Source: an uncultured Bacillota bacterium (lineage in GTDB: Bacteria; Sysuimicrobiota; Sysuimicrobiia; Sysuimicrobiales; Segetimicrobiaceae). Taken from it: 64,000 bases of DNA. This document shows, in pieces, positions 1 through 64,000 of this stretch. A model generated the notes under the pieces. That model worked only from the letters and a program-made list of their open reading frames with translations. It was not told the origin of the DNA and made no database searches. Positions within the stretch are counted from its first letter, which is position 1. The number at the start of each line of letters is the position of its first letter. Position numbers and translations under genes: made by a program. Location: the NCBI GenBank assembly GCA_963804645.1, contig CAWDRG010000005.1, positions 256,001 to 320,000 on the forward strand, in the 5' to 3' direction.

Positions 1-593
1 AGCACGGCCAGCGCGGGCGTCGCCAGGGGAAGGATGATGCGGGCAAAGATCCGCCACTCCCCCGCCCCGTCGATGCGGGCCGCCTCGATCAATTCGTCCG
101 GGATCGTGACCATGTACTGGCGCAGCAGAAACACGCCGGTCGGCGTCGCCGACGGAGGGATGATGATCCCCCACAGCGTGTTCACGAGGCCGAGCTTCGC
201 GAGCGTCAGGTACACGGGGACCATGATGGCCTGCAGCGGAATCATCAGCGTCCCCAGCATGATGAGAAAGATGAGGTCCCGCCCGCGGAACGAGTATTTG
301 CTCAGCGCGAACGCCGCCATGGAGTTAATGGCGAGCGTCAGCACCGTGGCCGCCACCGTCACCGTCAGGCTGTTGATGAGATCGCGCACGAACGGGAAGC
401 TGTGGATGGCGTTGGTGTAGTTCGAGATCATCCACTGGCTCGGCCAGAGGGGCGGCGGAATCTTATAGATCTCTTGGAGCGATTTGAAGGACGAGCTGAC
501 CACCCAGAGCACCGGGAGGAACATGATGACGACCCCGGCCACCAGCGCCAGGTAGGTCAGGCTCATGGCGAACAGCGACGGTCGGCTTCTCAT
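1..593 (-). CDS. Carbohydrate ABC transporter permease (MalG/UgpE-like), 3' end runs off the window
   Basis: Manual minus-strand translation MRSRPSLFAMSLTYLALVAGVVIMFLPVLWVVSSSFK...TIPDELIEAARIDGAG (EAA motif); GGGAGG upstream of the ATG. Confidence 0.9.
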   Translation of the reverse strand, partial: MRSRPSLFAMSLTYLALVAGVVIMFLPVLWVVSSSFKSLQEIYKIPPPLWPSQWMISNYTNAIHSFPFVRDLINSLTVTVAATVLTLAINSMAAFALSKYSFRGRDLIFLIMLGTLMIPLQAIMVPVYLTLAKLGLVNTLWGIIIPPSATPTGVFLLRQYMVTIPDELIEAARIDGAGEWRIFARIILPLATPALAV

Positions 594-642
594 CGCGCGC
601 CTCCCGCCGGCCCGCGGGGGGCCGGGTCGCGGTGTCCCCGCA

Positions 643-1572
643 TCAGATCGCCTCGCCCAGGCGCCCCATGAGGTACTGGAGGCCCGTTAGGATGCCGAGC
701 ACGATCACGAGGAGGAGCGATGCCGCCGCTGCGAGGCCGAACTCGGTCTGCTGAAACGCCGCGCGATAGATGTACTGCACGATCATGAGGGTCGAGAACC
801 CCGGCCCGCCCCCCGTCAGCACATAGATGTACTCAAAGGCCTGGAACGCGCGGATCGTCCCGAGAATGAACACGACCACCAGCGACGGCGTCAAGAGCGG
901 CAGCGTCACAAACAGGAGGGTGTTCCAGCGGCTCGCGCCGTCGACCTCGGCGGCCTCGTACAGCGCGGGCTGGATGGCCTGCAGTCCCGCGAGCAGGATC
1001 AGGGCGAAGAACCCCACAGTCGCCCACACGTTGCTGATGATCACCCAGTCCATGGCGTACCCGGGCCGCAGCAGCCACGGCTGAATGGGCAGGCCGATCA
1101 TCCGTAGGAACGCGTTCAACAGACCGTACTGGGTGTTCAGCACCCAGCGCCAGATCTCCGCGACGATGACGGGCGAGAGCAGAAACGGGTAGAAGAAAAT
1201 GCCGCGGAAGAACCCCCGGGCGCGGATGGGGCCGTTCAGCAGCAGCGCGATCGCCAGCGCAAAGAACATGGTGAACACCATGTCTCCCACGACGAACACG
1301 GCCGTATTCCGGGACGCGCTCCAGAAGACGTCGTCGCGACCCATCTCGGCGAAGTTGCCGAGACCGACCCACACGGGCGGCGTCGCGAGCGTGACGCGAA
1401 ACAGGCTCAGATAAAAATTGTAGAGTGCGGGGATAATGATGAATACGCCGAACACGAGGACGTTCGGCCCGAGGAACAGCAGCGGCGCGTACCACGGCCA
1501 CGCGTGCCTGCGGCCAGCGGCGGGACGGGCCCGAGGATCCGGACCCGTTCCGCGCGCTGCCTGTACGGCCAC
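643..1572 (-). CDS. Carbohydrate ABC transporter permease (MalF/UgpA-like)
   Basis: Multiple TM segments; EAA motif LYEAAEVDGAS; LTGGGPG motif. Confidence 0.92.
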   Translation of the reverse strand: MAVQAARGTGPDPRARPAAGRRHAWPWYAPLLFLGPNVLVFGVFIIIPALYNFYLSLFRVTLATPPVWVGLGNFAEMGRDDVFWSASRNTAVFVVGDMVFTMFFALAIALLLNGPIRARGFFRGIFFYPFLLSPVIVAEIWRWVLNTQYGLLNAFLRMIGLPIQPWLLRPGYAMDWVIISNVWATVGFFALILLAGLQAIQPALYEAAEVDGASRWNTLLFVTLPLLTPSLVVVFILGTIRAFQAFEYIYVLTGGGPGFSTLMIVQYIYRAAFQQTEFGLAAAASLLLVIVLGILTGLQYLMGRLGEAI

Positions 1573-1583
1573 GCCCGCGCTCC

Positions 1584-2840
1584 TTATTTGATCAGGTCTT
1601 GAGCTTTGGCCTGGGCCGCGTCCAGCGCCTGCTGGACCGTGAGCTGGCCGATGATCGCCTGCGTCACCCGGTCGCGCACCTCGTCGGCGACCTGCTGGAA
1701 ATGCCGGTTGTAGTTGTCGGTGTACGCCGACTTGGGCATCATGGCGATGCCCTTGATGAACGTGTTCATGTCATCGTTGCCGGCCGCGTACTTCACGCCG
1801 CTCTGCAGCAGATCCAAGCGGGTCGGCAGCAGATAGGCCTCTTGATCGTAGGCTTCCATCGAGGCCTTGCTCCCCAGGTACTCCATGAACCGGGCGAGCT
1901 TGGCGGGCGCCTTGCTGCTCTTGAACGCGACCAGGAAGTTCCCGCCGGGCATCCCGCCGCACTGGACCTGGCACGCGTTGAGCACGACCTGCCAGTCAAA
2001 CTTGCTGCCGATCGTGTCCTGGAAGAACGACATCTGCCAGTTGCCCGAGATATAGAACACGAGCTGCTGATTCACGAACAGCTGCCGCGCATCGGCGTAC
2101 CCGGACCCCCCGCCCGCCCAGACTTCGAGCGGCATGGCCCCGTTCTTGTTCACATCGACGAAAAAGTTGACCGCCTGCAGGTTCGCCGGACTGGTGATCC
2201 GCACGCCCTTGCCGTCGGGCGTAAAGTAGCCGCCGCCGTAGGATTGGATGAACCCGTCGAGCCGGTGTCCGCTCCGATCCAGCGCCGCCGCGTACGGCAC
2301 GCCGGCGGCCTTCGCGACTTTGGTCGCGAGGTCCATCCAGGTCGCCCACGAGACCTTGTCGCCCTTCGGGAGGGCCAGTCCGGCCTTCTTGACGAGCGTC
2401 AGGTTGATGAACGGACCGTTCATCGTGAGGTCGTGGGGGAATCCGAACACCGCCCCGCTCGGCAGCGTCGTCAGCGACATCGCCCCCGGGAGGAACTGCT
2501 TGGCAAACGACTTATCCTGGAAGTAGGGCCTGAGGTCCAGGGCATAGTTGTCGTACAGGTACGGCGCGGTGACCCGCGCGAGGTCGGGCGCCTGCCCGGC
2601 CGACGCCTGCGTGGTCAACAGGGTGTCCAGGTTCGCGAACGGGACCACCGACAACTCGACCTTGGTATCGGGATTCTGAGAGTTGTAGACGCTCACGAGC
2701 GCCTGGATGGCCGGCAGGTCCGAGCCGTTGGTGTACCAGACGAAGCGCAGGGTATCCACCGTCGGGGCGGCGGTGCCCATTCCAATCGATGCCGCCACGA
2801 GGCTGACGATGGCAAGGCCGACCAGAAGCAGCCGTCTCAT
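1584..2840 (-). CDS. Sugar ABC transporter substrate-binding protein (family 1)
   Basis: N-terminal signal peptide; GQAPDL motif; directly upstream of two permeases. Confidence 0.9.
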   Translation of the reverse strand: MRRLLLVGLAIVSLVAASIGMGTAAPTVDTLRFVWYTNGSDLPAIQALVSVYNSQNPDTKVELSVVPFANLDTLLTTQASAGQAPDLARVTAPYLYDNYALDLRPYFQDKSFAKQFLPGAMSLTTLPSGAVFGFPHDLTMNGPFINLTLVKKAGLALPKGDKVSWATWMDLATKVAKAAGVPYAAALDRSGHRLDGFIQSYGGGYFTPDGKGVRITSPANLQAVNFFVDVNKNGAMPLEVWAGGGSGYADARQLFVNQQLVFYISGNWQMSFFQDTIGSKFDWQVVLNACQVQCGGMPGGNFLVAFKSSKAPAKLARFMEYLGSKASMEAYDQEAYLLPTRLDLLQSGVKYAAGNDDMNTFIKGIAMMPKSAYTDNYNRHFQQVADEVRDRVTQAIIGQLTVQQALDAAQAKAQDLIK

Positions 2841-2864
2841 AGTTCCCCTCCCTTATTTCGCGAC

Positions 2865-5180
2865 TCACCGCTGAATCGCCGCGGTCACGTATCGCGATCC
2901 GTCCGGCTGGATCCCGGCATCCGCGACCGCAAGCGCGCCCTCAACCTCCACGCTCCTCCCTTCGCCGGCAGGCAACCTAAATGTGATCTCTCGATACGGT
3001 AGTGCGTATCCGTCGTGACGTATGGTCAGGCCGAGGCGGATGCTCGCCTGCTCACACGCGATGCGGAAACAGAGCTCGCTGTACCCGCCTCGAGTGTACT
3101 CCATCGAGGTTCCATCGTCCTCGTAAACGACGGCCTCCGCGGTCCCGCGGCCGCGGTGGGGGAACACCCGCACCTCCCGGCGCTCCGGCCGCCCGTCGGT
3201 CGCGGCCGCGGCGGGATCACCGAGCGGGACCAGACTGCCGGCCAGCGCCAGCACCGTAGGATGCTCCAGCGGCAGGGCCACGTCCTGGTCGCCCGGAGCG
3301 TAATACCGGGTTTGATCGAACGAGTACCAGCCCTCGGTGCCCGGCAGGTAGACCCGAGCCCCCCGCACGCCGGGCTCGAACACGCCGGGGACCAGCAGCG
3401 ACGGCCCGAGCATGAACACGGCGGATTCCTCGAGGCAGCGGGGATCGTCCGGAAAGGCGTAGGCGAGCGGCCGGTGAATCGGCGCGCCCGTCCGGCTGTG
3501 TTCGACAAACAGGCTGTACAGATACGGCAGCAGCCGGTAGCGCAGCCGGATCGCCTCCCGCACGAACGGAAACACCTCCGGGTACATCCACGGCTCCGTC
3601 GGCGGGGTCTTCCAGGAATTCATGTAGAAGCGCGGGTGGAAGATCAGCTGCTGGATCCATCGGACGAAGAGTTCGGGCGTGGGCGCGTCCCCAAAGAAAC
3701 CTCCGGCGTCGTGCGTGGTCGCCGCGAACCCCGAGAGCGCCAGCCCGAGGCCCATCGGGAGGTTGTAGCGCACCGTGCGCCAGGACGTGCTGTTGTCCCC
3801 GGACCAGGTCTGCGCGTACCGCTGCGTGCCGATCGACGCCGAGCGGGTAATAAGGAACGGCCGCGCCTCGGGAGCCCACTCCCGAAGGGCCTCGTACGAG
3901 GCCTGCGCCATGAGCCGCATCTGGACCGCGGCGTGCGCCGGGGCCCCATCCGCCGTGAACGCGTCCCCGACCGCGTACTCGTTGTTGTCGTTCCAGACGC
4001 CCTCGATGCCGTGGGCCAGAAGCTGCGACGTCACCCCGGCCTTCCACCAGGCGCGGACCGCGGGCTGCGTGAAATCCGGCCAGGAGGCGTCTCCGTCCCA
4101 AAAGCCCTCGCGCACGGAGTCTCCGGCGGCGTTGCGCACGAACCCCCCCTGCTCGGCCAGCCGCGCGTAGTCGGGGTGATCGGTCAGCAGCGCCGGCTTG
4201 ATATTCGCGACGACGTGGAGCCGACGCCCCGTGAGCGCCGCGACAAAGCGTCCCGGATCCGGGATGCGGTCGCGATTCCAGTGGAACACGTAGCGCTTGC
4301 CGTCCCGGAGCGTATAGCCGGATCCCAGCTGAATGCCGTCGCAGGGGAGGTCTTCGGCCCGGCAGCGGTCGGCGAAGCGCACGAGGGCCGCCTCCGGATC
4401 GGCGTCGTCGGCGTATGCCATCCCGGAGTGCAGGTAGCCCAGGCTCCACCGCGGCGGCAGCCCGGGCCGTCCGATCAGGTCGGTGATGCGTCCCACCAGT
4501 GCGGGCAGCGTCTCGGCGCCGATCAGGTAGTACTCCAGACCGCCGGCCTGCATCTCCGCGTACCGAAACGGGCCGTAGTAATGGTGAATCTCCGCACCAA
4601 AGTCCACCACCATCCGACACGGGACGTCGTACAGGATCGCGAAATACGAGCCGTGCGGCGTCCGCGTCAGGTACAGCGGCCAGTGTTTGTACAGCGGATC
4701 CGACCATTCGGCGTTATAGCCGCACGCGTCCGTGGGCTCCAGCCGGTATCGCCGGTGGTGATGGTTGAGGTCGCCGCTCACTTCGCCCAGGCCGAAGTAC
4801 ACATCCTGGAGCGCCCTGGTCATCGTGTGGCGGATCCATCCGTCCCGGCGGGTGTACGCGAGATAGGGATGGTCGGAAGTCAGGGGCCGCCCGCGGCTGC
4901 TCCAGCGCAGCCAGAACGGCGCGAGGGACACGTCGAGCGCCAGCACGCCCCACGCGAGCCGGACCGTCGCGGCGTCGGTCCGCACCTCGGCGAGGAGCGG
5001 CGGGTCCGTCACCGCCACGGCGCGCTCCCATTCCTCGTGCGGCGTCGTCGTGACACGAACCCTGACGGTATCGCGGGCGATGCCGGTCACGCGGCACGAT
5101 GCCGACGCCGGCCCCGCAAACACGTACGTGGGTCCATCCAGCGCGGTGGCGGAGACCTCGGGAAGCACGCGGTCAGTCAT
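2865..5180 (-). CDS. Glycoside hydrolase family 31 (alpha-glucosidase/xylosidase-like)
   Basis: GH31 motifs GVWNDNNE (nucleophile), TWSGDN (acid/base), LRYRLLPYLY; start placed at MTDRVLP rather than the ORF-track start 5687. Confidence 0.9.
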   Translation of the reverse strand: MTDRVLPEVSATALDGPTYVFAGPASASCRVTGIARDTVRVRVTTTPHEEWERAVAVTDPPLLAEVRTDAATVRLAWGVLALDVSLAPFWLRWSSRGRPLTSDHPYLAYTRRDGWIRHTMTRALQDVYFGLGEVSGDLNHHHRRYRLEPTDACGYNAEWSDPLYKHWPLYLTRTPHGSYFAILYDVPCRMVVDFGAEIHHYYGPFRYAEMQAGGLEYYLIGAETLPALVGRITDLIGRPGLPPRWSLGYLHSGMAYADDADPEAALVRFADRCRAEDLPCDGIQLGSGYTLRDGKRYVFHWNRDRIPDPGRFVAALTGRRLHVVANIKPALLTDHPDYARLAEQGGFVRNAAGDSVREGFWDGDASWPDFTQPAVRAWWKAGVTSQLLAHGIEGVWNDNNEYAVGDAFTADGAPAHAAVQMRLMAQASYEALREWAPEARPFLITRSASIGTQRYAQTWSGDNSTSWRTVRYNLPMGLGLALSGFAATTHDAGGFFGDAPTPELFVRWIQQLIFHPRFYMNSWKTPPTEPWMYPEVFPFVREAIRLRYRLLPYLYSLFVEHSRTGAPIHRPLAYAFPDDPRCLEESAVFMLGPSLLVPGVFEPGVRGARVYLPGTEGWYSFDQTRYYAPGDQDVALPLEHPTVLALAGSLVPLGDPAAAATDGRPERREVRVFPHRGRGTAEAVVYEDDGTSMEYTRGGYSELCFRIACEQASIRLGLTIRHDGYALPYREITFRLPAGEGRSVEVEGALAVADAGIQPDGSRYVTAAIQR

Positions 5181-5451
5181 CGCAGCGGCATGAACACAAC
5201 GTCTCCAGTCTGACGCCCGGAGCGCGCTCCCACCGCGCACCCGGCCGCGCTCCAGGAGAGGCACAAGCACTCGCCGTGAACCTTCCGTCCTACGTTTCTG
5301 AACTCCTCTCATCGTGCCGTGCGCCCGGTGCCCCAGGCCGCGGCGCAGCGCTGAGGAACGCGCGGACGCGTCCGCACGGCGTCTGGAGGAAACCGCCGTG
5401 GAACTCTCCAAGTACCCGACACGCCTGTCCGTCGACGAACGGGAGGAGATC

Positions 5452-6060
5452 ATGATGCGGAGAGCGCTGATTGCCGGTGCCCTGGCGGCGACGCTGTGTG
5501 CGGCCACGGCCGCGGGCGCCCAGGACACCCGCAAGATCGTGGCCGTCGTGGATTTCCAGGACGACGTGCACGGATGGACGAACACGAGCCAGGTCGTGAC
5601 CGATCGGCTGATCTCAGAGCTCAGGAACGACGCCGCGGTGCAGGTCTTAGCGCGCGGGCAGGTGGAAACCGCGCTGCAGAGCGCCAACGTGGGGACGCAG
5701 GGAGTGCTTGACGCGGGGGCCGCCCAGAAGATTGGACAATCGCTGGGGGCCGCCTACGTGGTGATGGGAGAGATCGACCAGTTCAACTGGGAGTACCACA
5801 GCGCGACCGTCCTCGTAGCGACGATCGTCCAGCAATCGGCCACTGTGGACCTCAAAGGCAAAGTGCTGGACGTGACGGGTGGACAGGTGATCGGGCAGCC
5901 CCAGGGCAAGGGGCAGATCACACAGACCGGCGGATCCACCTGGGTCGGGCCGTGGTGGTCCGACGTGTCGGTGGACAACTTCGACAACGAGCTGATCGGC
6001 AAGGCCACCAAGCAGTCGGTCGAACAGTTCGCGAAACAGGCGGTCCCGATGCTGAAATAG
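5452..6060 (+). CDS. Secreted CsgG/HfaB-like protein
   Basis: GGGAGGAG RBS; signal peptide ending AGA-Q; VAVVDF...AQKIGQSLGAAYVVMGEI pattern typical of CsgG/TolB-N-like folds. Confidence 0.7.
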   Translation: MMRRALIAGALAATLCAATAAGAQDTRKIVAVVDFQDDVHGWTNTSQVVTDRLISELRNDAAVQVLARGQVETALQSANVGTQGVLDAGAAQKIGQSLGAAYVVMGEIDQFNWEYHSATVLVATIVQQSATVDLKGKVLDVTGGQVIGQPQGKGQITQTGGSTWVGPWWSDVSVDNFDNELIGKATKQSVEQFAKQAVPMLK

Positions 6061-6134
6061 GCCGCCGCGGCGGCCCACCACGGTGCTCCTGACACAACCG
6101 GACCGGGCCCGGGCCTCCGTCCCGGACGCACCCG

Positions 6135-6165
6135 GGGCACAGGGCCGGTGGAAGCCCCTGTGCCC
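6135..6165. terminator. Terminator-like hairpin downstream of molybdoenzyme copy 1
   Basis: GGGCACAGGG-N11-CCCTGTGCCC between convergent genes; identical copy at 17417-17447. Confidence 0.6.
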
Positions 6166-6194
6166 GCGGTCCCCTCGCCGTCCGTGCGCGCTCC

Positions 6195-8597
6195 CTACGC
6201 CCCGGCGGGCGGCGTGAACGTCGTCACCACCGGCGGCGTCCCCACGTACTTCTCCACCTGCACCAGCACCGAGTTCGTCGGGTTCCCGCCCGACAACTTC
6301 GAACTCGGCGTGTCCGTCGTCAGGTTGTTCACGTTCCCGTGCCGGTCCAGCGTCCCCACCGACCCCGGCGTCAGCGGATCCGACCACGCCCCCTCGTTCA
6401 GCACCATCACGCCCCGCCGCACCCGCGCCGTCACCAGCGCCCCCGCCAGCGTCTGCCCCCGCCCGTTGAACACCCGCACCACGTCGCCGTTCATGATCCC
6501 CCGCGCCGCCGCGTCCTGGGGGCTAATCCAGAGCGGTTCCCGCCCCGCCACCTCATACGCGTGCCGCAGCCCCGTCTGATCCAACTGCGAGTGCAGCCGG
6601 TTCTTCGGGTGCGACGATAGCAGGTGCAGCGGGTACTGCGCCGTCTCCGGACTCCCCAGCCATTCCGTCGGCGGCAGCCACGTCGCGTGCGGCGGCGTGT
6701 CGTCATAGTTGAACCCCGCGATCGTGCTCGAGTACAGCTCGATCTTCCCCGACGGCGTCCCGAGCGGGTTGTTCGCCGGGTCGGCGCGGAACTGCGCGTA
6801 CGCGACCACCTCGTTGGCGGCATCCGGGGTGGGGAACTCCAGGTACCCCTGCTTCCAGAACGTGTCGAAGTCCGGCATCGTCAGACCCCGCTCCTGAGCC
6901 TGCTGCACGGCCGCCCCGTAGAACTGCCGCAGCCACGCCATCTCGTCCTTGCCCTCCGTGTACTGCTGACCGAAGCCGAGACGGGACGCCAGCCCGGCGC
7001 AGATGTCGAAGTCGCTGCGCGATTCGAACAGCGGCGGCACCATCTGCTGCATCGCCATGATAAACCGGTCGGTGTTGAACAGGTCGTTGCGCTCCATCGT
7101 CGTCGTCGCCGGCAGCACGATGTCGGCATGCCGCGCGGTCGGCGTCCACGCGTAGTCGTGCACGATCGTGACCTCCGGCCGCTGCCACGCCACGAACGCC
7201 CGGTTCGTGAACTGCGCCTGATTCAAGTGGTTCGACCCCGCCAGGTACACCAGCTTGATGTCCGGATACGTCAGCTTCCGCCCGTCGTAGTCCACCGTCT
7301 TCCCCGGACTCTGGATCAGGTCGATCCACAGGTTGAGCGGCACGAAGTCCTTCACGGGATTGACGCCCGCGGACAGCCCCGGCACGCTCGGCGCGCTCCC
7401 GAACGGCACGCCCAGCGCACCCGGGAAGTCGCACTGCAGTCCGCCGCCCGGAAGGCCGATCTGGCCGAGCATCGATGACAGCGTAATGAGCATCCAGATC
7501 GGCTGCTCGCCGTGCGACGACCGCTGCAGCGAATATCCTCCGATCAGCATCGTCCGGGACTTGGCCATCCGGCGCGCAAGCGTGCGAATCGTCTCGGCCG
7601 GCACCTCCGTGATCGCGGCCGCCCACTCCGGCGACTTCGCCTGCCCGTCGCTCTTCCCGCTCAGGTAGTCCGCGAACTGCGCAAATCCCACCGTGTACTT
7701 GTCCAGAAACGCCTTGTCGTACAGGTTCTCCGTGTACAGCACGTGCGCAAGGCCCAGCATCAGCGCCGTGTCCGTGTTCGGCCGGATCACGATCCGCTCG
7801 GGCCGCAGGTACTGGTCCGTGTCCGATTCCACCGGGTTGACCGAGACCACCGGGATCTTCGCGTCCCGCAGCCGTGCGATCCACTCCATGTCGAAGTGTC
7901 CGGCGGAGCCTCCGGACCGCATCTCGGCGTTGCGCAGCGGGTCGTATCCCACCGTGACGATGAGCGTGGTGTTTTTCAGGATGACCGGCCAGACCGACTG
8001 CCGCGGCGCCGCATCGCCCAAGATGTGCGGCGTGATCACCGGCAGCACCGGTGCGCTGTACGAGTTGATCCGGAACACAAACCCGCCGTACATCGTCAAC
8101 ATCCGCTGCACGGCCCCGCCGCCGCTGTGAAAGTTGCCCGGGCTCTGCCAGCCCTGCGACGAATAAATCGACCGGTTGCCGTACTGGGTCTTCACGCGCT
8201 TCAGCTCGCCGGCGACGATGTCGAGCGCCTCGTCCCACGACACGCGCACGAACGGCTCGAGGCCCCGCTGCGTCGCGTCGCTCTGCGACCGGTTCTTGTA
8301 GAAGCCCTGACGGATCATCGGGTACTTCACGCGATCCGGGGCATACAGCAGATCCGGCATCGCCGTGACCATCGCGTTCGGGTAGCGATCCGTGGCGAAC
8401 GGCACCGTCTTCACGAGCCGGCCGCCCACGACCTGACCACTGTACGGGCCCCAATGGGCAACGCCCAGGCGCGTGCCGGGTGGAGCATCCGCGGCCGCCG
8501 CGCCGACGGGCAACGCCCCCATCAGCGGTGCCACCATGGTGCCTCCGACGAGCAGCCCGCTCTGACTCAGGAACGACCTTCTGGTAATTGGCTTCAT
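6195..8597 (-). CDS. Tat-exported molybdopterin oxidoreductase, DMSO reductase family (TorA/DorA/BisC type), copy 1
   Basis: TRRSFL Tat signal; RVKYPMIR, RVSWDEAL, HADIVLPATT, SHPKNRLHSQ motifs; no N-terminal Fe-S cysteines; GGGAGG RBS. Confidence 0.92.
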   Translation of the reverse strand: MKPITRRSFLSQSGLLVGGTMVAPLMGALPVGAAAADAPPGTRLGVAHWGPYSGQVVGGRLVKTVPFATDRYPNAMVTAMPDLLYAPDRVKYPMIRQGFYKNRSQSDATQRGLEPFVRVSWDEALDIVAGELKRVKTQYGNRSIYSSQGWQSPGNFHSGGGAVQRMLTMYGGFVFRINSYSAPVLPVITPHILGDAAPRQSVWPVILKNTTLIVTVGYDPLRNAEMRSGGSAGHFDMEWIARLRDAKIPVVSVNPVESDTDQYLRPERIVIRPNTDTALMLGLAHVLYTENLYDKAFLDKYTVGFAQFADYLSGKSDGQAKSPEWAAAITEVPAETIRTLARRMAKSRTMLIGGYSLQRSSHGEQPIWMLITLSSMLGQIGLPGGGLQCDFPGALGVPFGSAPSVPGLSAGVNPVKDFVPLNLWIDLIQSPGKTVDYDGRKLTYPDIKLVYLAGSNHLNQAQFTNRAFVAWQRPEVTIVHDYAWTPTARHADIVLPATTTMERNDLFNTDRFIMAMQQMVPPLFESRSDFDICAGLASRLGFGQQYTEGKDEMAWLRQFYGAAVQQAQERGLTMPDFDTFWKQGYLEFPTPDAANEVVAYAQFRADPANNPLGTPSGKIELYSSTIAGFNYDDTPPHATWLPPTEWLGSPETAQYPLHLLSSHPKNRLHSQLDQTGLRHAYEVAGREPLWISPQDAAARGIMNGDVVRVFNGRGQTLAGALVTARVRRGVMVLNEGAWSDPLTPGSVGTLDRHGNVNNLTTDTPSSKLSGGNPTNSVLVQVEKYVGTPPVVTTFTPPAGA

Positions 8598-8810
8598 CGC
8601 GACCTCCCCATCCGTGTTGGTTCGTAGACCGCGGGTCGCACGTGCACCCGGTCCACGACCCCCTACACCATACCGACTGCCCGGGCCGGCGTGCATCCGC
8701 TCTCAACCCGATTCCGCGTACGGCCGCGTGGGCGACGCGTCGGGCGCGGCACGACCGTGCGGGACGAAAATTACTGCCTCGGACGGATAGGCGCGCTGCG
8801 CAAACTCCGA

Positions 8811-8816
8811 TACAGT
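8811..8816 (+). promoter_or_regulatory. Putative -10 box (TACAGT) for the structured RNA, copy 1
   Basis: 6 nt upstream of the hairpin start; counterpart TACACT at the same spacing in copy 2. Confidence 0.5.
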
Positions 8817-8822
8817 GTGGGT

Positions 8823-9002
8823 GGAGCGCACACGGCGACGTGCCGGATCACATGCCGCGGTCGCGGGAGTTACGCATCGGCCACGTTCACTTCGGACCGG
8901 CGCCCGAGCGGGCTTGGGCACGATCCCGGAGAGCACCAGCCGACGGGAGACCCCGAGGACCACGCCTGAAGATGGCACAGGCCGTTCTAGTAGGTGCGCT
9001 CC
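8823..9002 (+). ncRNA. Putative ~180-nt structured non-coding RNA, copy 1 (family unresolved: 6S-like or IS110 non-coding-end-like)
   Basis: Closing stem GGAGCGCAC/GTGCGCTCC; nested pairings ACGGC/GCCGT, GTGCC/GGCAC, TCGGC/GCCGA, CTTCGG/CCGGAG; apical GCCCGAGC/GCTTGGGC; structure kept in copy 2. Confidence 0.65.
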
Positions 9003-9173
9003 TCGAATTTTTCCAACGCTCCGAACCTGACCATGCACTGTCACCGATGGACGTGCATGACCCGTCCGCGCCGTGGGCGAGGACTTTCCGGACCGGCGCA
9101 GAACTTCGCGACCGGGCGCCCCGCTGCGGGCGCACCGAGGGATGGAACCAGCGGAACTCGAGGAGGTTCAAGC

Positions 9174-10505
9174 ATGAATGCCACACTCACGCGACGCGAC
9201 GTGCTGGCCGCCGCGGCCCTCGCCCTGGCCGGCCTGGCGTCTGGGGACGCGGCATCGGCGGCGGTTCCGAAGGTCGGCCCGATCAACATCTTGATCAACG
9301 ACTCGCCCTGGTACCACGGCTTTGAGCAGCTGGTACAGCTGTACCAGCAAACAACGGGCAATCAAGTCAAACTCACCGTCACGCCGTTCACCGGCATGCT
9401 CGAGCAAACGCGCAACACGGTCACCGGCCCCGAAAGCACCTTCGACATCGTGAATTTGAACGAAGCGTGGTACGCGACGTTCTACGCGGGCGGGTTTGTG
9501 TCCCCGATCAAGTCGATCGATCCCAGTTTCCAGCTGGATCCCAATATTATCGAGTACGTCTACTCGACCCGGTGGAACTTTCAGAAGAAGTACTCGACCC
9601 CGGACGGCGCCCTGCTCGGCCTCCCGATCAACGGGAACATCCAGGCGCTCTATTACCGCGCGGACCTCTTCCAGCAGGCGGGGCTCAAACCGCCGGAGAC
9701 CTGGACTGACGTCGCCGCGGCGGCGAAGCGGTTCCACAATCCGCCGAACATGTACGGGTTTGCCCAGCGCGGCCAGCGGGCGGGATGGTCGTGCGGGTTT
9801 GACTGGTTTGCGTTCCTCCGCGCCCATAAGAGCGACTGGGTCGCCAATCCGCCGGCCGACTGGGCCGTGACGATCGACAGCGCCGCGGCCAAGGCGTCCC
9901 TCGCGGAATGCGACGACCTGCTCAAATCCTATGGACCGCCGAATCTCGCGGGACTCGGCAACGCCGAACTGACCCAACTGTTGGCGAGCGGCAAGTTGGC
10001 GATGGCGAACGCGGTGATCGCGACCTTCCCGTTGCTCGACGACCCTCAGAGTTCGGCCGTCGTCAACAAGGTCAACGTCACGGTGATGCCGAGGGCGGCG
10101 AACGGGGTGCACGCGACGACGTCTGGCATCTGGGTCATGTCGATTCCTCACAACCTCCCGGACGCGCGGAAGAAGGCGGCGCTGACCTTCTTACAGTGGG
10201 CGCTCACGAAAGACGCACAGATCCAGTACACGAAATTCGGGGCCATCCCGGTGCGCCAGGACGTGTACAAGTCCGATCTTGCCAACCAGCCCCAATTCCG
10301 CTGGATGAAGGCCATGGCCGCGAGCACCTCGTACATCCACGAAAACGTCCGCATTCCGGAAGGCCCGCAGATTACGGACAGCATCGAGCTGCACGTGAAT
10401 CAGCTGTACGCGGGCCAGATGTCCGTCGACCAAGCGGCCGACGCGATGGCCCAAGACATCTACGGCATCTTGCAAAAGGGAGGGTACCCGACGAAGCGCG
10501 GCTGA
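9174..10505 (+). CDS. Sugar ABC transporter substrate-binding protein with Tat signal
   Basis: AGGAGG RBS; LTRRDVL Tat motif; LYYRADLF...PPETW pattern of family 1 SBPs. Confidence 0.9.
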   Translation: MNATLTRRDVLAAAALALAGLASGDAASAAVPKVGPINILINDSPWYHGFEQLVQLYQQTTGNQVKLTVTPFTGMLEQTRNTVTGPESTFDIVNLNEAWYATFYAGGFVSPIKSIDPSFQLDPNIIEYVYSTRWNFQKKYSTPDGALLGLPINGNIQALYYRADLFQQAGLKPPETWTDVAAAAKRFHNPPNMYGFAQRGQRAGWSCGFDWFAFLRAHKSDWVANPPADWAVTIDSAAAKASLAECDDLLKSYGPPNLAGLGNAELTQLLASGKLAMANAVIATFPLLDDPQSSAVVNKVNVTVMPRAANGVHATTSGIWVMSIPHNLPDARKKAALTFLQWALTKDAQIQYTKFGAIPVRQDVYKSDLANQPQFRWMKAMAASTSYIHENVRIPEGPQITDSIELHVNQLYAGQMSVDQAADAMAQDIYGILQKGGYPTKRG

Positions 10506-10535
10506 GCGCGGCCGTCGGCGGCCAACCCGCGCGCG

Positions 10536-11303
10536 TTATCGTTCGGCGCCGCCGACCCAGCGTACCGCGCCGGTCCAAAAGCGGGCATACTGGTTCCACC
10601 TCGTGAAGTATTCGCCCCAATGCGGACACGGGTCCGAGCTGAACGCGAGCACGCGGGCCCGGCCGAAGGTGCCGACCGCCAGGAGCGGGTACTCCTCGAT
10701 CGTGGCCAACAACACTGCCCCGGGCTTGAGCTTAGACTTGTTGTAGCCGAAGAAGACCGGACAGTCCTCCCAAGGAATATCCCGCGTGACCGGATGGTCC
10801 GCCTTCAGAATACGAGGGCGTACGCCTTCCGGCGTATCCTCACGATCGTCCACGACGTTCAGTACCTCGAGCGGCAGCGCCTCGGCGAGCGCCGTCCCGT
10901 ACCAGTGCGCCGCCCCGTTGCGGCCCTGAAAGCTGACGTACCCGCCCGCATAAATCAGCCCGCCTCCCTCGCGGACAAACCGCGTCAGTTCGCGCATGCG
11001 GTTCGGCCGAGGGCGGAGCGGCTGCCCCTCCTCCAGCGGATAGGTCGTAAAGGTGTCGGCCCCAATGTCGCTGAGGATGACCACGTCGTAGTCGGCGCGG
11101 AGCGCCTCCGCCGTTTCGGGAAACTGCATGAAGGTCAGGTACGGCGGCAGGTGCGTGACCCTGATGTCGGGATCGGACGCGAGCGCGTTTCGCAGATGGC
11201 GGGCCGCATCTTTCACGCGGCTGACGTACTGGGTCACCTCGGCACCCTTCACCTCGGTCTCGAGCCGAATCGAGCCGTCTCCCACGTACAACACGCGAAT
11301 CAT
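10536..11303 (-). CDS. Class I glutamine amidotransferase-like protein (DUF1355/GATase1-like)
   Basis: YDVVILSDIGADT, GGGLIYAGGYVSFQG, SDPCPHW motifs; GGAGG RBS before MIRVLYVG. Confidence 0.75.
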   Translation of the reverse strand: MIRVLYVGDGSIRLETEVKGAEVTQYVSRVKDAARHLRNALASDPDIRVTHLPPYLTFMQFPETAEALRADYDVVILSDIGADTFTTYPLEEGQPLRPRPNRMRELTRFVREGGGLIYAGGYVSFQGRNGAAHWYGTALAEALPLEVLNVVDDREDTPEGVRPRILKADHPVTRDIPWEDCPVFFGYNKSKLKPGAVLLATIEEYPLLAVGTFGRARVLAFSSDPCPHWGEYFTRWNQYARFWTGAVRWVGGAER

Positions 11304-11382
11304 ATGCACAACCTCCGGTCGGAGTATCCTGCCACGCGCGGCCCCGCCGCATGCCCGATCGGCCCCGCGCGCCGCCAGGCGG

Positions 11383-12687
11383 TCACGACAGGGGCCGCGC
11401 GGGCCCGCGGGGCGACACTTGATCCGGATCGTTCGCCACCGCGCCGGCGGGGACCGGCAGACGGCCGGTGCGAAGTGGATCGTCGGTCTCCGCCATCCAC
11501 CGCTCGAGGCGCGCCCGCATCTCGAGCAGCGCGGCCGCGTAGGCCGGCGATTCGGCGACGTTGCACGCCTCCCCGGGATCAAAGACCAGGTCGTACAACT
11601 GCTCCGCGGTGACCGGACGATCCCGCCACCCAGACGCGAGCCACAGGTCTTTTCCGGGGCTGTCGTCCGTGTTCGCGAGCACCGGTGTCGCACGGCCGTC
11701 AAAGCGCCGGATGTACTTGTACCGGCGCGTGCGCACGGCACGCTGCGGTTCGTACGCCGCGTGGTAGTTGATTTCAGCCACGACCTGATCGCGGACCTCG
11801 TCCGCATCCCCGCGCACCAGAGGCAGCAGCGACGTCCCCTGCACCCAGCCGGGGGCGGAAATCCCGAGCAACTCGCAGAGCGTCGGAAACAAGTCGATAT
11901 GAGACACCAGCGCGTCGCAGACCCGTCCGCCGGTGAAGCCCCCGGGACCCCGCAGCACCAGCGTCACGCCGATGCCGTGGTCCGTCAACGTACACTTCAT
12001 CCCGGGAAACGGCGGCCCGTGGTCGGTCGTAAAGATGACCAGCGTCTCTCCCGCTCCTCCTCGGCCGTCGATCGCGCGCAGGACCTCCCCGACTCCCTCG
12101 TCGAGCGCCCGGAGGCTGGCGTTGAACGCGGCGACATCGCACCGGATGGCCGGCGTGTCGGGCAGCGTTGGCGGAGGCAGACAATAGCGCGGGTCCGCGG
12201 CGGCTCCGGGCGGCGGAAATTCACGGTGGGTCTCCCAGAACCCCACGGACAAGAAAAACGGCCGGTCAGGCGGCTGCGTAAGAAATGCCGCGGCGGCCGA
12301 CGCCACGTCTCGCGCGCACCGGCTCGCTGCGGCGAGGGTCGCATCGTATCCGACGCGGACCGTCCGGCGCGCGATGTGCTGCACCCCGACGGCGGCGCTG
12401 TAGTATCCGGCCGTACGCAACGTATGCACCAGGTGACGGCCGTAGTCGTACAGAGCGAATCCGCGATGCGCCAATCCGAGCATGCCGTTCGTATGCGGAT
12501 ACTGCCCGGTCAGCAGTGCGGCGCGGCTCGGCGAACACGTCGGCGCGGCGCTGTATGCCTGCCGGCAGAGCATTCCGTCTTCCGCGAGCGCCTGGATGTT
12601 CGGGGTCGGGACGTCATGGCCAAATGGACGCACGTAGCGCCCGGTGTCGTGGGAATGCAGGTACACGATGTTTGGCGGTCGCGTCAT
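11383..12687 (-). CDS. Sulfatase (Cys-type, formylglycine-dependent)
   Basis: PNIVYL start; CSPSRAALLTG (CxPxR) motif; TTDHG; EQLYDL. Confidence 0.93.
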   Translation of the reverse strand: MTRPPNIVYLHSHDTGRYVRPFGHDVPTPNIQALAEDGMLCRQAYSAAPTCSPSRAALLTGQYPHTNGMLGLAHRGFALYDYGRHLVHTLRTAGYYSAAVGVQHIARRTVRVGYDATLAAASRCARDVASAAAAFLTQPPDRPFFLSVGFWETHREFPPPGAAADPRYCLPPPTLPDTPAIRCDVAAFNASLRALDEGVGEVLRAIDGRGGAGETLVIFTTDHGPPFPGMKCTLTDHGIGVTLVLRGPGGFTGGRVCDALVSHIDLFPTLCELLGISAPGWVQGTSLLPLVRGDADEVRDQVVAEINYHAAYEPQRAVRTRRYKYIRRFDGRATPVLANTDDSPGKDLWLASGWRDRPVTAEQLYDLVFDPGEACNVAESPAYAAALLEMRARLERWMAETDDPLRTGRLPVPAGAVANDPDQVSPRGPARPLS

Positions 12688-13745
12688 CTGATAATCTCCT
12701 CCGCGTGTGTCTCAGCGGCACGGTAGATCGCCTCGGCGATCACCACCGCCGCCAACCCGTCGTGGGCAGACCGATCAGGCGGTGCCTCGCCCCTCACCAT
12801 CGCCAGCCAATGGCGATGCTGCCGCAGCCCGACGTCTTCGGGAACAATCTCCGGCGCGACCCACCCGCTGTCACGGTGCACCGCCAGCGGCCCGCGCTCG
12901 GTACGCAGCCACGCCGTTCCGCGTGTCCCGTAGATCTCCAGGCGGAACCGATCGGTGCCGGCGCGTTCGGCATAGCACATCTCATGGACGCCTCGCAGCC
13001 CGCTGTCAAACGTATAGAGCGCGAGCGCCACGTCTTCGAGTTCGGGCACCACCACCCGACCCTCCCGGATGGTGCGTTCGTGCACGGTCCTCGCGGTTGT
13101 CGCCTGGACCGCCCGAATCTCGCCAAAGAGGTACCGCAGCAGATCGATCCCGTGGCTGCCGAGCTGCATCACGACCCCGCCTGCCGCCTGGTCCTTGCGG
13201 TAGAACCATGCCGCCCAATCCGCCCCGGGGGTCGCGTTGCGCTGAGACACCATGGCCAGCGACCCCAGCGCCTCTTCCGCAAGCAGCCGGCGGATCGTCT
13301 CGATCTCGGGGAAGTATCTGTGCATGAAACTGACGCACAGCAACACCCCGGCGTGCTCCGCAGCGGCCATGATCTCGAGACATTCCGCGCGGTTGCGCGC
13401 CATCGGTTTCTGCAGCAAAATGGCCTTCCCGGCGCGCGCCGCGTCCACGGCCATGGGCGCGTGGGTGAAATCCGGCGTGGCGATCACCACGGCATCAATA
13501 TCGCGCCGGTCCAGAATATCCTGGTACCGGGTTGTCGCCATGGGAACGCCATGCCTCCGGGCCTCGGCCTGCACCCTCTCGCCGTCGCGGCTAAACAACG
13601 CGACGACCGCGGCGCCCGCGTCCTGCAGCCCTCGGATGTGGTACGCGCTGATGGAGCCCGCGCCCAAGACGCCCACCCGAACGCGCATGAGGCCGGCCGC
13701 GCGCGTACGCCGCACAGAGACCGGCAGCGCGTCCCGACCGCTCAC
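12684..13745 (-). CDS. Gfo/Idh/MocA family oxidoreductase
   Basis: GVLGAGSI Rossmann motif; DAVVIATPDFTH; LLQKPM; GSHGID. Confidence 0.9.
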   Translation of the reverse strand: MSGRDALPVSVRRTRAAGLMRVRVGVLGAGSISAYHIRGLQDAGAAVVALFSRDGERVQAEARRHGVPMATTRYQDILDRRDIDAVVIATPDFTHAPMAVDAARAGKAILLQKPMARNRAECLEIMAAAEHAGVLLCVSFMHRYFPEIETIRRLLAEEALGSLAMVSQRNATPGADWAAWFYRKDQAAGGVVMQLGSHGIDLLRYLFGEIRAVQATTARTVHERTIREGRVVVPELEDVALALYTFDSGLRGVHEMCYAERAGTDRFRLEIYGTRGTAWLRTERGPLAVHRDSGWVAPEIVPEDVGLRQHRHWLAMVRGEAPPDRSAHDGLAAVVIAEAIYRAAETHAEEIIR

Positions 13746-14572
13746 TTGAGGGCGCCCAGGGTCAGCCCCCGCACGATCTGCCGCTGCGCCAGAACGACGA
13801 CGATGATCGCCGGGATCGTGGCAAAAAATGCGGCCGCGCTCATGTCGCCGTAGCGGATGACGTACTGCTGCGCGTACTTGGCGATGCCGACCGGAATCGT
13901 CACGGCGTTCGTGGCCGTCAGGTTCAGGGCGAAGAGAAACTCGTTCCAGCTAAACACAAAACTCAGAATCGCGACGGCCGCGAGTCCCGGAGCGATCAGC
14001 GGGGCAACGATCTGGACAAACGTCCGGACGTTCGAGGCCCCGTCGATGTGGGCCGCCTCCTCTAGCTCCGTCGGCAGGTCGCCCACGAAGCTCTGCACGA
14101 TCCAGACGGCCATCGGCAGGTTGAGCACCAGGTAGGATAGGATGAGCGCGAGCCGGGTGTCGTACAGTCCGAGCGCACGGAACAAGAGGTAGTAGGGGCC
14201 AACGATCGTGACACCGGGCACCATGTGGAAGATTAACACCCACCCGGCGACGATCGCGGCCGTGTGTCGCGGCCAACGAAACCGCTCCAGGCTGTAGCCC
14301 GCAAGCGCCGCCACCACCACCACCAACGCCGTGGCGACGCTCGCCACCACGAGGCTATTGACCGTGTTCACGATGAAATTGGACTGCAGACTAAAAAATA
14401 GGTGGGTGTAATTGTCCAGCGTCGGCCGGAACACCCACGCCCCGGTGAGGATATCGATCTGGTACTTGATCGACGTGAGGAACGTCAGGACGAAGGGGAT
14501 CAACGTAACAAGCACGCCGAGGGCGAGGACCGGCAGTGCGAGCGCCGGCGAGCGCCGGCCGAAGATCCTCAC
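13742..14572 (-). CDS. Carbohydrate ABC transporter permease (MalG-like)
   Basis: ELEEAAHIDGAS; FSWNEFLFAL; RGLTLGALK C-terminus. Confidence 0.92.
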   Translation of the reverse strand: MRIFGRRSPALALPVLALGVLVTLIPFVLTFLTSIKYQIDILTGAWVFRPTLDNYTHLFFSLQSNFIVNTVNSLVVASVATALVVVVAALAGYSLERFRWPRHTAAIVAGWVLIFHMVPGVTIVGPYYLLFRALGLYDTRLALILSYLVLNLPMAVWIVQSFVGDLPTELEEAAHIDGASNVRTFVQIVAPLIAPGLAAVAILSFVFSWNEFLFALNLTATNAVTIPVGIAKYAQQYVIRYGDMSAAAFFATIPAIIVVVLAQRQIVRGLTLGALK

Positions 14573-15561
14573 GCGCGCGCCTCTCGGCGGCGGGCCGCGC
14601 GTAGGTAGACCGCCACAAATACCACGGTCGTGAGGATCGTGACAACGGAGAGAAACGCGGCGTAGCCCATGCGGGACTGCGGAAAAAACACCTGATAAAT
14701 GTAGAAGCTGATCACTTCGGAAGCCGTCCCGGGGCCGCCGCCGGTCAACAGAAAGACCTCATCGAACACCTTGAAGGCAAAAATCGTCCGAAAGAGCACC
14801 GCCACGAGAATCGTCGGTCGCAGCAGCGGAAGGACGACATACCGGAGCACTTGCCATCCCGACGCCCCGTCCACGCGCGCGGCCTCGATCGGCTCGGCGG
14901 GCAACGATTCGAAGCCGGCGAGCATCAAGAGAAACACAAACGACGTCCAGTGCCAGATATCGACAACCATGATCGAAGGAAGCGCCAGGTGGGGATTCGC
15001 GGTCCAGCTCTGGGCCGGCAGGTGCAGGAATCGCAGGACGACGTTGAAAATCCCGGTTTCGTAGTTGTACATCAGACTCCAGATCGTGCCGATCGCGATG
15101 CCGGGCACCAGGATTGGAATCATCAACAGTTGCCGTGCAAGACCGGCCGCTCTCCCGACTTCACTCGCGAGCAGCGCCAAGGTGAACCCGAGCACGGTTT
15201 CCACCACGACCGTCACGACAACAAACACGATCGTGTTGCCGATCGCGGCGAAAAACACATGGTCGCGCAGCAACGTGCGGAGATTGTCGAGGCCCGACCA
15301 CGTCCAAATGACCTGCCCTTGGCCGAAGGACACCGTCGAGAAGCTCATGCCGACCAACTCGAGGAGCGGGAACACGGTGAGCGCCAGCAACACCAACAGG
15401 GCCGGCAGGAGCGCCCAGTACTGAAACGCGCGATCGAACCGCTCGCCGAGCGGTCCGCGACGTCTCGGCGCGGTCTCGCGCGCCCCCGTGCTCCCAAACG
15501 CACAGCCTTTCACGCCACTCTCCGTGCGCGTCGATTCGCACATCCGGTCGACGCGACTCAC
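14569..15561 (-). CDS. Carbohydrate ABC transporter permease (MalF-like); start uncertain
   Basis: EAARVDGAS; LTGGGPGTASE; TM segments. Confidence 0.9.
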   Translation of the reverse strand: MSRVDRMCESTRTESGVKGCAFGSTGARETAPRRRGPLGERFDRAFQYWALLPALLVLLALTVFPLLELVGMSFSTVSFGQGQVIWTWSGLDNLRTLLRDHVFFAAIGNTIVFVVVTVVVETVLGFTLALLASEVGRAAGLARQLLMIPILVPGIAIGTIWSLMYNYETGIFNVVLRFLHLPAQSWTANPHLALPSIMVVDIWHWTSFVFLLMLAGFESLPAEPIEAARVDGASGWQVLRYVVLPLLRPTILVAVLFRTIFAFKVFDEVFLLTGGGPGTASEVISFYIYQVFFPQSRMGYAAFLSVVTILTTVVFVAVYLRAARRREARA

Positions 15562-15721
15562 CGCGGTCTGGAGCCGTCGGCGTCAAGGATCTCCGGGAAA
15601 CGGCCCCTCGCGCAGAGAAGCCGGTCGCTCGATATTCGCGACCATGCTACCCCGTCCTCCCGCGCGCCTACGGAGGATGAGTGGAGGAACCGTTTTGCGC
15701 GTCCCCGAACCCGAGTGCCGC

Positions 15722-16714
15722 ATGGGATATTTCCTCGGGGTCGACGGCGGTGCCTCCAGCACAAGCTGCGCGGTGTGCGACGATGACGGCGCAGTCCTCG
15801 GCATCGGCCGCGGGTACGCCAGCAACCACATCCTCGCGCCCGGCGGACGAGAGCGCGCGCGCGCCGCGGTCGGCGGGGCCATCCAGGCGGCACTGCGGGC
15901 AGCCGGGCTCGGGACGATCGAGTACCGTGCGGTCCAGTTCGGCATGACCGGAATCGTGGCAGGCAGCGAGCGTGCGGATGCGTTCGCGGAGGTCGCTGCG
16001 GATCTGCTCAAGGCCGAGACGGTGCTCATCCATGAGGATTCCTGGATTGCGCTCGCCGGCGCCCTGGCCTGCGGGTCCGGTGTCATGGTCATCGCCGGGA
16101 CCGGGTCGATCGCCGTGGGCCTGGATCCCGACGGCCGCGTCGCCCGCGCCGGGGGCTGGGGCTACCTCTTCGGAGACGACGGCAGCGCGTTCGCGTTGGG
16201 CCGCGGCGGCGTGCACGCCGCGCTCCACGCCCGCGACGGCACCGGGCCGGACACGAACCTGGTCGAGCACATCCCTGCGGTGGTCGGCATGGACCTGGCC
16301 GCGATCACGTGGGAGTATTACCAAGGACGTCTCGACCGCGCCGTGATCGCTCGGCTGGCCGCCGTGGTCACGGAGTCGGCCGCCGCGGGCGATCCCGTCG
16401 CCCGGCGCCTCGTCGCGGAGGCCGCCACGGCGCTGGCGAACCTTGCGGCGGCGGTGACCCACCGCCTTCACTGGCCTGATGGCGCCACCGCGGTCGCACC
16501 GGTGGGTGGGGTGTTCGACGCCGGCGCGACCATCCTGCATCCGCTGCGCGAGGCGCTCGCCTCCCGCGCCCCCGGGGCGGTTCTCGTGCCCCCGCGGTAC
16601 GACCCGGCCGCGGGCGCTCTGCTGCTGGCGCTGCGCGCGGCGGGTGTGCCGCACACCCCCGAGCGGCTCGCACTGCTCGCCGCGACGTGGGAACTGCGGT
16701 CGACCGCGCCGTGA
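15722..16714 (+). CDS. BadF/BadG/BcrA/BcrD-type sugar kinase (N-acetylglucosamine/N-acetylmuramic acid kinase-like)
   Basis: LGVDGGAS, IAGTGSIA, RAGGWGYLFGDDGSAF motifs. Confidence 0.88.
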   Translation: MGYFLGVDGGASSTSCAVCDDDGAVLGIGRGYASNHILAPGGRERARAAVGGAIQAALRAAGLGTIEYRAVQFGMTGIVAGSERADAFAEVAADLLKAETVLIHEDSWIALAGALACGSGVMVIAGTGSIAVGLDPDGRVARAGGWGYLFGDDGSAFALGRGGVHAALHARDGTGPDTNLVEHIPAVVGMDLAAITWEYYQGRLDRAVIARLAAVVTESAAAGDPVARRLVAEAATALANLAAAVTHRLHWPDGATAVAPVGGVFDAGATILHPLREALASRAPGAVLVPPRYDPAAGALLLALRAAGVPHTPERLALLAATWELRSTAP

Positions 16715-17409
16715 GCTCCGGGTGGGAGCACCGGCTGCGGGGCGGCCTGATCGTGTCGTGCCAGGCGCTGCCGGACAGTCCCCTGCGTGATCCGGACATG
16801 ATCGCCGCGCTCGCACGATGTGCCGAGCGCGGCGGTGCCGTGGGCGTCCGCATCGACGGCCCGGCGGACATCGCCGCGGTCCGCCGCGTGGTCACCCTGC
16901 CGATCATCGGACTCTACAAGGTCGCCCGCGATCGACCGGTGTACATTACGCCGACGTTCGCGGAGGCGCACGCCATCGCGCACGCCGGAGCGGACCTCAT
17001 CGCGCTGCAGGCGACGCGAGAGCGCGGCACGGACCGGACCGCCGACCCGCTGGCCGCCCTCATCGCCCGCATTCACGCGGAATGCGGGATCCCGGTGATG
17101 GCGGATGTCTCGAGCCTGGACGAGGGGCTCGGGGCTGCCGCGAGCGGGGCCGATGTCGTCGCCACTACGATGGCGGGCTACACTCCGCACAGCCGGCAGA
17201 TGAGCGGACCCGATCTCGAGCTGATTCGCGAACTCGCCCAGGCCCTCGCCGTTCCGATCGTGGCCGAAGGACGGATCTCAACGCCGGAGGAGGCCGCGGC
17301 GGCGCGCCGCGCCGGCGCGTTTGCGGTGGTCGTCGGCCGCGCGATCACGATGCCTGAGGCCATTACGGCCAGGTTTGTCTCGGCCGTCGGCAGCGCTGCG
17401 GGTACCTAA
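16711..17409 (+). CDS. nanE: N-acetylmannosamine-6-phosphate 2-epimerase
   Basis: GLIVSCQA, PIIGLYK, VYITPT, TTMAGYT, AEGRI, VVVGRAIT motifs; GTGA overlap with the kinase stop. Confidence 0.92.
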   Translation: MSSGWEHRLRGGLIVSCQALPDSPLRDPDMIAALARCAERGGAVGVRIDGPADIAAVRRVVTLPIIGLYKVARDRPVYITPTFAEAHAIAHAGADLIALQATRERGTDRTADPLAALIARIHAECGIPVMADVSSLDEGLGAAASGADVVATTMAGYTPHSRQMSGPDLELIRELAQALAVPIVAEGRISTPEEAAAARRAGAFAVVVGRAITMPEAITARFVSAVGSAAGT

Positions 17410-17476
17410 CCAGGACGGGCACAGGGCCGGTGGAAGCCCCTGTGCCCGCGGTCCCCTCGCCGTCCGTGCGTGCGCT

Positions 17477-19882
17477 CTATGCCCCTGCGGGCGGCGTGAA
17501 CGTCGTCACCACCGGCGGCGTCCCCACGTACTTCTCCACCTGCACCAGCACCGAGTTCGTCGGGTTCCCGCCCGACAACTTCGAACTCGGTGTGTCCGTC
17601 GTCAGGTTGTTCACGTTCCCGTGCCGGTCCAGCGTCCCCACCGACCCCGGCGTCAGCGGATCCGACCACGCCCCCTCGTTCAGCACCATCACGCCCCGCC
17701 GCACCCGCGCCGTCACCAGCGCCCCCGCCAGCGTCTGCCCCCGCCCGTTGAACACCCGCACCACGTCGCCGTTCATGATCCCCCGCGCCGCCGCGTCCTG
17801 GGGGCTAATCCAGAGCGGTTCCCGCCCCGCCACCTCATACGCGTGCCGCAGCCCCGTCTGATCCAACTGCGAGTGCAGCCGGTTCTTCGGGTGCGACGAT
17901 AGCAGGTGCAGCGGGTACTGCGCCGTCTCCGGACTCCCCAGCCATTCCGTCGGCGGCAGCCACGTCGCGTGCGGCGGCGTGTCGTCATAGTTGAACCCCG
18001 CGATCGTGCTCGAGTACAGCTCGATCTTCCCCGACGGCGTCCCGAGCGGGTTGTTCGCCGGGTCGGCGCGGAACTCCGCGTACGCGACCACCTGGTTGGC
18101 GGCGTCCGTGACCGGGAATTCCAGGTACCCCTGCTTCCAGAACGTGTCGAAGTCCGGCATCGTCAGACCCCGCTCCTGAGCCTGCTGCACGGCCGCCCCG
18201 TAGAACTGCCGCAGCCACGCCATCTCGTCCTTGCCCTCCGTGTACCGGTCGCCAAGGCCCAGCCGGGGTGCCAGCCCCGCACAGATGTCGAAGTCGCTGC
18301 GCGATTCGAACAGCGGCGGCACCACCTGCTGCATCGCGATGATGAACCGGTCCGTGCTGCAGAGGTCGTTGCGCTCCATCGTCGTCGTCGCCGGCAGCAC
18401 GATGTCGGCATGCCGCGCGGTCGGCGTCCACACGTAGTCGTGCACGATCGTGACCTCCGGCCGCTGCCACGCCACGAACGCCCGGTTCGTGAACTGCGCC
18501 TGATTCAAGTGGTTCGACCCCGCCAGGTACACCAGCTTGATGTCCGGATACGTCAGCTTCCGCCCGTCGTAGTCCACCGTCTTCCCCGGACTCTGGATCA
18601 GGTCGACCCACAGGTTGAGCGGCACGAAGTCCTTCACGGGGTTGACCCCGGTCGGCAGCCCCGCCACGCTCGGCGCGCTGCCGATCGGCAGCCCCAACCC
18701 GCTGCTCGGCGAGTCAGCCTGCAGCCCGCCGCCCGGAAGGCCGATCTGCCCCAGCATCGACGCAAGGGTCACGAGCATCCAGATCGGCTGTTCGCCGTGC
18801 GACGCCCGCTGCATGGAGTATCCGCCCATCGTGATCGTGCGCGACTTAGCCATCCGGCGCGCGAGCGTGCGAATCGTCTCGGCCGGCACCTCCGTGATCG
18901 CGGCCGCCCACTCCGGCGACTTCGCCTGCCCGTCGCTCTTCCCGCTCAGATAGTCCGCGAACTGCGCAAACCCCACCGTGTACTTGTCCAGAAACGCCTT
19001 GTCGTACAGGTTCTCCGTGTACAGCACGTGCGCAAGGCCCAGCATCAGCGCCGTGTCCGTGTTCGGCCGGATCGCGATCCGCTCGGGCCGCAGGTACTGG
19101 TCCGTGTCCCCTTCCACCGGGTTGATCGAGACCACCGGGATCTTCGCGTCCCGCAGCTGCGCGATCCATGCCATGTCGAAGTGCGTGCCGTTCCCGCCCG
19201 AACGCATCTCCGCGTTCCGGAGCGGATCGTGCCCGAAGAATACGATCAGGGTGCTGTGCTGGAGAATCACCGGCCATGCCGACTGCCGCGGCGCCGCATC
19301 GCCCAAGATGTGCGGCGTGATCACCGGCAGCACCGGCGCGCTGTACGAGTTGATCCGGAACACGTAGCCGCCGTACATGCCCAACAGACGCTGTACGGCC
19401 CCGCCGGCACTGTGAAAGTTCCCGGCGCTCTGCCAGCCTTGCGCCGAATAGATCGACCGGTTGCCGTACTGGGTCTTCACGCGCTTCAGCTCGCCGGCGA
19501 CGATGTCGAGCGCCTCGTCCCACGACACGCGCACGAACGGCTCGAGGCCCCGCTGCGTCGTGTCGCTCTGCGACCGGTTCTTGTAGAAGCCCTGGCGGAT
19601 CATCGGGTACTTCACGCGGTTCGGAGCGTACAGCAGATCCGGCATCACTGTGACCATCACGTTCGGGTAGCGATCCGTGGCGAACGGCACCGTCTTCATC
19701 AACCGTCCCCCTGCCACCTGGGCGCTGAACGGGCCCCAATGCGCGACGCTGATGCGCGTCGCGGTCTCGGCATCTGCGGCCGCCGCGCCGGTCGGCAGCA
19801 CCCCTACCAGCGGCGCTGCCACCACGCCTCCGAGGAGCAACCCGCTCTGGCTCAGGAACGACCTTCTCGTGACTGGTTTCAT
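17477..19882 (-). CDS. Tat-exported molybdopterin oxidoreductase, DMSO reductase family, copy 2
   Basis: Same motifs as copy 1; the C-terminal region from FRADPANNP onward is identical in protein sequence. Confidence 0.92.
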   Translation of the reverse strand: MKPVTRRSFLSQSGLLLGGVVAAPLVGVLPTGAAAADAETATRISVAHWGPFSAQVAGGRLMKTVPFATDRYPNVMVTVMPDLLYAPNRVKYPMIRQGFYKNRSQSDTTQRGLEPFVRVSWDEALDIVAGELKRVKTQYGNRSIYSAQGWQSAGNFHSAGGAVQRLLGMYGGYVFRINSYSAPVLPVITPHILGDAAPRQSAWPVILQHSTLIVFFGHDPLRNAEMRSGGNGTHFDMAWIAQLRDAKIPVVSINPVEGDTDQYLRPERIAIRPNTDTALMLGLAHVLYTENLYDKAFLDKYTVGFAQFADYLSGKSDGQAKSPEWAAAITEVPAETIRTLARRMAKSRTITMGGYSMQRASHGEQPIWMLVTLASMLGQIGLPGGGLQADSPSSGLGLPIGSAPSVAGLPTGVNPVKDFVPLNLWVDLIQSPGKTVDYDGRKLTYPDIKLVYLAGSNHLNQAQFTNRAFVAWQRPEVTIVHDYVWTPTARHADIVLPATTTMERNDLCSTDRFIIAMQQVVPPLFESRSDFDICAGLAPRLGLGDRYTEGKDEMAWLRQFYGAAVQQAQERGLTMPDFDTFWKQGYLEFPVTDAANQVVAYAEFRADPANNPLGTPSGKIELYSSTIAGFNYDDTPPHATWLPPTEWLGSPETAQYPLHLLSSHPKNRLHSQLDQTGLRHAYEVAGREPLWISPQDAAARGIMNGDVVRVFNGRGQTLAGALVTARVRRGVMVLNEGAWSDPLTPGSVGTLDRHGNVNNLTTDTPSSKLSGGNPTNSVLVQVEKYVGTPPVVTTFTPPAGA

Positions 19883-20151
19883 CGCGTCCCCCCCGCCGTG
19901 CTAGTCTCCCGCGTACCGCCGCTGGGCGGGTCGGCACCCGCCGCCCCTCCACCGGTCCCGCGGGTCGAAGTTCTCACCAAAACAGAGATGGAACTCCGCC
20001 ACGTCTACCATACCGACGGCCCGGGCCGACGCCTATCCCCTCTCAACCTGATTCCGCGCTCGCACGGCAGACCCGCCTGAGGGTGACGCGCCTCGGCCGC
20101 GCGCGGCGCAAATAGTCTCTCGGACTGATAGGCACGCGGGAAATCGTGGGA

Positions 20152-20157
20152 TACACT
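20152..20157 (+). promoter_or_regulatory. Putative -10 box (TACACT) for the structured RNA, copy 2
   Basis: 6 nt upstream of GGAGCGCAC, same spacing as copy 1. Confidence 0.5.
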
Positions 20158-20163
20158 ATGCAT

Positions 20164-20340
20164 GGAGCGCACGCGGCGATGTGCCGAGTCAAACGCCGCG
20201 GTCGGGATGCCGAGAGTCGGCCACGTTCACTCCGGGCAGTCGCCCAAGAACGACGGGCAGGACGCCGGAGAGCACCAGCCGACGGTAGGCCCCGGAGGCC
20301 GCGTCTGAAGACGGCACCGGCCGCACCAACAGTGCGCTCC
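20164..20340 (+). ncRNA. Putative ~177-nt structured non-coding RNA, copy 2
   Basis: GGAGCGCAC/GTGCGCTCC closing stem; GCGGC/GCCGC, GTGCCG/CGGCAC, CGCGGTC/GGCCGCG, GTCGGC/GCCGAC, CTCCGG/CCGGAG; followed by AATTTTT as in copy 1. Confidence 0.65.
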
Positions 20341-20416
20341 TAAATTTTTCGCCGGAGACTCGCACCGATGCCGCCGTGTCGATTTGACGACGCGTACGGC
20401 ACGCCGACGCCCGGCG

Positions 20417-21274
20417 TCAGCCCAACTTGCGGAGCCGCGGGTCGAGCATATCCCGCACGCCGTCGCCCACAAAGTTGAACCCGAGCACGAGGCACAGAAT
20501 CGCGAGCGCGGGAAACGTCGCGATCCACCACTGGTCCATCAGGAAGTTGCGCCCTTCGGAGACCATGAGTCCCCACTCCGGCGTCGGCGGCTGCGCCCCG
20601 AACCCGATAAACGACAGCCCCGCCGAGATGAGGATGATGGAGCCGATGTTGAGCGTCGCCTGGACGAACAGCGGCGCGAGCGCGTTGGGGATGAGATGGC
20701 GCACGATGATGACGACGTCGGTGGCCCCCTGCGCCCGCGCGGCTTCGACATAGTCTTTCGTCCGCAGCGTCAGGATCTGGGCACGCATCACCCGTGCATA
20801 CGACGGCCATGAGGTAATCGCGATTGCGATCAGGGCGTTCGTCAGGCTCGGTCGCAGAATGGCGGAGATCGCCATGGCCAGAATCAAACTCGGAAACGCC
20901 AGGAACATGTCCGTCACGCGCATCAGCGACTCGTCCCACCACGCCCCCAGCCAGCCGGCGCTGGTGCCGGTGATGACGCCGAACGCGGCAGCGGCCGATA
21001 CCACGGTGATGCCGGAGACGACGGAGATGCGGGCGCCGTAGACCACCCGGCTGTAGACGTCGCGGCCGAGCGAGTCCAGACCGAACGGGTGCGCGGTGCT
21101 CGGCGCCCCGAGCCGCTTCGCGAGATCCTGGGCGAGCGGGTCTTGAAGGGCGAGCCACGGGGCGAGCAGCGCGATCAGCACGAACGCCGCGATCAATCCC
21201 ACGCCGATCAGCGTGAGCGGACTCCGGCGCACCGCACGCCAGGCGACGTGCGTGGCCCCGCGGTCCCGGGTCAC
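20417..21274 (-). CDS. Peptide/nickel ABC transporter permease (DppC/OppC-like)
   Basis: HPFGLDSLGRDVYSRVVYGARIS; DYVEAARAQGA; GDGVRDMLDPR. Confidence 0.93.
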   Translation of the reverse strand: MTRDRGATHVAWRAVRRSPLTLIGVGLIAAFVLIALLAPWLALQDPLAQDLAKRLGAPSTAHPFGLDSLGRDVYSRVVYGARISVVSGITVVSAAAAFGVITGTSAGWLGAWWDESLMRVTDMFLAFPSLILAMAISAILRPSLTNALIAIAITSWPSYARVMRAQILTLRTKDYVEAARAQGATDVVIIVRHLIPNALAPLFVQATLNIGSIILISAGLSFIGFGAQPPTPEWGLMVSEGRNFLMDQWWIATFPALAILCLVLGFNFVGDGVRDMLDPRLRKLG

Positions 21275-21275
21275 G

Positions 21276-22289
21276 CTACGTGTATCGGATCTGTGGGTCC
21301 AGGTAGGCGTAGACAACGTCGACTCCCAGGTTGAACAGCGCAAAAATCACCGCGGCGACCAACGTGACCCCCAGCACCGCCGGCACGTCCACGCTCACGG
21401 CGGAGTTCGTCGCGTACCGGCCGATCCCCGGCCAGGAAAAGATCGTCTCGGTCAGAATCGCGCCCGACAACAGGTCTCCGAACGTCAGGCCCAGCACCGT
21501 CACCGTGGGCAGCAGCGCGTTGCGCAGCCCGTGGCGGAGAATGACGCGCACTTCGCGGATTCCCTTGGCGCGCGCCGTGCGCACGTAGTCCTGACGCAGC
21601 ACCTCCAGGAGGCTGCTCCGCATCATCCGCATGATCAGGCCCGTGATGGCGTACCCGAGCACGATCGCCGGCAGCACGAGGTGGCGGACGGCGTCCACGA
21701 ACGCGTCCCAGTTCCCCGACAGCAGCGCGTCCACCGCCACCATCCCGGTGAGGGGCGGCGGCGGCGGCGTGTAGATGCTCAGCTCGCCGGGCCCCGGCAG
21801 AATCCCGAGACGAAAGTAAAACAGTCCGAGCAGCAGCAGCCCGACGTAAAATACGGGCAGCGACGTCCCGCCGAGCGCGAAGACGCGCGCCACCTGATCG
21901 GGCCACGCGTCCTTGTAGACCGCCGAGATGATGCCGGCGGGCACGCCGATGATCACGGCGAACAACAGCGCGCTGGAGGCGAGCTCGACCGTCGCCGGCA
22001 GGTACTGCGCCAGATCGGCGCCGACGGGCCGGGTATCCGCGATCGACGTCCCGAAATCGCCCCGCAGGAGCCCGCGGAGATAGATCGCGTACTGCACCGG
22101 GAGCGGGCGGTCGAGCCCGATCTGGTGGCGGACCTTCGCGTAGAGCGCCGGGGGCGCGTGCTCGCCGAGGATCGCGGAGAGCGGGTCGGCCGGCACGACA
22201 TGGGTGAGCACAAACGTGATCAGCGTCACCCCGAACAGCACGAACACGGTCAGACCGGCGCGGCGCGCCAGATAGCGCAGGAGGCTCAT
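21276..22289 (-). CDS. Peptide/nickel ABC transporter permease (DppB/OppB-like)
   Basis: GLDRPLPVQY; DYVRTARAKG; ETIFSWPGIG; YAYLDPQIR. Confidence 0.93.
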   Translation of the reverse strand: MSLLRYLARRAGLTVFVLFGVTLITFVLTHVVPADPLSAILGEHAPPALYAKVRHQIGLDRPLPVQYAIYLRGLLRGDFGTSIADTRPVGADLAQYLPATVELASSALLFAVIIGVPAGIISAVYKDAWPDQVARVFALGGTSLPVFYVGLLLLGLFYFRLGILPGPGELSIYTPPPPPLTGMVAVDALLSGNWDAFVDAVRHLVLPAIVLGYAITGLIMRMMRSSLLEVLRQDYVRTARAKGIREVRVILRHGLRNALLPTVTVLGLTFGDLLSGAILTETIFSWPGIGRYATNSAVSVDVPAVLGVTLVAAVIFALFNLGVDVVYAYLDPQIRYT

Positions 22290-22297
22290 CGTGGGAG

Positions 22298-22325
22298 GCG
22301 GGGGCCGGCCAGCGCCGGCCCCCGC
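22298..22325. other. Perfect GC-rich intergenic hairpin after the substrate-binding gene (mRNA stabiliser or partial terminator)
   Basis: GCGGGGGCCGGC-CAGC-GCCGGCCCCCGC. Confidence 0.55.
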
Positions 22326-22334
22326 GGTCGAGCG

Positions 22335-23930
22335 TTACTGCTTGACGATGTGCGTGAAATCGATGAAGTTCACCGGGTCGAACGCGAGACTCTGGATCCG
22401 CTTCGACACCCCGAACGACAGCAGCGGCTGGTACAGCATCGCGAACGGGCCGTTCTGATTCATCCCGTCGTTGATCTGCTTGTAGAGCCCGGCCCGCTCA
22501 GGTGTGTTCGTCAACCCGCCCGCCTGCTCGGCGAGCTTGGAGAGCGGATCGTTGTAAAACTGGACGCGCCAGGCCAGCGACTTCTGCGTGTAGTCCGCGA
22601 ACGGCTTGGCGAAGTCATCCGGGTCGGGATAGTCGACGAACCAGCTCTGAATGATCATCTGGGTCTTCTGGGCCCGGTACAGGCCCAGCTTCTCCGAGGT
22701 CACCAGCTGCCGCACGTCCACGCGGATCCCGACTGCGGCGAGGTCGTTCTTGATCTTGGAGGCAAGGTCGCCGGAGGACACGCCGCCCGGCTCCGTGCCG
22801 GTCGAGGCGAGCAGCTCGACGTTGAACCCGCTGGCGAAGCCGGCCTCCGACAGCAGCTGCTTCGCCTTCGCCACGTCGTGCACGGGCAGTGATGCGTCGT
22901 ACCCGAACAGTCCCTTCGGGATCACGCCCTGCAGCGGCGCCCCGTTGCCCGCGATCAGGTCGTTGATGATGCCGTTGTAGTCGATGGCGTACTTCACGGC
23001 CTGCAAGACCTGCGCCTTGCCGAACGCCGGGACGTTCTTCACGTCCATCCCGAGGTACTCCATGGCCAGGTTCGGGGTCGACGCGACGTAGAACCCCGAG
23101 CTGCGCTTCAGATCCGCGAGCTGCTGGGACGTCAGCGTCCAGGCGATGTCCGCATCACCCCGGTTCAGCACCTGCTGCTGCACCGTGCTTTCCATAATGT
23201 TCGGGAACACGATGCGCTTGACCGTAGGCGCCGGTCCGAGATTGTAATTCGGATTGGCGACGAGATCGATCGTTACCTGGCGCTGCCACTCCGCGAGCAT
23301 GTACGGACCGCTGCCCGCCGAGTGATCGTTCAGCCACGCGGTCCCGAAGTCGCCCCCCTGGATGTGGGCACGCACCGTCTTGCTGTCGACAATGCTCACG
23401 ACCGGGTTGGCCATGATCGACAGGAACGCCCCGGGGCTGAACGCGGTGGGCACGTTGATCACCACCGTGTACGGGTCGGGCGCCGTGACCGCGGTCGCGA
23501 CGTTCTTATCGTCGATCCCCATCTGGGTAATCAGCCAGGACGCGGGATCCTTCGGGAGGGTCACCACGCGCTGGAAACTGTACAGCACGTCGTCCGCGGT
23601 CAGCGTGTTGCCGCTGGAAAACTTGATACCGTGCCTCAGGTGGAAGGTGAACGTCCGGCCGTCCTTGCTCACGTCCCACGATGAGGCGACGTCGGGTCCG
23701 ACCTGCGTCAGCTTGCCGATCGGAAACTTGACGAGCGTGGAATACATCGGCAGCACCGCGACGATGCCGGACTCCTCGTACGCGAGGTTGGGGTCCAGCG
23801 TGATCGCGTCCGAGATGTCCTTGGCGACGACCACCGTCTGCTGAGGGCCGTACCCGGCCGAGCTGCCCGGCACTACCCCCCAGACACCCAACAGGAAGAT
23901 CGCAATAACGATCAGGGCGAGTTTTTTCAT
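22335..23930 (-). CDS. Peptide ABC transporter substrate-binding protein (family 5, DppA-like)
   Basis: Signal peptide; TLDP; DGRTFTFHLRHGIKFSSGNTLTADDV; GSGPY; AAGGAGGAG RBS. Confidence 0.93.
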   Translation of the reverse strand: MKKLALIVIAIFLLGVWGVVPGSSAGYGPQQTVVVAKDISDAITLDPNLAYEESGIVAVLPMYSTLVKFPIGKLTQVGPDVASSWDVSKDGRTFTFHLRHGIKFSSGNTLTADDVLYSFQRVVTLPKDPASWLITQMGIDDKNVATAVTAPDPYTVVINVPTAFSPGAFLSIMANPVVSIVDSKTVRAHIQGGDFGTAWLNDHSAGSGPYMLAEWQRQVTIDLVANPNYNLGPAPTVKRIVFPNIMESTVQQQVLNRGDADIAWTLTSQQLADLKRSSGFYVASTPNLAMEYLGMDVKNVPAFGKAQVLQAVKYAIDYNGIINDLIAGNGAPLQGVIPKGLFGYDASLPVHDVAKAKQLLSEAGFASGFNVELLASTGTEPGGVSSGDLASKIKNDLAAVGIRVDVRQLVTSEKLGLYRAQKTQMIIQSWFVDYPDPDDFAKPFADYTQKSLAWRVQFYNDPLSKLAEQAGGLTNTPERAGLYKQINDGMNQNGPFAMLYQPLLSFGVSKRIQSLAFDPVNFIDFTHIVKQ

Positions 23931-24085
23931 CAGCCACTCCTCCTTGGTCACACCACGCAGGGTACCGAGCGGCAGGGCACCTTGTCGCTTGTGACCAAGT
24001 TCGGCGGGTGGCAGGCGTTTCCTCTATCCGGCCCGCGCCCGGCGGGCGGCAGGGCCCCTCGACGCCCGGTCCTCGTGCCCCCCGG

Positions 24086-24736
24086 TCACCCGTCGGAGGA
24101 TGGGGCTTCGGTCCCCGGTCCCGCGTCCGGACCGCTGCCCCAGGCGAGCGCCGGCAGCGACTGGTCGATCGCGAAGGTCGCGAAGGCCATCACGGCCGCC
24201 CGCGAGTGAAATGGCAGCCGTTCCGCGACCCCGAGCTTGGCAATCCCGTGCACCAGCGACCAGGCCACGAGCGCCCGGCGAAGCGTGTCCCCCGCCGGGA
24301 GCGCCCCGTCGCGCTGACACGCCTCGATGCATTCGACGAGCGTCCCAAATGCCTGCGCCGCGGCCTCCGCCAGCCCCGGATCCAACGCCGCGGGCGCCGG
24401 CGCGTCAAACATGACCGCAAAGTGGGCCGGCCGCCGCAGCGCAAACGACACATAACCCGAGCCGACGCGCCGGAGGCGGTCGAGCGCCGTGGCGCGCGGG
24501 GCGACCGCGTCCCGCATCGCCTGTGTGAGCTCCCGGAACCCTTGGGCCGCGACGGCCGCGAGCAGCGCGTCCTTATCCCGAAAGTGGCGGTACGGCGCGT
24601 TGTGCGACACTCCCGCCCTCCGGGCGACCTCGCGCAGCGTGAATCCGCTCGGTCCGACCTCCGCGATCAGATCGATCGCCGCGCCGAGCAGGGTCTCCCG
24701 CAGATCCCCGTGATGGTACGGTCGTGTGCGCCGCAT
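24086..24736 (-). CDS. TetR/AcrR family transcriptional regulator (WHG-like C-terminus)
   Basis: YHHGDLR...TLREVARRAGVSHNAPYRHF HTH; WSLVHG. Confidence 0.93.
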   Translation of the reverse strand: MRRTRPYHHGDLRETLLGAAIDLIAEVGPSGFTLREVARRAGVSHNAPYRHFRDKDALLAAVAAQGFRELTQAMRDAVAPRATALDRLRRVGSGYVSFALRRPAHFAVMFDAPAPAALDPGLAEAAAQAFGTLVECIEACQRDGALPAGDTLRRALVAWSLVHGIAKLGVAERLPFHSRAAVMAFATFAIDQSLPALAWGSGPDAGPGTEAPSSDG

Positions 24737-24758
24737 CTCTGCTTCCCTATACCACAAA

Positions 24759-24811
24759 ATGTTGACATGAGCAACATCGTGCGGTACCATAGATGTGGAC
24801 AGTGACCACAT
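24759..24811 (+). promoter_or_regulatory. Sigma70-type promoter with two palindromic operator candidates
   Basis: TTGACA (24762-24767)-17 nt-TACCAT (24785-24790); palindromes ATGTTG-N7-CAACAT (24759-24777) and ATGTGG-N7-CCACAT (24793-24811). Confidence 0.8.
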
Positions 24812-24838
24812 TCGTCCGCAGTTGGGGAGGAAATTTCC

Positions 24839-26482
24839 ATGACGCACGTCGGCACCCCGTACAAGCAGCGCCCCCTCGAAGACACCTACGACGCAGTCGT
24901 GATCGGGTCGGGCGTCGGCGGCCTAACGGCCGCCGCCCTGCTCGCGAAGCACGCCGGCAAGCGGGTGCTGGTCCTGGAGCGCCACTACACGGCCGGGGGG
25001 TTCACCCACGTGTTCCGGCGGCCGAAATATGAATGGGACGTTGGCGTCCACTACGTCGGCCGCGTCAACGTGCCAGGCTCCGACGTGCGCGCCGCGTTTG
25101 ATCATGTGACGGACGGCCGCCTCCGGTGGCACGCGATGCCGGACGTGTACGACCGCGTGCAGATCGCGGACCGCCATTATGACTTTCCGACCGGCCTCGA
25201 GCGGTTCCGCGACCGCATGCGCGGGTACTTCCCCAACGAAGCGGCGGCGATCGATCGGTACCTCGGCGCCGTCCTCGCCGCGAATCGGGCCAGCACGCCC
25301 TACATGGCCGAGCGCGCCCTGCCCGCCGCGGTCGCGCGGCTGATCGGCGGCACGATGCGCGCGGGCTTTCTGCGGTACGCCGACCGCACCACCGGCGAGG
25401 TGCTGCACGAGTGCACCCGCGACCCCGAGCTGACCGCCGTGCTCACCGGTCAGTGGGGTGACTACGGGCTCCCGCCCGCGCAGAGCAGCTTCGCGATGCA
25501 CGCCGCGGTCGTCTCCCACTACCTTGAGGGCGCGGCGTACCCGGTCGGCGGCGCGTCCGAGATCGCCTCGAGCATCGCGCCCGCCATCGAAGCAGCCGGT
25601 GGAGACATCGTGGTCGCCGCGGAGGTGGCTGAGATCCTGCTCGATCGACGCGGCCGCGCCGCCGGCGTGCGGATGGCGGACGGGCGTGACATCCGCAGCC
25701 CCCTCGTGATCAGCGACGCCGGCGCGGTCAACACGTTCGCCCGGCTGCTCCCTCCGGGGTGCGGCCCGGCGCGCAGGGTGCTCGAGGAGATCAAGGACAT
25801 TCCTCCCTCCCTCAGCCACGTGTGCCTCTATGTGGGCCTCACGCGCGGCCCAGGCAGCCCGGAGTTCGATGCGACCAATCTCTGGATCTACGAGGGGCCC
25901 GACCACGACGCGGCGCTCGCGCGCTTCACCGCCGATCCGGAAGCCCCCTGGCCGTTCCTGTTCATGTCCTTCCCGTCGGCGAAGGATCCGACGTTCGCCG
26001 ATCGCTATCCGGGCCGTGCCACGATCGAGATCGTCGCGCCGATGCCCTACCGCAGCGTCGCCCCCTGGGCGGAGACGGGCTGGCGGCGGCGCGGCACGAC
26101 CTACGACGCGTTCAAGCAGGCGCTCGCCGCTCGGCTCCTCGACGCGCTCGACCACCACGTGCCGAGCGTGCGCGGCCGGATCGACTACACCGAACTGTCG
26201 ACGCCGCTCTCCACCCGACACTTCGCCAACTACGCGCACGGCGAGATCTACGGCCTCGCGGCGGTGCCGGCGCGGTTTCGCGTGCGCACGTTCGGTGCGC
26301 GCACGCCCATCCCGAATCTGTACCTGACGGGGCAGGACGCGTGCAGCGCGGGCGTCACCGGCGCGCTGTTCGGCGGGGTCCTCGCGGCGTCGGCGATCCT
26401 GGGTCGCAACCTCGCTGCGGTAGTGACGCGGCCGGCCCGCCGGCCCGCCGCGAATCTCGCAACGCTCCCCCGGGCGTCATAG
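24839..26482 (+). CDS. NAD(P)/FAD-dependent oxidoreductase, phytoene desaturase/retinol saturase family
   Basis: DAVVIGSGVGG; LERHYTAGG; WDVGVHY; STPLST; NLYLTGQD. Confidence 0.88.
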   Translation: MTHVGTPYKQRPLEDTYDAVVIGSGVGGLTAAALLAKHAGKRVLVLERHYTAGGFTHVFRRPKYEWDVGVHYVGRVNVPGSDVRAAFDHVTDGRLRWHAMPDVYDRVQIADRHYDFPTGLERFRDRMRGYFPNEAAAIDRYLGAVLAANRASTPYMAERALPAAVARLIGGTMRAGFLRYADRTTGEVLHECTRDPELTAVLTGQWGDYGLPPAQSSFAMHAAVVSHYLEGAAYPVGGASEIASSIAPAIEAAGGDIVVAAEVAEILLDRRGRAAGVRMADGRDIRSPLVISDAGAVNTFARLLPPGCGPARRVLEEIKDIPPSLSHVCLYVGLTRGPGSPEFDATNLWIYEGPDHDAALARFTADPEAPWPFLFMSFPSAKDPTFADRYPGRATIEIVAPMPYRSVAPWAETGWRRRGTTYDAFKQALAARLLDALDHHVPSVRGRIDYTELSTPLSTRHFANYAHGEIYGLAAVPARFRVRTFGARTPIPNLYLTGQDACSAGVTGALFGGVLAASAILGRNLAAVVTRPARRPAANLATLPRAS

Positions 26483-26719
26483 CCGCGCCGCACTCGTCTC
26501 GCGCGGCCAGCCGACGGAGTAGGAGCCGATGGTCGCGGATCCGACCAGAAGACGGGGTGCGGCGATGGCTCTAGCAGTCGATTCCACCGCGTGGACGCGA
26601 GCGTGAACATCTCACGTGACGACCGTTGCCCGGGCGCGCCCAGCGGCGTTTTCGCGATGCACGTGCTCGTCGGGACGTGAGCGCGACGAGCGTCCGGGGC
26701 GATGTGGTGCTCGGTGAGC

Positions 26720-26890
26720 TCAGCGCGCGGGGCGGCGCTCGAGCCCAAGCGCCCTCTTTACGGCGTCCGGAAACGTCCGGGATGCGATTTTCCCGGGGGC
26801 GACGGCGATCACGTACATATCATTGATGTTCACCATCAGCGCGGCGGCGCCACACAACACCGCGGCACACACAGATCTGTTGATCGCCAT
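26720..26890 (-). CDS. Possible 56-aa small protein or gene remnant (MAINRSVCAAVLCGAAALMV...)
   Basis: GAGGAG immediately upstream of the ATG; signal-peptide-like N-terminus; below the ORF-track cutoff. Confidence 0.3.
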   Translation of the reverse strand: MAINRSVCAAVLCGAAALMVNINDMYVIAVAPGKIASRTFPDAVKRALGLERRPAR

Positions 26891-27054
26891 AGTCTCCTCG
26901 GGGGGGGATTTGCGCCATGTGTTCGACTCATCTTTCGCGGCCCCCTACAGACGCCGGACGCAGGCGTGCGGGCCCGTCCGGACAGGAGCGCCCGCCGAGG
27001 ATCAGGCGCCGACCTGATTGTGCGACGCCCACCGCCGTCCGTATACTTGCGGCA

Positions 27055-28216
27055 ATGCACACCCACGGCGCGCCCGGCGCCCTCGATTTTGCACAGCGGC
27101 CGCTTCTCGTATTCTGGGAAACGACCCGCGCCTGCGCCCTCGCCTGCCGCCACTGCCGCGCCTCGGCGCTGCACGATCCGCTGCCGGGAGAACTGACGAC
27201 GGCGGAGGGAGAAGCGCTCATCGACGAGGTCGCGCGGTTCGGGACCCCGCCCCCCGTCGTCGTGTTCACGGGCGGGGACTGCCTTGAGCGCCGCGACCTC
27301 GACCATCTGGTCGCCCGCGCGGCGGCCCACGGCCTTCGCCTGGCCCTGGCACCGTCGGTCACGCCGGCGCTGACGCCGGACCGGCTCGCGCCCCTGCGCG
27401 CTCTCGGCGCGCGGGCGGTGTCGATCAGCCTCGACGGCGCGCGCCCGGACACGCACGACGCGATCCGAGGGGTCCCCGGCCACTTCGCGCGGACCGTCGA
27501 GGCGCTCCGCCTGCTCGCGTCGGAGGGGTTCGCGGTCCAGGTCAACACGACCGTCATGCGCCGGAACGTCGGGGAACTCGCGGATGTCGCCGCGCTCCTG
27601 CGGGACACGGGCGTCCATATTTGGGAGGTGTTCTTCCTCATCGCCGTCGGGCGGGGCATCGACTGCGATGAGCTCTCACCCCAGCAGCACGAGGACGTCT
27701 GCCACTGGCTCGTCGACGCGGCGCGCCGCGGCCTCGTCGTCCGCACCGTCGAAGCGCCATTCTACCGCCGCGTCGCGCTCCAGCGGGCGGACATCGGCAC
27801 GGGGGACGTCCGGCAGACCTTCCGCCTTGGACCGCTGTACGATCAACTCGCCGTCCGACTCGACGCGCTCCTGGGCGGTCCGACGCGGGCGCCGGCGGCG
27901 CCGACCATGGGAACGCGGGACGGCCACGGCATCGTCTTCATCGCGCACAACGGGGATGTGTATCCCTCGGGCTTCCTGCCCGTACCGCTCGGCAACGTGC
28001 GCACAACCCCGCTCGTGGACCTGTACCGCGATCACCCGCTGCTCCATGCGATTCGCCGCGCGGAGTTTTCGGGGCGATGCGGCGACTGCCGGTTTGCCCA
28101 GACTGTGCGGCGGATCTCGCGCACGCGCGTACGCGCGCACGGGGAATCCGCTCGCCAGCGACCCCGCGTGCCCGTACCCCGTCGTGACCAGGACGCCGGT
28201 CGGCACCGCGCAGTGA
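27055..28216 (+). CDS. Radical SAM/SPASM protein (TIGR04053/AhbD-NirJ-like); apparent frameshift near 28097
   Basis: WETTRACALACRHCRA (CxxxCxxC); GRCGDC in one frame continues as LCGGSRARAYARTGNPLASDPACPY in another. Confidence 0.85.
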
Positions 28217-28307
28217 CGCGCGGGCACGCGTCCCAAGCCCTGCCGTGATCGTTGGACCCGGCCGCCCAGCACGCCGCGCCGCCGGCCCGCCGGAAGTCCC
28301 CGCGCCC

Positions 28308-29219
28308 CTACCGTCCGACGAACAGGGGGTTGGTCCAGGCGCGCTCGCCGCTCGGGCCCACCACGTCGATGCGCACGAAGCGCTCCCGTCCCCGCAGCGT
28401 GAGGCGGGCGTGGGCGACCGGCGCGTCCTCGGCGAGGACCCGTTTGCCCCACCGCGCGTCGCACATGAACCGCACCTCGCGGGCGCCGGGCGCACCGATG
28501 TGGACGTCGACGGTCTCCCCGTCGATCCTGACGTCGTCCAGCACGGCCCCGGTGGACGCGTAGAACGCGCCGTCGCGCAGCGCCCCCACGACGGCGTCCG
28601 GGGTCAAGGCGCCCGCCCGCAGCATCGTCCACGCCCGGCCGCTGTCGCCCCACCGCCAGTGGGTGTCGTCGTTCGCGATGCCGAACATCGGCTTGCCCGC
28701 GGTCAGGCAGTCGTCCCAGTGGACGCCGCCGTCGCCCTTGGCGATGTCCAGATCCACGTTGGTGTTGTAGACTTCGAGGCCGATGATCCCGTCGAGCGGC
28801 AGCAGGTCGTCGACCACGAGGTTGCTCCAGTACGGGTGCGCGACGAACGCGACGGCGCCGGCCTGGCGCAGGCGGTCCACGACCTCCTGCGCGGGCAGCG
28901 CGTGGCGCGACGCGGCGTCCCTGGGCAGGTCGATCATGCCGCGCAGCCCGATCCCGACGATGTGATAGGGCTCGCCGAACCGGGCGCGGCCCGCGTCGAC
29001 CTCAATCCCCGGGACCAGCACCATGGCGCGGCCCGCGGCCGGCCGCGCTGACGTAAGCCGGTTGTGGTCCGTGATCGCCAGCGCGTCGTACCCGTGGTCC
29101 GCGTACCAGGCGACCGCGTCCTCGACCGACAGGCCCCCGTCGGACTCCGTCGTATGGCAGTGAAACATGCCCCGGTACCACCGACCGGGGAGCGCGAACG
29201 GATTCAGACAATTCGTCAC
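28308..29219 (-). CDS. PHP-domain metallohydrolase (CehA/McbA-like)
   Basis: HCHTTESDG, ITDHN, AHPYW, NDDTH motifs. Confidence 0.85.
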   Translation of the reverse strand: MTNCLNPFALPGRWYRGMFHCHTTESDGGLSVEDAVAWYADHGYDALAITDHNRLTSARPAAGRAMVLVPGIEVDAGRARFGEPYHIVGIGLRGMIDLPRDAASRHALPAQEVVDRLRQAGAVAFVAHPYWSNLVVDDLLPLDGIIGLEVYNTNVDLDIAKGDGGVHWDDCLTAGKPMFGIANDDTHWRWGDSGRAWTMLRAGALTPDAVVGALRDGAFYASTGAVLDDVRIDGETVDVHIGAPGAREVRFMCDARWGKRVLAEDAPVAHARLTLRGRERFVRIDVVGPSGERAWTNPLFVGR

Positions 29220-29229
29220 GGCGCCTCCT

Positions 29230-30765
29230 TCACGGCGTGTCGAGCCAGCCGCGCGTACGCGCGACGGCGCGCTTCCACATGGCATAGCCGCTGTCGCGCT
29301 CGTCGGCCGACCACTGCGGCTCGAACGTCCGGTCCACCGCCCAGTGCTGCGCGACCGCTTCCAGCGACGCCCACACTCCCCGCGCCAACCCGGCGGCGTA
29401 CGCCGCGCCGAGCGCCGTCGTCTCGCTGACCCTCGGGCGCACGACCGGGACTCCCAGCACGTCGGCCTGCAGCTGCATCAGCAGGTCGTTCCGGGACGCT
29501 CCCCCGTCGACGCGCAGGCTCGGGAGGGCGAGCGCGGAGTCCGCGGCCATCGCGTCGACGACCTCGCGCGTCTGGTAGCAGATCGCCTCGAGCGTCGCGC
29601 GGACCAGATGCGCCCGCGTCGCGTAGCGGGTCAGGCCGACGATGGCCCCCCGGGCCGTCATGTCCCAGTACGGCGCAAAGAGTCCGGAAAACGCCGGGAC
29701 GAAATACACGCCGCCGTTATCAGGCACGGACGCGGCCACCGCCTCGGTCTCCGCCGCGCTCCCGATCAGACCGAGGTTGTCCCGGAGCCACTGCACCGCC
29801 GATCCGGCGACCGCGATGGATCCTTCGAGCGCGTAGGCGATCTCGCCCGGCAGGGCGTACGCCGTCGTCGACAGGAGCCCGCTCCGGCTCGGCACCGGGG
29901 TCGGGCCGACGTGCTGCAGCAGGAAGCACCCGGTCCCGTACGTATTCTTGGCGTCCCCGGGCGCGCGGCAGGCCTGTCCCACCAGCGCCGCCTGCTGGTC
30001 GCCGAGCGCGCCGCACACCGGCACGCCCAGGCCGAGGGGGCCGTCCGCCCGCGTCTCCCCATACCGCTCGCTGCTGAGCCGAATCGCCGGCAGCACGGCC
30101 TCGGGGATCCCGAACAGCGCGAGCATCTCGGGGTCCCAGGCGCGGGACCGCAGGTTCATCAACTGGGTGCGGGACGCGTTCGTGACGTCGGTGACGTGCA
30201 CGCCGCCCGCGGGCCCGCCCGTCAGCCACCAAATCAACCACGCGTCGATCGTGCCGAGGCAAAGGTCACCGCGCTCGGCGCGGCTCCGCGCGTCGGGGAT
30301 GTGCTCGAGCAGCCAGGCCGCCTTCGAGGCCGAAAAATAGGTGGCGACCGGCAGCCCGGTCCGCTCGCGGATCATGGGCTCCAGGCCGCGCCGGATCAGA
30401 TCCGCGCAGAACTCGCGCGTGCGGGTGTCCTGCCAGACCAGCGCATGGTGCACGGGACGGCCAGTGCGGCGGTCCCACAAGAGCACCGTCTCGCGCTGGT
30501 TCGTGATCCCAAGCGCGGCCACGCCCCCGCCCGGAATCCCGTCCAGGGCCGCCCGGGTCACCCGGACCGCGGCCCGCCAGATTTCCTCGGCGTCGTGCTC
30601 CACCCACCCCGGGCGCGGGGTGATCTGCGCGTGCTCGGCGTACTCGGATGTCACGGGCCGCCCGGCCGCATCGAAGACGATGCACCGCGTCCCGGTCGTC
30701 CCCTGATCGATCGCGGCGACGTACGGTCCCGAAGCCGCCGGCGGGGCCGGGCTCACTGCTCCCAC
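29230..30765 (-). CDS. glpK: Glycerol kinase
   Basis: [57 protein letters not shown]. Confidence 0.96.
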
Positions 30766-30844
30766 GCCCGCGTGCCGACGCCCGCCGACATCGGGACGGC
30801 GACCGCCTGGGCCGGTGCGGTCACAGCCCCGGCGGTCGCGTCAC

Positions 30845-32200
30845 TCACTTAATGCCCATCGTGCGGTTGTACGTGGCGATCGCTTGATTGACCAGACCGG
30901 CGCAGTTCGCCAGCGACTGCTGCGCCGTCGACTTCCCCAGGACCGTCGCCTCGATCGCATCCTCCGACCGGGCCCGCGCCTCGGGGAAGACGCCCAGCAG
31001 CCCTCCCTGGGTCGCCTTGTTGATCGGACTACTCCGCAGCTCGCTGATCGCCGTCAGGAACTGCGGGTACTGCGAGAGCGTCTGCTGCGCCACCGGCTGA
31101 TGGTAGGCATCGCGCCGCACCGGGAAGTATCCGGTGGAGACGTACCACGCCGCCTGCTGCTCCGGCGCGGCGATAAACTTAACATACTCCCACGCCGCTT
31201 GCTGCTCCGTCGCGGGCCGGCCGGCGAGAATCCAGACCGACGCGCCCCCGACAATGCTGCCGCCGTTCTTGGCGCTCGGCGGCTTCGGGAAGTATCCGGT
31301 CCCCATCTGGAAGCGCCCGCCGATCCCGGTGAGCAGGCTCTTCACTACGGCCGTCGAGTCCCATGTCATCGCCGTCTGCCCCGCCGCGAACGCGCGCTGG
31401 CTCGCCGCGGTCGGCCGGCCGGGGTTCGTCGCGACGCCCTTTTTCACCATCCCGGCCCACCAGTCCAGAATGCGGGCCCCCTCCGGCTCGTGGTCGTAGA
31501 CGACCGCGGTGGCCTCGGCGTCCCGGCCGTTCCCGTTGTTCACGTACAGGGCGCCCTGGCGCGCCAGCAGCTGTTCGAAGAACCACCCGTAGATCGCGAT
31601 CGTGATCCCCGACGTCGTGGCGCCGCTCTGCACCAGCTTGGTCGCGTACGCTTCGATCTCCTCAAACGTCTGCGGCGGCCGGTTCACGTCGAGCCCCGCC
31701 TTTTGGAACATATCCTTGTTGTAGTACAGGATCGCGGTCGACGTGTTGAACGGCATCGAGTACAGGCGCGACCCGATCCGGTAGTAGCCCAGGATGTTCG
31801 GCTCCAACTGGCTGATGTCGAACTTCTCCTTGTCGATGAACTCCTGCATCGGCACGATCGCCTTGCTGTCGATCATGAAGCGGGTCCCGATGTCGTACAC
31901 CTGGCTCACCGCCGGCACGGACGACGAGCCGAGCGAGGCCCGGAGCTTGTTAATCAGATCGTCGTAGCTGCCCTGGAACTGCGCGTCGACCTGAATGTCC
32001 TTTCGCGAGGCGTTGAACTTGTTCACGAACGCCGACAGCACGGTATCGCCAAGATTTCCGCCCATCGCGTGCCAGAATGTGATCCGCACCGGTGTCTGCG
32101 CCGACACGAACGGCACTCCAAACCCTCCGGCCGCCGCGGTCCCCACAGCGACCGCCCCGGCCGTCTTGAGCAGCTTCCTGCGTGTCATCCCTGTTCCCAT
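30845..32200 (-). CDS. ugpB: sn-glycerol-3-phosphate-type ABC substrate-binding protein (UgpB-like) with Tat signal
   Basis: MTRRKLL; FWHAM; SMPFNTST; GGASVWI; STGYFP. Confidence 0.85.
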   Translation of the reverse strand: MGTGMTRRKLLKTAGAVAVGTAAAGGFGVPFVSAQTPVRITFWHAMGGNLGDTVLSAFVNKFNASRKDIQVDAQFQGSYDDLINKLRASLGSSSVPAVSQVYDIGTRFMIDSKAIVPMQEFIDKEKFDISQLEPNILGYYRIGSRLYSMPFNTSTAILYYNKDMFQKAGLDVNRPPQTFEEIEAYATKLVQSGATTSGITIAIYGWFFEQLLARQGALYVNNGNGRDAEATAVVYDHEPEGARILDWWAGMVKKGVATNPGRPTAASQRAFAAGQTAMTWDSTAVVKSLLTGIGGRFQMGTGYFPKPPSAKNGGSIVGGASVWILAGRPATEQQAAWEYVKFIAAPEQQAAWYVSTGYFPVRRDAYHQPVAQQTLSQYPQFLTAISELRSSPINKATQGGLLGVFPEARARSEDAIEATVLGKSTAQQSLANCAGLVNQAIATYNRTMGIK

Positions 32201-32374
32201 CCGCCACCTCCCTATGCGACTCCCACCCAGCCGTACGTACACACTCGTGCGACCGTTCCCGGCGCACGCCGTGTCCGTCCCCCGACCCACCTCTCCCTTT
32301 GTTACAGCATGCCCCGCGCGAAACCGCCATCGGGCGCGCGTCCGATTTCGTCGCCGTGTCGCCGGACGGTCCGA

Positions 32375-33262
32375 CTACCCCTTCACCGCCCCGGCGGTCA
32401 ACCCCCGAACCACGTGCCGGTATCCCAGCAGCAGCAACAGCACGGTCGGCAGCACGATCAGGACCACGCCCGCCATCACGAGGCTCCACGCCACGATCTC
32501 CTGGGACTGGAGGTACGCCAGCCCGATCTGTGCCGTCCGCATGTCCGTGGAGTTGATGACCAGGAGCGGCCACAGGTATTGGTTCCACGACGAGAGGAAC
32601 GCGTAGATGCCGAGCGTCGCGAGCGCCGGGCGCGACAGTGGCAGCACGATCGCCCACAGGAACCGACGCCGCGACGCGCCGTCGATGCGCGCCGCGTCCT
32701 GCAGCTCCCGAGGGATCGTCATGAAGAACTGCCGGAGCAGGAACGTCCCGAACGCGGTCGCAAGATACGGGGAGACCAGCGCCGCGTACGTATTGATCCA
32801 CCCGAGCGACCGGATCGTCAGATAGTTCGGAATCAACGTGACCTCGCCGGGGATCATCAGCGTGGCGAGGAACACGAAAAACAGAGTCTGGCGACCGGGA
32901 AACTCTATGAAACTGAACGCGAACGCCGCGAGCGAGGCGGTGGCGAGCTGCGCGAGCGTGATAGTGCCGGACTGCACGAACGAGTTCAGCAGGAAGCGCC
33001 CGAGCGGGAACTGCTCTAAGGCGGACACATAATTGCTGAGGGTAAGCGTGTGCGGCCAGAGGGTGGGCGGATACTGGTCAACCTCGGCGGATCCCTTGAG
33101 GCTCGTGAGGATCGCGAACAGCAGGGGAAACAGGACGACGACCCCAACCGCCACCATCAGCACGTCCGTGCCCACGCGTCCGATCATGCGGCGCGGCGAC
33201 CGCACGGCGCCGCGCCGGGCCAGACCGGGCCGATCCGCCGCCGTCGCGACCGCCGGGCTCAC
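32375..33262 (-). CDS. ugpE: ABC permease (UgpE-like)
   Basis: FLLRQFFMTIPRELQDAARIDGA; WNQYLWPL; start overlaps the upstream stop. Confidence 0.8.
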   Translation of the reverse strand: MSPAVATAADRPGLARRGAVRSPRRMIGRVGTDVLMVAVGVVVLFPLLFAILTSLKGSAEVDQYPPTLWPHTLTLSNYVSALEQFPLGRFLLNSFVQSGTITLAQLATASLAAFAFSFIEFPGRQTLFFVFLATLMIPGEVTLIPNYLTIRSLGWINTYAALVSPYLATAFGTFLLRQFFMTIPRELQDAARIDGASRRRFLWAIVLPLSRPALATLGIYAFLSSWNQYLWPLLVINSTDMRTAQIGLAYLQSQEIVAWSLVMAGVVLIVLPTVLLLLLGYRHVVRGLTAGAVKG

Positions 33263-34182
33263 TGGTACGTCACCCGATGCTCGAACACGAGGAACTGAAT
33301 GGCCGTGAGGATGAGCATCATCACGAAGAGCAGCATCGCCTGCGCCGCCGCGTAGCCGAACCGGAAATTGATGAAGGCGTTCCGGTAGATCGAAAACACG
33401 ATCACGTTGGTCGCGCCGACCGGTCCGCCTTGGGTCAAAATGTTCACCTGCCCAAACGACTGCAGCACGCCGAGGGTCGCAACCACCCCGACAAAGAAGA
33501 GCGCCGGGGAGATCGCCGGGATCACGACGTGCCGGAACACCGCCCACTGCCCCGCGCCGTCGATCCGCGCCGCTTCCACGAGCTCATCGGGCACGCCCTG
33601 CAGCGCGGCGAGGAGGACGACGACGTTGAACCCGAGGTCCTTCCACACCGTCGTCCCGGCCACGGCCAGCAACGCCCAGTGAGGATCGGTGAGCCATCCG
33701 ATCCGGGGGCCGTGCACGAGCGACAGCAGGTAGTTGAGGATGCCCACATTCGGGTCGAACAGCCACTCGAAGATCAACGCCGCGGCGGCAATGCTGACCG
33801 CGATCGTCAACGAGTAAGCGGTGCGGTACAGTCCGATCCCGCGCATCCGCCGGTTGGCGAGCATGGCGAGCGGGAGGCCGAACACGATGCCGGCGGGCAC
33901 CGTGTACACGGCGAACAGGAACGTGACCCGCAGGCTGTTGAGGAAATCCGGGGAGGTCAGCAGCTGCGCGTAGTTCTGCGCGCCGACGAACACCGCGAGC
34001 CCGCCGAACGGGTTCGTCTCATAGAGGCTGAGCTGGACGTTCCGGACGAGCGGATAGAACACAAACACCAGAAACACGACGAGCGACGGCACCAGGTAGG
34101 CGAGCGCGTGCGCCAGGTCGCGCCGGGAGCGCGCGCGATGCGCCCGGTCGGCCCCCGCGGCGGCCGGCACCCCGGCGCTCAT
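33259..34182 (-). CDS. ugpA: ABC permease (UgpA-like)
   Basis: EAARIDGAG; TQGGPVGATN; in operon with ugpE/ugpB. Confidence 0.8.
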   Translation of the reverse strand: MSAGVPAAAGADRAHRARSRRDLAHALAYLVPSLVVFLVFVFYPLVRNVQLSLYETNPFGGLAVFVGAQNYAQLLTSPDFLNSLRVTFLFAVYTVPAGIVFGLPLAMLANRRMRGIGLYRTAYSLTIAVSIAAAALIFEWLFDPNVGILNYLLSLVHGPRIGWLTDPHWALLAVAGTTVWKDLGFNVVVLLAALQGVPDELVEAARIDGAGQWAVFRHVVIPAISPALFFVGVVATLGVLQSFGQVNILTQGGPVGATNVIVFSIYRNAFINFRFGYAAAQAMLLFVMMLILTAIQFLVFEHRVTYQ

Positions 34183-34246
34183 CGGCAGGCACTCCGCGTG
34201 GCCCCTCGGGGGGGTCGCATGCGTTTGGCGAAGGCGTCCGTGCGCG

Positions 34247-35026
34247 TCATCGCGGGCCGAGCATCCGCAACAGCAACCGGCTGTCGTTCGACGTGACCCC
34301 GTCGACGCCAAGCGCGAGGCAGCGGCGGACGGTGTCCTCGTCGTCTACCGTCCACACGAGCACGCGCAGCCCGGCCGCGTGGGCGCCCGCGACCACCCCC
34401 TCGGTTACGTACGCCCAGTGCACGCACAGCGCATCCGCGTCGGCGGCGCGCGCGGCCGCGGGCGCGTCGACGAGACGCGCCGCGTAGATGATCCCGGTCG
34501 GGCTGTGCGGCGACTGCGCGCGGACGGCGCGCACGCTCTCGTGATCGAAGGACATCAGCAGCACGTGCTCGTCCATGCCGCGGTGCCGGATCGCCTCCAC
34601 CGCCTGCTGCTCGATCCCCTCATAAAACGTGGGCGCGTTCTTGACCTCGACTTTGAGCAGCGCCCGCCCGCGCACCAGGTCGAGCACCTCGTCGAGGAGC
34701 GGGATCCGCGTCCCCGCAAACTCCGGGGCAAACCACCGCCCGGCATCCAGCCGCCGCAGCTCCTCGAACGTGAGCGCGGCGACGGCACCGCGCCCGTCGG
34801 TCGTGCGGTCCACCGTCTGGTCGTGGATCACCACGACGCGTCCGTCGCGCGTGCGCTGAATGTCGCACTCGACCGCCGGCACACCCTCGTCCAGGGCCAG
34901 CTGAAACGCCGGCAGGGTATTTTCGGGCGCGTACCGCGATGCGCCCCGGTGGGCGACGGTGAGCACGCGGCCGTCCCCCCAGAACCGCCGGCCCCGCACG
35001 TCGCCCGCGCTCACCCTCGCCTCCAC
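34247..35026 (-). CDS. Glycerophosphodiester phosphodiesterase (GlpQ/UgpQ family)
   Basis: AHRGASRYAPENTL, ECD, IHDQTVDRTT, EVK, WTVDD. Confidence 0.93.
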   Translation of the reverse strand: MEARVSAGDVRGRRFWGDGRVLTVAHRGASRYAPENTLPAFQLALDEGVPAVECDIQRTRDGRVVVIHDQTVDRTTDGRGAVAALTFEELRRLDAGRWFAPEFAGTRIPLLDEVLDLVRGRALLKVEVKNAPTFYEGIEQQAVEAIRHRGMDEHVLLMSFDHESVRAVRAQSPHSPTGIIYAARLVDAPAAARAADADALCVHWAYVTEGVVAGAHAAGLRVLVWTVDDEDTVRRCLALGVDGVTSNDSRLLLRMLGPR

Positions 35027-35045
35027 GATTCGGCGCCCATCGGGA

Positions 35046-35855
35046 TCACGCGCGGGGCAGCAGCCCGCGCAGGTCCTCCAAGACGAATTCCGGCCGGACG
35101 GAGGACGCGGCGAGGTGCTCCCGCCGGGTCGCGCCCGTCAGCACGAGCGCGGTGTGCATCCCGGCCCGCACCCCCATCGCCACATCGGTGTCCAGGCGGT
35201 CGCCGACGACGATCGCCTCGGCGGGCCGGACGCCGAGGCGCGACAGCGCGGCCCGGGCCATCGTCTCGGAGGGCTTGCCGACCACCGCGTCCGCGCGCAC
35301 GCCCGTCGCCGCTTCGATCGCGGCGGTGATCGCCCCGCAGTCGGGCAGCCCCCCGCCGGGGACCGGGCAGTACGGATCGGGATTCGTCGCGACCAACCGG
35401 GCACCGCCCCGAATCGCGTCAAACGCGATCTGCAGCTTGCGGTAGTCAAACGTCCGGTCGAAGGCCGCCACGACCACGTCGGTCTCCCCGGGGTCCTCGG
35501 TCAGGCGACACCCACCCCGACGCAGCTCGTCCTGGAACGGCGCCTCGCCGATCACAAACAGCCGGGCGCCCGGATGACACCGCTGGAGATACTCCACCAT
35601 GACGCCCGAGGAGTTGACGATCGCCTCGGGACGTGTCGGCACCCCGAGACGCGTGAGCAGCTCGGCGTAGTGTTCCCGGGTGTTGAGGGGCTTGTTGGAG
35701 AGGTACACGATGCGCCGGTCCAGAGCACGCAGCGCCGCGATCGTCGCCGCCGCACCGGGCAGCAGCTCGACGCCCAAATACATCGTCCCATCGAGGTCGA
35801 TCGCATATCCCTCGTACAGACTCGGGTCGACGGCAACCTCCTGCAACGCGGACAC
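35046..35855 (-). CDS. HAD-IIA family phosphatase (NagD-like)
   Basis: DLDGTMY, LSN, ATNPD, GKP, VGDRLDTD. Confidence 0.92.
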   Translation of the reverse strand: MSALQEVAVDPSLYEGYAIDLDGTMYLGVELLPGAAATIAALRALDRRIVYLSNKPLNTREHYAELLTRLGVPTRPEAIVNSSGVMVEYLQRCHPGARLFVIGEAPFQDELRRGGCRLTEDPGETDVVVAAFDRTFDYRKLQIAFDAIRGGARLVATNPDPYCPVPGGGLPDCGAITAAIEAATGVRADAVVGKPSETMARAALSRLGVRPAEAIVVGDRLDTDVAMGVRAGMHTALVLTGATRREHLAASSVRPEFVLEDLRGLLPRA

Positions 35856-36151
35856 TGCCTCGCTTCCCCCCCGCATCTCGCCACGCGCGGCCGGGCGCGC
35901 TCGGCACCGGCCAAGCCGCCACTGCACCCACTCTTGGGCTGCGGCTCCGGTATCTGTTCGATGGCCCGCACGGCCAATACCTCCGTTCGACCGTGACGGT
36001 TCGATTAAGGAGCGGGCCACTCCCGAAGAACAGGCGGCGAGCCGGCGCGCGGCCGAGCCGCCGAAAGGGACCGAGCGGGCGCCCCACGAACATATCAAGA
36101 TACACCCTATTCGACGCGCACGGCGCCGACGCTTCGTGAAAGGAGCCCTCA

Positions 36152-37336
36152 ATGTCAGGACGACACTTTCTCCAGATTCCCGGGCCCACGAACGTGCCAG
36201 ATCGGATCCTTCGGGCGATGGACCGGCCGGTGATCGATCACCGAGGTCCGGATCTCCCGGCCGTGGTCGAGGAGGCGGTCGCCGGGCTCAAGCAGGTCTT
36301 TGCCACGACACGCGGGGAGATCGTCATCTACCCGAGCTCCGGCACGGGAGCCACCGAAGCGTCCCTCGTGAACACCCTCAACCCGGGCGACCGCGTCCTG
36401 GCGTTCAACATCGGGCACTTCAGCCATCTCTACAATGAGTGCGCCCGGAAGATCGGGGCGGCCGTCGACGAGCTCGACCTCCCCTGGGACGGCGGCGTGC
36501 CCGCCGACGTCGTCCAGGAACGGCTGTCCAAGGATACCGCGCACCAGTACCGCGCGGTCATGCTGGTCCACAACGAGACGTCCAACGGGGCCACGACCGA
36601 TCTCGCCGCGATCCGCCAGGCGATCGACGCCGCGCGGCACCCCGCGCTGCTCCTGGTGGATATGGTGAGCTCGGCCGCCAGCATCGAGGTCCAGTTTGAC
36701 GCCTGGGGCATCGACGTCGGGGTGACGGGCGCGCAGAAAGGCCTGATGCTGCCCCCGGGGCTGGGGATTTTGTGCGTCAGCCCTCGCGCGCTCGAGGCCG
36801 CGGCCAAGGTCACCACGCCCCGCTACTACTTCGACTGGCGGCCGGTGCTCGAGGAGATGCGCCGCGGGTATTTCCCCTACACGCCCGCGACGCTGTCGCT
36901 GTACGGACTCCGGGAGTCCATGCGCATGCTGCACGAAGAAGGCCTCCAGAACGTCTACGCGCGCCACCGCCGGCTCGCCGAGGGTGTCCGGCGCGCGGTG
37001 ACGGCGATGGGGCTCGCGATTCACTGCCGGCGTCCCGCCGAGTATTCGAACACCCTCACCGTGATCCGGGTGCCCGAGGGCGCCGACGCGAACGCGGTCG
37101 TGCGCATCGCGGCCGAACGCCTTCACCTGTCGCTCGGCCTCGGGCTGGGGCGCCTGCGGGGCAAGGTGTTCCGCATCGGCCACCTCGGGGCCCTCAACGA
37201 ACTCGAGGTCCTGGCCACGATCGCCGGGGTGGAAATGGCGTGCACGCTCGCCGGGATCCGGGTGCCGGTGGGCGCGGGCGTGGCGGCGTGTCAGGAGTAC
37301 TTCTTGGAGCAGTACGCCGCCGCGGTGCCCGGGTAG
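36152..37336 (+). CDS. Class V aminotransferase (serine/alanine-glyoxylate aminotransferase-like)
   Basis: GRHFLQIPGPTNVP, HNETS, GAQKGLMLPPG (PLP lysine), FRIGHLG. Confidence 0.92.
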   Translation: MSGRHFLQIPGPTNVPDRILRAMDRPVIDHRGPDLPAVVEEAVAGLKQVFATTRGEIVIYPSSGTGATEASLVNTLNPGDRVLAFNIGHFSHLYNECARKIGAAVDELDLPWDGGVPADVVQERLSKDTAHQYRAVMLVHNETSNGATTDLAAIRQAIDAARHPALLLVDMVSSAASIEVQFDAWGIDVGVTGAQKGLMLPPGLGILCVSPRALEAAAKVTTPRYYFDWRPVLEEMRRGYFPYTPATLSLYGLRESMRMLHEEGLQNVYARHRRLAEGVRRAVTAMGLAIHCRRPAEYSNTLTVIRVPEGADANAVVRIAAERLHLSLGLGLGRLRGKVFRIGHLGALNELEVLATIAGVEMACTLAGIRVPVGAGVAACQEYFLEQYAAAVPG

Positions 37337-37368
37337 CGCCGCCGGACACACCGCCGGCGGCGGGCCGG

Positions 37369-37872
37369 CTAGAGCGGCCCGATCCGGAAGAACAGATTCA
37401 GCATAATAAAGACGCCGAGAATCACGATGGCCGCCGCGGTGGTCACCGCCAGGTCCACCGGCCCCCGTCGTCCGTCGCGGCTCTTGGGGAGTCCCCGCAC
37501 AAAGGTCCAGTGCTGAATGAGCGCGGCGGCGAGCGCGAGCGTCGCGAGAATCACCAGGAAGTACCCTACCCGCAGCGGAGCGTCCGCGCGGATACCCGCA
37601 AGCTTGTCCTTGCCGAGCACGCCCTGCTGCAGCACGTACTCCACGGTCTTCGCCAGCGTAAACCCGAAGGTCATCATGGAGATCGAGGTGCGAATCCACC
37701 CCATCAGCGTGCGCTCGGAGGCCATCCGGGTGCGGTGCGCCGAGAGGACGTCTGCGACCTTCAACTCCTGATCGAATGAGTCCTGGATCCCGGGGACTTT
37801 GATGTGCGTTGTAACCACACGTGTCGGCGTCATGCCGACAGGTGTCGACGTCGTGACCTCGGGGTCGGCCAT
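37369..37872 (-). CDS. DUF202/YidH family membrane protein
   Basis: RTRMASERTLMGWIRTSISMMTFGF plus three TM segments. Confidence 0.85.
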   Translation of the reverse strand: MADPEVTTSTPVGMTPTRVVTTHIKVPGIQDSFDQELKVADVLSAHRTRMASERTLMGWIRTSISMMTFGFTLAKTVEYVLQQGVLGKDKLAGIRADAPLRVGYFLVILATLALAAALIQHWTFVRGLPKSRDGRRGPVDLAVTTAAAIVILGVFIMLNLFFRIGPL

Positions 37873-38153
37873 GTCGGTCTCCTCCGCGCGGCGCACGAGT
37901 CTCCCACCAGATCCGGGTCCCGGCGTCGTGTGTCGTTCGGAGCATGTTTCGCGACCGCGGCGCGTTCGGCCTTCACCTGTGGCCCGGTCCGGCGACGGCG
38001 GCCGCCACTGGACCGAGGCCACAGGAGTCTCAGCACGAACACGGAACTTCCCAGCGGGGACACGTCGGGGGCATCCACGCGGCCTCGTGACGCTCCGGAC
38101 CGCCGCGTGATGCGAGTCTCCCCGGGCTCGACGACATGTGCGAGGTGGGACAG

Positions 38154-38783
38154 ATGGCAGCGCAGCCGTCCGAATTTCCAGCAACGCTCGACGTCGAGTA
38201 TCCCGACCGGGAACTGAACAGGGTCACGACCGCGTTTCGATTGTTCGCCGCGATCCCAATCCTCATCATCCTGGTGCTGGTCGGCGGGGGCGGCGGCGAC
38301 ACGCGGTCGCACGGGGTCCAGTGGATCCACTCGGGCGGGCTCGTCGTGCTGCCGACGATCCTTATGCTGGTCGTCCGCCAGAAGTACCCGCGGTGGTGGT
38401 TTGACTGGAATCTCGCGCTCACGAAGTTCAATACCCGGGTCTTCGCGTACATGGCGCTGCTGCGCGACGAGTACCCGTCGACCGACGAGGAGCAGTACGT
38501 GCAGATTGCGATCCCATACCCGGATGCGGTGCACGACCTCAACCGATGGCTGCCGCTGGTCAAGTGGTTCTTGGCGATTCCGCACTACGTGGTCTTGCTC
38601 TTCCTCTTCGCGGCCGCGGTGTGCTGCGTGATCTTCGCCTGGTTCGCGATTGTGTTCACGGGACGCTATCCGCGCTCGCTGTTCGACTTCCTGGTCGGCG
38701 TCCTGCGCTGGGCGCTCCGGGTGACCGCCTACGCGTTCCTGCTGACAACCGACCGCTATCCGCCGTTTCAGCTGTCCGCCTGA
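38154..38783 (+). CDS. DUF4389-type membrane protein
   Basis: Internally repeated LNR...YPR...F...R..AY...D.YP modules. Confidence 0.8.
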   Translation: MAAQPSEFPATLDVEYPDRELNRVTTAFRLFAAIPILIILVLVGGGGGDTRSHGVQWIHSGGLVVLPTILMLVVRQKYPRWWFDWNLALTKFNTRVFAYMALLRDEYPSTDEEQYVQIAIPYPDAVHDLNRWLPLVKWFLAIPHYVVLLFLFAAAVCCVIFAWFAIVFTGRYPRSLFDFLVGVLRWALRVTAYAFLLTTDRYPPFQLSA

Positions 38784-38849
38784 GGGCCCGACGCGCGCGG
38801 AGGAGGGACGCGCGATGGACCCGCCTTCGTCGCTCCGCGCGCTCCGCCG

Positions 38850-40793
38850 CTACGGAAGGTTTTCGATCGGCACCGGTTCCACCGGATCGGCCAGGGCAAT
38901 GCCGAACACGCGCGACAGGAAGTAGAGTTCGCCCTCCAGCGTCCGCTTGATGTTCTCGGCCCGGCGAAATCCGTGCTGCTCCCCAGGATACTCGATGAGC
39001 GCGACCGGCAGCCCCTTGGCGCGTACCGCCTCGAACATCAGCTCCGCCTGGTTCGGCGGCACGATCTTGTCCTCCAGCCCCTGAAACAGAATGAGGGGCC
39101 GCGCCATGCGCTCGAGAAAATGGATCGGCGAGCGCGCGTAGTACAGGTCGCGCCGCGCGGGATACGGCCCGACCAGTTGCTGGTCGTAGCGCGACTCGAA
39201 TTTGTGCGTGTCCTTGCGAAACACCTCGAGGTCGGCGATCCCGAAATGGCTCGCGCCGGCGGCGAACGCGTCGCGGAACACGATCGCGCACAGCGTCGTG
39301 TACCCGCCGGCGCTGCCGCCGCGGATGACGAGGCGGCGGCCGTCCGCCCGCCCCTGCGCCACGACGTACCGCGCGGCGTTGATGCAGTCGTCGACATCGA
39401 CGACCCCCCACTGACCGTAGAGGCGCTCGCGGTACTCCCGCCCGTACCCCGTGCTGCCGCCGTAGTTCACGTCGAGATACGCGAACCCGCGGCTCGTCCA
39501 GTACTGGGTGGTCAGGTCCAGGGTGGTCGACGTCGACCCGGTGGGGCCGCCGTGGCTGCGGACCAGAAGCGGCGGGCGCTCGTTGGCCGGCCCCGCCGCG
39601 TCGGGGTTCGTCGGCGCGTAGAAGAACGCGTGCGCGGTGAGGCCGCCCTCGGTCGGGAACTCGATCGCCTCAGGCCGCGCCAGATAGCGCGGATCGATCG
39701 CGAGTGCCGACGACCGGCGCACCGCCTCGGTCCCTCCGGTCGCGAGATCGAGGCGGACGACCGCGGGAAACGCCGTTGGGCTGGCGCCGACAAACCACGC
39801 GGCGCCGCCGCGGCACCGCACGCTGCCGATGCTGGTATACGCCAGGTCCAACGGGCGGATCTCTCGGGCGCCGGGCTCGAGGACACCCATCCGGCCGCCG
39901 GCGCGGGTCCGGTACGCACACACGAGCCGTCCGCTCGACTCGATCGCATACAGCGACATCGCGAACTGCCACTGGGGTCCCGCGAACTCCGCGTCCATCG
40001 GACACACCGGCTCGTCGCCCCCAGCGCGCCACCGGTACAGATTCCACCAGCCGGTGCGGTCCGAGACGAAGTACAGGGTGCCGTCCGGCGCCCACTCCGG
40101 CTGCGCGATCGACTCCCGCAGGCCGCCGGCGACGCAGGCGCCGCGCGCGACGGACCCGTCGGCGTTGAGGTCGGCGACCCACAGCTCCGTGCCGTCCCAC
40201 GGCATGTTCGGGTGATTCCATGTCAGGTACGCGAGGCGCGAGCCGTCGGGGCTGAGGCGCGGCGAGGAGTAAAAGTCGTTGCCGCCGGCGAGGATCTGCC
40301 CGCCGCGATCATCGCCGTCCCATCGCACCGCGACGATCGTGTTCACCGCCTCCGGCGCACCGGTCGTATGATCCTCGCGAACGCACACGAGCCGCGCCCG
40401 CCGGGGATCCGGCACCGCGTCCGCGTAGCGCAGATCCACTCCCGGCGTGAGCGGCCGCGGGGCCGCACCCGGATCCTGCCGGTACAGCCGCTGGTCGGCG
40501 AAGTTCGAGAAGAAGACACGGCCCTCACAGACGGTATAGGCGCCGCCGCCGTACTCGTGGACGCGCGAGCGGGCGCTCATCCCCTGCGGCGTCACGTCCT
40601 CGATGCGACCGTCCGCCCCCCGGCGCACGATGACGTGCCGTCCGCCCTCCGCGGGGCGTCCCTCGATCCAGTACACGGCCTCGCCGTCGAGCGCGATCGC
40701 GTCCAGTCCGACCGTCCCGGACACGATCAGGTCCGCGGTGATCGGAGAAGTCCACGAGCCGTACGGTGCGGTCTGCGCGGGCGCCATCGCCAT
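38850..40793 (-). CDS. S9 family serine peptidase (dipeptidyl aminopeptidase/acylaminoacyl peptidase-like)
   Basis: APYGSWTSPI, HGGPT, GGSAGG nucleophile, QGLEDKIVPP, EQHGFR. Confidence 0.93.
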   Translation of the reverse strand: MAMAPAQTAPYGSWTSPITADLIVSGTVGLDAIALDGEAVYWIEGRPAEGGRHVIVRRGADGRIEDVTPQGMSARSRVHEYGGGAYTVCEGRVFFSNFADQRLYRQDPGAAPRPLTPGVDLRYADAVPDPRRARLVCVREDHTTGAPEAVNTIVAVRWDGDDRGGQILAGGNDFYSSPRLSPDGSRLAYLTWNHPNMPWDGTELWVADLNADGSVARGACVAGGLRESIAQPEWAPDGTLYFVSDRTGWWNLYRWRAGGDEPVCPMDAEFAGPQWQFAMSLYAIESSGRLVCAYRTRAGGRMGVLEPGAREIRPLDLAYTSIGSVRCRGGAAWFVGASPTAFPAVVRLDLATGGTEAVRRSSALAIDPRYLARPEAIEFPTEGGLTAHAFFYAPTNPDAAGPANERPPLLVRSHGGPTGSTSTTLDLTTQYWTSRGFAYLDVNYGGSTGYGREYRERLYGQWGVVDVDDCINAARYVVAQGRADGRRLVIRGGSAGGYTTLCAIVFRDAFAAGASHFGIADLEVFRKDTHKFESRYDQQLVGPYPARRDLYYARSPIHFLERMARPLILFQGLEDKIVPPNQAELMFEAVRAKGLPVALIEYPGEQHGFRRAENIKRTLEGELYFLSRVFGIALADPVEPVPIENLP

Positions 40794-40819
40794 CCTCCTG
40801 TGGATCGACTGAACCGCCG

Positions 40820-42981
40820 CTACGGCGTCGCGGGGGCGGGGTGGCCGTCGCGGTACAGCCAGCGGTACACCGCGGCGGACTGCAGCACCGTCTTGACGTA
40901 GTCGCGGGTCTCGAGATACGGAATCTCTTCGACAAACAACGCCGGGTCGACGCCGGGACGCTGCGCCATCCACCGGTTGACTGCGCCCGGCCCTGCGTTG
41001 TAGGCCGCGACGGCCAGATCGACGCGCCCGAACTGCTTGAGCAGCTCCGACAGGACGACCGTCCCCAGCAGGGCGTTCGTCTGGGGGTCGGCGAGCGCGC
41101 GGCTGTCGGGCGGCGCCACGCCGGCGTTGCGGGCGGCGCCCTGCGCCGTGCCCGGCATGAGCTGCATCAGGCCGAACGCCCCGGCCGACGACAGCGCGAC
41201 CGGATCAAACCGGCTCTCCTCGCGGATCACGCCGGCGACGAGATACGGATCGACGCCCGTGCGGCCGGCGGCCTGCGCGATCGGCGCCCACTGTCCCTGT
41301 GGATACAGCGCGTTCCACAGCGCGAGCGGCAGCGCGTGTCCCGCGGCGCCCGGCGTGAGCGCGCGCGCGTCTTCGGCGACGCGAATGCCCGCCGCGGACC
41401 TGCCCCTGCCGCTCGAGCGCCTCGCTCAACAGCAGCGTGACGGCCGGGCGGTCGCCGGCCGAGGCGCCGTCCGCGGCGGCCTGCAGTTCCCGCTGTCGCG
41501 TCGTCCGTCTGCGCCAGCGCGTCGAGCTCCCGGTACCGGTCGAGCGTCGGAATCGTCCCCGTGGGGATGTCCGGAAGCGGCGCGGCCACCGGCACGCGCA
41601 TCGGCGCGCCCACCTGCGATGCCGCAAGCTGCCCGTAGTATGTCGCGGGGTACCGGGCCGCGGTCGCGCGGGCGTCGGCCGCGGCGTGCGCGCCGTCCCC
41701 GGCCGCGCCCGCCGCGCGGGCCGCCCAATACAGGCCGGCCGACGCCATCTCGTCGTCTCCGGCGGTGTCGACGAGCCCCAGCCACGCGAGCCGCGCGGGG
41801 CCCCACGCGTGCAGGCGGTACTCGATCCACCCGGCCTCCCAGCGCGCGCGGTCGCCCCAGTGGGTCCCGGGGAACCGGTCGCCGGCTTCGCGGAACAGCG
41901 CGACCGCCGGACCGAGCGCGGCCTGGTCCTCGCGGGCGGCCGCGATCATGTACAGGCCGCGCGGCGCGAGCGAGGATCGAGGGTAGTCGTGCGCGAGCGT
42001 CCGCGCGGTCCGAAGCGCGCCGGCCGCGTCGCCGCGGGCGAGCGCGATGCGCACGAGGTAGAACAGCGAGTCGTCCGCGTGCAGCTGCCTGAGGTTCACG
42101 TCCTGCTCGAAGTGCGAGGCCGCCTCATCGAAGGCGTGCCCGTCGAAGGCGAGCACCCCGAGGTAGTACAAGGCACCGTCCGCGACGATCCACCCTCGGG
42201 GCATGCGGAGGGCATGCCGGAGCTCGACGCGGGCATCCGCAATGCGCCCCGCGGCGATGTCGTCGACCGCGCGCTGGAACACCGCTTCCGGCGGCGTCGC
42301 GTCCGGCGGCAGCGCGTGCACGGCGGCGAGCGCCTTGACGCGCAGCGCCGAGGGCGCCGCGTACGGGCTCTCCGGAAACACCCAGAGCACGCGCCGGTAG
42401 GCTTGCACCGCGTCCGCCCACCGGGCGGCGGTCTCGAGCGCGAGGCCCATCTCGTACCATGCCTGGGCCGCGTGCTGACCGCCGCCGAAGGCCGCGAGAT
42501 ACTCGTGGTACGCGTCGGGCGCCGCGGGCGACCCCGAGCTCCGCATCGCCTCGGCGCGCCGGAACAGCGCGAGGCCCCGCAGCGTGGTGTCGGGGTACCG
42601 CGTCAGCAGATCCTGGAAGGCCGCGATCGCCGGGTCGAAGCGGCCCGCGTCCGCCGCGGCGACGCCCTGGTAGTACTCGGCGTAGTCCGCGAGCACCGGC
42701 AGCGCCTGCACCGTCTCGGCAAACGCCGCGCCCGCGTCGTCGTATCTGCCCTGCGTTAGGTTGATGATCCCGAGCAGGTACCGGCCCCGGCTTCCCTCCG
42801 GACCCGCGTCTTGGCTGAGCGGGGTGAGCATCGCCCGGGCGCCCGCCAGATCCCCGTGCGCGTACGCGGCGACCGCCGCGGCGAGCTGCGTGCCCGGCTG
42901 GGAAAAACTCGGCATTTGGGACGCCGCCAGCGCCACGGCGACGACCCCAACGCTGACGAAGATCCGGCGCAGAACGGTCAT
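40820..42981 (-). CDS. TPR-repeat soluble lytic transglycosylase (Slt-like); split over three frames by apparent frameshifts near 41490 and 41404
   Basis: Signal peptide; TPR-like helices; C-terminal IREESRF, GAFGLMQLMP, AAYNAG, ETRDYV motifs. Confidence 0.88.
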
Positions 42982-43037
42982 AGGAGGTGTCGCACCGTTC
43001 GACGCCCTCACAAACCCATCCTTTGAGACCGCGGGCG

Positions 43038-45242
43038 CTACTTGGCCTGGCCGCCGGGATAGATCGCGCGCATCGAGCTCAGGTACAGGACGCCGTGCGG
43101 AGTCTTGGTCGGATCCGTCACCACGACATAAAACGACGACCAGCTGATCGGGAACGCCAGCCCGGGAGGAAACGCCGCGGTGACCGAGCGCCACCCCGTC
43201 CAGTCGACGCGCTGGGCCAGCGTCACCGTCCCCTTCTCGCCGTTCTCCTGGTCGAACACGCCGCGCAGCCACGCGCCGCTGCCGTCCCCGTAGACCCACA
43301 CGCTGACGCCCGATGGCTCCCCGACGAGCGGAATCTGCGTCTGCACGTACGCCGCGCGCGTCCCGGTGCCGTCGAGGCGGTAGGTCAGCGCGACCGACGG
43401 GTGGCCGTCGTGGCTCGGATCGGAGACGCGCGCGACGTCGCCGGTGACGGAGTCGGGATAGCCGCGGAAGGTCCACGCCCCGACGTCGAACTGGTCCAGG
43501 TACCGAGCCGTGCTGCCGATCGCGACGCGTGCCTGTCCGAACGTGCCTCCCAGGGTCGCGGTGACCGTGCCGTTGCCGGCCGCGTCGCCGGGCACAAACG
43601 ACCCCGACGGCGAGATGGTGCCGAGCGTCGGCGGCGCGACGGTCCACTGCGCGATGCCGCTCGGCACGATCACCGGCCGCCCGGTGCGGTCCACCGCGCG
43701 GACCGTGAACTGCGCCGGCTCCCCAGGCGCCACGGTCAGGGTCGCGGGGCTGACCACCAGCTTGGCCAGCTGGGTCACGACCGAGACCGGCGCGGTGCCC
43801 GACGCGGCGCCGCTCTGGACCGTCATCGCGCCGGATCCCGCGGACGTCGATGCGGTCACCGTACCGTCCGGTCCGACCGTGACCAGCCCGGGCGGGGACG
43901 TCACCGCCTGCAGCGGATCCGTCAGGGTCGTCGGGTTGCCCTGCGCGTCGACGCCGATCACCGAGAGCGCCGTGGATGCGCCCGCGAACAGCTCGAAGGG
44001 CTGCCCGGCGTTCACCAGGAGGCGCGCGGGCGGCCCCGGCACCGCGGAGCTGTACACCAGCACCGCGTCGCCGACCGGGCGCTCCTTGCCGTCCGACGGT
44101 GAGTTGACGACCGACGGCGCGGCGGCGCCCGGCAGGCGCACAACCATCGTCGCCGAGCCTCCGCTGTCGAACGCCATCGCCTCGGACGCGCCCAGCCGCT
44201 GCATGTAGGCCGCCAGCTGAGGGCGGGTCAGCCCGATGCTCAGGGCGGGCTGGCGGCCGTCGACCTCGACAAACGTCAGGGTGCGCCCGTCCGGCGCGAT
44301 GCCGACGGCGATCACCGGATAGCGGTGGCTGCTCTCTGACGGCGACGGCGGGTCGGAGTCCGTCGCGATCTGTCCGTTCGCCACCAGCAGCGGCCCGCCG
44401 CCGACCGCGAGCTGCGCATCGTGCCAGTCCGGATCGGTCGTCAGCGCCAGCTGGACCGGCATCCCGGTCGTGAGCCGGTTGAGCCAGTCCGCCCCCGCGC
44501 CCCGTCCGACGAGGATCACATCGTCGTTGGGAAACGGCACGTAGAACGGCTGCTGCGGCCACAGCTGCTTCACGAAGGCGTGCCCCTGATCATCGGGCGG
44601 CGTGAGCTCCGCGACGACCTGGCGGGTCGCCGCATCGGGCTGCGGCGCCCCGTACCCGCGGATGTTGGAGAGCAGGACGATCCCGTTCGGCGACAGGCCG
44701 CTGTTGTACCCGTCGAGCGGCCGCGTCTCCCCGGTCGCGGTCAGCGTCACCGTGCCGGTCCACCGGTACCGGATGATGCGCGCGGCGCCGTCCCGACCGA
44801 TGACGAGCGCGATCCAGCGCCACGGGCTGCGGAGCAGCTGCCCGTTCTGGATCACCAGATTCAGCGGAATCCCCGATTCGTGGATGTCGAAGTAGTCGGC
44901 GTTGATCCCCGCGATCGCCCCGGTGCGGAGCGCCATCGAGGAGACCGTCTCGTCGTCGCTCATCAGGCGGTCGCGCGCGATCCCGACGCCGAGGTGGATC
45001 GTCGGATTGCTGAGGTCGACCTGCATCTGATGCAGGTCGAGGGGGCCGTCGGCGGTGGCCAGGGTCAGATGGCGGTACTGAATGCCGGACGCGACCGGAA
45101 GATCGACCACAGCGGTCGCGAGGATGGAGGGCCAGCCGCCCGGGGGGCCCTGGGCGAACACGCCCGGGCTGAGCAGCGACAGCACGAGGAACAACGCCAC
45201 GCCGAACACGAACCTGCGACAATGGTACTTCCGTAGAGTCAT
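43038..45242 (-). CDS. Secreted phosphodiester glycosidase (NAGPA/DUF2233) family protein with Ig-like and CBM-like C-terminal domains
   Basis: GINADYF, AVGGGPLL, VDGRQ, FDSGGSATM, NSPSDGKERPV motifs. Confidence 0.85.
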   Translation of the reverse strand: MTLRKYHCRRFVFGVALFLVLSLLSPGVFAQGPPGGWPSILATAVVDLPVASGIQYRHLTLATADGPLDLHQMQVDLSNPTIHLGVGIARDRLMSDDETVSSMALRTGAIAGINADYFDIHESGIPLNLVIQNGQLLRSPWRWIALVIGRDGAARIIRYRWTGTVTLTATGETRPLDGYNSGLSPNGIVLLSNIRGYGAPQPDAATRQVVAELTPPDDQGHAFVKQLWPQQPFYVPFPNDDVILVGRGAGADWLNRLTTGMPVQLALTTDPDWHDAQLAVGGGPLLVANGQIATDSDPPSPSESSHRYPVIAVGIAPDGRTLTFVEVDGRQPALSIGLTRPQLAAYMQRLGASEAMAFDSGGSATMVVRLPGAAAPSVVNSPSDGKERPVGDAVLVYSSAVPGPPARLLVNAGQPFELFAGASTALSVIGVDAQGNPTTLTDPLQAVTSPPGLVTVGPDGTVTASTSAGSGAMTVQSGAASGTAPVSVVTQLAKLVVSPATLTVAPGEPAQFTVRAVDRTGRPVIVPSGIAQWTVAPPTLGTISPSGSFVPGDAAGNGTVTATLGGTFGQARVAIGSTARYLDQFDVGAWTFRGYPDSVTGDVARVSDPSHDGHPSVALTYRLDGTGTRAAYVQTQIPLVGEPSGVSVWVYGDGSGAWLRGVFDQENGEKGTVTLAQRVDWTGWRSVTAAFPPGLAFPISWSSFYVVVTDPTKTPHGVLYLSSMRAIYPGGQAK

Positions 45243-45441
45243 GCGATGCCGTCCGCTGCTGCGTCGTACGAGAGTCATTCGCCTCCGGATCGCAACGCCC
45301 TGCCGGCGCGCCGCGCGCCCCCTAGTACTACAAAGTCACGATTCTGGCAGGATTTTGCCCGCATGTGCCGAACAGCGGTAGTCGCGTACGCATACATCGC
45401 ACCTCTTGTCGCAGCAGACGTCGTCGTAGCAGGTGTCGCCG

Positions 45442-46652
45442 ATGGCCAATGCGCCGCCTTTTGCCGATCCCGATCTGCGTCAGCGGTTGATCGAGTACCT
45501 CACGGCCGTCCTGCCGGAGTTGGGCCGCAAAGATCGCCGACCGTGGGCGCAAGCGTATGTGCGCGGCTTGCTGCTGGAAGGCGAGCGGAAATCGATCGAA
45601 CCCATGGCCAAGCGCTTGCCGGACGGCAATGTGCAAGCCATGCAGCATTTCATTGGAAAGAGCCCGTGGCCGTATGAGCCGGTCCGCCGGCGGTTGGCTG
45701 GTGTGTTGTGCGCGGAAATGGGCTCCGGGCTGTGGATCGTCGATGACACCGGGTTTCCCAAGCAGGGCAAGCATTCCGTCGGGGTGGCGCGGCAGTACTC
45801 GGGCACGTTGGGCAAGGTGGCCAACTGCCAAATCGCGGTCAGCCTGCACCATGCCACGACGCTGGCGAGTCTGCCCATCGACTGGGCGTTGTACCTGCCG
45901 GAAGCCTGGGCCGCGGATCGCGCGCGCTGCGCCCGCGCGGGCGTGCGGCGGCGTCCGTGGACTACCGCCCCAAATGGCGGTTGGCGCTCGAGATGATCGA
46001 TCACGCTCGACAGTGGGGCCTGGGGGACCAACGCGTCGTCGCCGATGCTGGCTATGGCACCATCGCCGATTTCCGTGCGGGCTTGCGGGAGCGGCAGTTG
46101 CCCTATGCCGTGGGCGTCGAATCCGGCACGGGCGTGTGGATGCGGTATCCGCGACGTCGGCGGCACCCACCCACCGTGCGCGGCCGGCCGCGTACGCGCT
46201 GGGACTACGGGGGCCAGCGGCCGCCCAGCGTCCTCGAGGTGGCGCGCGCGTTGCCAAAAGCCGCTTTTCATACTGTGACGTGGCGCGAAGGGAGCCAGGG
46301 CCAGCTCCGGTCGCGCTTCGCGCACGTCCGCGTCTGACCGTCCCACGGCTTTCATGAGGGCAAGCCGCCGGAGGCCGAACAATGGCTGCTCATCGAGTGG
46401 CCGGCCGACGCCGCCGAGCCGACCAAATACTGGTTCGTCACCGGCCCGCGGCGGCTGTCGCTGTTGCCACTGGTGCGCTGGGCGAAGGCGCGCTGGCGAA
46501 TCGAGCAAGATTATGAACAGTTGAAGGGCGAACTGGGCCTCGACCACTTCGAAGGACGCCGCTGGCTGGGCTGGCATCATCACGTGACGATGACCACAAT
46601 GGCGTACGGGTTTCTCGTGCGCGAACGGCTTCGTCCCCTCGGGAGTAAAAAA
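45442..46652 (+). pseudogene. IS701 transposase, main part (frameshift near 45945, in-frame TGA at 46335-46337, interrupted at the A-tract)
   Basis: GERKSIEPMA, DDTGFPKQGKHSVGVARQYSGTLGKVANCQ, ADAGYG, RWRIEQDYEQLKGELGLDHFEGR. Confidence 0.93.
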
Positions 46653-46655
46653 GGT

Positions 46656-49600
46656 TCATCCGGCATTTTCGGGAATTCCAGGAAACGCGGCCATGATCTT
46701 CAGGAAGAAGTAGCCATCGTCTCGGTAGCCGTACCCCATGCGCTTGAGGACCTTGATCTTGTGGTGGGTAGAGGACGGCCTCGGATCGACCCTTGCGCCG
46801 TCCTCCCCCCGCAGAACCCGGCGTGCAGGTTTCCCGCACCGGGCTCCCCAGAGCGACATTCACGCCTCGGCCTCGTCAGACCGTCGGATGTAGAGTCTTC
46901 GGGCGTGGCAGTTCAAACCACGAGCGGCTCCTGAGGTAGCTCCAGAACAACCGGTGCCATTGGCCGCGCCGACGCAACGTTCTTAGCCACTGGAGCTGGA
47001 CCTCATGACAGACCCAGTCCAACTTCCGCTCGCAGTGGTGTAGGGCGAAGTACTGGTAAAATCCCCGCAGCATCGTCGTAAGGTGAGCCTGTTGCGCCCG
47101 GCGATTCCAGTGCATATGGCTCCTGAGCCATTCATGGGTGCGATCCAGAAACGTCCTGCAGCTGTCGTGTGCCGGAATGCGCACCACGGCGAACTTGCCC
47201 CGCCGGTCCCTACCGCACACGTGCTTGAAGCCCAGAAATACGAACGTGCCTGGCTTCTCTCCATGTGCGGCGGCCCGCTTTCGGGCCTCTCGCCCAAACA
47301 GCAGTAGGCGCGTCTTCTCTGGTTTTAACTCCAGGCCGAACTTCTGCATCCGCTCCGCCAGTTCGCGGCCGAAGGCGTTCGCTTCCGCCTGATGCTCGAA
47401 ACATACCACGAAGTCGTCCACAAACCGAATCAGGTGAGCGGCCCCTTGACAGCTCCGCTTGAACCGTCGCTCGAACCAGAGGTCGAGGACGTGGTGCAAG
47501 TAGAGATTGGCGAGCACGGGGCTGATCGGATTGCCTTGCGACACGCCCTCCCTGTTTCGGACGACAACTCCGTCGTGCATCACCCCGGCCCTGAGCCACT
47601 TGCCAATGAGCCTCAGGATTACGGGATCGGCGATGCGATGGGCCACCATCTTCCGTAACCAGTCGTGATTGATGCGTGTGAAGTACCCGCAAATATCCGT
47701 CTCGAAGACGTACTGTGCTTTCCCCGCAATCAGATGGCCGCGAAGATCTCGCAATGCCTGGTGCGGGTTACGCCCGGGCCGGTATCCGTATGAGCACTCC
47801 ACGAAGTCCTGCTCGTAGATGGCGCTGAGAATCCGCGCCACTGCGCGCTGCAGTAACCGGTCTTCCACCGTGGGAATGCCGATCGGGCGCATAGCCGACG
47901 TGTCCCCAGGTTTGGGGATGTCTACCCGTCGCACCGGTGGAGCCTGATACCGCCCTGCTTTCAGTCGTTCCCAGAGATCGACGACCCGTATCTCCAGATC
48001 GCGCTCGAACTGCGCGCATGTCTCTCCATCCACTCCGCTGGCACCCCGCCGGTTCATCTGCTGCCAAGTTTCTTTCAGAAACTCTGGCGTCAGAATGTGC
48101 GCCAGCGACGTGAAGCGGCACTTCGGGTCTGCCTTGGCTTTGATCGCTATCCCGGCCAGTCCGGTGGTCACCCTGATCCTCCCTCTGAAGGTGGAGGGGA
48201 TGTTTCCCCGACCAAGGTCGTACGCTCTGCCCCGCCGCTTCCCCATGTACGCGGCTCTCCCGCGCTCCGAGTACTACCAGCGGGTCCGACTTCCACCGCG
48301 GCGTTTGCCTCTCTTCGGTCGAACCATCTCGATCGGCATACTCGATCCACTCGATCAAGACCGCGGTGGATCTCCCAGGTCCCTCGACGCGTCCGTCTCC
48401 GTCCGTGCCGTGCTCTCAGACCCCGCCGGGGTCTCCGGCATCCTCGCCCTAACGGATGCGTACTGTTGCCTTCCACGATAACAACCGTGTCGGCCCCCGG
48501 ATTAGGAAGTCACGAGGCTCAATCGCTTCCTTTGCAGTACGGCCCGGACGTCGCCCTGTCTACGCTTAGCCCATGTCGTTACCTCCATGAGCCCAAGACT
48601 CGGTTCCCGGTGGGTGGCTGGCCCTTGCCGGGGCGGGAATTGCACCCGCTGGACGCGCCAGATTTGTCCTGGCGCGCTGTTGATGCCCTCGAGGAGGCTG
48701 GTGTGTAACGGATAGCGACAGTGCGCGATGATCCCGGGGAGCCGCATCTTGAGATGGCGGGCAAACGTCTTGAGGGGTTCAATGCGACTGCGGATGGCAC
48801 GGTGGTACCAGTCGGTGAAGAAGCGGGTGGCGGCGCCAGGATAGGTATAGTCCCACATCTGCTTGAGATCATCCTTCAGCACGTAGACGGCCGCAAGCCG
48901 CCGGTTGGCTGCCAAGAGGTCCTGGAGTCGTACGCGATCCTCCGGTTTGACGTTCTCACGATTGCGCAAGAGGAGCCACCGCGCGCCTTTGATCACCTTG
49001 CGGGCTTCTTTGTCGCGCCGCACGCGATTGGCTTCGTCCACGCGCACCCGGTCAATGACTTCGCGCCCGTACTTGGCGACCACGTGGAAGAGGTCATAGA
49101 CAAGGACCGCGTGCGGACAATGGGCGCGCACTTCTTCTTCGTAGGCCGTGTTCATATCCATCACCACCGCCTGCAGACGCTTGCAGCCCTCGCCACCTAA
49201 CAGCGCGAAGAAAGGACGGACGTCGTCGCGACTCCGGCCTTCGCCGACCCAGAGCACGCGTTTGCGCCGGGGTTCGACCACCACCGTGGCGTAGCGGTGG
49301 CCCTTTCGCAGGGCGAATTCATCCATCGCAATCGTTGTCACGTTGGACAGGTCCACCGGGAGCAACTGCTCTGCCAACGCGGCCACGTCCAGGTTTTTCA
49401 CGGTGTCCCAGTCGAGGCCGTAGAACTCTGCCACGTGCTTCACCGGCAGGATGCGGCAGAGCCGGACCACGCTCTCCGCCAGGCGCTTGGTCACCCGGTC
49501 CCAGGCCGACAGCCAGGACAGGGCCTCGATTTTGGGGCCGCACGTGGGACAGGCAACGCGGTAGCGCGGCACCCATACGTGAGTCTCGGCGTCGAGCAGC

Positions 49601-49809
49601 GGCAGATCCCGGATGCAGCGGACCACCATCTCATGCGCCTTCGCCGTCTCTTGGCCGCACCCGGAGCACCGGAAGGTCCGCTTCTCGCGGGCCAGCGTGA
49701 TCTCCACCCGCGGTTTGCCGGCTCCCGTCGTTGGTTCGATGCGCTCCACCAGCTTCACCCGATAGCATTCCCACCCGACCAGCACATTGGTAGACTGATC
49801 ATGAGGCAA
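46656..49809 (-). CDS. ISL3 transposase interrupted by a group II intron (exons 48678-49809 and 46656-46762)
   Basis: CxxC zinc-finger motifs, MDEFALRKGHRY, VMDM, YDLFHV; joining the exons restores LEGINNKIKVLKRMGYGYRD. Confidence 0.9.
46763..48677 (-). mobile_element. Group II intron A
   Basis: Domain V GAGCCCGGTGCGGGAAACCTGCACGCCGGGTTC followed by a domain VI-like hairpin; RT ORF; 5' end GCGCG; boundaries set by restoring the ISL3 reading frame. Confidence 0.88.
46876..48246 (-). CDS. ltrA: Group II intron reverse transcriptase/maturase (no endonuclease domain); start uncertain
   Basis: GVDG, RPIGIPTVEDR, SYGYRPGR, SQGNPISPVLANLYL, FVDD in place of YADD. Confidence 0.92.
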   Translation of the reverse strand: MGKRRGRAYDLGRGNIPSTFRGRIRVTTGLAGIAIKAKADPKCRFTSLAHILTPEFLKETWQQMNRRGASGVDGETCAQFERDLEIRVVDLWERLKAGRYQAPPVRRVDIPKPGDTSAMRPIGIPTVEDRLLQRAVARILSAIYEQDFVECSYGYRPGRNPHQALRDLRGHLIAGKAQYVFETDICGYFTRINHDWLRKMVAHRIADPVILRLIGKWLRAGVMHDGVVVRNREGVSQGNPISPVLANLYLHHVLDLWFERRFKRSCQGAAHLIRFVDDFVVCFEHQAEANAFGRELAERMQKFGLELKPEKTRLLLFGREARKRAAAHGEKPGTFVFLGFKHVCGRDRRGKFAVVRIPAHDSCRTFLDRTHEWLRSHMHWNRRAQQAHLTTMLRGFYQYFALHHCERKLDWVCHEVQLQWLRTLRRRGQWHRLFWSYLRSRSWFELPRPKTLHPTV

Positions 49810-50338
49810 GGTGCTCCCCCTTCCCTGAAGCGCCGTGTTCGCAGCACGTGCTCAAGGATAGGGGTGTGGTACCTTGCCTTCAACCTATACGGCTATCCCG
49901 GTTTTGCCTGAAGAACCGTAAAAAAACCATAATGGCAAAAGTAGCATCGGCGGCATGTGCGACCACTGATGTCGAGGATTCATCCTTAGGCATTCTGAAG
50001 ATCAACGACGGCGAAGTGACGCGTCAGGCACTCGAGCACAGCAGTGATCATTGTACGCAAATCAGTTCGAGTCGTGAACGCGATAGAGAGACGCGTCGTG
50101 GAAGACTATAGGGGCTTGCTCGGGGCGGAGGTTTGCCAGAGCTGTTCCAGTCGGGTGAGGAATGCCTCAGGCGCTCTTCGGTATCGCGCTCTCTGACGTC
50201 GAGGTTCCTGACTCGCGGCCCAACGTTGCATCTCCGTCCGGTATTGGTCGGTGGGAACGTGAGCAAACCATTCGATCAGGACGTCTGGAGGCAGATCGAC
50301 TGCATATACCGCCAATGCTCCGTACCGCATAATGTAGC

Positions 50339-50379
50339 CCTCGGTAATGGTAGCGTATGAAACGCTACCACTACCGAGG
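50339..50379. repeat. Terminal palindrome, left
   Basis: CCTCGGTAATGGTAGCG-TATGAAA-CGCTACCACTACCGAGG. Confidence 0.9.
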
Positions 50380-51154
50380 TCTGGGTGGTGGGAGCGGCAG
50401 CGGTGGTGGCACCACGCCCGGCGGAGGCAGTCCCGGGGGTGGGAGTCCCACTCCGGGTGCGAACTCCGGTCCTGGAAGCAGCGGTGGGAACGGGGGAAAC
50501 GAGCTCCGTGGCCCCCACTTCTCCGGCCAACACTGTCATTACTATATGGCCCGTAACTCCGGCGCCCGCGCCGACGACGCCGGCGGTCCCGGCAGTGCCT
50601 GCTGCACCGACACCGGTTGCGGCGACACCGGCAGTGGGCCGACACCCGCGAGGCCTCCAGTGGCGCCGGCGGCCGCTCCTGCGCCAGCGGCTCCGCAGCG
50701 TGCTGGGTTCGGCCCCCCCGTGCTCGGAGGTAGCGGGCCGACTGTGGTACTCGGCGCCCCGCGTCAGCACGGCGCCGGAACATGCCGCTCTCAGGGCGGT
50801 TCAAGGACAGCCGACCAAGTTACCATTTGGGGGCATGTCGGAAACAAAGCGCTCCCTAAATCACGCTCGGACGCTGGATTGGAACGCTCATGGCTTCAAT
50901 GGGGGCGATTTTGTTCGGGTGGAAGGTCGAGTAGTTGGAGAGCGCCTGGCACTTTCAGTTCGCGGTGCGGCCGGAGAATCGGGATACCGCTGCTCATCTG
51001 GGGCGCCGGTACGGGTGGTGCGCCTGTCTTGCAAAAAGCGGATTCCAGCGTCGATTCTGAGGTTACGAGCCGAACGACGGCACGGTGCCGGACATCCCGG
51101 CAGCGAGACGTGCGTCACGCGGTGGGACGGCCCGCTGAGCCCGTGACAACGCAT

Positions 51155-51184
51155 CGGGGAGCGAGTGCGAACCCTCGCTCCCCG
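51155..51184. terminator. Hairpin downstream of the PEP-CTERM gene
   Basis: CGGGGAGCGAG-N8-CTCGCTCCCCG. Confidence 0.55.
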
Positions 51185-51234
51185 TCAATTTGAAGAGACT
51201 TGGTCGCGTTCCTTAACGCTTTACCGGTCTCCGA

Positions 51235-51879
51235 TTAGCGCCTCACCTTGCGGCGAAGCAGACCGGCGGCGCCGACCAGTCCGAAGGCGAACATCGAGAG
51301 CGAACTCGGTTCCGGTACGGGATTAGGGGCGATCTGGCCGGCTGAGATCTGTCCCTCCAGATCAAACCATGCGGTGCCAGTGTTCGCCAAACCGCTGCTG
51401 CCTCCCACGAGAACGGTGCCGCTGTCCAGGCTCGGGCTGATGTTAGCAAAAGTGGCGCTCGCGCTCTCGTAGTCATTTGGGTCGGTAGATGTGAAGGAGC
51501 CGCCGCACTGAGCGGCCGTTGGGCTGGGAGAATAAGTGCCGATGCATGCACCGTCGCCGTCAAAGCCAAATACTCCGCTACCCACGCCGCCGGTGATCGC
51601 AACGCTCTTCAGTGTGCCACCCGACGAATTCAGAACGCCGATCAAGGTGTCTTCGATGCCGTCGAAGGGCCCCTGATCAGGCGATGCCGTGGTGACATTA
51701 AACCCCGTGGCTACGTCTGAACTGTTGACCGATGTAACCGTAAGCAGCAGTTCGCATCCATTAGTGTCATTACCGACAGGCGGGCACTCGGTAAAGGAGG
51801 CGGCATACACTGCGGGGGTGACTGCCCAGAGAAGCACCGCTACCGCAGTCAGCGCAATACCCCATCTTATCGTCCTCAT
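51235..51879 (-). CDS. PEP-CTERM sorting-domain secreted protein
   Basis: AAGGAGG RBS; signal peptide; C-terminal VPEPSS + TM helix + RRKVRR. Confidence 0.92.
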   Translation of the reverse strand: MRTIRWGIALTAVAVLLWAVTPAVYAASFTECPPVGNDTNGCELLLTVTSVNSSDVATGFNVTTASPDQGPFDGIEDTLIGVLNSSGGTLKSVAITGGVGSGVFGFDGDGACIGTYSPSPTAAQCGGSFTSTDPNDYESASATFANISPSLDSGTVLVGGSSGLANTGTAWFDLEGQISAGQIAPNPVPEPSSLSMFAFGLVGAAGLLRRKVRR

Positions 51880-52844
51880 GCACTTACCTCCTTGATCGCT
51901 GTGGTCGCTGTGGCATTGCTGGGTGGGCTACGGCATCCCCCCTCTCGTTCCGGGGCGACGAGGATCGCGTCTGCGGAGCGCTGACGCCCTCGGCGCGGAG
52001 TCTGACCTCGGAATGGGGCTCGCTGTCCGAACCCATCCTCCATCGAACTCGAATGTGCTTTCCCGTCCCACGGGGGAAATCTTTGTATCACTTGAATGAA
52101 ACAGGCCACAAAAACGAACGACCGCTGGTCGGTGCGGGTTACGAACGTGGCTGCCGAGGCGATTCTGATTACTTCCTTTGAAGGAGGCTTTGGAAGGAGG
52201 CTTTCTGGACCGGGGCGGCAGCAGTCCGGCGCGCACGTCATCCCGCGAGATGCACAGCTTCGCCCCGCGGCGTCGGTTCACTCGATTCGGTCCGCGCGGA
52301 TGGCCGAGCCCAGCGCCGGGCCTGGTCGAGGCTCTCTAAACGGGCGGTCCGAAGCGGGTGCGCGAGCGTCGCAGCGCGGCACGCAGCCCCGGGCGGGCCA
52401 ACTGAAGCGGCGCGCGACCCACCGCGTATCGTACCGTGAGCGGCGGCCGGCGGTGTTTGGTTGCGATCAGGCTTGCCACCTCGGCCCAGATCGCGCTCAG
52501 CAATCCGTTCACGGCGTGTCGGCGGGGCGCCGTGCGCCGATGCGCCAACGCGTGACGGAGCGCGCCGCGGAGCGCTTCGGTGCTCGTGGTGGGAGCGTCG
52601 GACGCGACCGCCACTCGGCGCGCCGCCCAGGCCAAGGCATCTCGCACCGTGTCCTGCCGCACGATGTGCGGGCATCGGGCGGCCGCGCCGATCATCTGGT
52701 CGGGAGCGAAAGCCTCGTCGGAGGCGTGCGCGAGCTGCGTGACGGTGAGCGCCTCGACGAGGGCACGAGCGTCCTCTCTCAGCGGACCGGTGGCAGCGGT
52801 CTGGGGGAGCTGCGTCAGGGCCTTGTCAATGATTAGCCGAACGG

Positions 52845-52879
52845 GGTAGTGGTAGCGTTCCCCAAACGCTACCACTACC
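52845..52879. repeat. Terminal palindrome, right
   Basis: GGTAGTGGTAGCG-TTCCCCAAA-CGCTACCACTACC. Confidence 0.9.
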
Positions 52880-53844
52880 TAGCCATCCCATGACTTGCGC
52901 CCCGTGGTTCGGCGGTGTGCGCTCTTGGCGTGGCGCAAGAACCGCTCCAGATCGTTGTTCGTCCGCGGGATCTCGGGGTGCAGAAAACAGGTGAACAGCG
53001 TGTCGCCGAATCCCTGGGTGTACTTTTGGAAGGATTCCGCGAACAGTTCGTGCGCTGGCTGAGTCACCGCGGCCTGTGCGACCGCGGCCATGAGCGTGCG
53101 CACTCCCATCTTCGCCTGCGCCGCAGCATCATGGGGAAGCACGCCAGGGTATTTCTCTGGATCGATGACCCGAGCGAGACCCAGTAACCACGTGTGTTGC
53201 TGCTTGAGCGTGGCGTAGTCAGCGCCGTAGATCTGGTGGCGAGTTGCGATGTGGGTCAGGGTCCGCATCATGGGTACGGGCCGGACCGCAAAGCACCGCT
53301 GCAGGGAGGCGTAGATACGCTCCAGATTCTCATAGGCGCGGATGCCCCCGGGTGCAAGTGGCGGCAGTCCGTTGGATCCCGTCGAGGGAGAGCACCAGCC
53401 CGCCGTTCTGCTCGATTTGGCGGCGCACCGCCTCGACTTGCTGGCCGGCCGTGCACCCGAGAAGTGCGAAGTACGCTTCGTAGAGGCCCTGGACGTGGCG
53501 CGCACTGATGATGACCCCGCGCTGGCCGAGCTCGGCATGGATCTCAGCCCGCGTGCAGTGGTCCACCGTCCGGAGGCGCCCCACCGTGACCAGCACGTCC
53601 ATGCCGTACGTCGAGCCCTTGAGGCTCAAGCCTTCGGCGACGGCGGAGCGGTACACGCGGCGGTCGCAAGCGGCAGTCCAGCATCGATACCCGAGGCTCC
53701 CGGCCCAGAGCACTTCGGACAGGCCGATGATATGTTTGCGCCAGACGGGGTGACTGTACACCAGAGGCGCCCCGCACACCAGACAGGTCCGGCATTCGGG
53801 GCGGAAGTAGACGCGCCGGGGAGCCGCAAACACACGCGCGCACC

Positions 53845-54234
53845 TCACGGGCGCTTGCGGATCACCTCCGCAGGATCGAGTTGGGCGGCTTGCCGAAGGC
53901 GCTCCAAGAGACCTTGGAGCTCGACGTCGAGCGCGCGCAGGTGTCGAGCATGCGCCCGCCATCGCCGATACGCGCGGGCCGCTGTGCTGGCCGGACCCGC
54001 CTTGGTCGGCGCCACGGGGAACACGTGCGGCGTGCCCGCACGAAACACTGAGAGGCACCAATAGGGGCCGTGTTTCTTCCCCCGCATGCAGCGGCACCCC
54101 GGCTTCCCGCACACCCGGTAGCGCTTGAACAAAGAGCCGGTCAGAGTCGGCCCGATCGCTAACGCCTCCTCCAAGACAGCGGTTCTCAGGCGGTTCACCG
54201 CTTGCACCTTGGTGCGCAGGGCCTTGGGACCCAT
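53845..54234 (-). CDS. DUF6788-like small Cys/His protein, translationally coupled to the transposase
   Basis: GSL...CGKPGCRC..GKKHGPYW motif; GGAGG RBS; GTGA overlap with the transposase start. Confidence 0.75.
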   Translation of the reverse strand: MGPKALRTKVQAVNRLRTAVLEEALAIGPTLTGSLFKRYRVCGKPGCRCMRGKKHGPYWCLSVFRAGTPHVFPVAPTKAGPASTAARAYRRWRAHARHLRALDVELQGLLERLRQAAQLDPAEVIRKRP

Positions 54235-54392
54235 CCGCCACCTCCGTCTTCTCTATCTGCCACTAGTATTCCTTTTCATAATGCCAGATCTCAAACCAAA
54301 AAGAAAGGAGCATGCGAAGGAGCGCCGCCGAGCACTCCAGTCACCTGCTCCAGTGCCTGTCTATGGCCGTGATGCTACTTTTGCCATTATGG

Positions 54393-54525
54393 AAAAAAAA
54401 CGGCGCGCGTCCCCACCGTGCCGCAGGTGCGGGCCCAGCTCCAGTACGTCCTGAAAACCTGGACCGGTCGCTGCAGCGTCTGCGGTCACCTCGTGCGCCG
54501 TCCGACCAAGAATGACCCATCTTAG
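54393..54525 (+). pseudogene. Displaced 3' end of the IS701 transposase
   Basis: Encodes TARVPTVPQVRAQLQYVLKTWTGRCSVCGHLVRRPTKNDPS*, continuing RPLGSKK, immediately before the right IR. Confidence 0.75.
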
Positions 54526-54536
54526 ATGTGACTTTG

Positions 54537-56394
54537 GTCGAGTAGGACCAGCGATCGCTCGCTGGGACCCCTCTGCCGAACGGCTCGTACGGATCTCCCG
54601 TAAGCCGCTCTACCCCATGCCGACTCGTGAGTCATCAGGAATATATCCGAAGAGAGTGGAGCCCCAGACGGCGGTAGAAGAATGTTTCAGAGTATCGCCG
54701 CCAGTTCGCCGTGCGCCAGCGTTTGGCCATGAAGGCCCGCAGCCTCCGAAGGATCCAGCGGTCCAGCGGCCTCCCGATCCGTCGCAAGTCGCCAATCCGG
54801 AAGAATCGTCCCCAACCGCGGAGCACTGGATTTAGCAGCGCCACGATCTCGTCCGCCCGACGCGGTTGGTTACGCCGCGTAAGATGACGGACCTTGTCCC
54901 GGAGCCGCTGTATTGCTCGCGCCCGTGGCTGTAGGTGCAGTCCCTCCTCATCGCGCCAGAAGCGGAATCCAAGGAACTCAAATCCTTCCGTAATGTGAAC
55001 GACCCGCGTCTTCGCAGGATGCAGTCGCAGTCCCAACTGCCCCTCCAGAATCTGGTGGACCTGCTCCAAGGCCGCCTCGGCGTCCTCGCGCGTTCGGCAC
55101 ACGATGACACTGTCATCAGCATACCGGACCGCGCGATGTCCTGCCGCGAGCATCTGATGATCGAAGGTGTTCAGAAACGCATTACTGAGCAGCGGCGAAA
55201 CTACACCCCCTTGCGGGGTGCCCGCTACCAGGGTACGCTTCTTGCCCTCCTCCATCACCCCGGCCTGGAGAAACGCCTGCACGAGCCGGAGAATCCGCCC
55301 ATCCGCCACCACCTCGGCGACTGCGGCCAGCAGCCGCGCATGGGACGCGGTGTCGAAAAACTGTTCAATATCGATTTCGACAATCCACTCGCCCCCGTGA
55401 TGCAGGCTCGCCATCACATCGCCAATGGCCTGATGCGCTGACCGTCCTGGACGAAACCCGTAACTGGTCTCCGCAAACCGCGGCTCAAAGTGCGGTTCCA
55501 GCCGCAGACGCATCGCCTGCGCCACGACGCGATCTCGTACAGCAGGGATCGCGAGGCCGCGACGACGTCCATCGGGTTTGGGAATGTAGACGCGACGCCC
55601 GGGCTGGGGCACATAGGCATCGTCCTTGAGGGCCGCCTGGAGTCCTTGCAACTCCTCATCCAAGTGTGCCTCAAATGCCTCAAGGCTCTGACCATCCACG
55701 CCCCACGTCCCGTGGTTCGCCTTGACCAGCGTCCAGGCCCGCCGCAGATTCGGCAGGTACCAGACCTTGTCGATGAGCGAGCCGACCTTGATCGGATGCA
55801 CGTCCTCCGCCACTCCTCCTCCTTCCTGACCAGAGTCCTGTTGGTCGGGGTCTGCACCGGTCGCGGCTCGGGAGCTGCTCATGACAGAGATCCCTTACCC
55901 CGCGCTCGTCAAGCCGATCCCGCCTTCAGGCCACCAAGCATGGAGCGGGTCCCTTCGCTCTGCCAGGTTTCCCTGACCTCATCGCTACGTCTGGACCCGT
56001 CCGACTCCTGAACGTGCATCGGGTTGGCTTTTCCCCTTCCGGGTTATACCGTCCCTACCTGTCCGCGCAGGACCGAACCCTACTCGCGACAGGACACGCT
56101 CAGGCCTCCCCGGGTCATGCTGCTCTCTGTCCCACCATGCTGCCCGCACCCACGACTGATCCCCCCTGGTCTTCTCTGGATGCCCCTTCCTCCAGTACTA
56201 GCAGAGTCGGGCCTCCAGGGGTTCGCGCCGACCGGTTCGCCTGGCTTCGACAGCCTCGGCTGCGGCCTGGTGGTTTGCCTCAGGTCCTTCAGATTCCGCC
56301 TCGCGACGGACACCCTACCCTTTTCGGCTACGGTCCGCATCCAGCTGGACCGGCAGGTCTTTCACCTGCGAGAGAACAGCACTGCCGGGCACAC
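54537..56394 (-). mobile_element. Group II intron B, inserted in the IS701 right IR
   Basis: 5' GTGTG at 56394; 3' ...CTACTCGAC at 54537; domain V GAGCGGCTTACGGGAGATCCGTACGAGCCGTTC; removal restores the IR exactly. Confidence 0.92.
54635..55882 (-). CDS. ltrA: Group II intron reverse transcriptase/maturase (no endonuclease domain)
   Basis: GVDG, IPKPDG, SYGFRPGRSAHQA, GTPQGGVVSPLLSN, RYADD, FEFLGF, LNPVLRGW. Confidence 0.95.
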   Translation of the reverse strand: MSSSRAATGADPDQQDSGQEGGGVAEDVHPIKVGSLIDKVWYLPNLRRAWTLVKANHGTWGVDGQSLEAFEAHLDEELQGLQAALKDDAYVPQPGRRVYIPKPDGRRRGLAIPAVRDRVVAQAMRLRLEPHFEPRFAETSYGFRPGRSAHQAIGDVMASLHHGGEWIVEIDIEQFFDTASHARLLAAVAEVVADGRILRLVQAFLQAGVMEEGKKRTLVAGTPQGGVVSPLLSNAFLNTFDHQMLAAGHRAVRYADDSVIVCRTREDAEAALEQVHQILEGQLGLRLHPAKTRVVHITEGFEFLGFRFWRDEEGLHLQPRARAIQRLRDKVRHLTRRNQPRRADEIVALLNPVLRGWGRFFRIGDLRRIGRPLDRWILRRLRAFMAKRWRTANWRRYSETFFYRRLGLHSLRIYS

Positions 56395-56399
56395 TAGTA

Positions 56400-57788
56400 C
56401 TAGGGTTTGGCGGGCGCGGACGGCGTGACGGTCGACGGCGCGTGGCTCGGCGTGATCGTCGAGCCGGGGCGTGTGGCCGGCGCCGCGCTGCCGGCGGGCG
56501 GCTGCAGGCCGAGAAAATCCTTAATCGGCTGCGGGAAGCTATCCAGCACCCCGGCCGCGAGCGTGTACTGGAGTCCGAGCGCGCGGTTCACCGCGACCCA
56601 CCCGTTGTACTGTTTGTAAAACTGCACCGTGAATCTCGCGTCGGCGCCGCCGTCGGTCTGCACCTCGAACGCCGGGGCGGCCGCGAACGAGGACGTCAGC
56701 GCCTGCACGCGGTCCGCGTCCATCAGGTTCACCGACGAAAACATGTCGGAGACGTTCTGATCGCTCAGGTCGCTCCCGGTAAACCCCGGGCCCTGACGGC
56801 GGACCTCGAGGGTCTTCCCGTTCCGGCGCCACGTGAACACGGTCAAGTCTTGAGGATTGTACGGCAGCACGTGGGTGCTGACGAGCGAGATCGGCGCGGG
56901 GGTCATCCGCCCGTCGAGGTCCGCGTCGAGCTCCATCACCGTGCGGCCGCCGGCGACCATCGCGTACGTCACCTTCGGCCCCTTCGCGAACAGCATCCGC
57001 AGGGGCTCCGGACGCCCCTTCATCGTGAGATCGAGCGTGACGTCCGGATGATCCAGCCCGTAGGGGGCCAGGTCGGTCACGCCGTCATGGAACACCTTGC
57101 CGTCGGAGGTGGTGAGCGGGAAGAACAGATCCGTGACCTTGAAATCGTCGGCCGGCCACGGCCGGCTCCCCTCGATGCGCCAGCGGTCGGGGCCGGTGCG
57201 GTCCACGACCAGCGATTCCGTCGGCGACGTGATGCGCACCTGCTGGACGTCGGCGTTCGCGAAGTCCGCGAGGGTCTTCTGGCGGAGGTCCGCGGCGGTC
57301 TTCGTCAGCCCATCCTTCGCGGTGCTGTCGACGACGTACAGCGAGGTGCCGGGGTCGAGCTTGGCGTAGAGCGCGTTGCCGACCGGCGACGGCTTCCCGA
57401 GCTCCACGGTCACCGATCGCCCGCCGGAAGTGCGCAGCGTCACGCGCACGGTCGGCCGGTCGAGGCCGTACGCCGCGAGATCGGTCGCGCCGCTGAGCGT
57501 CCGCTGGGGCACGATCCCGGTGACCGCGTCGAGGAAGTCCGAGACCGACAAGGAGGCCGCTGGGGTCTGAATCGGACGCGTGATCTGCCAGTGCGTGGGG
57601 TCGGTGCGTGACAGTTCGACCGTCTGGTTTGCGGTCGTGATCGTGATTCCGGTGATGTCGGCCTTCTTGAGCTGCACCAGATGGCTCGCCAGTTCCGCCC
57701 GCTGCGCCTGCGGCCGGTCCACCGCGAAGATGTACGCGGCGATCACCACCACGAGGCCGGCGAGGATGAGCGTCGCGCGGGGGGTCAC
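56400..57788 (-). CDS. DUF4340-domain membrane-anchored protein
   Basis: N-terminal TM; two repeats with DLAxYGLDxP; downstream of a GldG-like gene; the stop codon overlaps the IS701 CTAG. Confidence 0.78.
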   Translation of the reverse strand: MTPRATLILAGLVVVIAAYIFAVDRPQAQRAELASHLVQLKKADITGITITTANQTVELSRTDPTHWQITRPIQTPAASLSVSDFLDAVTGIVPQRTLSGATDLAAYGLDRPTVRVTLRTSGGRSVTVELGKPSPVGNALYAKLDPGTSLYVVDSTAKDGLTKTAADLRQKTLADFANADVQQVRITSPTESLVVDRTGPDRWRIEGSRPWPADDFKVTDLFFPLTTSDGKVFHDGVTDLAPYGLDHPDVTLDLTMKGRPEPLRMLFAKGPKVTYAMVAGGRTVMELDADLDGRMTPAPISLVSTHVLPYNPQDLTVFTWRRNGKTLEVRRQGPGFTGSDLSDQNVSDMFSSVNLMDADRVQALTSSFAAAPAFEVQTDGGADARFTVQFYKQYNGWVAVNRALGLQYTLAAGVLDSFPQPIKDFLGLQPPAGSAAPATRPGSTITPSHAPSTVTPSAPAKP

Positions 57789-59173
57789 AGGGCGCGCCTC
57801 TGGAAGTAGATCGTTCCGCCCGCGAACAGCAGGACGAGCGGCAGCACGATCACGCTCCCGATGAACAGATACCGTCCCTGCGGGCCGGAGATGATGAACG
57901 GGTCGAACGGCGACGTCCGCGGCGCGATGCTGACCAGATCGCCCGATTGGGTCAGCCAGGCGACCGCACTGACGAACAGATCGCGGTTCCCCACGAGGCC
58001 GATCGCCGTGTTCTTGATGAAGCTGCTGTTGCCGAACAGCACCGCGGAGCCCTTCGGAATCGGGGCCGACGCCGGCTTCGGGGCCGGCGGCTTCCCGGGA
58101 GCCGGTGTGGGGGCTGGCGGAGGCGTGCCCGGCGTCACCTCGACCGCGAGCACCGCCGGGCCCTTCACGTCACCCGGCTGGAACCCGGGATCCTTGGATT
58201 CGAGGTTCACCTTCACGTAGCTCTGGTCGGAGCTCTTCACCACCGGCGTCAGGGTCACGGTCGCCGCCTTCGGGTCGGGCACAAGCGGCGTCGCGACCGG
58301 GAACGCCGTGGCGAGGTTGAAGTTCGCCGTAATGTCGTTCGGCGGGTACTGGGCCGCGATCGGCACCGCGAGGTCGCCGCCGAGCAGGCGGGACACCGGG
58401 TCCAGCACGATCCCGCCGGGGGCACTCACGTGGAACGCCGTCGCGAGCCACGCCCGCGTCGCCGCCGGCGTCTGCGGGTCGACCATGATCAGCAGCTTCC
58501 CGCCGCCCCGGTAGTACGCGTCGAGCGCGGCCTCTTCTTGCGGGAGAAGATCCTTCGAAGGCGACGGGAGGATCACCGCGGACGCGTTCGCCGGAATCCG
58601 GCCGGTCTGGACCAGCACCAGCCCCTGCACGTCGTAGCCTTTGTCCGTCAGCGCCTGCTTGGCGGTCCCCATGCCGGTCCGCGTGAAGTCGTCGAGCGCG
58701 ACCTCGCCCTCGCCCTGGATGACGTAGACGGTCTTCTTGGCGGTCTGCAGCACATGGAGCAGGCCGTTCGTCAGGTTCGTCTCACTGTCGTCATCGGCCG
58801 TGTACGAGGCCGACCCGTGCTGGAACACGACCTGCCCGTACGTGGCGATGTGGTACTGCTGCGCCTGGGCGGGGCTGCGGTCGGGATCCACGATGCGGTA
58901 CTGGAAGTCCTTGTTGTAGTACTGGTAGGTCTGCAGCATCTGGATGTACGATGGCGCCGAGTCCGCGCTCGGGAACGCGATCACCTGGACCGGGCCGGGG
59001 AGCGTCTGGAGGACCTTGATCGTCTGGGGTGCGAGCGAGTGCGACCGCGTCGCGGTCAGATCCCAGCGCACGTGGTGCTCCGCCGCCAGATAATTGAGCC
59101 CGACGAGCAGCGCGGCGACCAGCACCGCCGAGACCAGTGCGTTGGTCGTCAACAGGGCGTTGCGGCGCTTCAT
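57785..59173 (-). CDS. GldG-like ABC transporter auxiliary protein
   Basis: RWDLTATRSHSLAPQT, VDPD, GGKLLIMVDP, GNRDLF; N- and C-terminal TM. Confidence 0.82.
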   Translation of the reverse strand: MKRRNALLTTNALVSAVLVAALLVGLNYLAAEHHVRWDLTATRSHSLAPQTIKVLQTLPGPVQVIAFPSADSAPSYIQMLQTYQYYNKDFQYRIVDPDRSPAQAQQYHIATYGQVVFQHGSASYTADDDSETNLTNGLLHVLQTAKKTVYVIQGEGEVALDDFTRTGMGTAKQALTDKGYDVQGLVLVQTGRIPANASAVILPSPSKDLLPQEEAALDAYYRGGGKLLIMVDPQTPAATRAWLATAFHVSAPGGIVLDPVSRLLGGDLAVPIAAQYPPNDITANFNLATAFPVATPLVPDPKAATVTLTPVVKSSDQSYVKVNLESKDPGFQPGDVKGPAVLAVEVTPGTPPPAPTPAPGKPPAPKPASAPIPKGSAVLFGNSSFIKNTAIGLVGNRDLFVSAVAWLTQSGDLVSIAPRTSPFDPFIISGPQGRYLFIGSVIVLPLVLLFAGGTIYFQRRAL

Positions 59174-59177
59174 CCCG

Positions 59178-59939
59178 CTACCTCCACTTTCGCGACTCGA
59201 GCGCGAGCACGCCGAGGAACACGAAGAACGCGGCGATACTCAGGAAGAAGACGATGTCCTGGGTGTCCACGACCCCGCTCGCCAGATTGCTGAAGTGGGT
59301 CGAGAACGACAGCGACGACAGCAGCTGCTGCGCGCCCGACCCCGACGCCTGCTGGGCGAACCCCAGCACCCAGAACAGCAGCAGCAGCGCGAACCCGATC
59401 GCCGCCGAGACGATCTGGTTCTCGTTGAGGGTGGAGGCGAACAGCCCGATCGCGATGAACGCGCAGCCGAGCAGCAGCAGGCCGATGTACGTCGCGGCCA
59501 GCAGCCCCCAGTCGAGCCGCCCCATCGTCGCGAGCGCCAGCGGCATGTAGGTGCTGATCGCCAGCAGCACGATGAACAGCACCAGCCCCGCGAGGTACTT
59601 ACCCAAGATGATCGCGGTGCTGGTCACGGGGGACGTCAGGAGGAGCTCCATCGTGTGCGCCCGGTCCTCCTCGGACACGAGGCGCATCGTAAAGATCGGC
59701 ACGAGCAGGATCAGCACAAAGCTCGCATCCTGGAACAAGGGCGAGAAGATGATCCGCGTCGGGTCAAAGTCCGCCGGCGGCGGCCCCTGCAGCTGCAGCA
59801 CCTGCCCGGTGTAAACGCCGATCAGGGCATAGAACAAGAACCCGACGACCAAGAAGAACATCGCGAGCGCCACGTAGGCGATCGGCGACGTAAACAGCTG
59901 CTTCAGCTCCTTGCGGGCGATCACCAACGTGCCGCTCAT
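59178..59939 (-). CDS. ABC-2 type permease (GldF-like)
   Basis: IARKELKQLFTSPIAYV, TMRLVSEE, ILGKY, ENQIVS. Confidence 0.88.
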   Translation of the reverse strand: MSGTLVIARKELKQLFTSPIAYVALAMFFLVVGFLFYALIGVYTGQVLQLQGPPPADFDPTRIIFSPLFQDASFVLILLVPIFTMRLVSEEDRAHTMELLLTSPVTSTAIILGKYLAGLVLFIVLLAISTYMPLALATMGRLDWGLLAATYIGLLLLGCAFIAIGLFASTLNENQIVSAAIGFALLLLFWVLGFAQQASGSGAQQLLSSLSFSTHFSNLASGVVDTQDIVFFLSIAAFFVFLGVLALESRKWR

Positions 59940-60907
59940 GCCGGTGCCTCCGCATCCGCCGCCTGCGCGTCGGCCGGCTCCTCGTGCGTCACCAGCTTCA
60001 GGAAGACGTCCTCGAGGCTCATCGCGAGGGGGCGCAGTTCCAAGAGGCCGACGCCGACGTCGACCACGACGCGCCCGATCTCCTCGCGCACGTCCTTCCC
60101 GAGCTCGGCCTCCACGATCAGCTCCCCTTCGCCCGCGGCGGAGACGCGCAGCACCCCGGGGATCTGCGCGAGGCGTGCGGCGAGGTCTCCGCTCGCGCGC
60201 TCCGTCCGGACGAGCGTGCGCTCCGAACTCCGGAGGCGGCCCGCGAGCTCCGCGTACGTGTCGACCGCCACGATCACGCCTTCATTAATAATCACCACGC
60301 GGTCGCAGACCGCGGTGGCCTCGGGCAGAATGTGGGTGCTCAAAATGATGGTGTGGTTGCCCTTGAGGTTCCGAATCACGTTGCGGATCTCCACGATCTG
60401 ACGGGGATCCATCGCCGACGTCGGCTCGTCGAGAATCAGCACCGCGGGATCGTGCACGATCGCCTGCGCCAGCCCCACCCGCTGCCGGTAGCCGCGGGAC
60501 AGGTTGCGAATCAGCCGGTCGGCGACGTCGTCGACCGCGCAGAGCTGTGTGGCCCGGTCCACCGCGTCCCCGACTTTCCGGCGCTCGACCCCTTTCAGCC
60601 GGGCGACAAATCCCAAATACTCCCGGACCGTGAAATCATCGTACAGCGGAGCGGTCTCGGGCAGGTAGCCGAGGTGGCGCTTCGCCTCGAGCGGCTTCTC
60701 GACCATGTCGAACCCCGCCACGGTCGCCCGCCCCGACGTCGGCGCGAGGAACCCCGTGAGGATGCGCATCGTGGTCGTCTTCCCCGCCCCGTTCGGTCCG
60801 AGAAATCCCAGAATTTCGCCTTCGCGCGCCTCGAACGAGACGTCGCGAATGGCCCAGCGCTCTCCGTAGTTGCGGGAGAGCGAATCGGCCTGAATCACCC
60901 ACACCAC
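59936..60907 (-). CDS. ABC transporter ATP-binding protein (GldA-like)
   Basis: Walker A GPNGAGKTT; LSRGYRQR; ILDEPT; STH. Confidence 0.95.
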   Translation of the reverse strand: MVWVIQADSLSRNYGERWAIRDVSFEAREGEILGFLGPNGAGKTTTMRILTGFLAPTSGRATVAGFDMVEKPLEAKRHLGYLPETAPLYDDFTVREYLGFVARLKGVERRKVGDAVDRATQLCAVDDVADRLIRNLSRGYRQRVGLAQAIVHDPAVLILDEPTSAMDPRQIVEIRNVIRNLKGNHTIILSTHILPEATAVCDRVVIINEGVIVAVDTYAELAGRLRSSERTLVRTERASGDLAARLAQIPGVLRVSAAGEGELIVEAELGKDVREEIGRVVVDVGVGLLELRPLAMSLEDVFLKLVTHEEPADAQAADAEAPA

Positions 60908-60997
60908 TCCCTTCCACGCAGACAGCCTCTATCGTACTTGGGTGCGCGATCGGATGCAAGCGCAGGGAGGCCGTTCGCCTGCCCCGAACGTGTTGCC

Positions 60998-62599
60998 ATG
61001 CACACTCGGCTCACCGGACTGATCGCCGCGTCGCTCCTCCTCGCCCTGGTCCTGCCCGCGTCCGCCGTCGTCCCAACGCGTCACGGTCCGCCGCATCTCG
61101 CCCTCTGGATGGAGCCCGGAGCCAACCTGCTGCAGTTGAGCACCCCCGACGGCGTCGCCGCCGCGCTCGACCGCGCGCGCGCCGCGGGGGTCGACGTCGT
61201 CATGCCCGAGGCGAAAAACGCGTGGGGATACGTCACGTACCGCAGCGGGTTCGCCCCGACGATCGCCGACTCGCCGCTCCCGCACGAGGGCCCCGGCGCC
61301 ACCTACCCGCCCCCGACGGGCTGGTATCCGCGCACCTACGACATGCTCGCGACGATCATTGCGGACGCCCACGCCCGCGGCATGCGCGTCGATGCCGCCG
61401 TCAACAGCTTCGGCGAGGGCTACTCGCCCCTGCGCGCCGGCCCCGCGTTCACCCATCCCGATTGGCAGGCGATCGCGTATCTCGCCACCCGGCGCGTGCT
61501 CGCCCCCAACGGACGATCCTACGCGCTGTCGGGCGTGAATGTTCCCCGCGATGACAACGCGCTCGTCCTGTACACGTCGCCGGCGGGCGGGCCGACGCCC
61601 GCGTCCCGCTGGGGCGTCGACGTCGCGGTCGAGCACGACGCGGTGACCGCGGTGCGCGATCGCGCCGCGGGACCGGCCGACCCGGGGCCCCTCACGATTC
61701 CCGCCGACGGCTACGTGCTCTCGGGGCACGGGAACGCCGCCGAATGGCTGCGGGAGGCGCTCTCGCCCGGCGCCGCGGTCTCACTCGGCCCGGTCGAGAC
61801 GTACATGGCCCCCTCGTCCTCCCACAGCATCTTCGCGTTTGTCAGCCCGGCGAACCCCCTCGTCTGGAACTACGAGCTCGGCGTGATCTACGAATTGATC
61901 ACGCGCTACGACGTGGACGGCATCATCTTGGATCGGACGCGGTACGAGGACGTGACCCAGGACTTCTCCCCGCTCAGCCGGGTCGGGTTCGAACAGTTCA
62001 TCGGCCATCCCGTCGCCCATTGGCCGGAGGACATCTACACGTACGCGCCGGACGGGTATTGGGTGTCCCGCCGGCCGGGCCCCCTGTACCGGGAGTGGCT
62101 GGGATACCGGGCGCACACGATCATGACGTACACGCGGGCGGTCACCCGGCTCGTCCGCACGATCCGCCCGAACATCGACGTCGCGATGTACGTCGGCGCC
62201 TGGTACTCGGTCTACTATGATGAAGGATCCAACTGGGGCAGCCCGGGGGTGCGGGCCCCGTACGCCTGGATCGGAGACGACTGGGTGCGGGCGGGCCTGG
62301 CCCCGCTCCTTGACTATCTCATGATCGGACTCTACTACCGCCCCGTGACCATCAGCGAGGCGCGCCGGCAGCACGACCACGCCGACGTCAGCGTCGAGGG
62401 TGCCGCCCGGCTGGGACTGTCCGTGGTCAACGGAGCCACGCCCGTCGTCGGATCGCTGCTGACGAGTCTCTACGCGAACGATCCGCAGCGGCTCACCGCC
62501 GCGATCCGCATGTCCGATCGTTTGACGAGCGGGACGATGCTCTTCGATCTCGTCTACATGAACGCCGATCAGTTCTGGGGCGACGTGCCCGCGCGGTGA
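60998..62599 (+). CDS. Secreted glycoside hydrolase, GH10-like (GHL10/DUF187 type), with an inserted domain
   Basis: Signal peptide; AHARGMRVDA, FVSPANP, RYDVDGIILDRTRY. Confidence 0.72.
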   Translation: MHTRLTGLIAASLLLALVLPASAVVPTRHGPPHLALWMEPGANLLQLSTPDGVAAALDRARAAGVDVVMPEAKNAWGYVTYRSGFAPTIADSPLPHEGPGATYPPPTGWYPRTYDMLATIIADAHARGMRVDAAVNSFGEGYSPLRAGPAFTHPDWQAIAYLATRRVLAPNGRSYALSGVNVPRDDNALVLYTSPAGGPTPASRWGVDVAVEHDAVTAVRDRAAGPADPGPLTIPADGYVLSGHGNAAEWLREALSPGAAVSLGPVETYMAPSSSHSIFAFVSPANPLVWNYELGVIYELITRYDVDGIILDRTRYEDVTQDFSPLSRVGFEQFIGHPVAHWPEDIYTYAPDGYWVSRRPGPLYREWLGYRAHTIMTYTRAVTRLVRTIRPNIDVAMYVGAWYSVYYDEGSNWGSPGVRAPYAWIGDDWVRAGLAPLLDYLMIGLYYRPVTISEARRQHDHADVSVEGAARLGLSVVNGATPVVGSLLTSLYANDPQRLTAAIRMSDRLTSGTMLFDLVYMNADQFWGDVPAR

Positions 62600-62672
62600 C
62601 TCCCCGGCCGCTGCCGGGCGGGACCCCGCGCGACGCCGGGTCCGCCCACGACGCGCACCCTCGCGAAATACG

Positions 62673-62708
62673 GTGGGGACCCCGCCCGAACTGAGGCGAG
62701 GTCCCCAC
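62673..62708. terminator. Strong hairpin, probable terminator between convergent units
   Basis: GTGGGGACCCCGCC-N8-GGCGAGGTCCCCAC. Confidence 0.65.
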
Positions 62709-62849
62709 GTTGCCCGATCTCTATCCCTACGTAACACGCGGCGCGTCTGGGACCTGCGAGCGCAAGACCGCGCCGTGAACGAAATCCTCCCGCCGCACCG
62801 TCGTCGGCCAGCTACGCCACGATCGACGGGGACCGGAACTGCGGAAGAC

Positions 62850-62933
62850 CTATCCGGCCATCACCTCGAATCGCGGATACTGGCGGCAGGTCGGACGATA
62901 CGGCGTAGAGCGTCTACTATCTTCCATCCGCAT
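62850..62933 (-). CDS. Putative 27-aa small protein MRMEDSRRSTPYRPTCRQYPRFEVMAG
   Basis: [11 protein letters not shown]hine-Dalgarno directly upstream (second in-frame ATG 6 nt later); consensus promoter just upstream. Confidence 0.5.
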   Translation of the reverse strand: MRMEDSRRSTPYRPTCRQYPRFEVMAG

Positions 62934-62956
62934 CACCTCCTTTCGTTACTATGCAC

Positions 62957-62985
62957 ATCATGGCGTGCGTGCGCGCACGTGTCAA
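62957..62985 (-). promoter_or_regulatory. Sigma70-type promoter
   Basis: TTGACA (62985-62980)-17 nt-CATGAT (62962-62957) on the minus strand. Confidence 0.7.
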
Positions 62986-63083
62986 GATCAAACCCGGGGA
63001 CCCGCGGCCGGCGCGGTCCCGCGCCGCGACACAAACGCCGGGACCGCACGGCCCCGGCGCACCCTCCCGAACGACGCTGCGCG

Positions 63084-63497
63084 CTATTTTTTGCCGTTCG
63101 ACCGCCGCTTCGAATGCGTCCGCAGCCACACCGCGATGGTCTCGCGCGTCATGGCGCCCTTCGCGACGCTGACGATGAATTCGACCACGTCCTCGGACGG
63201 CTGAAGGGCGAGCCGAAACCCCGCGTTCTCCAAGAACAGCCGCGTCGTCTCGAGCGCCGTGCGCTTGTTGCCGTCGTGGAACAATTGATCGCGTACCAAA
63301 CGATCTAGATAGAACGATGCCATATCCCAAACCGTGGGCTGGGGCCTGAGCGCGATGCGGGTCTGGACGAAGCTTACCAGCGACTCGAGGCTCGGAGGGT
63401 ACACGACGTTCTGCTCGCCCGCGAGGTACAATCCGCCGGTGGTGCGGATCATCCGCTGGTTGACAGTCTTGAGCTGCTCCGCTGTGAGGTACTTCAC
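63084..63497 (-). CDS. Fic/Doc family (death-on-curing-like) toxin with a variant motif
   Basis: MKYLT start; QLFHDGNKRTA motif; GTGA overlap with the upstream ORF. Confidence 0.85.
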   Translation of the reverse strand: MKYLTAEQLKTVNQRMIRTTGGLYLAGEQNVVYPPSLESLVSFVQTRIALRPQPTVWDMASFYLDRLVRDQLFHDGNKRTALETTRLFLENAGFRLALQPSEDVVEFIVSVAKGAMTRETIAVWLRTHSKRRSNGKK

Positions 63498-63781
63498 CGT
63501 TTCGCCAACGCCTCCCACAGCGTGCGGTAATCGCGGAGACTGCGCTCGAGGCTCGAAAGGAACACGCGTTCGCTCACCACATCGGCCGGCGGCAGGGGCC
63601 TGGCCGGCCGCCGCGCCCGCGTGGCGCGGGACCCGACGACCCGTACGCGCCCGCGCGCGGCCGGACGCTTCGGTGCTTTCGATCGGCTGGTGGACGAGGA
63701 TTTCGAGGTCGCGGCCCGTGGTTTGGCCTTTTTCTTGGTTGTGACCCGCCGTATACCCGCTCTCGCGGATCCACGCCCCAT
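63494..63781 (-). CDS. Putative antitoxin with a Lys/Arg-rich N-terminus
   Basis: GGGAGG RBS; coupled to the toxin; C-terminal DYRTLWEALAKR resembles the tails of Doc-associated antitoxins. Confidence 0.6.
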   Translation of the reverse strand: MGRGSARAGIRRVTTKKKAKPRAATSKSSSTSRSKAPKRPAARGRVRVVGSRATRARRPARPLPPADVVSERVFLSSLERSLRDYRTLWEALAKR

Positions 63782-64000
63782 ATCTCGCCTCCCGTCGATT
63801 TAATCTATCATGGCCCTAGAGGAGACGCAACCCTGGAAGGCGCCGTGACGTGCATTCAGCGAGGAAAATCCCACATTATATGCTCAAATGAATGATCGCT
63901 CATCAATAAATCCATGGAGCACTCGATAGCGTGGCTCAAGAGACGGGTGGATCAGGCGAAGAGCCGGGGACCGAACATCGTACCCGAAATTGTAAGGGCG

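Follow-up and report, generated by a model that had tools for sequence, protein, structure and literature searches.

The locus raises the question of what is encoded by two similar hairpin-forming segments, each lying beside a divergently oriented molybdoenzyme gene. The window, i.e., the whole stretch of 64,000 nt that was analysed, carries these segments on the + strand at 8823..9002 (copy A) and 20164..20340 (copy B). A preliminary description presented them as two diverged copies of an unassigned structured RNA, and every sequence detail given there, from coordinates, boxes, and tails to shared blocks and a compensatory stem, is present. One strand of the closing stem, GGAGCGCAC, begins at 8823 in copy A and at 20164 in copy B; the last position of the other, GTGCGCTCC, is 9002 and 20340, respectively. 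A -10-like box precedes the initial G of the RNA by 6 nt, as TACAGT in copy A (8811..8816, + strand) and as TACACT in copy B (20152..20157, + strand). Directly 3' of the closing stem is a U-rich tail, TCGAATTTTTCC in copy A (9003..9014, + strand; terminator-like) and TAAATTTTTCG in copy B (20341..20351, + strand). The blocks CGCGGTC, TCGGCCACGTTCAC, and CCGGAGAGCACCAGCCGACGG are common to both copies, which differ by a compensatory pair, ACGGC/GCCGT versus GCGGC/GCCGC. Each copy folds as a single long interrupted hairpin, with -86.4 kcal/mol (z -3.13) for copy A and -93.1 kcal/mol (z -4.26) for copy B, and none of 200 shuffles was equally stable.

RNA family and its structure

Two covariance models were built here, R1 from 11 and R2 from 74 sequences. 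Copy A scored 138.9 bits with R1 and 79.2 bits with R2, and copy B 167.1 and 110.0 bits, respectively. BLAST revealed a third such element in this genome, and by covariance model copies A and B are two of five copies of one structured RNA in this genome. R1 matches were found in 23/23 genomes of the taxonomic family. The check on related genomes asked for in the preliminary description returned homologues, as R2 matches, in 74 of the 94 genomes of the phylum-level lineage (72 of 92 without two unpublished genomes), with one to eight copies each. None of the 12 genomes of taxonomic family f4 is a carrier. A metagenome scan gave at least 119 stretches, and of the 80 metagenome loci listed, 50 were confirmed by R2, with 51 matches. 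The lineage hosting the RNA consists of uncultured, mainly soil bacteria, which have separate 6S and SRP RNA genes alongside it. A neighbouring FTHFS protein pointed weakly to Actinomycetota as the phylum, but the occurrence of Hfq and a canonical 6S speaks against this. A GTDB-wide scan with an M-type-biased pattern (for the gene types, see below) returned eight loci, five of which were confirmed by R1. The other pattern loci, two from Streptomyces and one from Burkholderiales, were not matched by R1 at E<=1 and are put down to chance.

The family also stays unassigned in Rfam 15, as the preliminary description had it. The gathering scan of the window gave no match at the copies and found a group II intron only, and permissive scans revealed nothing relevant at 8500-9400 and 19850-20700 (E<=10) or at four H-type loci. 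No published description of such an RNA was found in a full-text literature search, which is not proof that there is none in print. The comparison establishes copies A and B as predicted genes on the + strand whose products, paralogues of one another, belong to an undescribed family of structured RNAs with a length of about 165-185 nt.

Seven short helices, parted by internal loops of invariant sequence, make up the rod-shaped RNA. The 5' end is paired with the 3' end in a GC-rich stem, after which comes the U-rich tail; a T-rich tract after the closing stem was present in 11/11 of the first-found homologues. The rod is unbranched, without a multi-helix junction or a predicted pseudoknot. About 65 positions are near-invariant across the phylum; they mark the internal loops as conserved (the biggest are about 8x6 and 5x6 nt) and the stems and apical arm as variable. 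The apical hairpin of the H-type is capped by a GNRA tetraloop. With its AGUA/GAA composition, one internal loop appears to match the consensus of a loop-E/sarcin-ricin module.

That the copies represent a structured RNA under structural selection is borne out by the alignment of the 74 sequences, in which 19 of the 33 consensus pairs have compensatory (double) changes. Pairs were counted on a structure-independent MAFFT alignment, and none of 500 shuffles reached any of the observed measures. Standard pairs occupy 96.9% of 2386 pair cells; the share is 89.6% for shuffles and only 39-50% when the partners are slid. The consensus structure was drawn from the same alignment and is favoured over the slid controls for this reason. 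Copy A is the most diverged of the 74 sequences: of the 65 near-invariant family columns it departs at 15, with the UCAAAC and GGUAGG loops among them, and copy B at six. From its sequence, copy A may be decaying rather than specialised.

Two gene types, their neighbours, and the transcribed strand

Two types of promoter precede the RNA, and the copies are named H-type (housekeeping) and M-type accordingly. The strong H-type promoter, TTGAC-N17-TAnnnT, is upstream of 71 of the 109 copies examined, and most genomes have one H-type gene at a syntenic housekeeping locus. A DnaA-box-like element TCCACA and a LexA-box-like palindrome GAAC-N4-GTTC are situated upstream of this promoter. In this genome, H-type loci are at C15:319979-320150 and C9:30422-30593. 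The genes flanking the RNA, most of them convergent or encoded on the opposite strand, differ between families, so the RNA is an independent gene and not a leader. The H-type was also assembled from small soil metatranscriptomes of many independent studies.

Expression of the H-type was followed in public RNA data. Of the words sampled from a stretch, 63% of which is the RNA, 14 metatranscriptome runs (12 studies) contained a fraction of 0.33-0.57. Contigs of soil RNA libraries from four studies cover only the H-type stretch of about 165 nt in 4/4 runs (2505-2669 of the interval 2300-2900 in locus L051), with H-type word depths of up to 128-219 and no cover of the flanks of this locus. Adapter-flanked fragments end at 2507 and 2665, and in two of the four runs contigs extend 58-66 nt beyond the terminator, into the flank of a relative. 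Metatranscriptome contigs cannot show strand, ends, or level. Because they cannot prove ends, the bare flanks are only a hint that the H-type is a discrete transcript.

The M-type is marked by a motif located some 20 nt before the -10 box, AAATAC-N9-CCGATRG. It was found at 26 of the 109 copies, and in 24 of these 26 a TAnnnT box is located 4-10 nt before the model start. Both copies in the window are M-type: AATTAC-N9-CGGATAG at 8769..8790 (+ strand) ends about 21 nt before the -10 box of copy A, and AAATAG-N9-CTGATAG at 20110..20131 (+ strand) was recognized by pattern match at copy B. The pattern AAWTAS-N9-CNGATRG has eight sites in this genome, with none for the reversed control, and three of the eight precede copies A, B, and C of the RNA. 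The M-type shares its motif with stress, redox, and energy genes, those for aldehyde dehydrogenase/DUF779, glutamate dehydrogenase, and CBS-domain, STAS, cupredoxin, and COX2-like proteins. The M-type evolves faster than the H-type; its central loops are kept, and its lower loops and apical arm are changed.

Divergent from copy A is a gene for a TAT-signal TorA/BisC-family S/N-oxide reductase (6195..8597, - strand; Pfam Molybdopterin, Molydop_binding, and Molybdopterin_N). Its true start is the ATG at 8597, not 8696, with the N-terminus MKPITRRSFLSQSG, and its score against NCBIfam bisC_fam is 942.8 bits, below the cut-off of 1017.55. The gene divergent from copy B (17477..19882, - strand) encodes a paralogous TorA/BisC-family reductase, with 728 of 801 residues identical (91%). 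Upstream of the first reductase gene is a conserved block (GCGGAATCGGGTTGAGAG...GTCGGTATGGT; 8665..8717, - strand), possibly its promoter, which aligns with the matching block upstream of the second (20006..20058, - strand). From this alignment it follows that the duplication spans gene, spacer, and RNA. RNA copy C adjoins a third reductase paralogue, and the sequence comparison establishes that the predicted M-type RNA gene and the TorA-like reductase gene were duplicated together, three times, in this genome. The earlier observation that each copy is divergent from a molybdoenzyme gene is therefore true here, but it does not hold as a general link: M-type copies in other genomes adjoin kinase, PFK, HSP20, Lon-like, and PGA_cap genes, and the association is specific to this genome. 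It arose through the duplication and does not reflect a rule of regulation.

Such an arrangement could also be read from the other strand, with the segments as cis-acting leaders or riboswitches in the long 5' regions of the TorA-like reductase genes and a candidate new sensor of the molybdenum cofactor. All three M-type copies of this genome are upstream of a reductase gene, the spacer between RNA and gene is conserved too, and the minus strands of copies A and B fold at least as stably as the + strands (-92.2 and -100.2 kcal/mol), so the strand is not decided by folding energy alone. The G·U pairs are strand-specific, however: with 231 G·U cells, pairing is 96.9% on the + strand versus 88.4% on the reverse strand, and a G·U or U·G pair occupies columns 27/172 in 59 of 73 sequences and columns 81/119 in 56. 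Model scores are 13-24 bits for the reverse strand and 129-170 bits for 15 of 16 forward matches, with 79.9 bits for the divergent variant L011. The -10 box, upstream motif, and U-tract are all placed for + transcription, M-type neighbours differ in other genomes, and no match to the Moco riboswitch (RF01055) was given by the Rfam scans. All three kinds of evidence, G·U pairs, promoters, and U-rich tails, favour the + strand. The minus-strand leader is a very improbable reading and was rejected because of the G·U asymmetry and the placement of signals.

Relationship to known RNA classes

In the preliminary description, the copies were likened to orphan or domesticated bridge/seek guide RNAs of IS110 elements, whose loops would specify DNA target and donor sites. 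The likeness lies in size (a bridge RNA has about 177 nt), multiple internal loops, and a multi-copy state within one family, here with as many as eight matches in a genome; moreover, 23 matches to the IS110-type DEDD transposase (PF01548) occur in this genome. None of these is on the contig of the window, however, and the shortest distance between one of them and any of the five copies is about 51 kb; there is no transposase among about 115 annotated neighbouring proteins, nor among the annotated neighbours at about 110 loci. A bridge RNA is located at the end of the IS with the recombinase adjacent and has programmable loops, whereas here the internal loops are invariant phylum-wide, it is the stems and apical arm that vary, and most genomes have a single copy at the syntenic housekeeping locus. 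The proposed comparison of the variable loops with genomic sites turned out negative, as no further genomic match to the apical arms of copies A and B was better than E 0.008-0.12, i.e., beyond chance. The idea fails on the ground named in the preliminary description, the absence of IS110 neighbours, and also because of the conserved loops and of arms without a further genomic match; it is scarcely credible.

A second suggestion was 6S RNA, by which the RNA would be the 6S of the lineage or a 6S paralogue, mimicking open promoter DNA and sequestering the sigma-70 holoenzyme. Size (about 170-190 nt for 6S), a rod with paired ends, a strong promoter of its own, abundance, a usually single syntenic housekeeping gene, and differently regulated paralogues, as in 6S-1/6S-2 of Bacillus subtilis, are all shared. 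The Rfam 6S model matches nothing in this genome, BLAST with the 6S sequences of two lineage genomes (G006 and G046) gave nothing significant, and a 6S match was found in only one of six genomes of the genus. Nevertheless, a separate Rfam 6S locus is present in 67 of the 94 lineage genomes, including carriers of this RNA, 63 of them above the cut-off (RF00013 gathering score 46.4 bits). In G046, the 6S locus is C1:2697358 and the loci of this RNA are C1:2283540 and C1:710647, and G006 carries both on contig C19 at different places. Neither at copies A and B (E<=10) nor at four H-type loci (E<=1) did the model match, and in place of the large central bubble of 6S there are the internal loops given above, invariant in sequence. 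The 6S identity was thus not upheld, and its probability is very slight.

Three further classes were rejected. The bacterial SRP RNA (RF00169) of this genome is at C10:47710-47809 with 76.6 bits, and the copies were unmatched. A Y RNA was discarded, with no match to Ro60/TROVE (PF05731) in this genome (96.8% complete), and so was a CsrB/RsmZ sponge, with no match to CsrA (PF02599) and a single rod without repeated GGA hairpins.

Ms1 has a length of about 300 nt. It is similar to this RNA in being lineage-restricted, abundant, a 6S-like rod, and missed by 6S sequence models. Ms1 of Actinobacteria is described as binding the RNA polymerase core (PMC4191392). According to a second source, 6S is widespread except in Actinobacteria, where Ms1 occurs, and Ms1 was located by synteny with a HAD-hydrolase gene (PMC9130861). 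No HAD-hydrolase gene is among the neighbours of this RNA, and 6S is absent where Ms1 is found but coexists with this RNA in the lineage. Size and synteny of Ms1 do not fit.

The raiA motif and OLE are orphan conserved structured RNAs, each with an Rfam model. They resemble this RNA as independent transcripts with invariant unpaired nucleotides, recognized by comparative discovery and without an obvious partner gene. Unlike them, this RNA has no Rfam model, is a simpler unbranched rod, and has promoter-swapped paralogues. We regard the family as undescribed, carried by most members of the lineage and probably strongly expressed there as the H-type; its role we infer only.

Proposed role of the RNA

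The conserved loops could form a binding pocket of a ligand-sensing or catalytic RNA acting alone. Loop nucleotides that are invariant across the phylum and the GNRA-capped apical hairpin of the H-type are in agreement with this, but a simple unbranched rod lacking junction and pseudoknot is not, the downstream gene is not consistent, and there is no likeness to any Rfam riboswitch or ribozyme family. We consider such an activity improbable.

Alternatively, the RNA could be a trans-acting base-pairing sRNA, perhaps Hfq-dependent, with loops that pair with co-regulated mRNAs. The gene is independent and ends in a terminator and U tail, this genome codes for Hfq, and the M-type promoter motif is common to a set of metabolic and stress genes. 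sRNA genes are often divergent from functionally linked genes, which was also counted in favour. Against this, the RNA is nearly all paired, its conserved unpaired stretches are of 5-8 nt and within internal loops, and the near-invariant positions of the phylum exceed the needs of a seed region. A base-pairing function is thus unlikely, but deserves to be kept in mind.

Our preferred reading, held with somewhat better than even confidence, is a trans-acting protein-binding RNA of a new structured family, with condition-specific isoforms, the M-type of which was duplicated with the reductase. Protein binding is argued because the loops are conserved and other roles were excluded; no partner gene co-localises with the RNA among the annotated neighbours. 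The RNA would work in trans as a protein-binding RNA, scaffold, or decoy, like 6S, Ms1, or Y RNAs, with the invariant purine-rich internal loops as probable contact sites of the partner. M-type paralogues would be condition-specific isoforms, switched on with the stress/redox/energy regulon, which may compete for, or retarget, the partner of the H-type. A more far-reaching version is rather doubtful at present. In it, the family would be a new and abundant class of ribonucleoprotein RNA of the rank of 6S or Ms1, confined to a poorly known soil phylum, with the H-type wired to replication and DNA-damage signals through the TCCACA and GAAC-N4-GTTC elements and promoter-swapped stress/redox isoforms, copies A and B among them, retargeting the same protein machine.

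To our knowledge, few abundant, phylum-wide structured RNAs are left undescribed. The family would correct the annotation of intergenic regions in soil MAGs, and its approximately 65 near-invariant positions offer a basis for structure probing, for pull-downs, and for annotation by covariance. The paralogues represent a natural experiment, as they keep the central loops and swap the promoter, lower loops, and apical arm. 6S, Ms1, Y RNAs, OLE, and raiA each started work on a protein machine.

The RNA copies of the window and their family

Copies A (8823-9002, + strand) and B (20164-20340, + strand) begin with GGAGCGCAC at 8823 and 20164 and terminate with GTGCGCTCC at 9002 and 20340, with TACAGT and TACACT, respectively, 6 nt 5' of the copy and T-rich tails immediately 3' of the closing stems, all as read in the preliminary description. 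Its common blocks and exchange of ACGGC/GCCGT for GCGGC/GCCGC were also seen in pairwise alignment, and one long interrupted hairpin per copy was recovered (z of -3.13 for A and -4.26 for B, with 0 of 200 shuffles as good). The reverse strands of both copies fold equally well, so folding does not decide the strand.

Known families were sought with Rfam, as had been suggested, and neither copy was assigned. Across the window, the Rfam 15 gathering scan matched nothing but a group II intron at 46763-48642. Scans around A and B at E<=10 gave no match overlapping either copy, and none was obtained at E<=1 from four loci of the better conserved paralogue type, the 'housekeeping' H-type. The intron is on the minus strand, with group-II-D1D4-6 at 48411-48642 (163.4 bits) and Intron_gpII domain V at 46763-46848 (48.6 bits).

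A third copy, C, was found by BLAST in the same genome (G000); BLAST matches were present in 8 of 61 genomes, G000 included. A covariance model from 11 sequences (R1) matched all 23 genomes in the taxonomic family (one to six matches per genome, five in G000) and 73 of 94 genomes at order level. The search of related genomes proposed earlier was also made with a second model, R2, built on A5 (74 sequences aligned by MAFFT); R2 matched 74 of 94 genomes, or 72 of 92 without the unpublished G034 and G078, each contributing one match to the tallies. The phylum is a single order in this genome collection, because class-level and phylum-level searches give the same 94 genomes. By family, R2 matched 22/22 genomes of f1 plus G000, 32/34 of f5, 17/22 of f2, 1/1 of f6, 1/1 of f7, 0/1 of f3, and 0/12 of f4. 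In the 12 f4 genomes (72-100% complete), R1 also found no copy and the Rfam 6S model no match; either both RNAs diverged beyond the models or both were lost. Metagenome contigs scanned with a two-part motif gave at least 119 stretches; of the 80 metagenome loci listed, 50 were confirmed by R2, with 51 matches (106-178 bits). A pattern scan of GTDB contigs, biased to the second gene type (M-type, including A, B, and C), gave eight loci, five confirmed by R1. This is a real, unclassified, and widely carried RNA family. At 65 near-invariant columns, B has 6, C 8, and A 15 departures, against a median of 1, and at most 13, in the other 71 sequences; copy A may be decaying.

Consensus structure, strand, and excluded identities

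A5 was aligned independently of structure, and RNAalifold gave a consensus of 33 pairs in seven helices. Standard pairs fill 96.9% of 2386 cells, versus 89.6% in shuffled alignments and 39-50% with slid partners, and both-sided changes occur in 19 of 33 pairs (shuffled mean 11.1), counts for which the structure comes from the same alignment and which kinship of the sequences inflates. None of 500 shuffles matched any observed pairing measure. The earlier inference of an RNA under structural selection was correct. The 231 G·U cells include columns 27/172 (59 of 73 distinct sequences) and 81/119 (56 of 73). A minus-strand leader was rejected, as pairing drops to 88.4% when the pairs are read on the reverse strand, which scores only 13-24 bits with R1; of 16 forward matches, 15 score 129-170 bits and the remaining one, the divergent variant L011, scores 79.9 bits. 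Four internal loops between helices are invariant in sequence: GAAGUA/GAAAAG, A-N-UCAAAC/GAAGA, CACGU/GGCGGC, and GAGAG/GGUAGG. The apical hairpin of the H-type has a GUAA cap.

Both identities offered in the preliminary description proved wrong. For 6S RNA, a separate RF00013 locus exists in 67 of 94 genomes, 63 above cut-off (65 and 61 of 92 without the two unpublished genomes), and many RF00013-positive genomes carry this RNA too. In G000 itself neither the Rfam model (E<=10) nor a BLAST search using the 6S loci of two relatives detected 6S RNA, and in its genus one of six genomes has a match, below cut-off; divergence or a gap in the assembly may account for this absence. The IS110 guide RNA reading was rejected as well. 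SRP RNA is encoded elsewhere in G000 (C10:47710-47809), and searches of that genome for a TROVE gene (Y RNA) and for CsrA (CsrB-type sponge) found neither. Ms1 RNA does not fit in size, nor in the synteny described for it (PMC9130861).

Two gene types, their neighbours, and expression

Of 111 unique copies, 109 have 80 nt or more of 5' flanking sequence and were typed by promoter. The H-type (71 copies) has a TTGAC-like -35 and a TAnnnT -10 box, with GAAC-N4-(G/T)TT(C/G/T) directly 5' of the -35 box in 57 and a TCCACA-like element resembling a DnaA box farther 5' in 65. The palindrome is GAAC-N4-GTTC-like, for example at L051:2430-2500, L107, and L124, and degenerate in f1 (GAAC-N4-TTTC). The recA and lexA promoters of G000 (C4:114870 and C13:56302) bear CGAAC-N4-GTTTG. 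The H-type boxes resemble those of recA and lexA and a DnaA box, so this RNA may respond to the SOS system and/or to DnaA. The M-type (26 copies, A and B among them) has A(A/T)T(A/C)N-N9-CNGAT(A/G)(G/C), with TAnnnT 4-10 nt 5' of the RNA in 24; 12 copies match neither regular expression.

H-type genes occupy syntenic housekeeping sites. In f5, f2, f6, and f7 they diverge from nnr/yjeF at 20 of 52 loci examined, with glmS, acpS, or a 3-hydroxyisobutyrate-dehydrogenase-like gene on the opposite flank and the RNA gene on the strand opposite both neighbours; at 15 loci in f1, the H-type gene is flanked by a DUF1844 gene on one side and a DUF255/thioredoxin-domain gene on the other. Tandem H-type pairs about 310-335 nt apart occur 5' of the DUF255 gene at G013:C21:20784-21264, G021:C33:96041-96548, and metagenome locus L257.

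The H-type is evidently expressed, in contig data that are blind to strand and true ends and to which DNA carry-over may contribute. The H-type stretch L051:2430-2700, 63% of which is the RNA, is represented by 0.33-0.57 of 21 sampled words in 14 runs recorded as metatranscriptomes; the 12 studies behind them sampled soil, peat, and leaf litter. Four of these runs, from four studies, were compared with L051:2300-2900: all gave contigs, confined to 2505-2669, and all bins at 2300-2488 and 2678-2900 were empty; word depths reached 128 (run X2) and 219 (run X3). Contigs of X3 have sequencing-adapter sequence directly 5' of 2507 and 3' of 2665, a sign of recurrent fragment ends at both positions. 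One contig each in X2 and X4 extends 58-66 nt past 2669; the sequence there differs from G000, probably comes from the locus of a relative, and shows either read-through or DNA.

M-type neighbours vary between loci: TorA/BisC-like reductases (three, all in G000), GAF-HisKA_3 kinases (four), PFK (four, one with HSP20), PGA_cap (three), and LonB-like, Fer4_22, and DeoC-type aldolase genes (two each). One shorter variant (L011/L047, L048), strongly diverged and about 143-150 nt long, adjoins a Fer4_22 gene and keeps the M-type promoter and closing stem, with the core replaced. G002 has eight R2 matches, of which the weak extras (47-55 bits) may be further variants.

The divergent molybdoenzyme neighbour noticed at first holds for G000, where copy C adjoins a third reductase paralogue; no TorA-like reductase was found beside M-type copies of other genomes. 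The window reductases (6195..8597 and 17477..19882, - strand) start at ATG 8597 and ATG 19882, with a TAT-type signal after each start, and are 91% identical (728/801 residues); the RNAs themselves are only about 75% identical. Over their final ~200 residues the reductases do not differ, a pattern suggestive of recent gene conversion in the 3' halves. Their upstream spacers have conserved blocks in common, at 8665-8717 and 20006-20058 (GCGGAATC.GGTTGAGAG ... GGCCCGGGC.GTCGGTATGGT in minus-strand sense), which may be a reductase promoter or operator; TATGGT occurs about 70-120 nt 5' of the start codons. Because of the reductase identity, the conserved spacer blocks, and the third copy beside the third paralogue, gene, spacer, and RNA were evidently copied as one unit. 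Judged by these comparisons, the molybdoenzyme link of the RNA is secondary.

Proposed M-type regulon and role

A relaxed M-type motif has eight sites in G000 (reversed control, none). Three are 5' of A, B, and C. Another three, each with TAnnnT 19-21 nt downstream of the motif, lie in front of a DUF779-aldehyde dehydrogenase operon (C5:248740, 7 kb before the window starts), an ABC permease (C8:100107), and glutamate dehydrogenase (C9:486330); the remaining two are a site within 23S rRNA-like sequence and one that lacks a clear -10 box. Sites of the strict motif number 34, spread over 15 of the 23 f1 genomes (control, one site), and at least ten of them are 5' of RNA copies. Seven have the spacer of the 23S rRNA-like site of G000 (six exact, one with one change) and are presumably the same site. 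Genes after other strict sites include DUF779 (two more, in G002 and G005), STAS, multicopper oxidase, PhoU_div, two CBS-domain proteins, cupredoxin, a COX2-like protein, and a solute-binding protein. The M-type motif would thus mark a stress, redox, and energy regulon.

The best fit is an RNA that would act in trans, bound by protein, because it is an unbranched rod with invariant purine-rich internal loops and a strong promoter, abundant, single-copy, and without a fixed neighbour. A base-pairing role is a serious rival, as Hfq is encoded in G000. The M-type retains the UCAAAC/GAAGA and GAGAG/GGUAGG loops, has neither the CACGU/GGCGGC loop nor the lower loop of AGUA/GAA type, and shows idiosyncratic arms in place of the GNRA hairpin. 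Since two loops are kept, two lost, and the apical hairpin swapped, this suggests that M-type RNAs are isoforms with one contact in common and another that differs.

Follow-up and report, generated by a model that had tools for sequence, protein, structure and literature searches.

A group II intron that probably homes into the ends of IS701-family elements by pairing across the junction of target duplication and IS tip

Class C group II introns recognise a short IBS1 (3–5 nt) together with a DNA hairpin, a terminator or attC, and in RmInt1, a class D intron with an EBS2, the target is internal to the IS, within the transposase gene rather than a terminal repeat. RmInt1, associated with ISRm2011-2 in Sinorhizobium meliloti, is described as an endonuclease-less intron that has increased its copy number through homing into a multicopy IS (PMC4615759). 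The closest parallel to the intron studied here is RmInt2 of S. meliloti GR4, a group II intron without an endonuclease whose homing sites are the inverted repeats of ISRm17 (Martinez-Rodriguez et al., RNA Biol 2014, PMC4615759). According to that paper, all RmInt2 copies occupy inverted repeats of a single IS, so that each IS offers two targets, one on either replication strand, retrohoming is biased to the lagging-strand template, and the authors suggest a control over IS mobility. The same source places RmInt2 in class D, with an EBS1, a 5-nt EBS2, an EBS3 and contacts of the protein with distal exon sequence (PMC4615759).

Homing into the terminal repeats of an IS is thus already known for one other bacterial intron, RmInt2 in ISRm17, and this precedent takes away the novelty of the general idea as it was put forward in the earlier note on the DNA analysed here. 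What sets the present intron, called intron B, apart is a target spanning the junction between the target duplication and the IS tip, together with the lack of an EBS2. Like RmInt1, intron B has no endonuclease and appears to have spread by homing into a multicopy IS, and like RmInt2, it combines the lack of an endonuclease with copies in the terminal repeats of one IS family, at a fixed position and, for intron B, in either end. In contrast to RmInt2, which has an EBS2 and belongs to class D, it has no EBS2, and the nearest solved reverse transcriptases (RTs) are of class C; furthermore, its IBS1 spans the duplication/tip junction, so that an insertion of IS701 at CTAG is needed to complete the target, and its host is the IS701 family instead of ISRm17. 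By its lack of an EBS2, it does not fit the RmInt1/RmInt2 lineage. Judged by title and abstract, the papers retrieved on group II introns with IS701 do not deal with homing, and those retrieved on group IIC introns with inverted repeats and transposases (also by title and abstract), or on terminal inverted repeats in retrohoming, contained nothing relevant.

Intron B lies in the window, by which we mean the whole 64,000-nt stretch of DNA analysed, and the source organism is a peat bacterium. It interrupts an IS701-family element at a point 5 nt inward from the right end. The left part of this element (45326-46654, plus strand) contains a 14-bp terminal repeat, TACTACAAAGTCAC, which is perfect, and a frameshifted transposase, the right part up to the intron (54393-54536, plus) contains the transposase C-terminus and the inner right repeat, and the outer 5 nt of the right end (TAGTA, 56395-56399, plus) are separated from the remainder by the intron. 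The transposase pieces of this element match NCBIfam NF033540 with 206.7 bits (N-terminal) and 82.5 bits (C-terminal). An intact copy of the IS on another contig (C11) matches NF033540 with 431.7 bits, over profile positions 3-361 of 363. Along the minus strand, CTAG (56403-56400) is followed by TACTA (56399-56395), the intron and CAAAGTCAC (54536-54528), and the combination of CTAG, TACTA and CAAAGTCAC is found uninterrupted at 45322-45339. In addition, a DNA contig from run X1 joins 54536 to 56395, with exactly 1858 nt (54537-56394) absent, and represents the intron-less IS end. The position 5 nt inside the right end and the restoration of the joint on removal of the intron, both read from the letters in the earlier note, hold in every coordinate.

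The 4-bp target duplication is real, with a right copy of CTAG at 56400-56403 and a left copy at 45322-45325. CTAG flanks both sides in all IS copies, both host flanks are joined via a single CTAC in the same-genus genome G070, which represents the empty site and supports the left copy, and in contigs from two peat DNA runs the left flank continues straight into 56400. The 7-mer ahead of the intron has the composition proposed earlier, namely AG from the CTAG duplication followed by TACTA from the 5-nt IS tip. At the IS left end, an unoccupied target (AGTACTA then C, 45324-45331, plus) was observed, in which the AGTACTA at 45324-45330, named earlier as an empty site, is indeed uninterrupted. 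Two overlapping host ORFs (DUF4340 and ABC_transp_aux; 56400-59173, minus) end at the 5' exon of the intron, and the stop codon of the first (DUF4340, 56400-57788) is the TAG (56402-56400) of the CTAG at 56403-56400; the intron begins, as had been pointed out, just after the stop of a same-strand host ORF.

Intron B (54537-56394, minus strand; 1858 nt) has the full anatomy of a group II intron, in which 5' GTGTG at 56394 and 3' CGAC at 54537 agree with the boundary consensus (5' GUGYG / 3' AY), and the ends are identical in all three near-identical genomic copies. It encodes an RT/maturase of 415 aa (54635-55882, minus), which matches TIGR04416 with 391.5 bits (cut-off 300), and in which only the Pfam domains RVT_1 (139.7 bits) and GIIM (62.6 bits) were detected, a DNA endonuclease domain being absent. 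An RNAalifold consensus of 13 distinct sequences folds domain V (54578-54610, minus) as a helix with a bulge and domain VI (54540-54573, minus) with a bulge whose A, at 54543, is the putative branch point, both with compensatory changes among relatives; every copy retains these two domains intact, including the bulged A, as well as an intact RT/maturase ORF. With Rfam at gathering thresholds, intron A was matched and intron B was not, and with E-values intron B gave only a weak match to D1D4-4 (28.8 bits against a cut-off of 49) and none to the D5/D6 model. In RNA contigs from two peat libraries (X15 and X16, from one study) the spliced joint is absent, but these contigs cover only the intron (11 and 12 of 30 bins, all intron-internal) and leave the exons uncovered. 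As they are contigs and may include DNA, they carry no firm message on expression or splicing.

The best-matching RTs of solved structure are the class C enzymes of Eubacterium rectale and Geobacillus GsI-IIC (7uim, 5hhl, 6ar1; 259.6 and 233.4 bits), compared with 159.7 bits for a IIB RT and 138.6 bits for LtrA, in a comparison that covered solved-structure RTs only and, by their names, none of class D, E or F. As far as its sequence can tell, intron B resembles class C introns in having an EBS1 and an EBS3 without an EBS2, an EBS3 that reads position +1, and an endonuclease-less RT of similar size, whereas it differs from them in its IBS1 of 7 nt and in the absence of a hairpin adjoining its IS701 sites.

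EBS1 (TAGTACT, 56200-56194, minus; intron positions 195-201) takes up seven of the nine bases of a hairpin loop, on its 3' side, with CUCU/GGAG as the closing stem, on which RNAalifold in three contexts and the centroid fold agree, so that the folding check proposed earlier places 56194-56200 in a loop and not in a paired region. It is the exact complement of IBS1 (AGTACTA, 56401-56395, minus), as had been noticed from the sequence. This match goes beyond chance, since the loop is a hypervariable spot within a domain I that is conserved elsewhere, and it follows the 5' exon across relatives: between the loop and exon positions -1 to -7, 102 of 112 cells are paired over 16 distinct exon/loop combinations, a value not reached in any of 5000 shuffles (mean 49.5, sd 7.3). 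EBS3 (G, 56150, minus; intron position 245) pairs with the first 3'-exon base, IBS3 (C, 54536, minus), which is the sixth base of the IS end, and of the 17 sequences having both junctions, 16 show complementarity between the EBS3 column and exon +1. No alignment column covaries with exon -8 to -12, in line with the earlier failure to find an EBS2 match, and no other covarying contact was found. The motif AGGGT, at about intron position 80, was considered as an EBS2 for ACCCT at -12 to -8 of the window host flank and was rejected, as the motif shows no variation among relatives and has no counterpart in the other three IS701 flanks. The EBS1 pairing is not an absolute rule within the lineage, being imperfect in some relatives (3/7 positions in L053/L049, 4/7 in L027).

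From these features and from its distribution, intron B is very probably an active, or very recently active, group II intron that undergoes site-specific retrohoming into IS701-family ends. The genome has three copies (in the window, on C2, and on C22/C11), all 5 nt inside an IS701 right end, the third being split over contigs, with the 5' junction on C22 and the 3' part on C11, which the contig ends suggest belong together. Three metagenome contigs carry a 100% identical intron, and all three have it at an IS701 tip: L023 in a right end with a new flank, L024 in a left end with the right end empty, and L025. These contigs may be chimeric across repeats, and the 5' flank of L024 is the C2 flank. 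Four right-end junctions (window, C2, C22/C11 and L023) and one left-end junction (L024) lie each 5 nt from the tip, and the genomic and metagenomic junctions span two IS subtypes and at least four different outer flanks.

The RNA pairing involves only 8 bases, with neither an EBS2 nor a further covarying contact found and with mismatches tolerated by some relatives, as would be expected if the intron used any AGTAYTA-C site and the IS701 ends merely contained that word. This explanation is very unlikely, as the genome contains 118 uninterrupted AGTAYTAC sites, 4 of them IS701 ends and 114 elsewhere, none of which is occupied, whereas the occupied junctions, three of three in the genome and three of three in the metagenomes, are all IS701 ends; were the 121 sites equivalent, the chance of three insertions all falling on the 7 IS ends would be (7/121)^3, about 2e-4. 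Moreover, a T at -8 is present in only 5 of the uninterrupted sites, and 4 of these are IS ends. Because 98 AGTACTAC sites are empty, something beyond the 8 paired bases matters, the candidates being T at -8, C at -9, the strand and the context. A point against the proposed targeting is that four canonical left-end sites are empty in the genome, although in the window IS positions -9 to +9 are identical at both ends. The occupied targets are on the locally G-rich strand in three of three cases and the empty TAGTAYTAC-like sites on the C-rich strand in six of six (the four left ends, a relic end on C17, and C17:773009), a bias over 9 sites with replication direction taken from GC skew. Two same-genus genomes, in which no close relative of the intron is present (best RT identity 40-42%), have 7 uninterrupted CTAGTACTACAAAGTCA ends, among them those of one IS in G070 with both ends intact.

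Specificity for IS701 ends is a property of intron B itself and not of its wider family. Relatives with 80-93% nucleotide identity provided 18 5'-side and 19 3'-side junctions, none of which is an IS701 end, and their EBS1 loops, about ten alleles in total, differ and match each their own exon; the specificity is therefore tied to this EBS1 allele rather than to the lineage as a whole. The earlier note had asked whether homologous introns lie consistently at IS701 ends, which holds for the three genomic copies and the three metagenome contigs and does not extend to these relatives. The relatives are frequently located directly downstream of same-strand genes, a further likeness to class C introns, and several have a T-run ahead of IBS1. 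Transposase genes are present near L033, L053 and L037, around which a search for inverted repeats gave none that was convincing, and an element of about 82 bp resembling a MITE was observed in L034-L036. A search of genome contigs with a single RT query found no relative, and one with the clade alignment gave 15 loci, none more than 53% identical over a long stretch. In the sister clade at 45-54% identity (L056-L117), a pattern search for intron ends gave nothing usable, and in genome G067 (L003) and L051/L052 no more than an internal piece of 512 nt is present (intron positions 753-1264, 95%), with uninformative flanks.

The class C affinity of the nearest solved RTs, the T-runs of several relatives and the palindromic nature of TAGTACTA, apparent by direct reading, could point instead to targeting guided by DNA structure, with a hairpin formed by the palindrome CTAGTACTAG or by the abutted IS ends of a transposition intermediate as the main signal and EBS1 as a secondary one. 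We regard this as highly improbable, since in DNA folds of 70-nt 5' exons none of the four IS701 flanks placed a hairpin beside the site and the relatives shared no consistent one, a loop-less 10-bp palindrome cannot form a stable hairpin, and the 7-bp EBS1 covariation alone accounts for the sites.

Site-specific retrohoming also agrees with the divergence of the copies. The introns differ from each other by 1-2 nt in 1746-1858 (at most 0.11%), whereas the host IS on C2 and C11, which are one subtype, differ by 2.1% (97.9% identical; 27 mismatches and 4 gaps in 1470) and the window IS differs from both by 21-22% (78-79% identical), and therefore the intron arrived separately in each. It has inserted repeatedly and independently at one IS position, and together with the EBS1 covariation this upholds the central proposal of the earlier note, that the intron is programmed for IS701 ends and the target junction. 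A single entry into one IS701 followed by multiplication through transposition or duplication of the carrier, which would explain why every copy is in an IS701 element and why C2 and C11 share a subtype, is barely credible, being contradicted by this difference in divergence and by the contig with the intron in the left end and not the right, and because a transposase is unlikely to use an end in which 1.86 kb separate the outer 5 bp from the remaining repeat.

In the retrohoming mechanism that we propose, the intron RNA would read 5'-AGTAYTA followed by C, through seven base pairs of EBS1 (56200-56194) with the last two bases of CTAG and the 5-nt IS tip and one more of EBS3 (56150) with the sixth IS base; TATTA tips would pair through one G-U wobble. 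Because IS701 always duplicates CTAG and its tips are inverted copies, each IS insertion would make one target per strand. As the intron has no endonuclease, the primer is probably nascent lagging-strand DNA at replication forks, by analogy with RmInt1/RmInt2 and with class C behaviour, which would account for the occupancy of only the G-rich-strand end here. Transcription would occur by read-through from the flank, for which the host operon is a plausible source in two of the three copies. The specificity probably arose by a change of the EBS1 loop in a lineage with other alleles at other sites, and detaching the outer 5 bp from the remaining terminal repeat would disable the IS end.

A further possibility, which we consider doubtful when taken as a whole, is that intron B behaves as a hyperparasite and disarms IS701 for good, and that its lineage repeatedly retargets EBS1 to the terminal repeats of abundant small mobile elements. 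In that case the recognised duplication/tip junction would exist only after IS integration at CTAG, each homing event would kill one IS end by cutting off its outer 5 bp at the DNA level, the spread of the intron would last only while the IS keeps making new ends, and the IS701 ends and the MITE-like element would be two such EBS1 alleles.

For a specialist, intron B is a nice case and not a surprise. It is a clean natural example of an intron gaining a new multicopy home by changing only a 7-nt guide loop, among about ten exon-matched EBS1 alleles within a ribozyme otherwise 80-93% conserved. It extends the habit of RmInt2 and ISRm17 to another type of intron, without an EBS2 and nearest to class C, and to another IS family, and shows a target that straddles a target-site duplication. 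If it is true that a split repeat blocks transposition, such introns would limit the IS701 load.

On the minus strand, the host ORF (57788-56400, stop codon TAG at 56402-56400) is followed by the right copy of the CTAG duplication (56403-56400), the IS701 tip TACTA (56399-56395), intron B, which runs from 56394 (GTGTG) to 54537 (...CGAC), and CAAAGTCAC, the IS701 end inward of the intron (54536-54528), all read directly from the sequence. The uninterrupted target that an earlier note had located at the left end of the same IS is indeed present, as CTAG, TACTA and CAAAGTCAC at 45322-45339 on the plus strand. Between the two sites lies a single IS701-family element, hit repeatedly by insertions, whose transposase pieces match NCBIfam NF033540 with 206.7 (N-terminal) and 82.5 bits (C-terminal). 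In G070, a genome of the same genus with flanks 90% identical, both host flanks meet via a single CTAC, and in contigs from two peat DNA runs position 56400 runs directly into the left host flank, which establishes the 4-bp duplication CTAG, the IS boundaries and the whole 45326-56399 stretch as an insertion.

An ISL3-family element (46655-49917), recognised by its transposase domains, is inserted in the IS701 transposase gene, and has imperfect terminal repeats starting GGTTC and an 8-bp duplication, GTAAAAAA, at 46647-46654 and 49918-49925. It contains a second group II intron, intron A (46763-48677, minus strand; Rfam D1D4-6 163.4 bits, D5/D6 48.6 bits), which is unrelated to intron B, interrupts the ISL3 transposase gene in its C-terminal part and has its RT ORF at 46876-48246, its limits being fixed by uninterrupted ISL3 copies on contigs C9 and C15 of the same genome. 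The first ~30 nt of intron A form a GC-rich hairpin upstream of the Rfam domain I match, and its 5' end is not the canonical GUGYG. A further element of 4466 bp (49927-54392) is bounded by perfect 22-bp inverted repeats and occurs once in the genome; A-runs at its flanks fit a 7-8 bp duplication. It carries a PEP-CTERM ORF (51235-51879) and ORFs without Pfam hits. As ORF 52879-53538 has a faint IS66 transposase match (E 6e-4), the element is possibly an IS66-like transposon, frameshifted and loaded with cargo.

As a group II intron, intron B is complete: it encodes a protein of 415 aa with RVT_1 and GIIM but no endonuclease domain (TIGR04416, 391.5 bits), and compensatory changes in relatives back its domain V helix and its domain VI, in which the A at 54543 is bulged. 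Rfam thresholds were not reached by intron B, so its lineage is poorly covered by curated models. The solved structures nearest to its RT are of class C (7uim 259.6, 6ar1 233.4, 5hhl 216.8 and 5hhj 212.8 bits), against 159.7 bits for a IIB RT and 138.6 bits for LtrA. However, intron B departs from the class C pattern of a target beside a hairpin and a short IBS1 (the paired exon bases), and is therefore filed as class-C-like only.

Intron B is present in three copies in the genome, in the window, on contig C2, and in one copy that we infer to be split between C22 (intron positions 1-111) and C11, which starts with the remainder (113-1858), apparently broken after position 111 by an IS21-family element (C22:1-2662, L128) with an IstA carrying rve and Mu-transpos_C_2 and an IstB of 255.6 bits. 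All three lie 5 nt inside an IS701 right end, as the earlier note had read for the window copy, antisense to the transposase and with CTAG outside. The three introns differ by 1 and 2 nt, whereas the host IS in the window (tip TACTA) is 78-79% identical to those on C2 and C11 (tip TATTA), which, aligned to one another over 1470 positions, show 27 mismatches and 4 gaps. The divergence of the hosts thus long predates the intron, which entered each IS separately; hitch-hiking within one IS701 is excluded by the presence of near-identical introns in clearly diverged host copies.

An intron 100% identical to intron B is found on three metagenome contigs, of which L025 represents the same site as the window, L023 an IS701 right end with a new flank, and L024 a TATTA-type IS that has the intron in its left end and an intact right end. 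The expectation that the flanks of homologues would be IS701 ends thus holds for the genomic copies and these three contigs; it fails for the other relatives, whose 18 junctions on the 5' side and 19 on the 3' side include no IS701 end. In our view, intron B very probably homes into IS701 ends.

Regarding the order of arrival, G070 and G068, another genome of the genus, have no close relative of the intron B RT (best identity 40-42%) and together contain 7 uninterrupted CTAGTACTACAAAGTCA ends, including in G070 an IS with both ends intact, ~1.48 kb apart. In addition, one contig of the DNA run X1 lacks exactly the 1858 nt of the intron, 54536 being followed directly by 56395 (depth 4.3, the shorter side having 30 letters). 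These findings indicate that the IS predates the intron and is more widely distributed, and that intron-less ends of this IS type are present in the sampled population.

The RT clade is tight: of the 120 best hits listed, 39 have 79-96% identity, after which the values drop to at most 54%. From 24 aligned clade proteins, 80 metagenome loci were retrieved out of 114 relatives found, 33 of them (L023-L055) with at least 78% protein identity and 80-100% intron nucleotide identity. A lone 512-nt RT gene fragment (intron positions 753-1264, 95% identical) in the same-genus genome G067 (contig C56, L003:1448-1958), found also in two metagenome contigs (L051/L052:3501-4011), is a relic of an older intron copy.

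In the domain I alignment, the proposed guide EBS1 is the sole hypervariable spot, with conserved surroundings, and takes up the last seven bases, on the 3' side, of a hairpin loop of 9 nt (RNAalifold in three contexts; the centroid fold of a 300-nt domain I piece, z = -3.13, agrees). Its pairing with the last seven 5' exon bases, proposed from the window's sequence, is borne out by covariation, with 102 of 112 positions paired (22 rows, 16 distinct exon/loop combinations), against a mean of 49.5 (sd 7.3) with loops shuffled among exons, 102 being reached in 0 of 5000 shuffles. The misses are in L053/L049 (3/7 paired) and L027 (4/7), and as single mismatches in L028, L039 and L043/44. A scan of all columns found intron position 245 (window 56150) complementary to exon position +1 in 16 of 17 sequences, identifying EBS3, and no column tracking exon positions -8 to -12, in agreement with the earlier failure to find an EBS2. 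RNA recognition therefore consists of AGTACTA plus C: two duplication bases, the 5-base IS tip and the sixth IS base. With the tip TATTA all seven EBS1 pairs are kept, one as G-U. The sequence TAGTACTA (56395-56402) is a perfect palindrome, and on its other strand a TACTA-type end likewise reads AGTACTA, followed by G and not C, so that inward and outward orientations are told apart only by the EBS3 pair and whatever reads -8/-9.

The EBS1 allele ATCCCAA is shared by L034, L035 and L036, where the insertion point is 8 nt into a 17-bp terminal inverted repeat, TAAAACCTATCCCAAAA, bounding a MITE-like element of ~82 bp; the interior of this element is inverted between L034 and L035, and therefore both its ends serve as sites. 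The site of L028 looks like a diverged copy of that repeat.

In the 5.3-Mb genome AGTACTAC occurs uninterrupted 98 times (~19 predicted from composition alone) and AGTAYTAC 118 times, only 4 of these being IS701 ends, and requiring T at -8 leaves 5 sites, of which 4 are the IS left ends. Were every site equivalent, 3/3 insertions would fall in 7 IS ends among 121 sites with a probability of ~2e-4 (hand arithmetic), so more than the eight paired bases counts. Among relatives -8 is T in 15/16 and -9 a pyrimidine in 13/16, which suggests that these positions may be read by the protein or by the two G's following EBS1.

Canonical right ends are occupied in 3/3 cases in the genome and left ends in 0/4, and a decayed right end with a variant tip on C17 is empty. 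Plus-strand GC skew is negative at every one of these loci (-0.016 to -0.046), the occupied targets being 3/3 on the minus, locally G-rich strand and the empty TAGTAYTAC-like sites 6/6 on the plus strand (Fisher probability 1/84, by hand, 9 sites). The G-rich strand is usually the leading strand; if so here, the occupied targets of this small sample would lie on the lagging-strand template, in line with the bias described for endonuclease-less introns such as RmInt2 (PMC4615759).

The window copy begins, as previously noticed, just after a same-strand host stop codon, 5 nt past that of two overlapping ORFs, DUF4340 and ABC_transp_aux. A same-strand nucleotidyltransferase ORF ends ~145 nt upstream of the C22 copy, and the only gene upstream of the C2 copy, DUF899, is divergent; two of the three copies could thus plausibly be transcribed by read-through. 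Two peat RNA libraries of a single study gave contigs that fall within 54621-56321, all inside the intron (11 and 12 bins out of 30); intron RNA, a higher copy number and carried-over DNA are possible causes.

A full-length transposase frame is retained in one of the three host IS (C11, 431.7 bits, profile positions 3-361 of 363), that on C2 being frameshifted and that in the window frameshifted and riddled with insertions. It is reasonable to infer, as in the earlier note, that a split terminal repeat blocks IS701 transposition. At the right end of the L024 IS701 copy, CTAG is adjoined by a 1.34-kb repeat (L024:3880-5221) with at least 7 copies of 92-99.9% identity, found in the window's genome on C1, C21, C15, C17, C19, C13 and C9, the C19 site being where L023 has IS701 and the intron; this is probably another IS with CTAG targets. 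TATTA-type IS701 copies are bordered by ~110 nt of sequence that is itself repeated: the C2 right flank and the C11 left flank resemble each other (C2:~216296-216410, C11:~244140-244252), and C9 has two further copies (514062-514172 and 1375618-1375727). This IS type may prefer CTAG within another repeat.

A literature search returned no relevant paper that connects group II introns to IS701, or IIC introns to the inverted repeats of an IS. The direct precedent for homing into IS terminal repeats is RmInt2 of S. meliloti, all copies of which lie within the inverted repeats of ISRm17 (PMC4615759). The same paper describes a lagging-strand-template bias for endonuclease-less introns, RmInt2 included, and its authors note that inverted-repeat homing gives twice as many targets, one of them always on the lagging strand (PMC4615759). 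Compared with RmInt2 as described there, intron B likewise homes into IS terminal repeats, but has no EBS2, an RT nearest class C and an IS701-family host, and in addition its IBS1 straddles the junction between duplication and tip.
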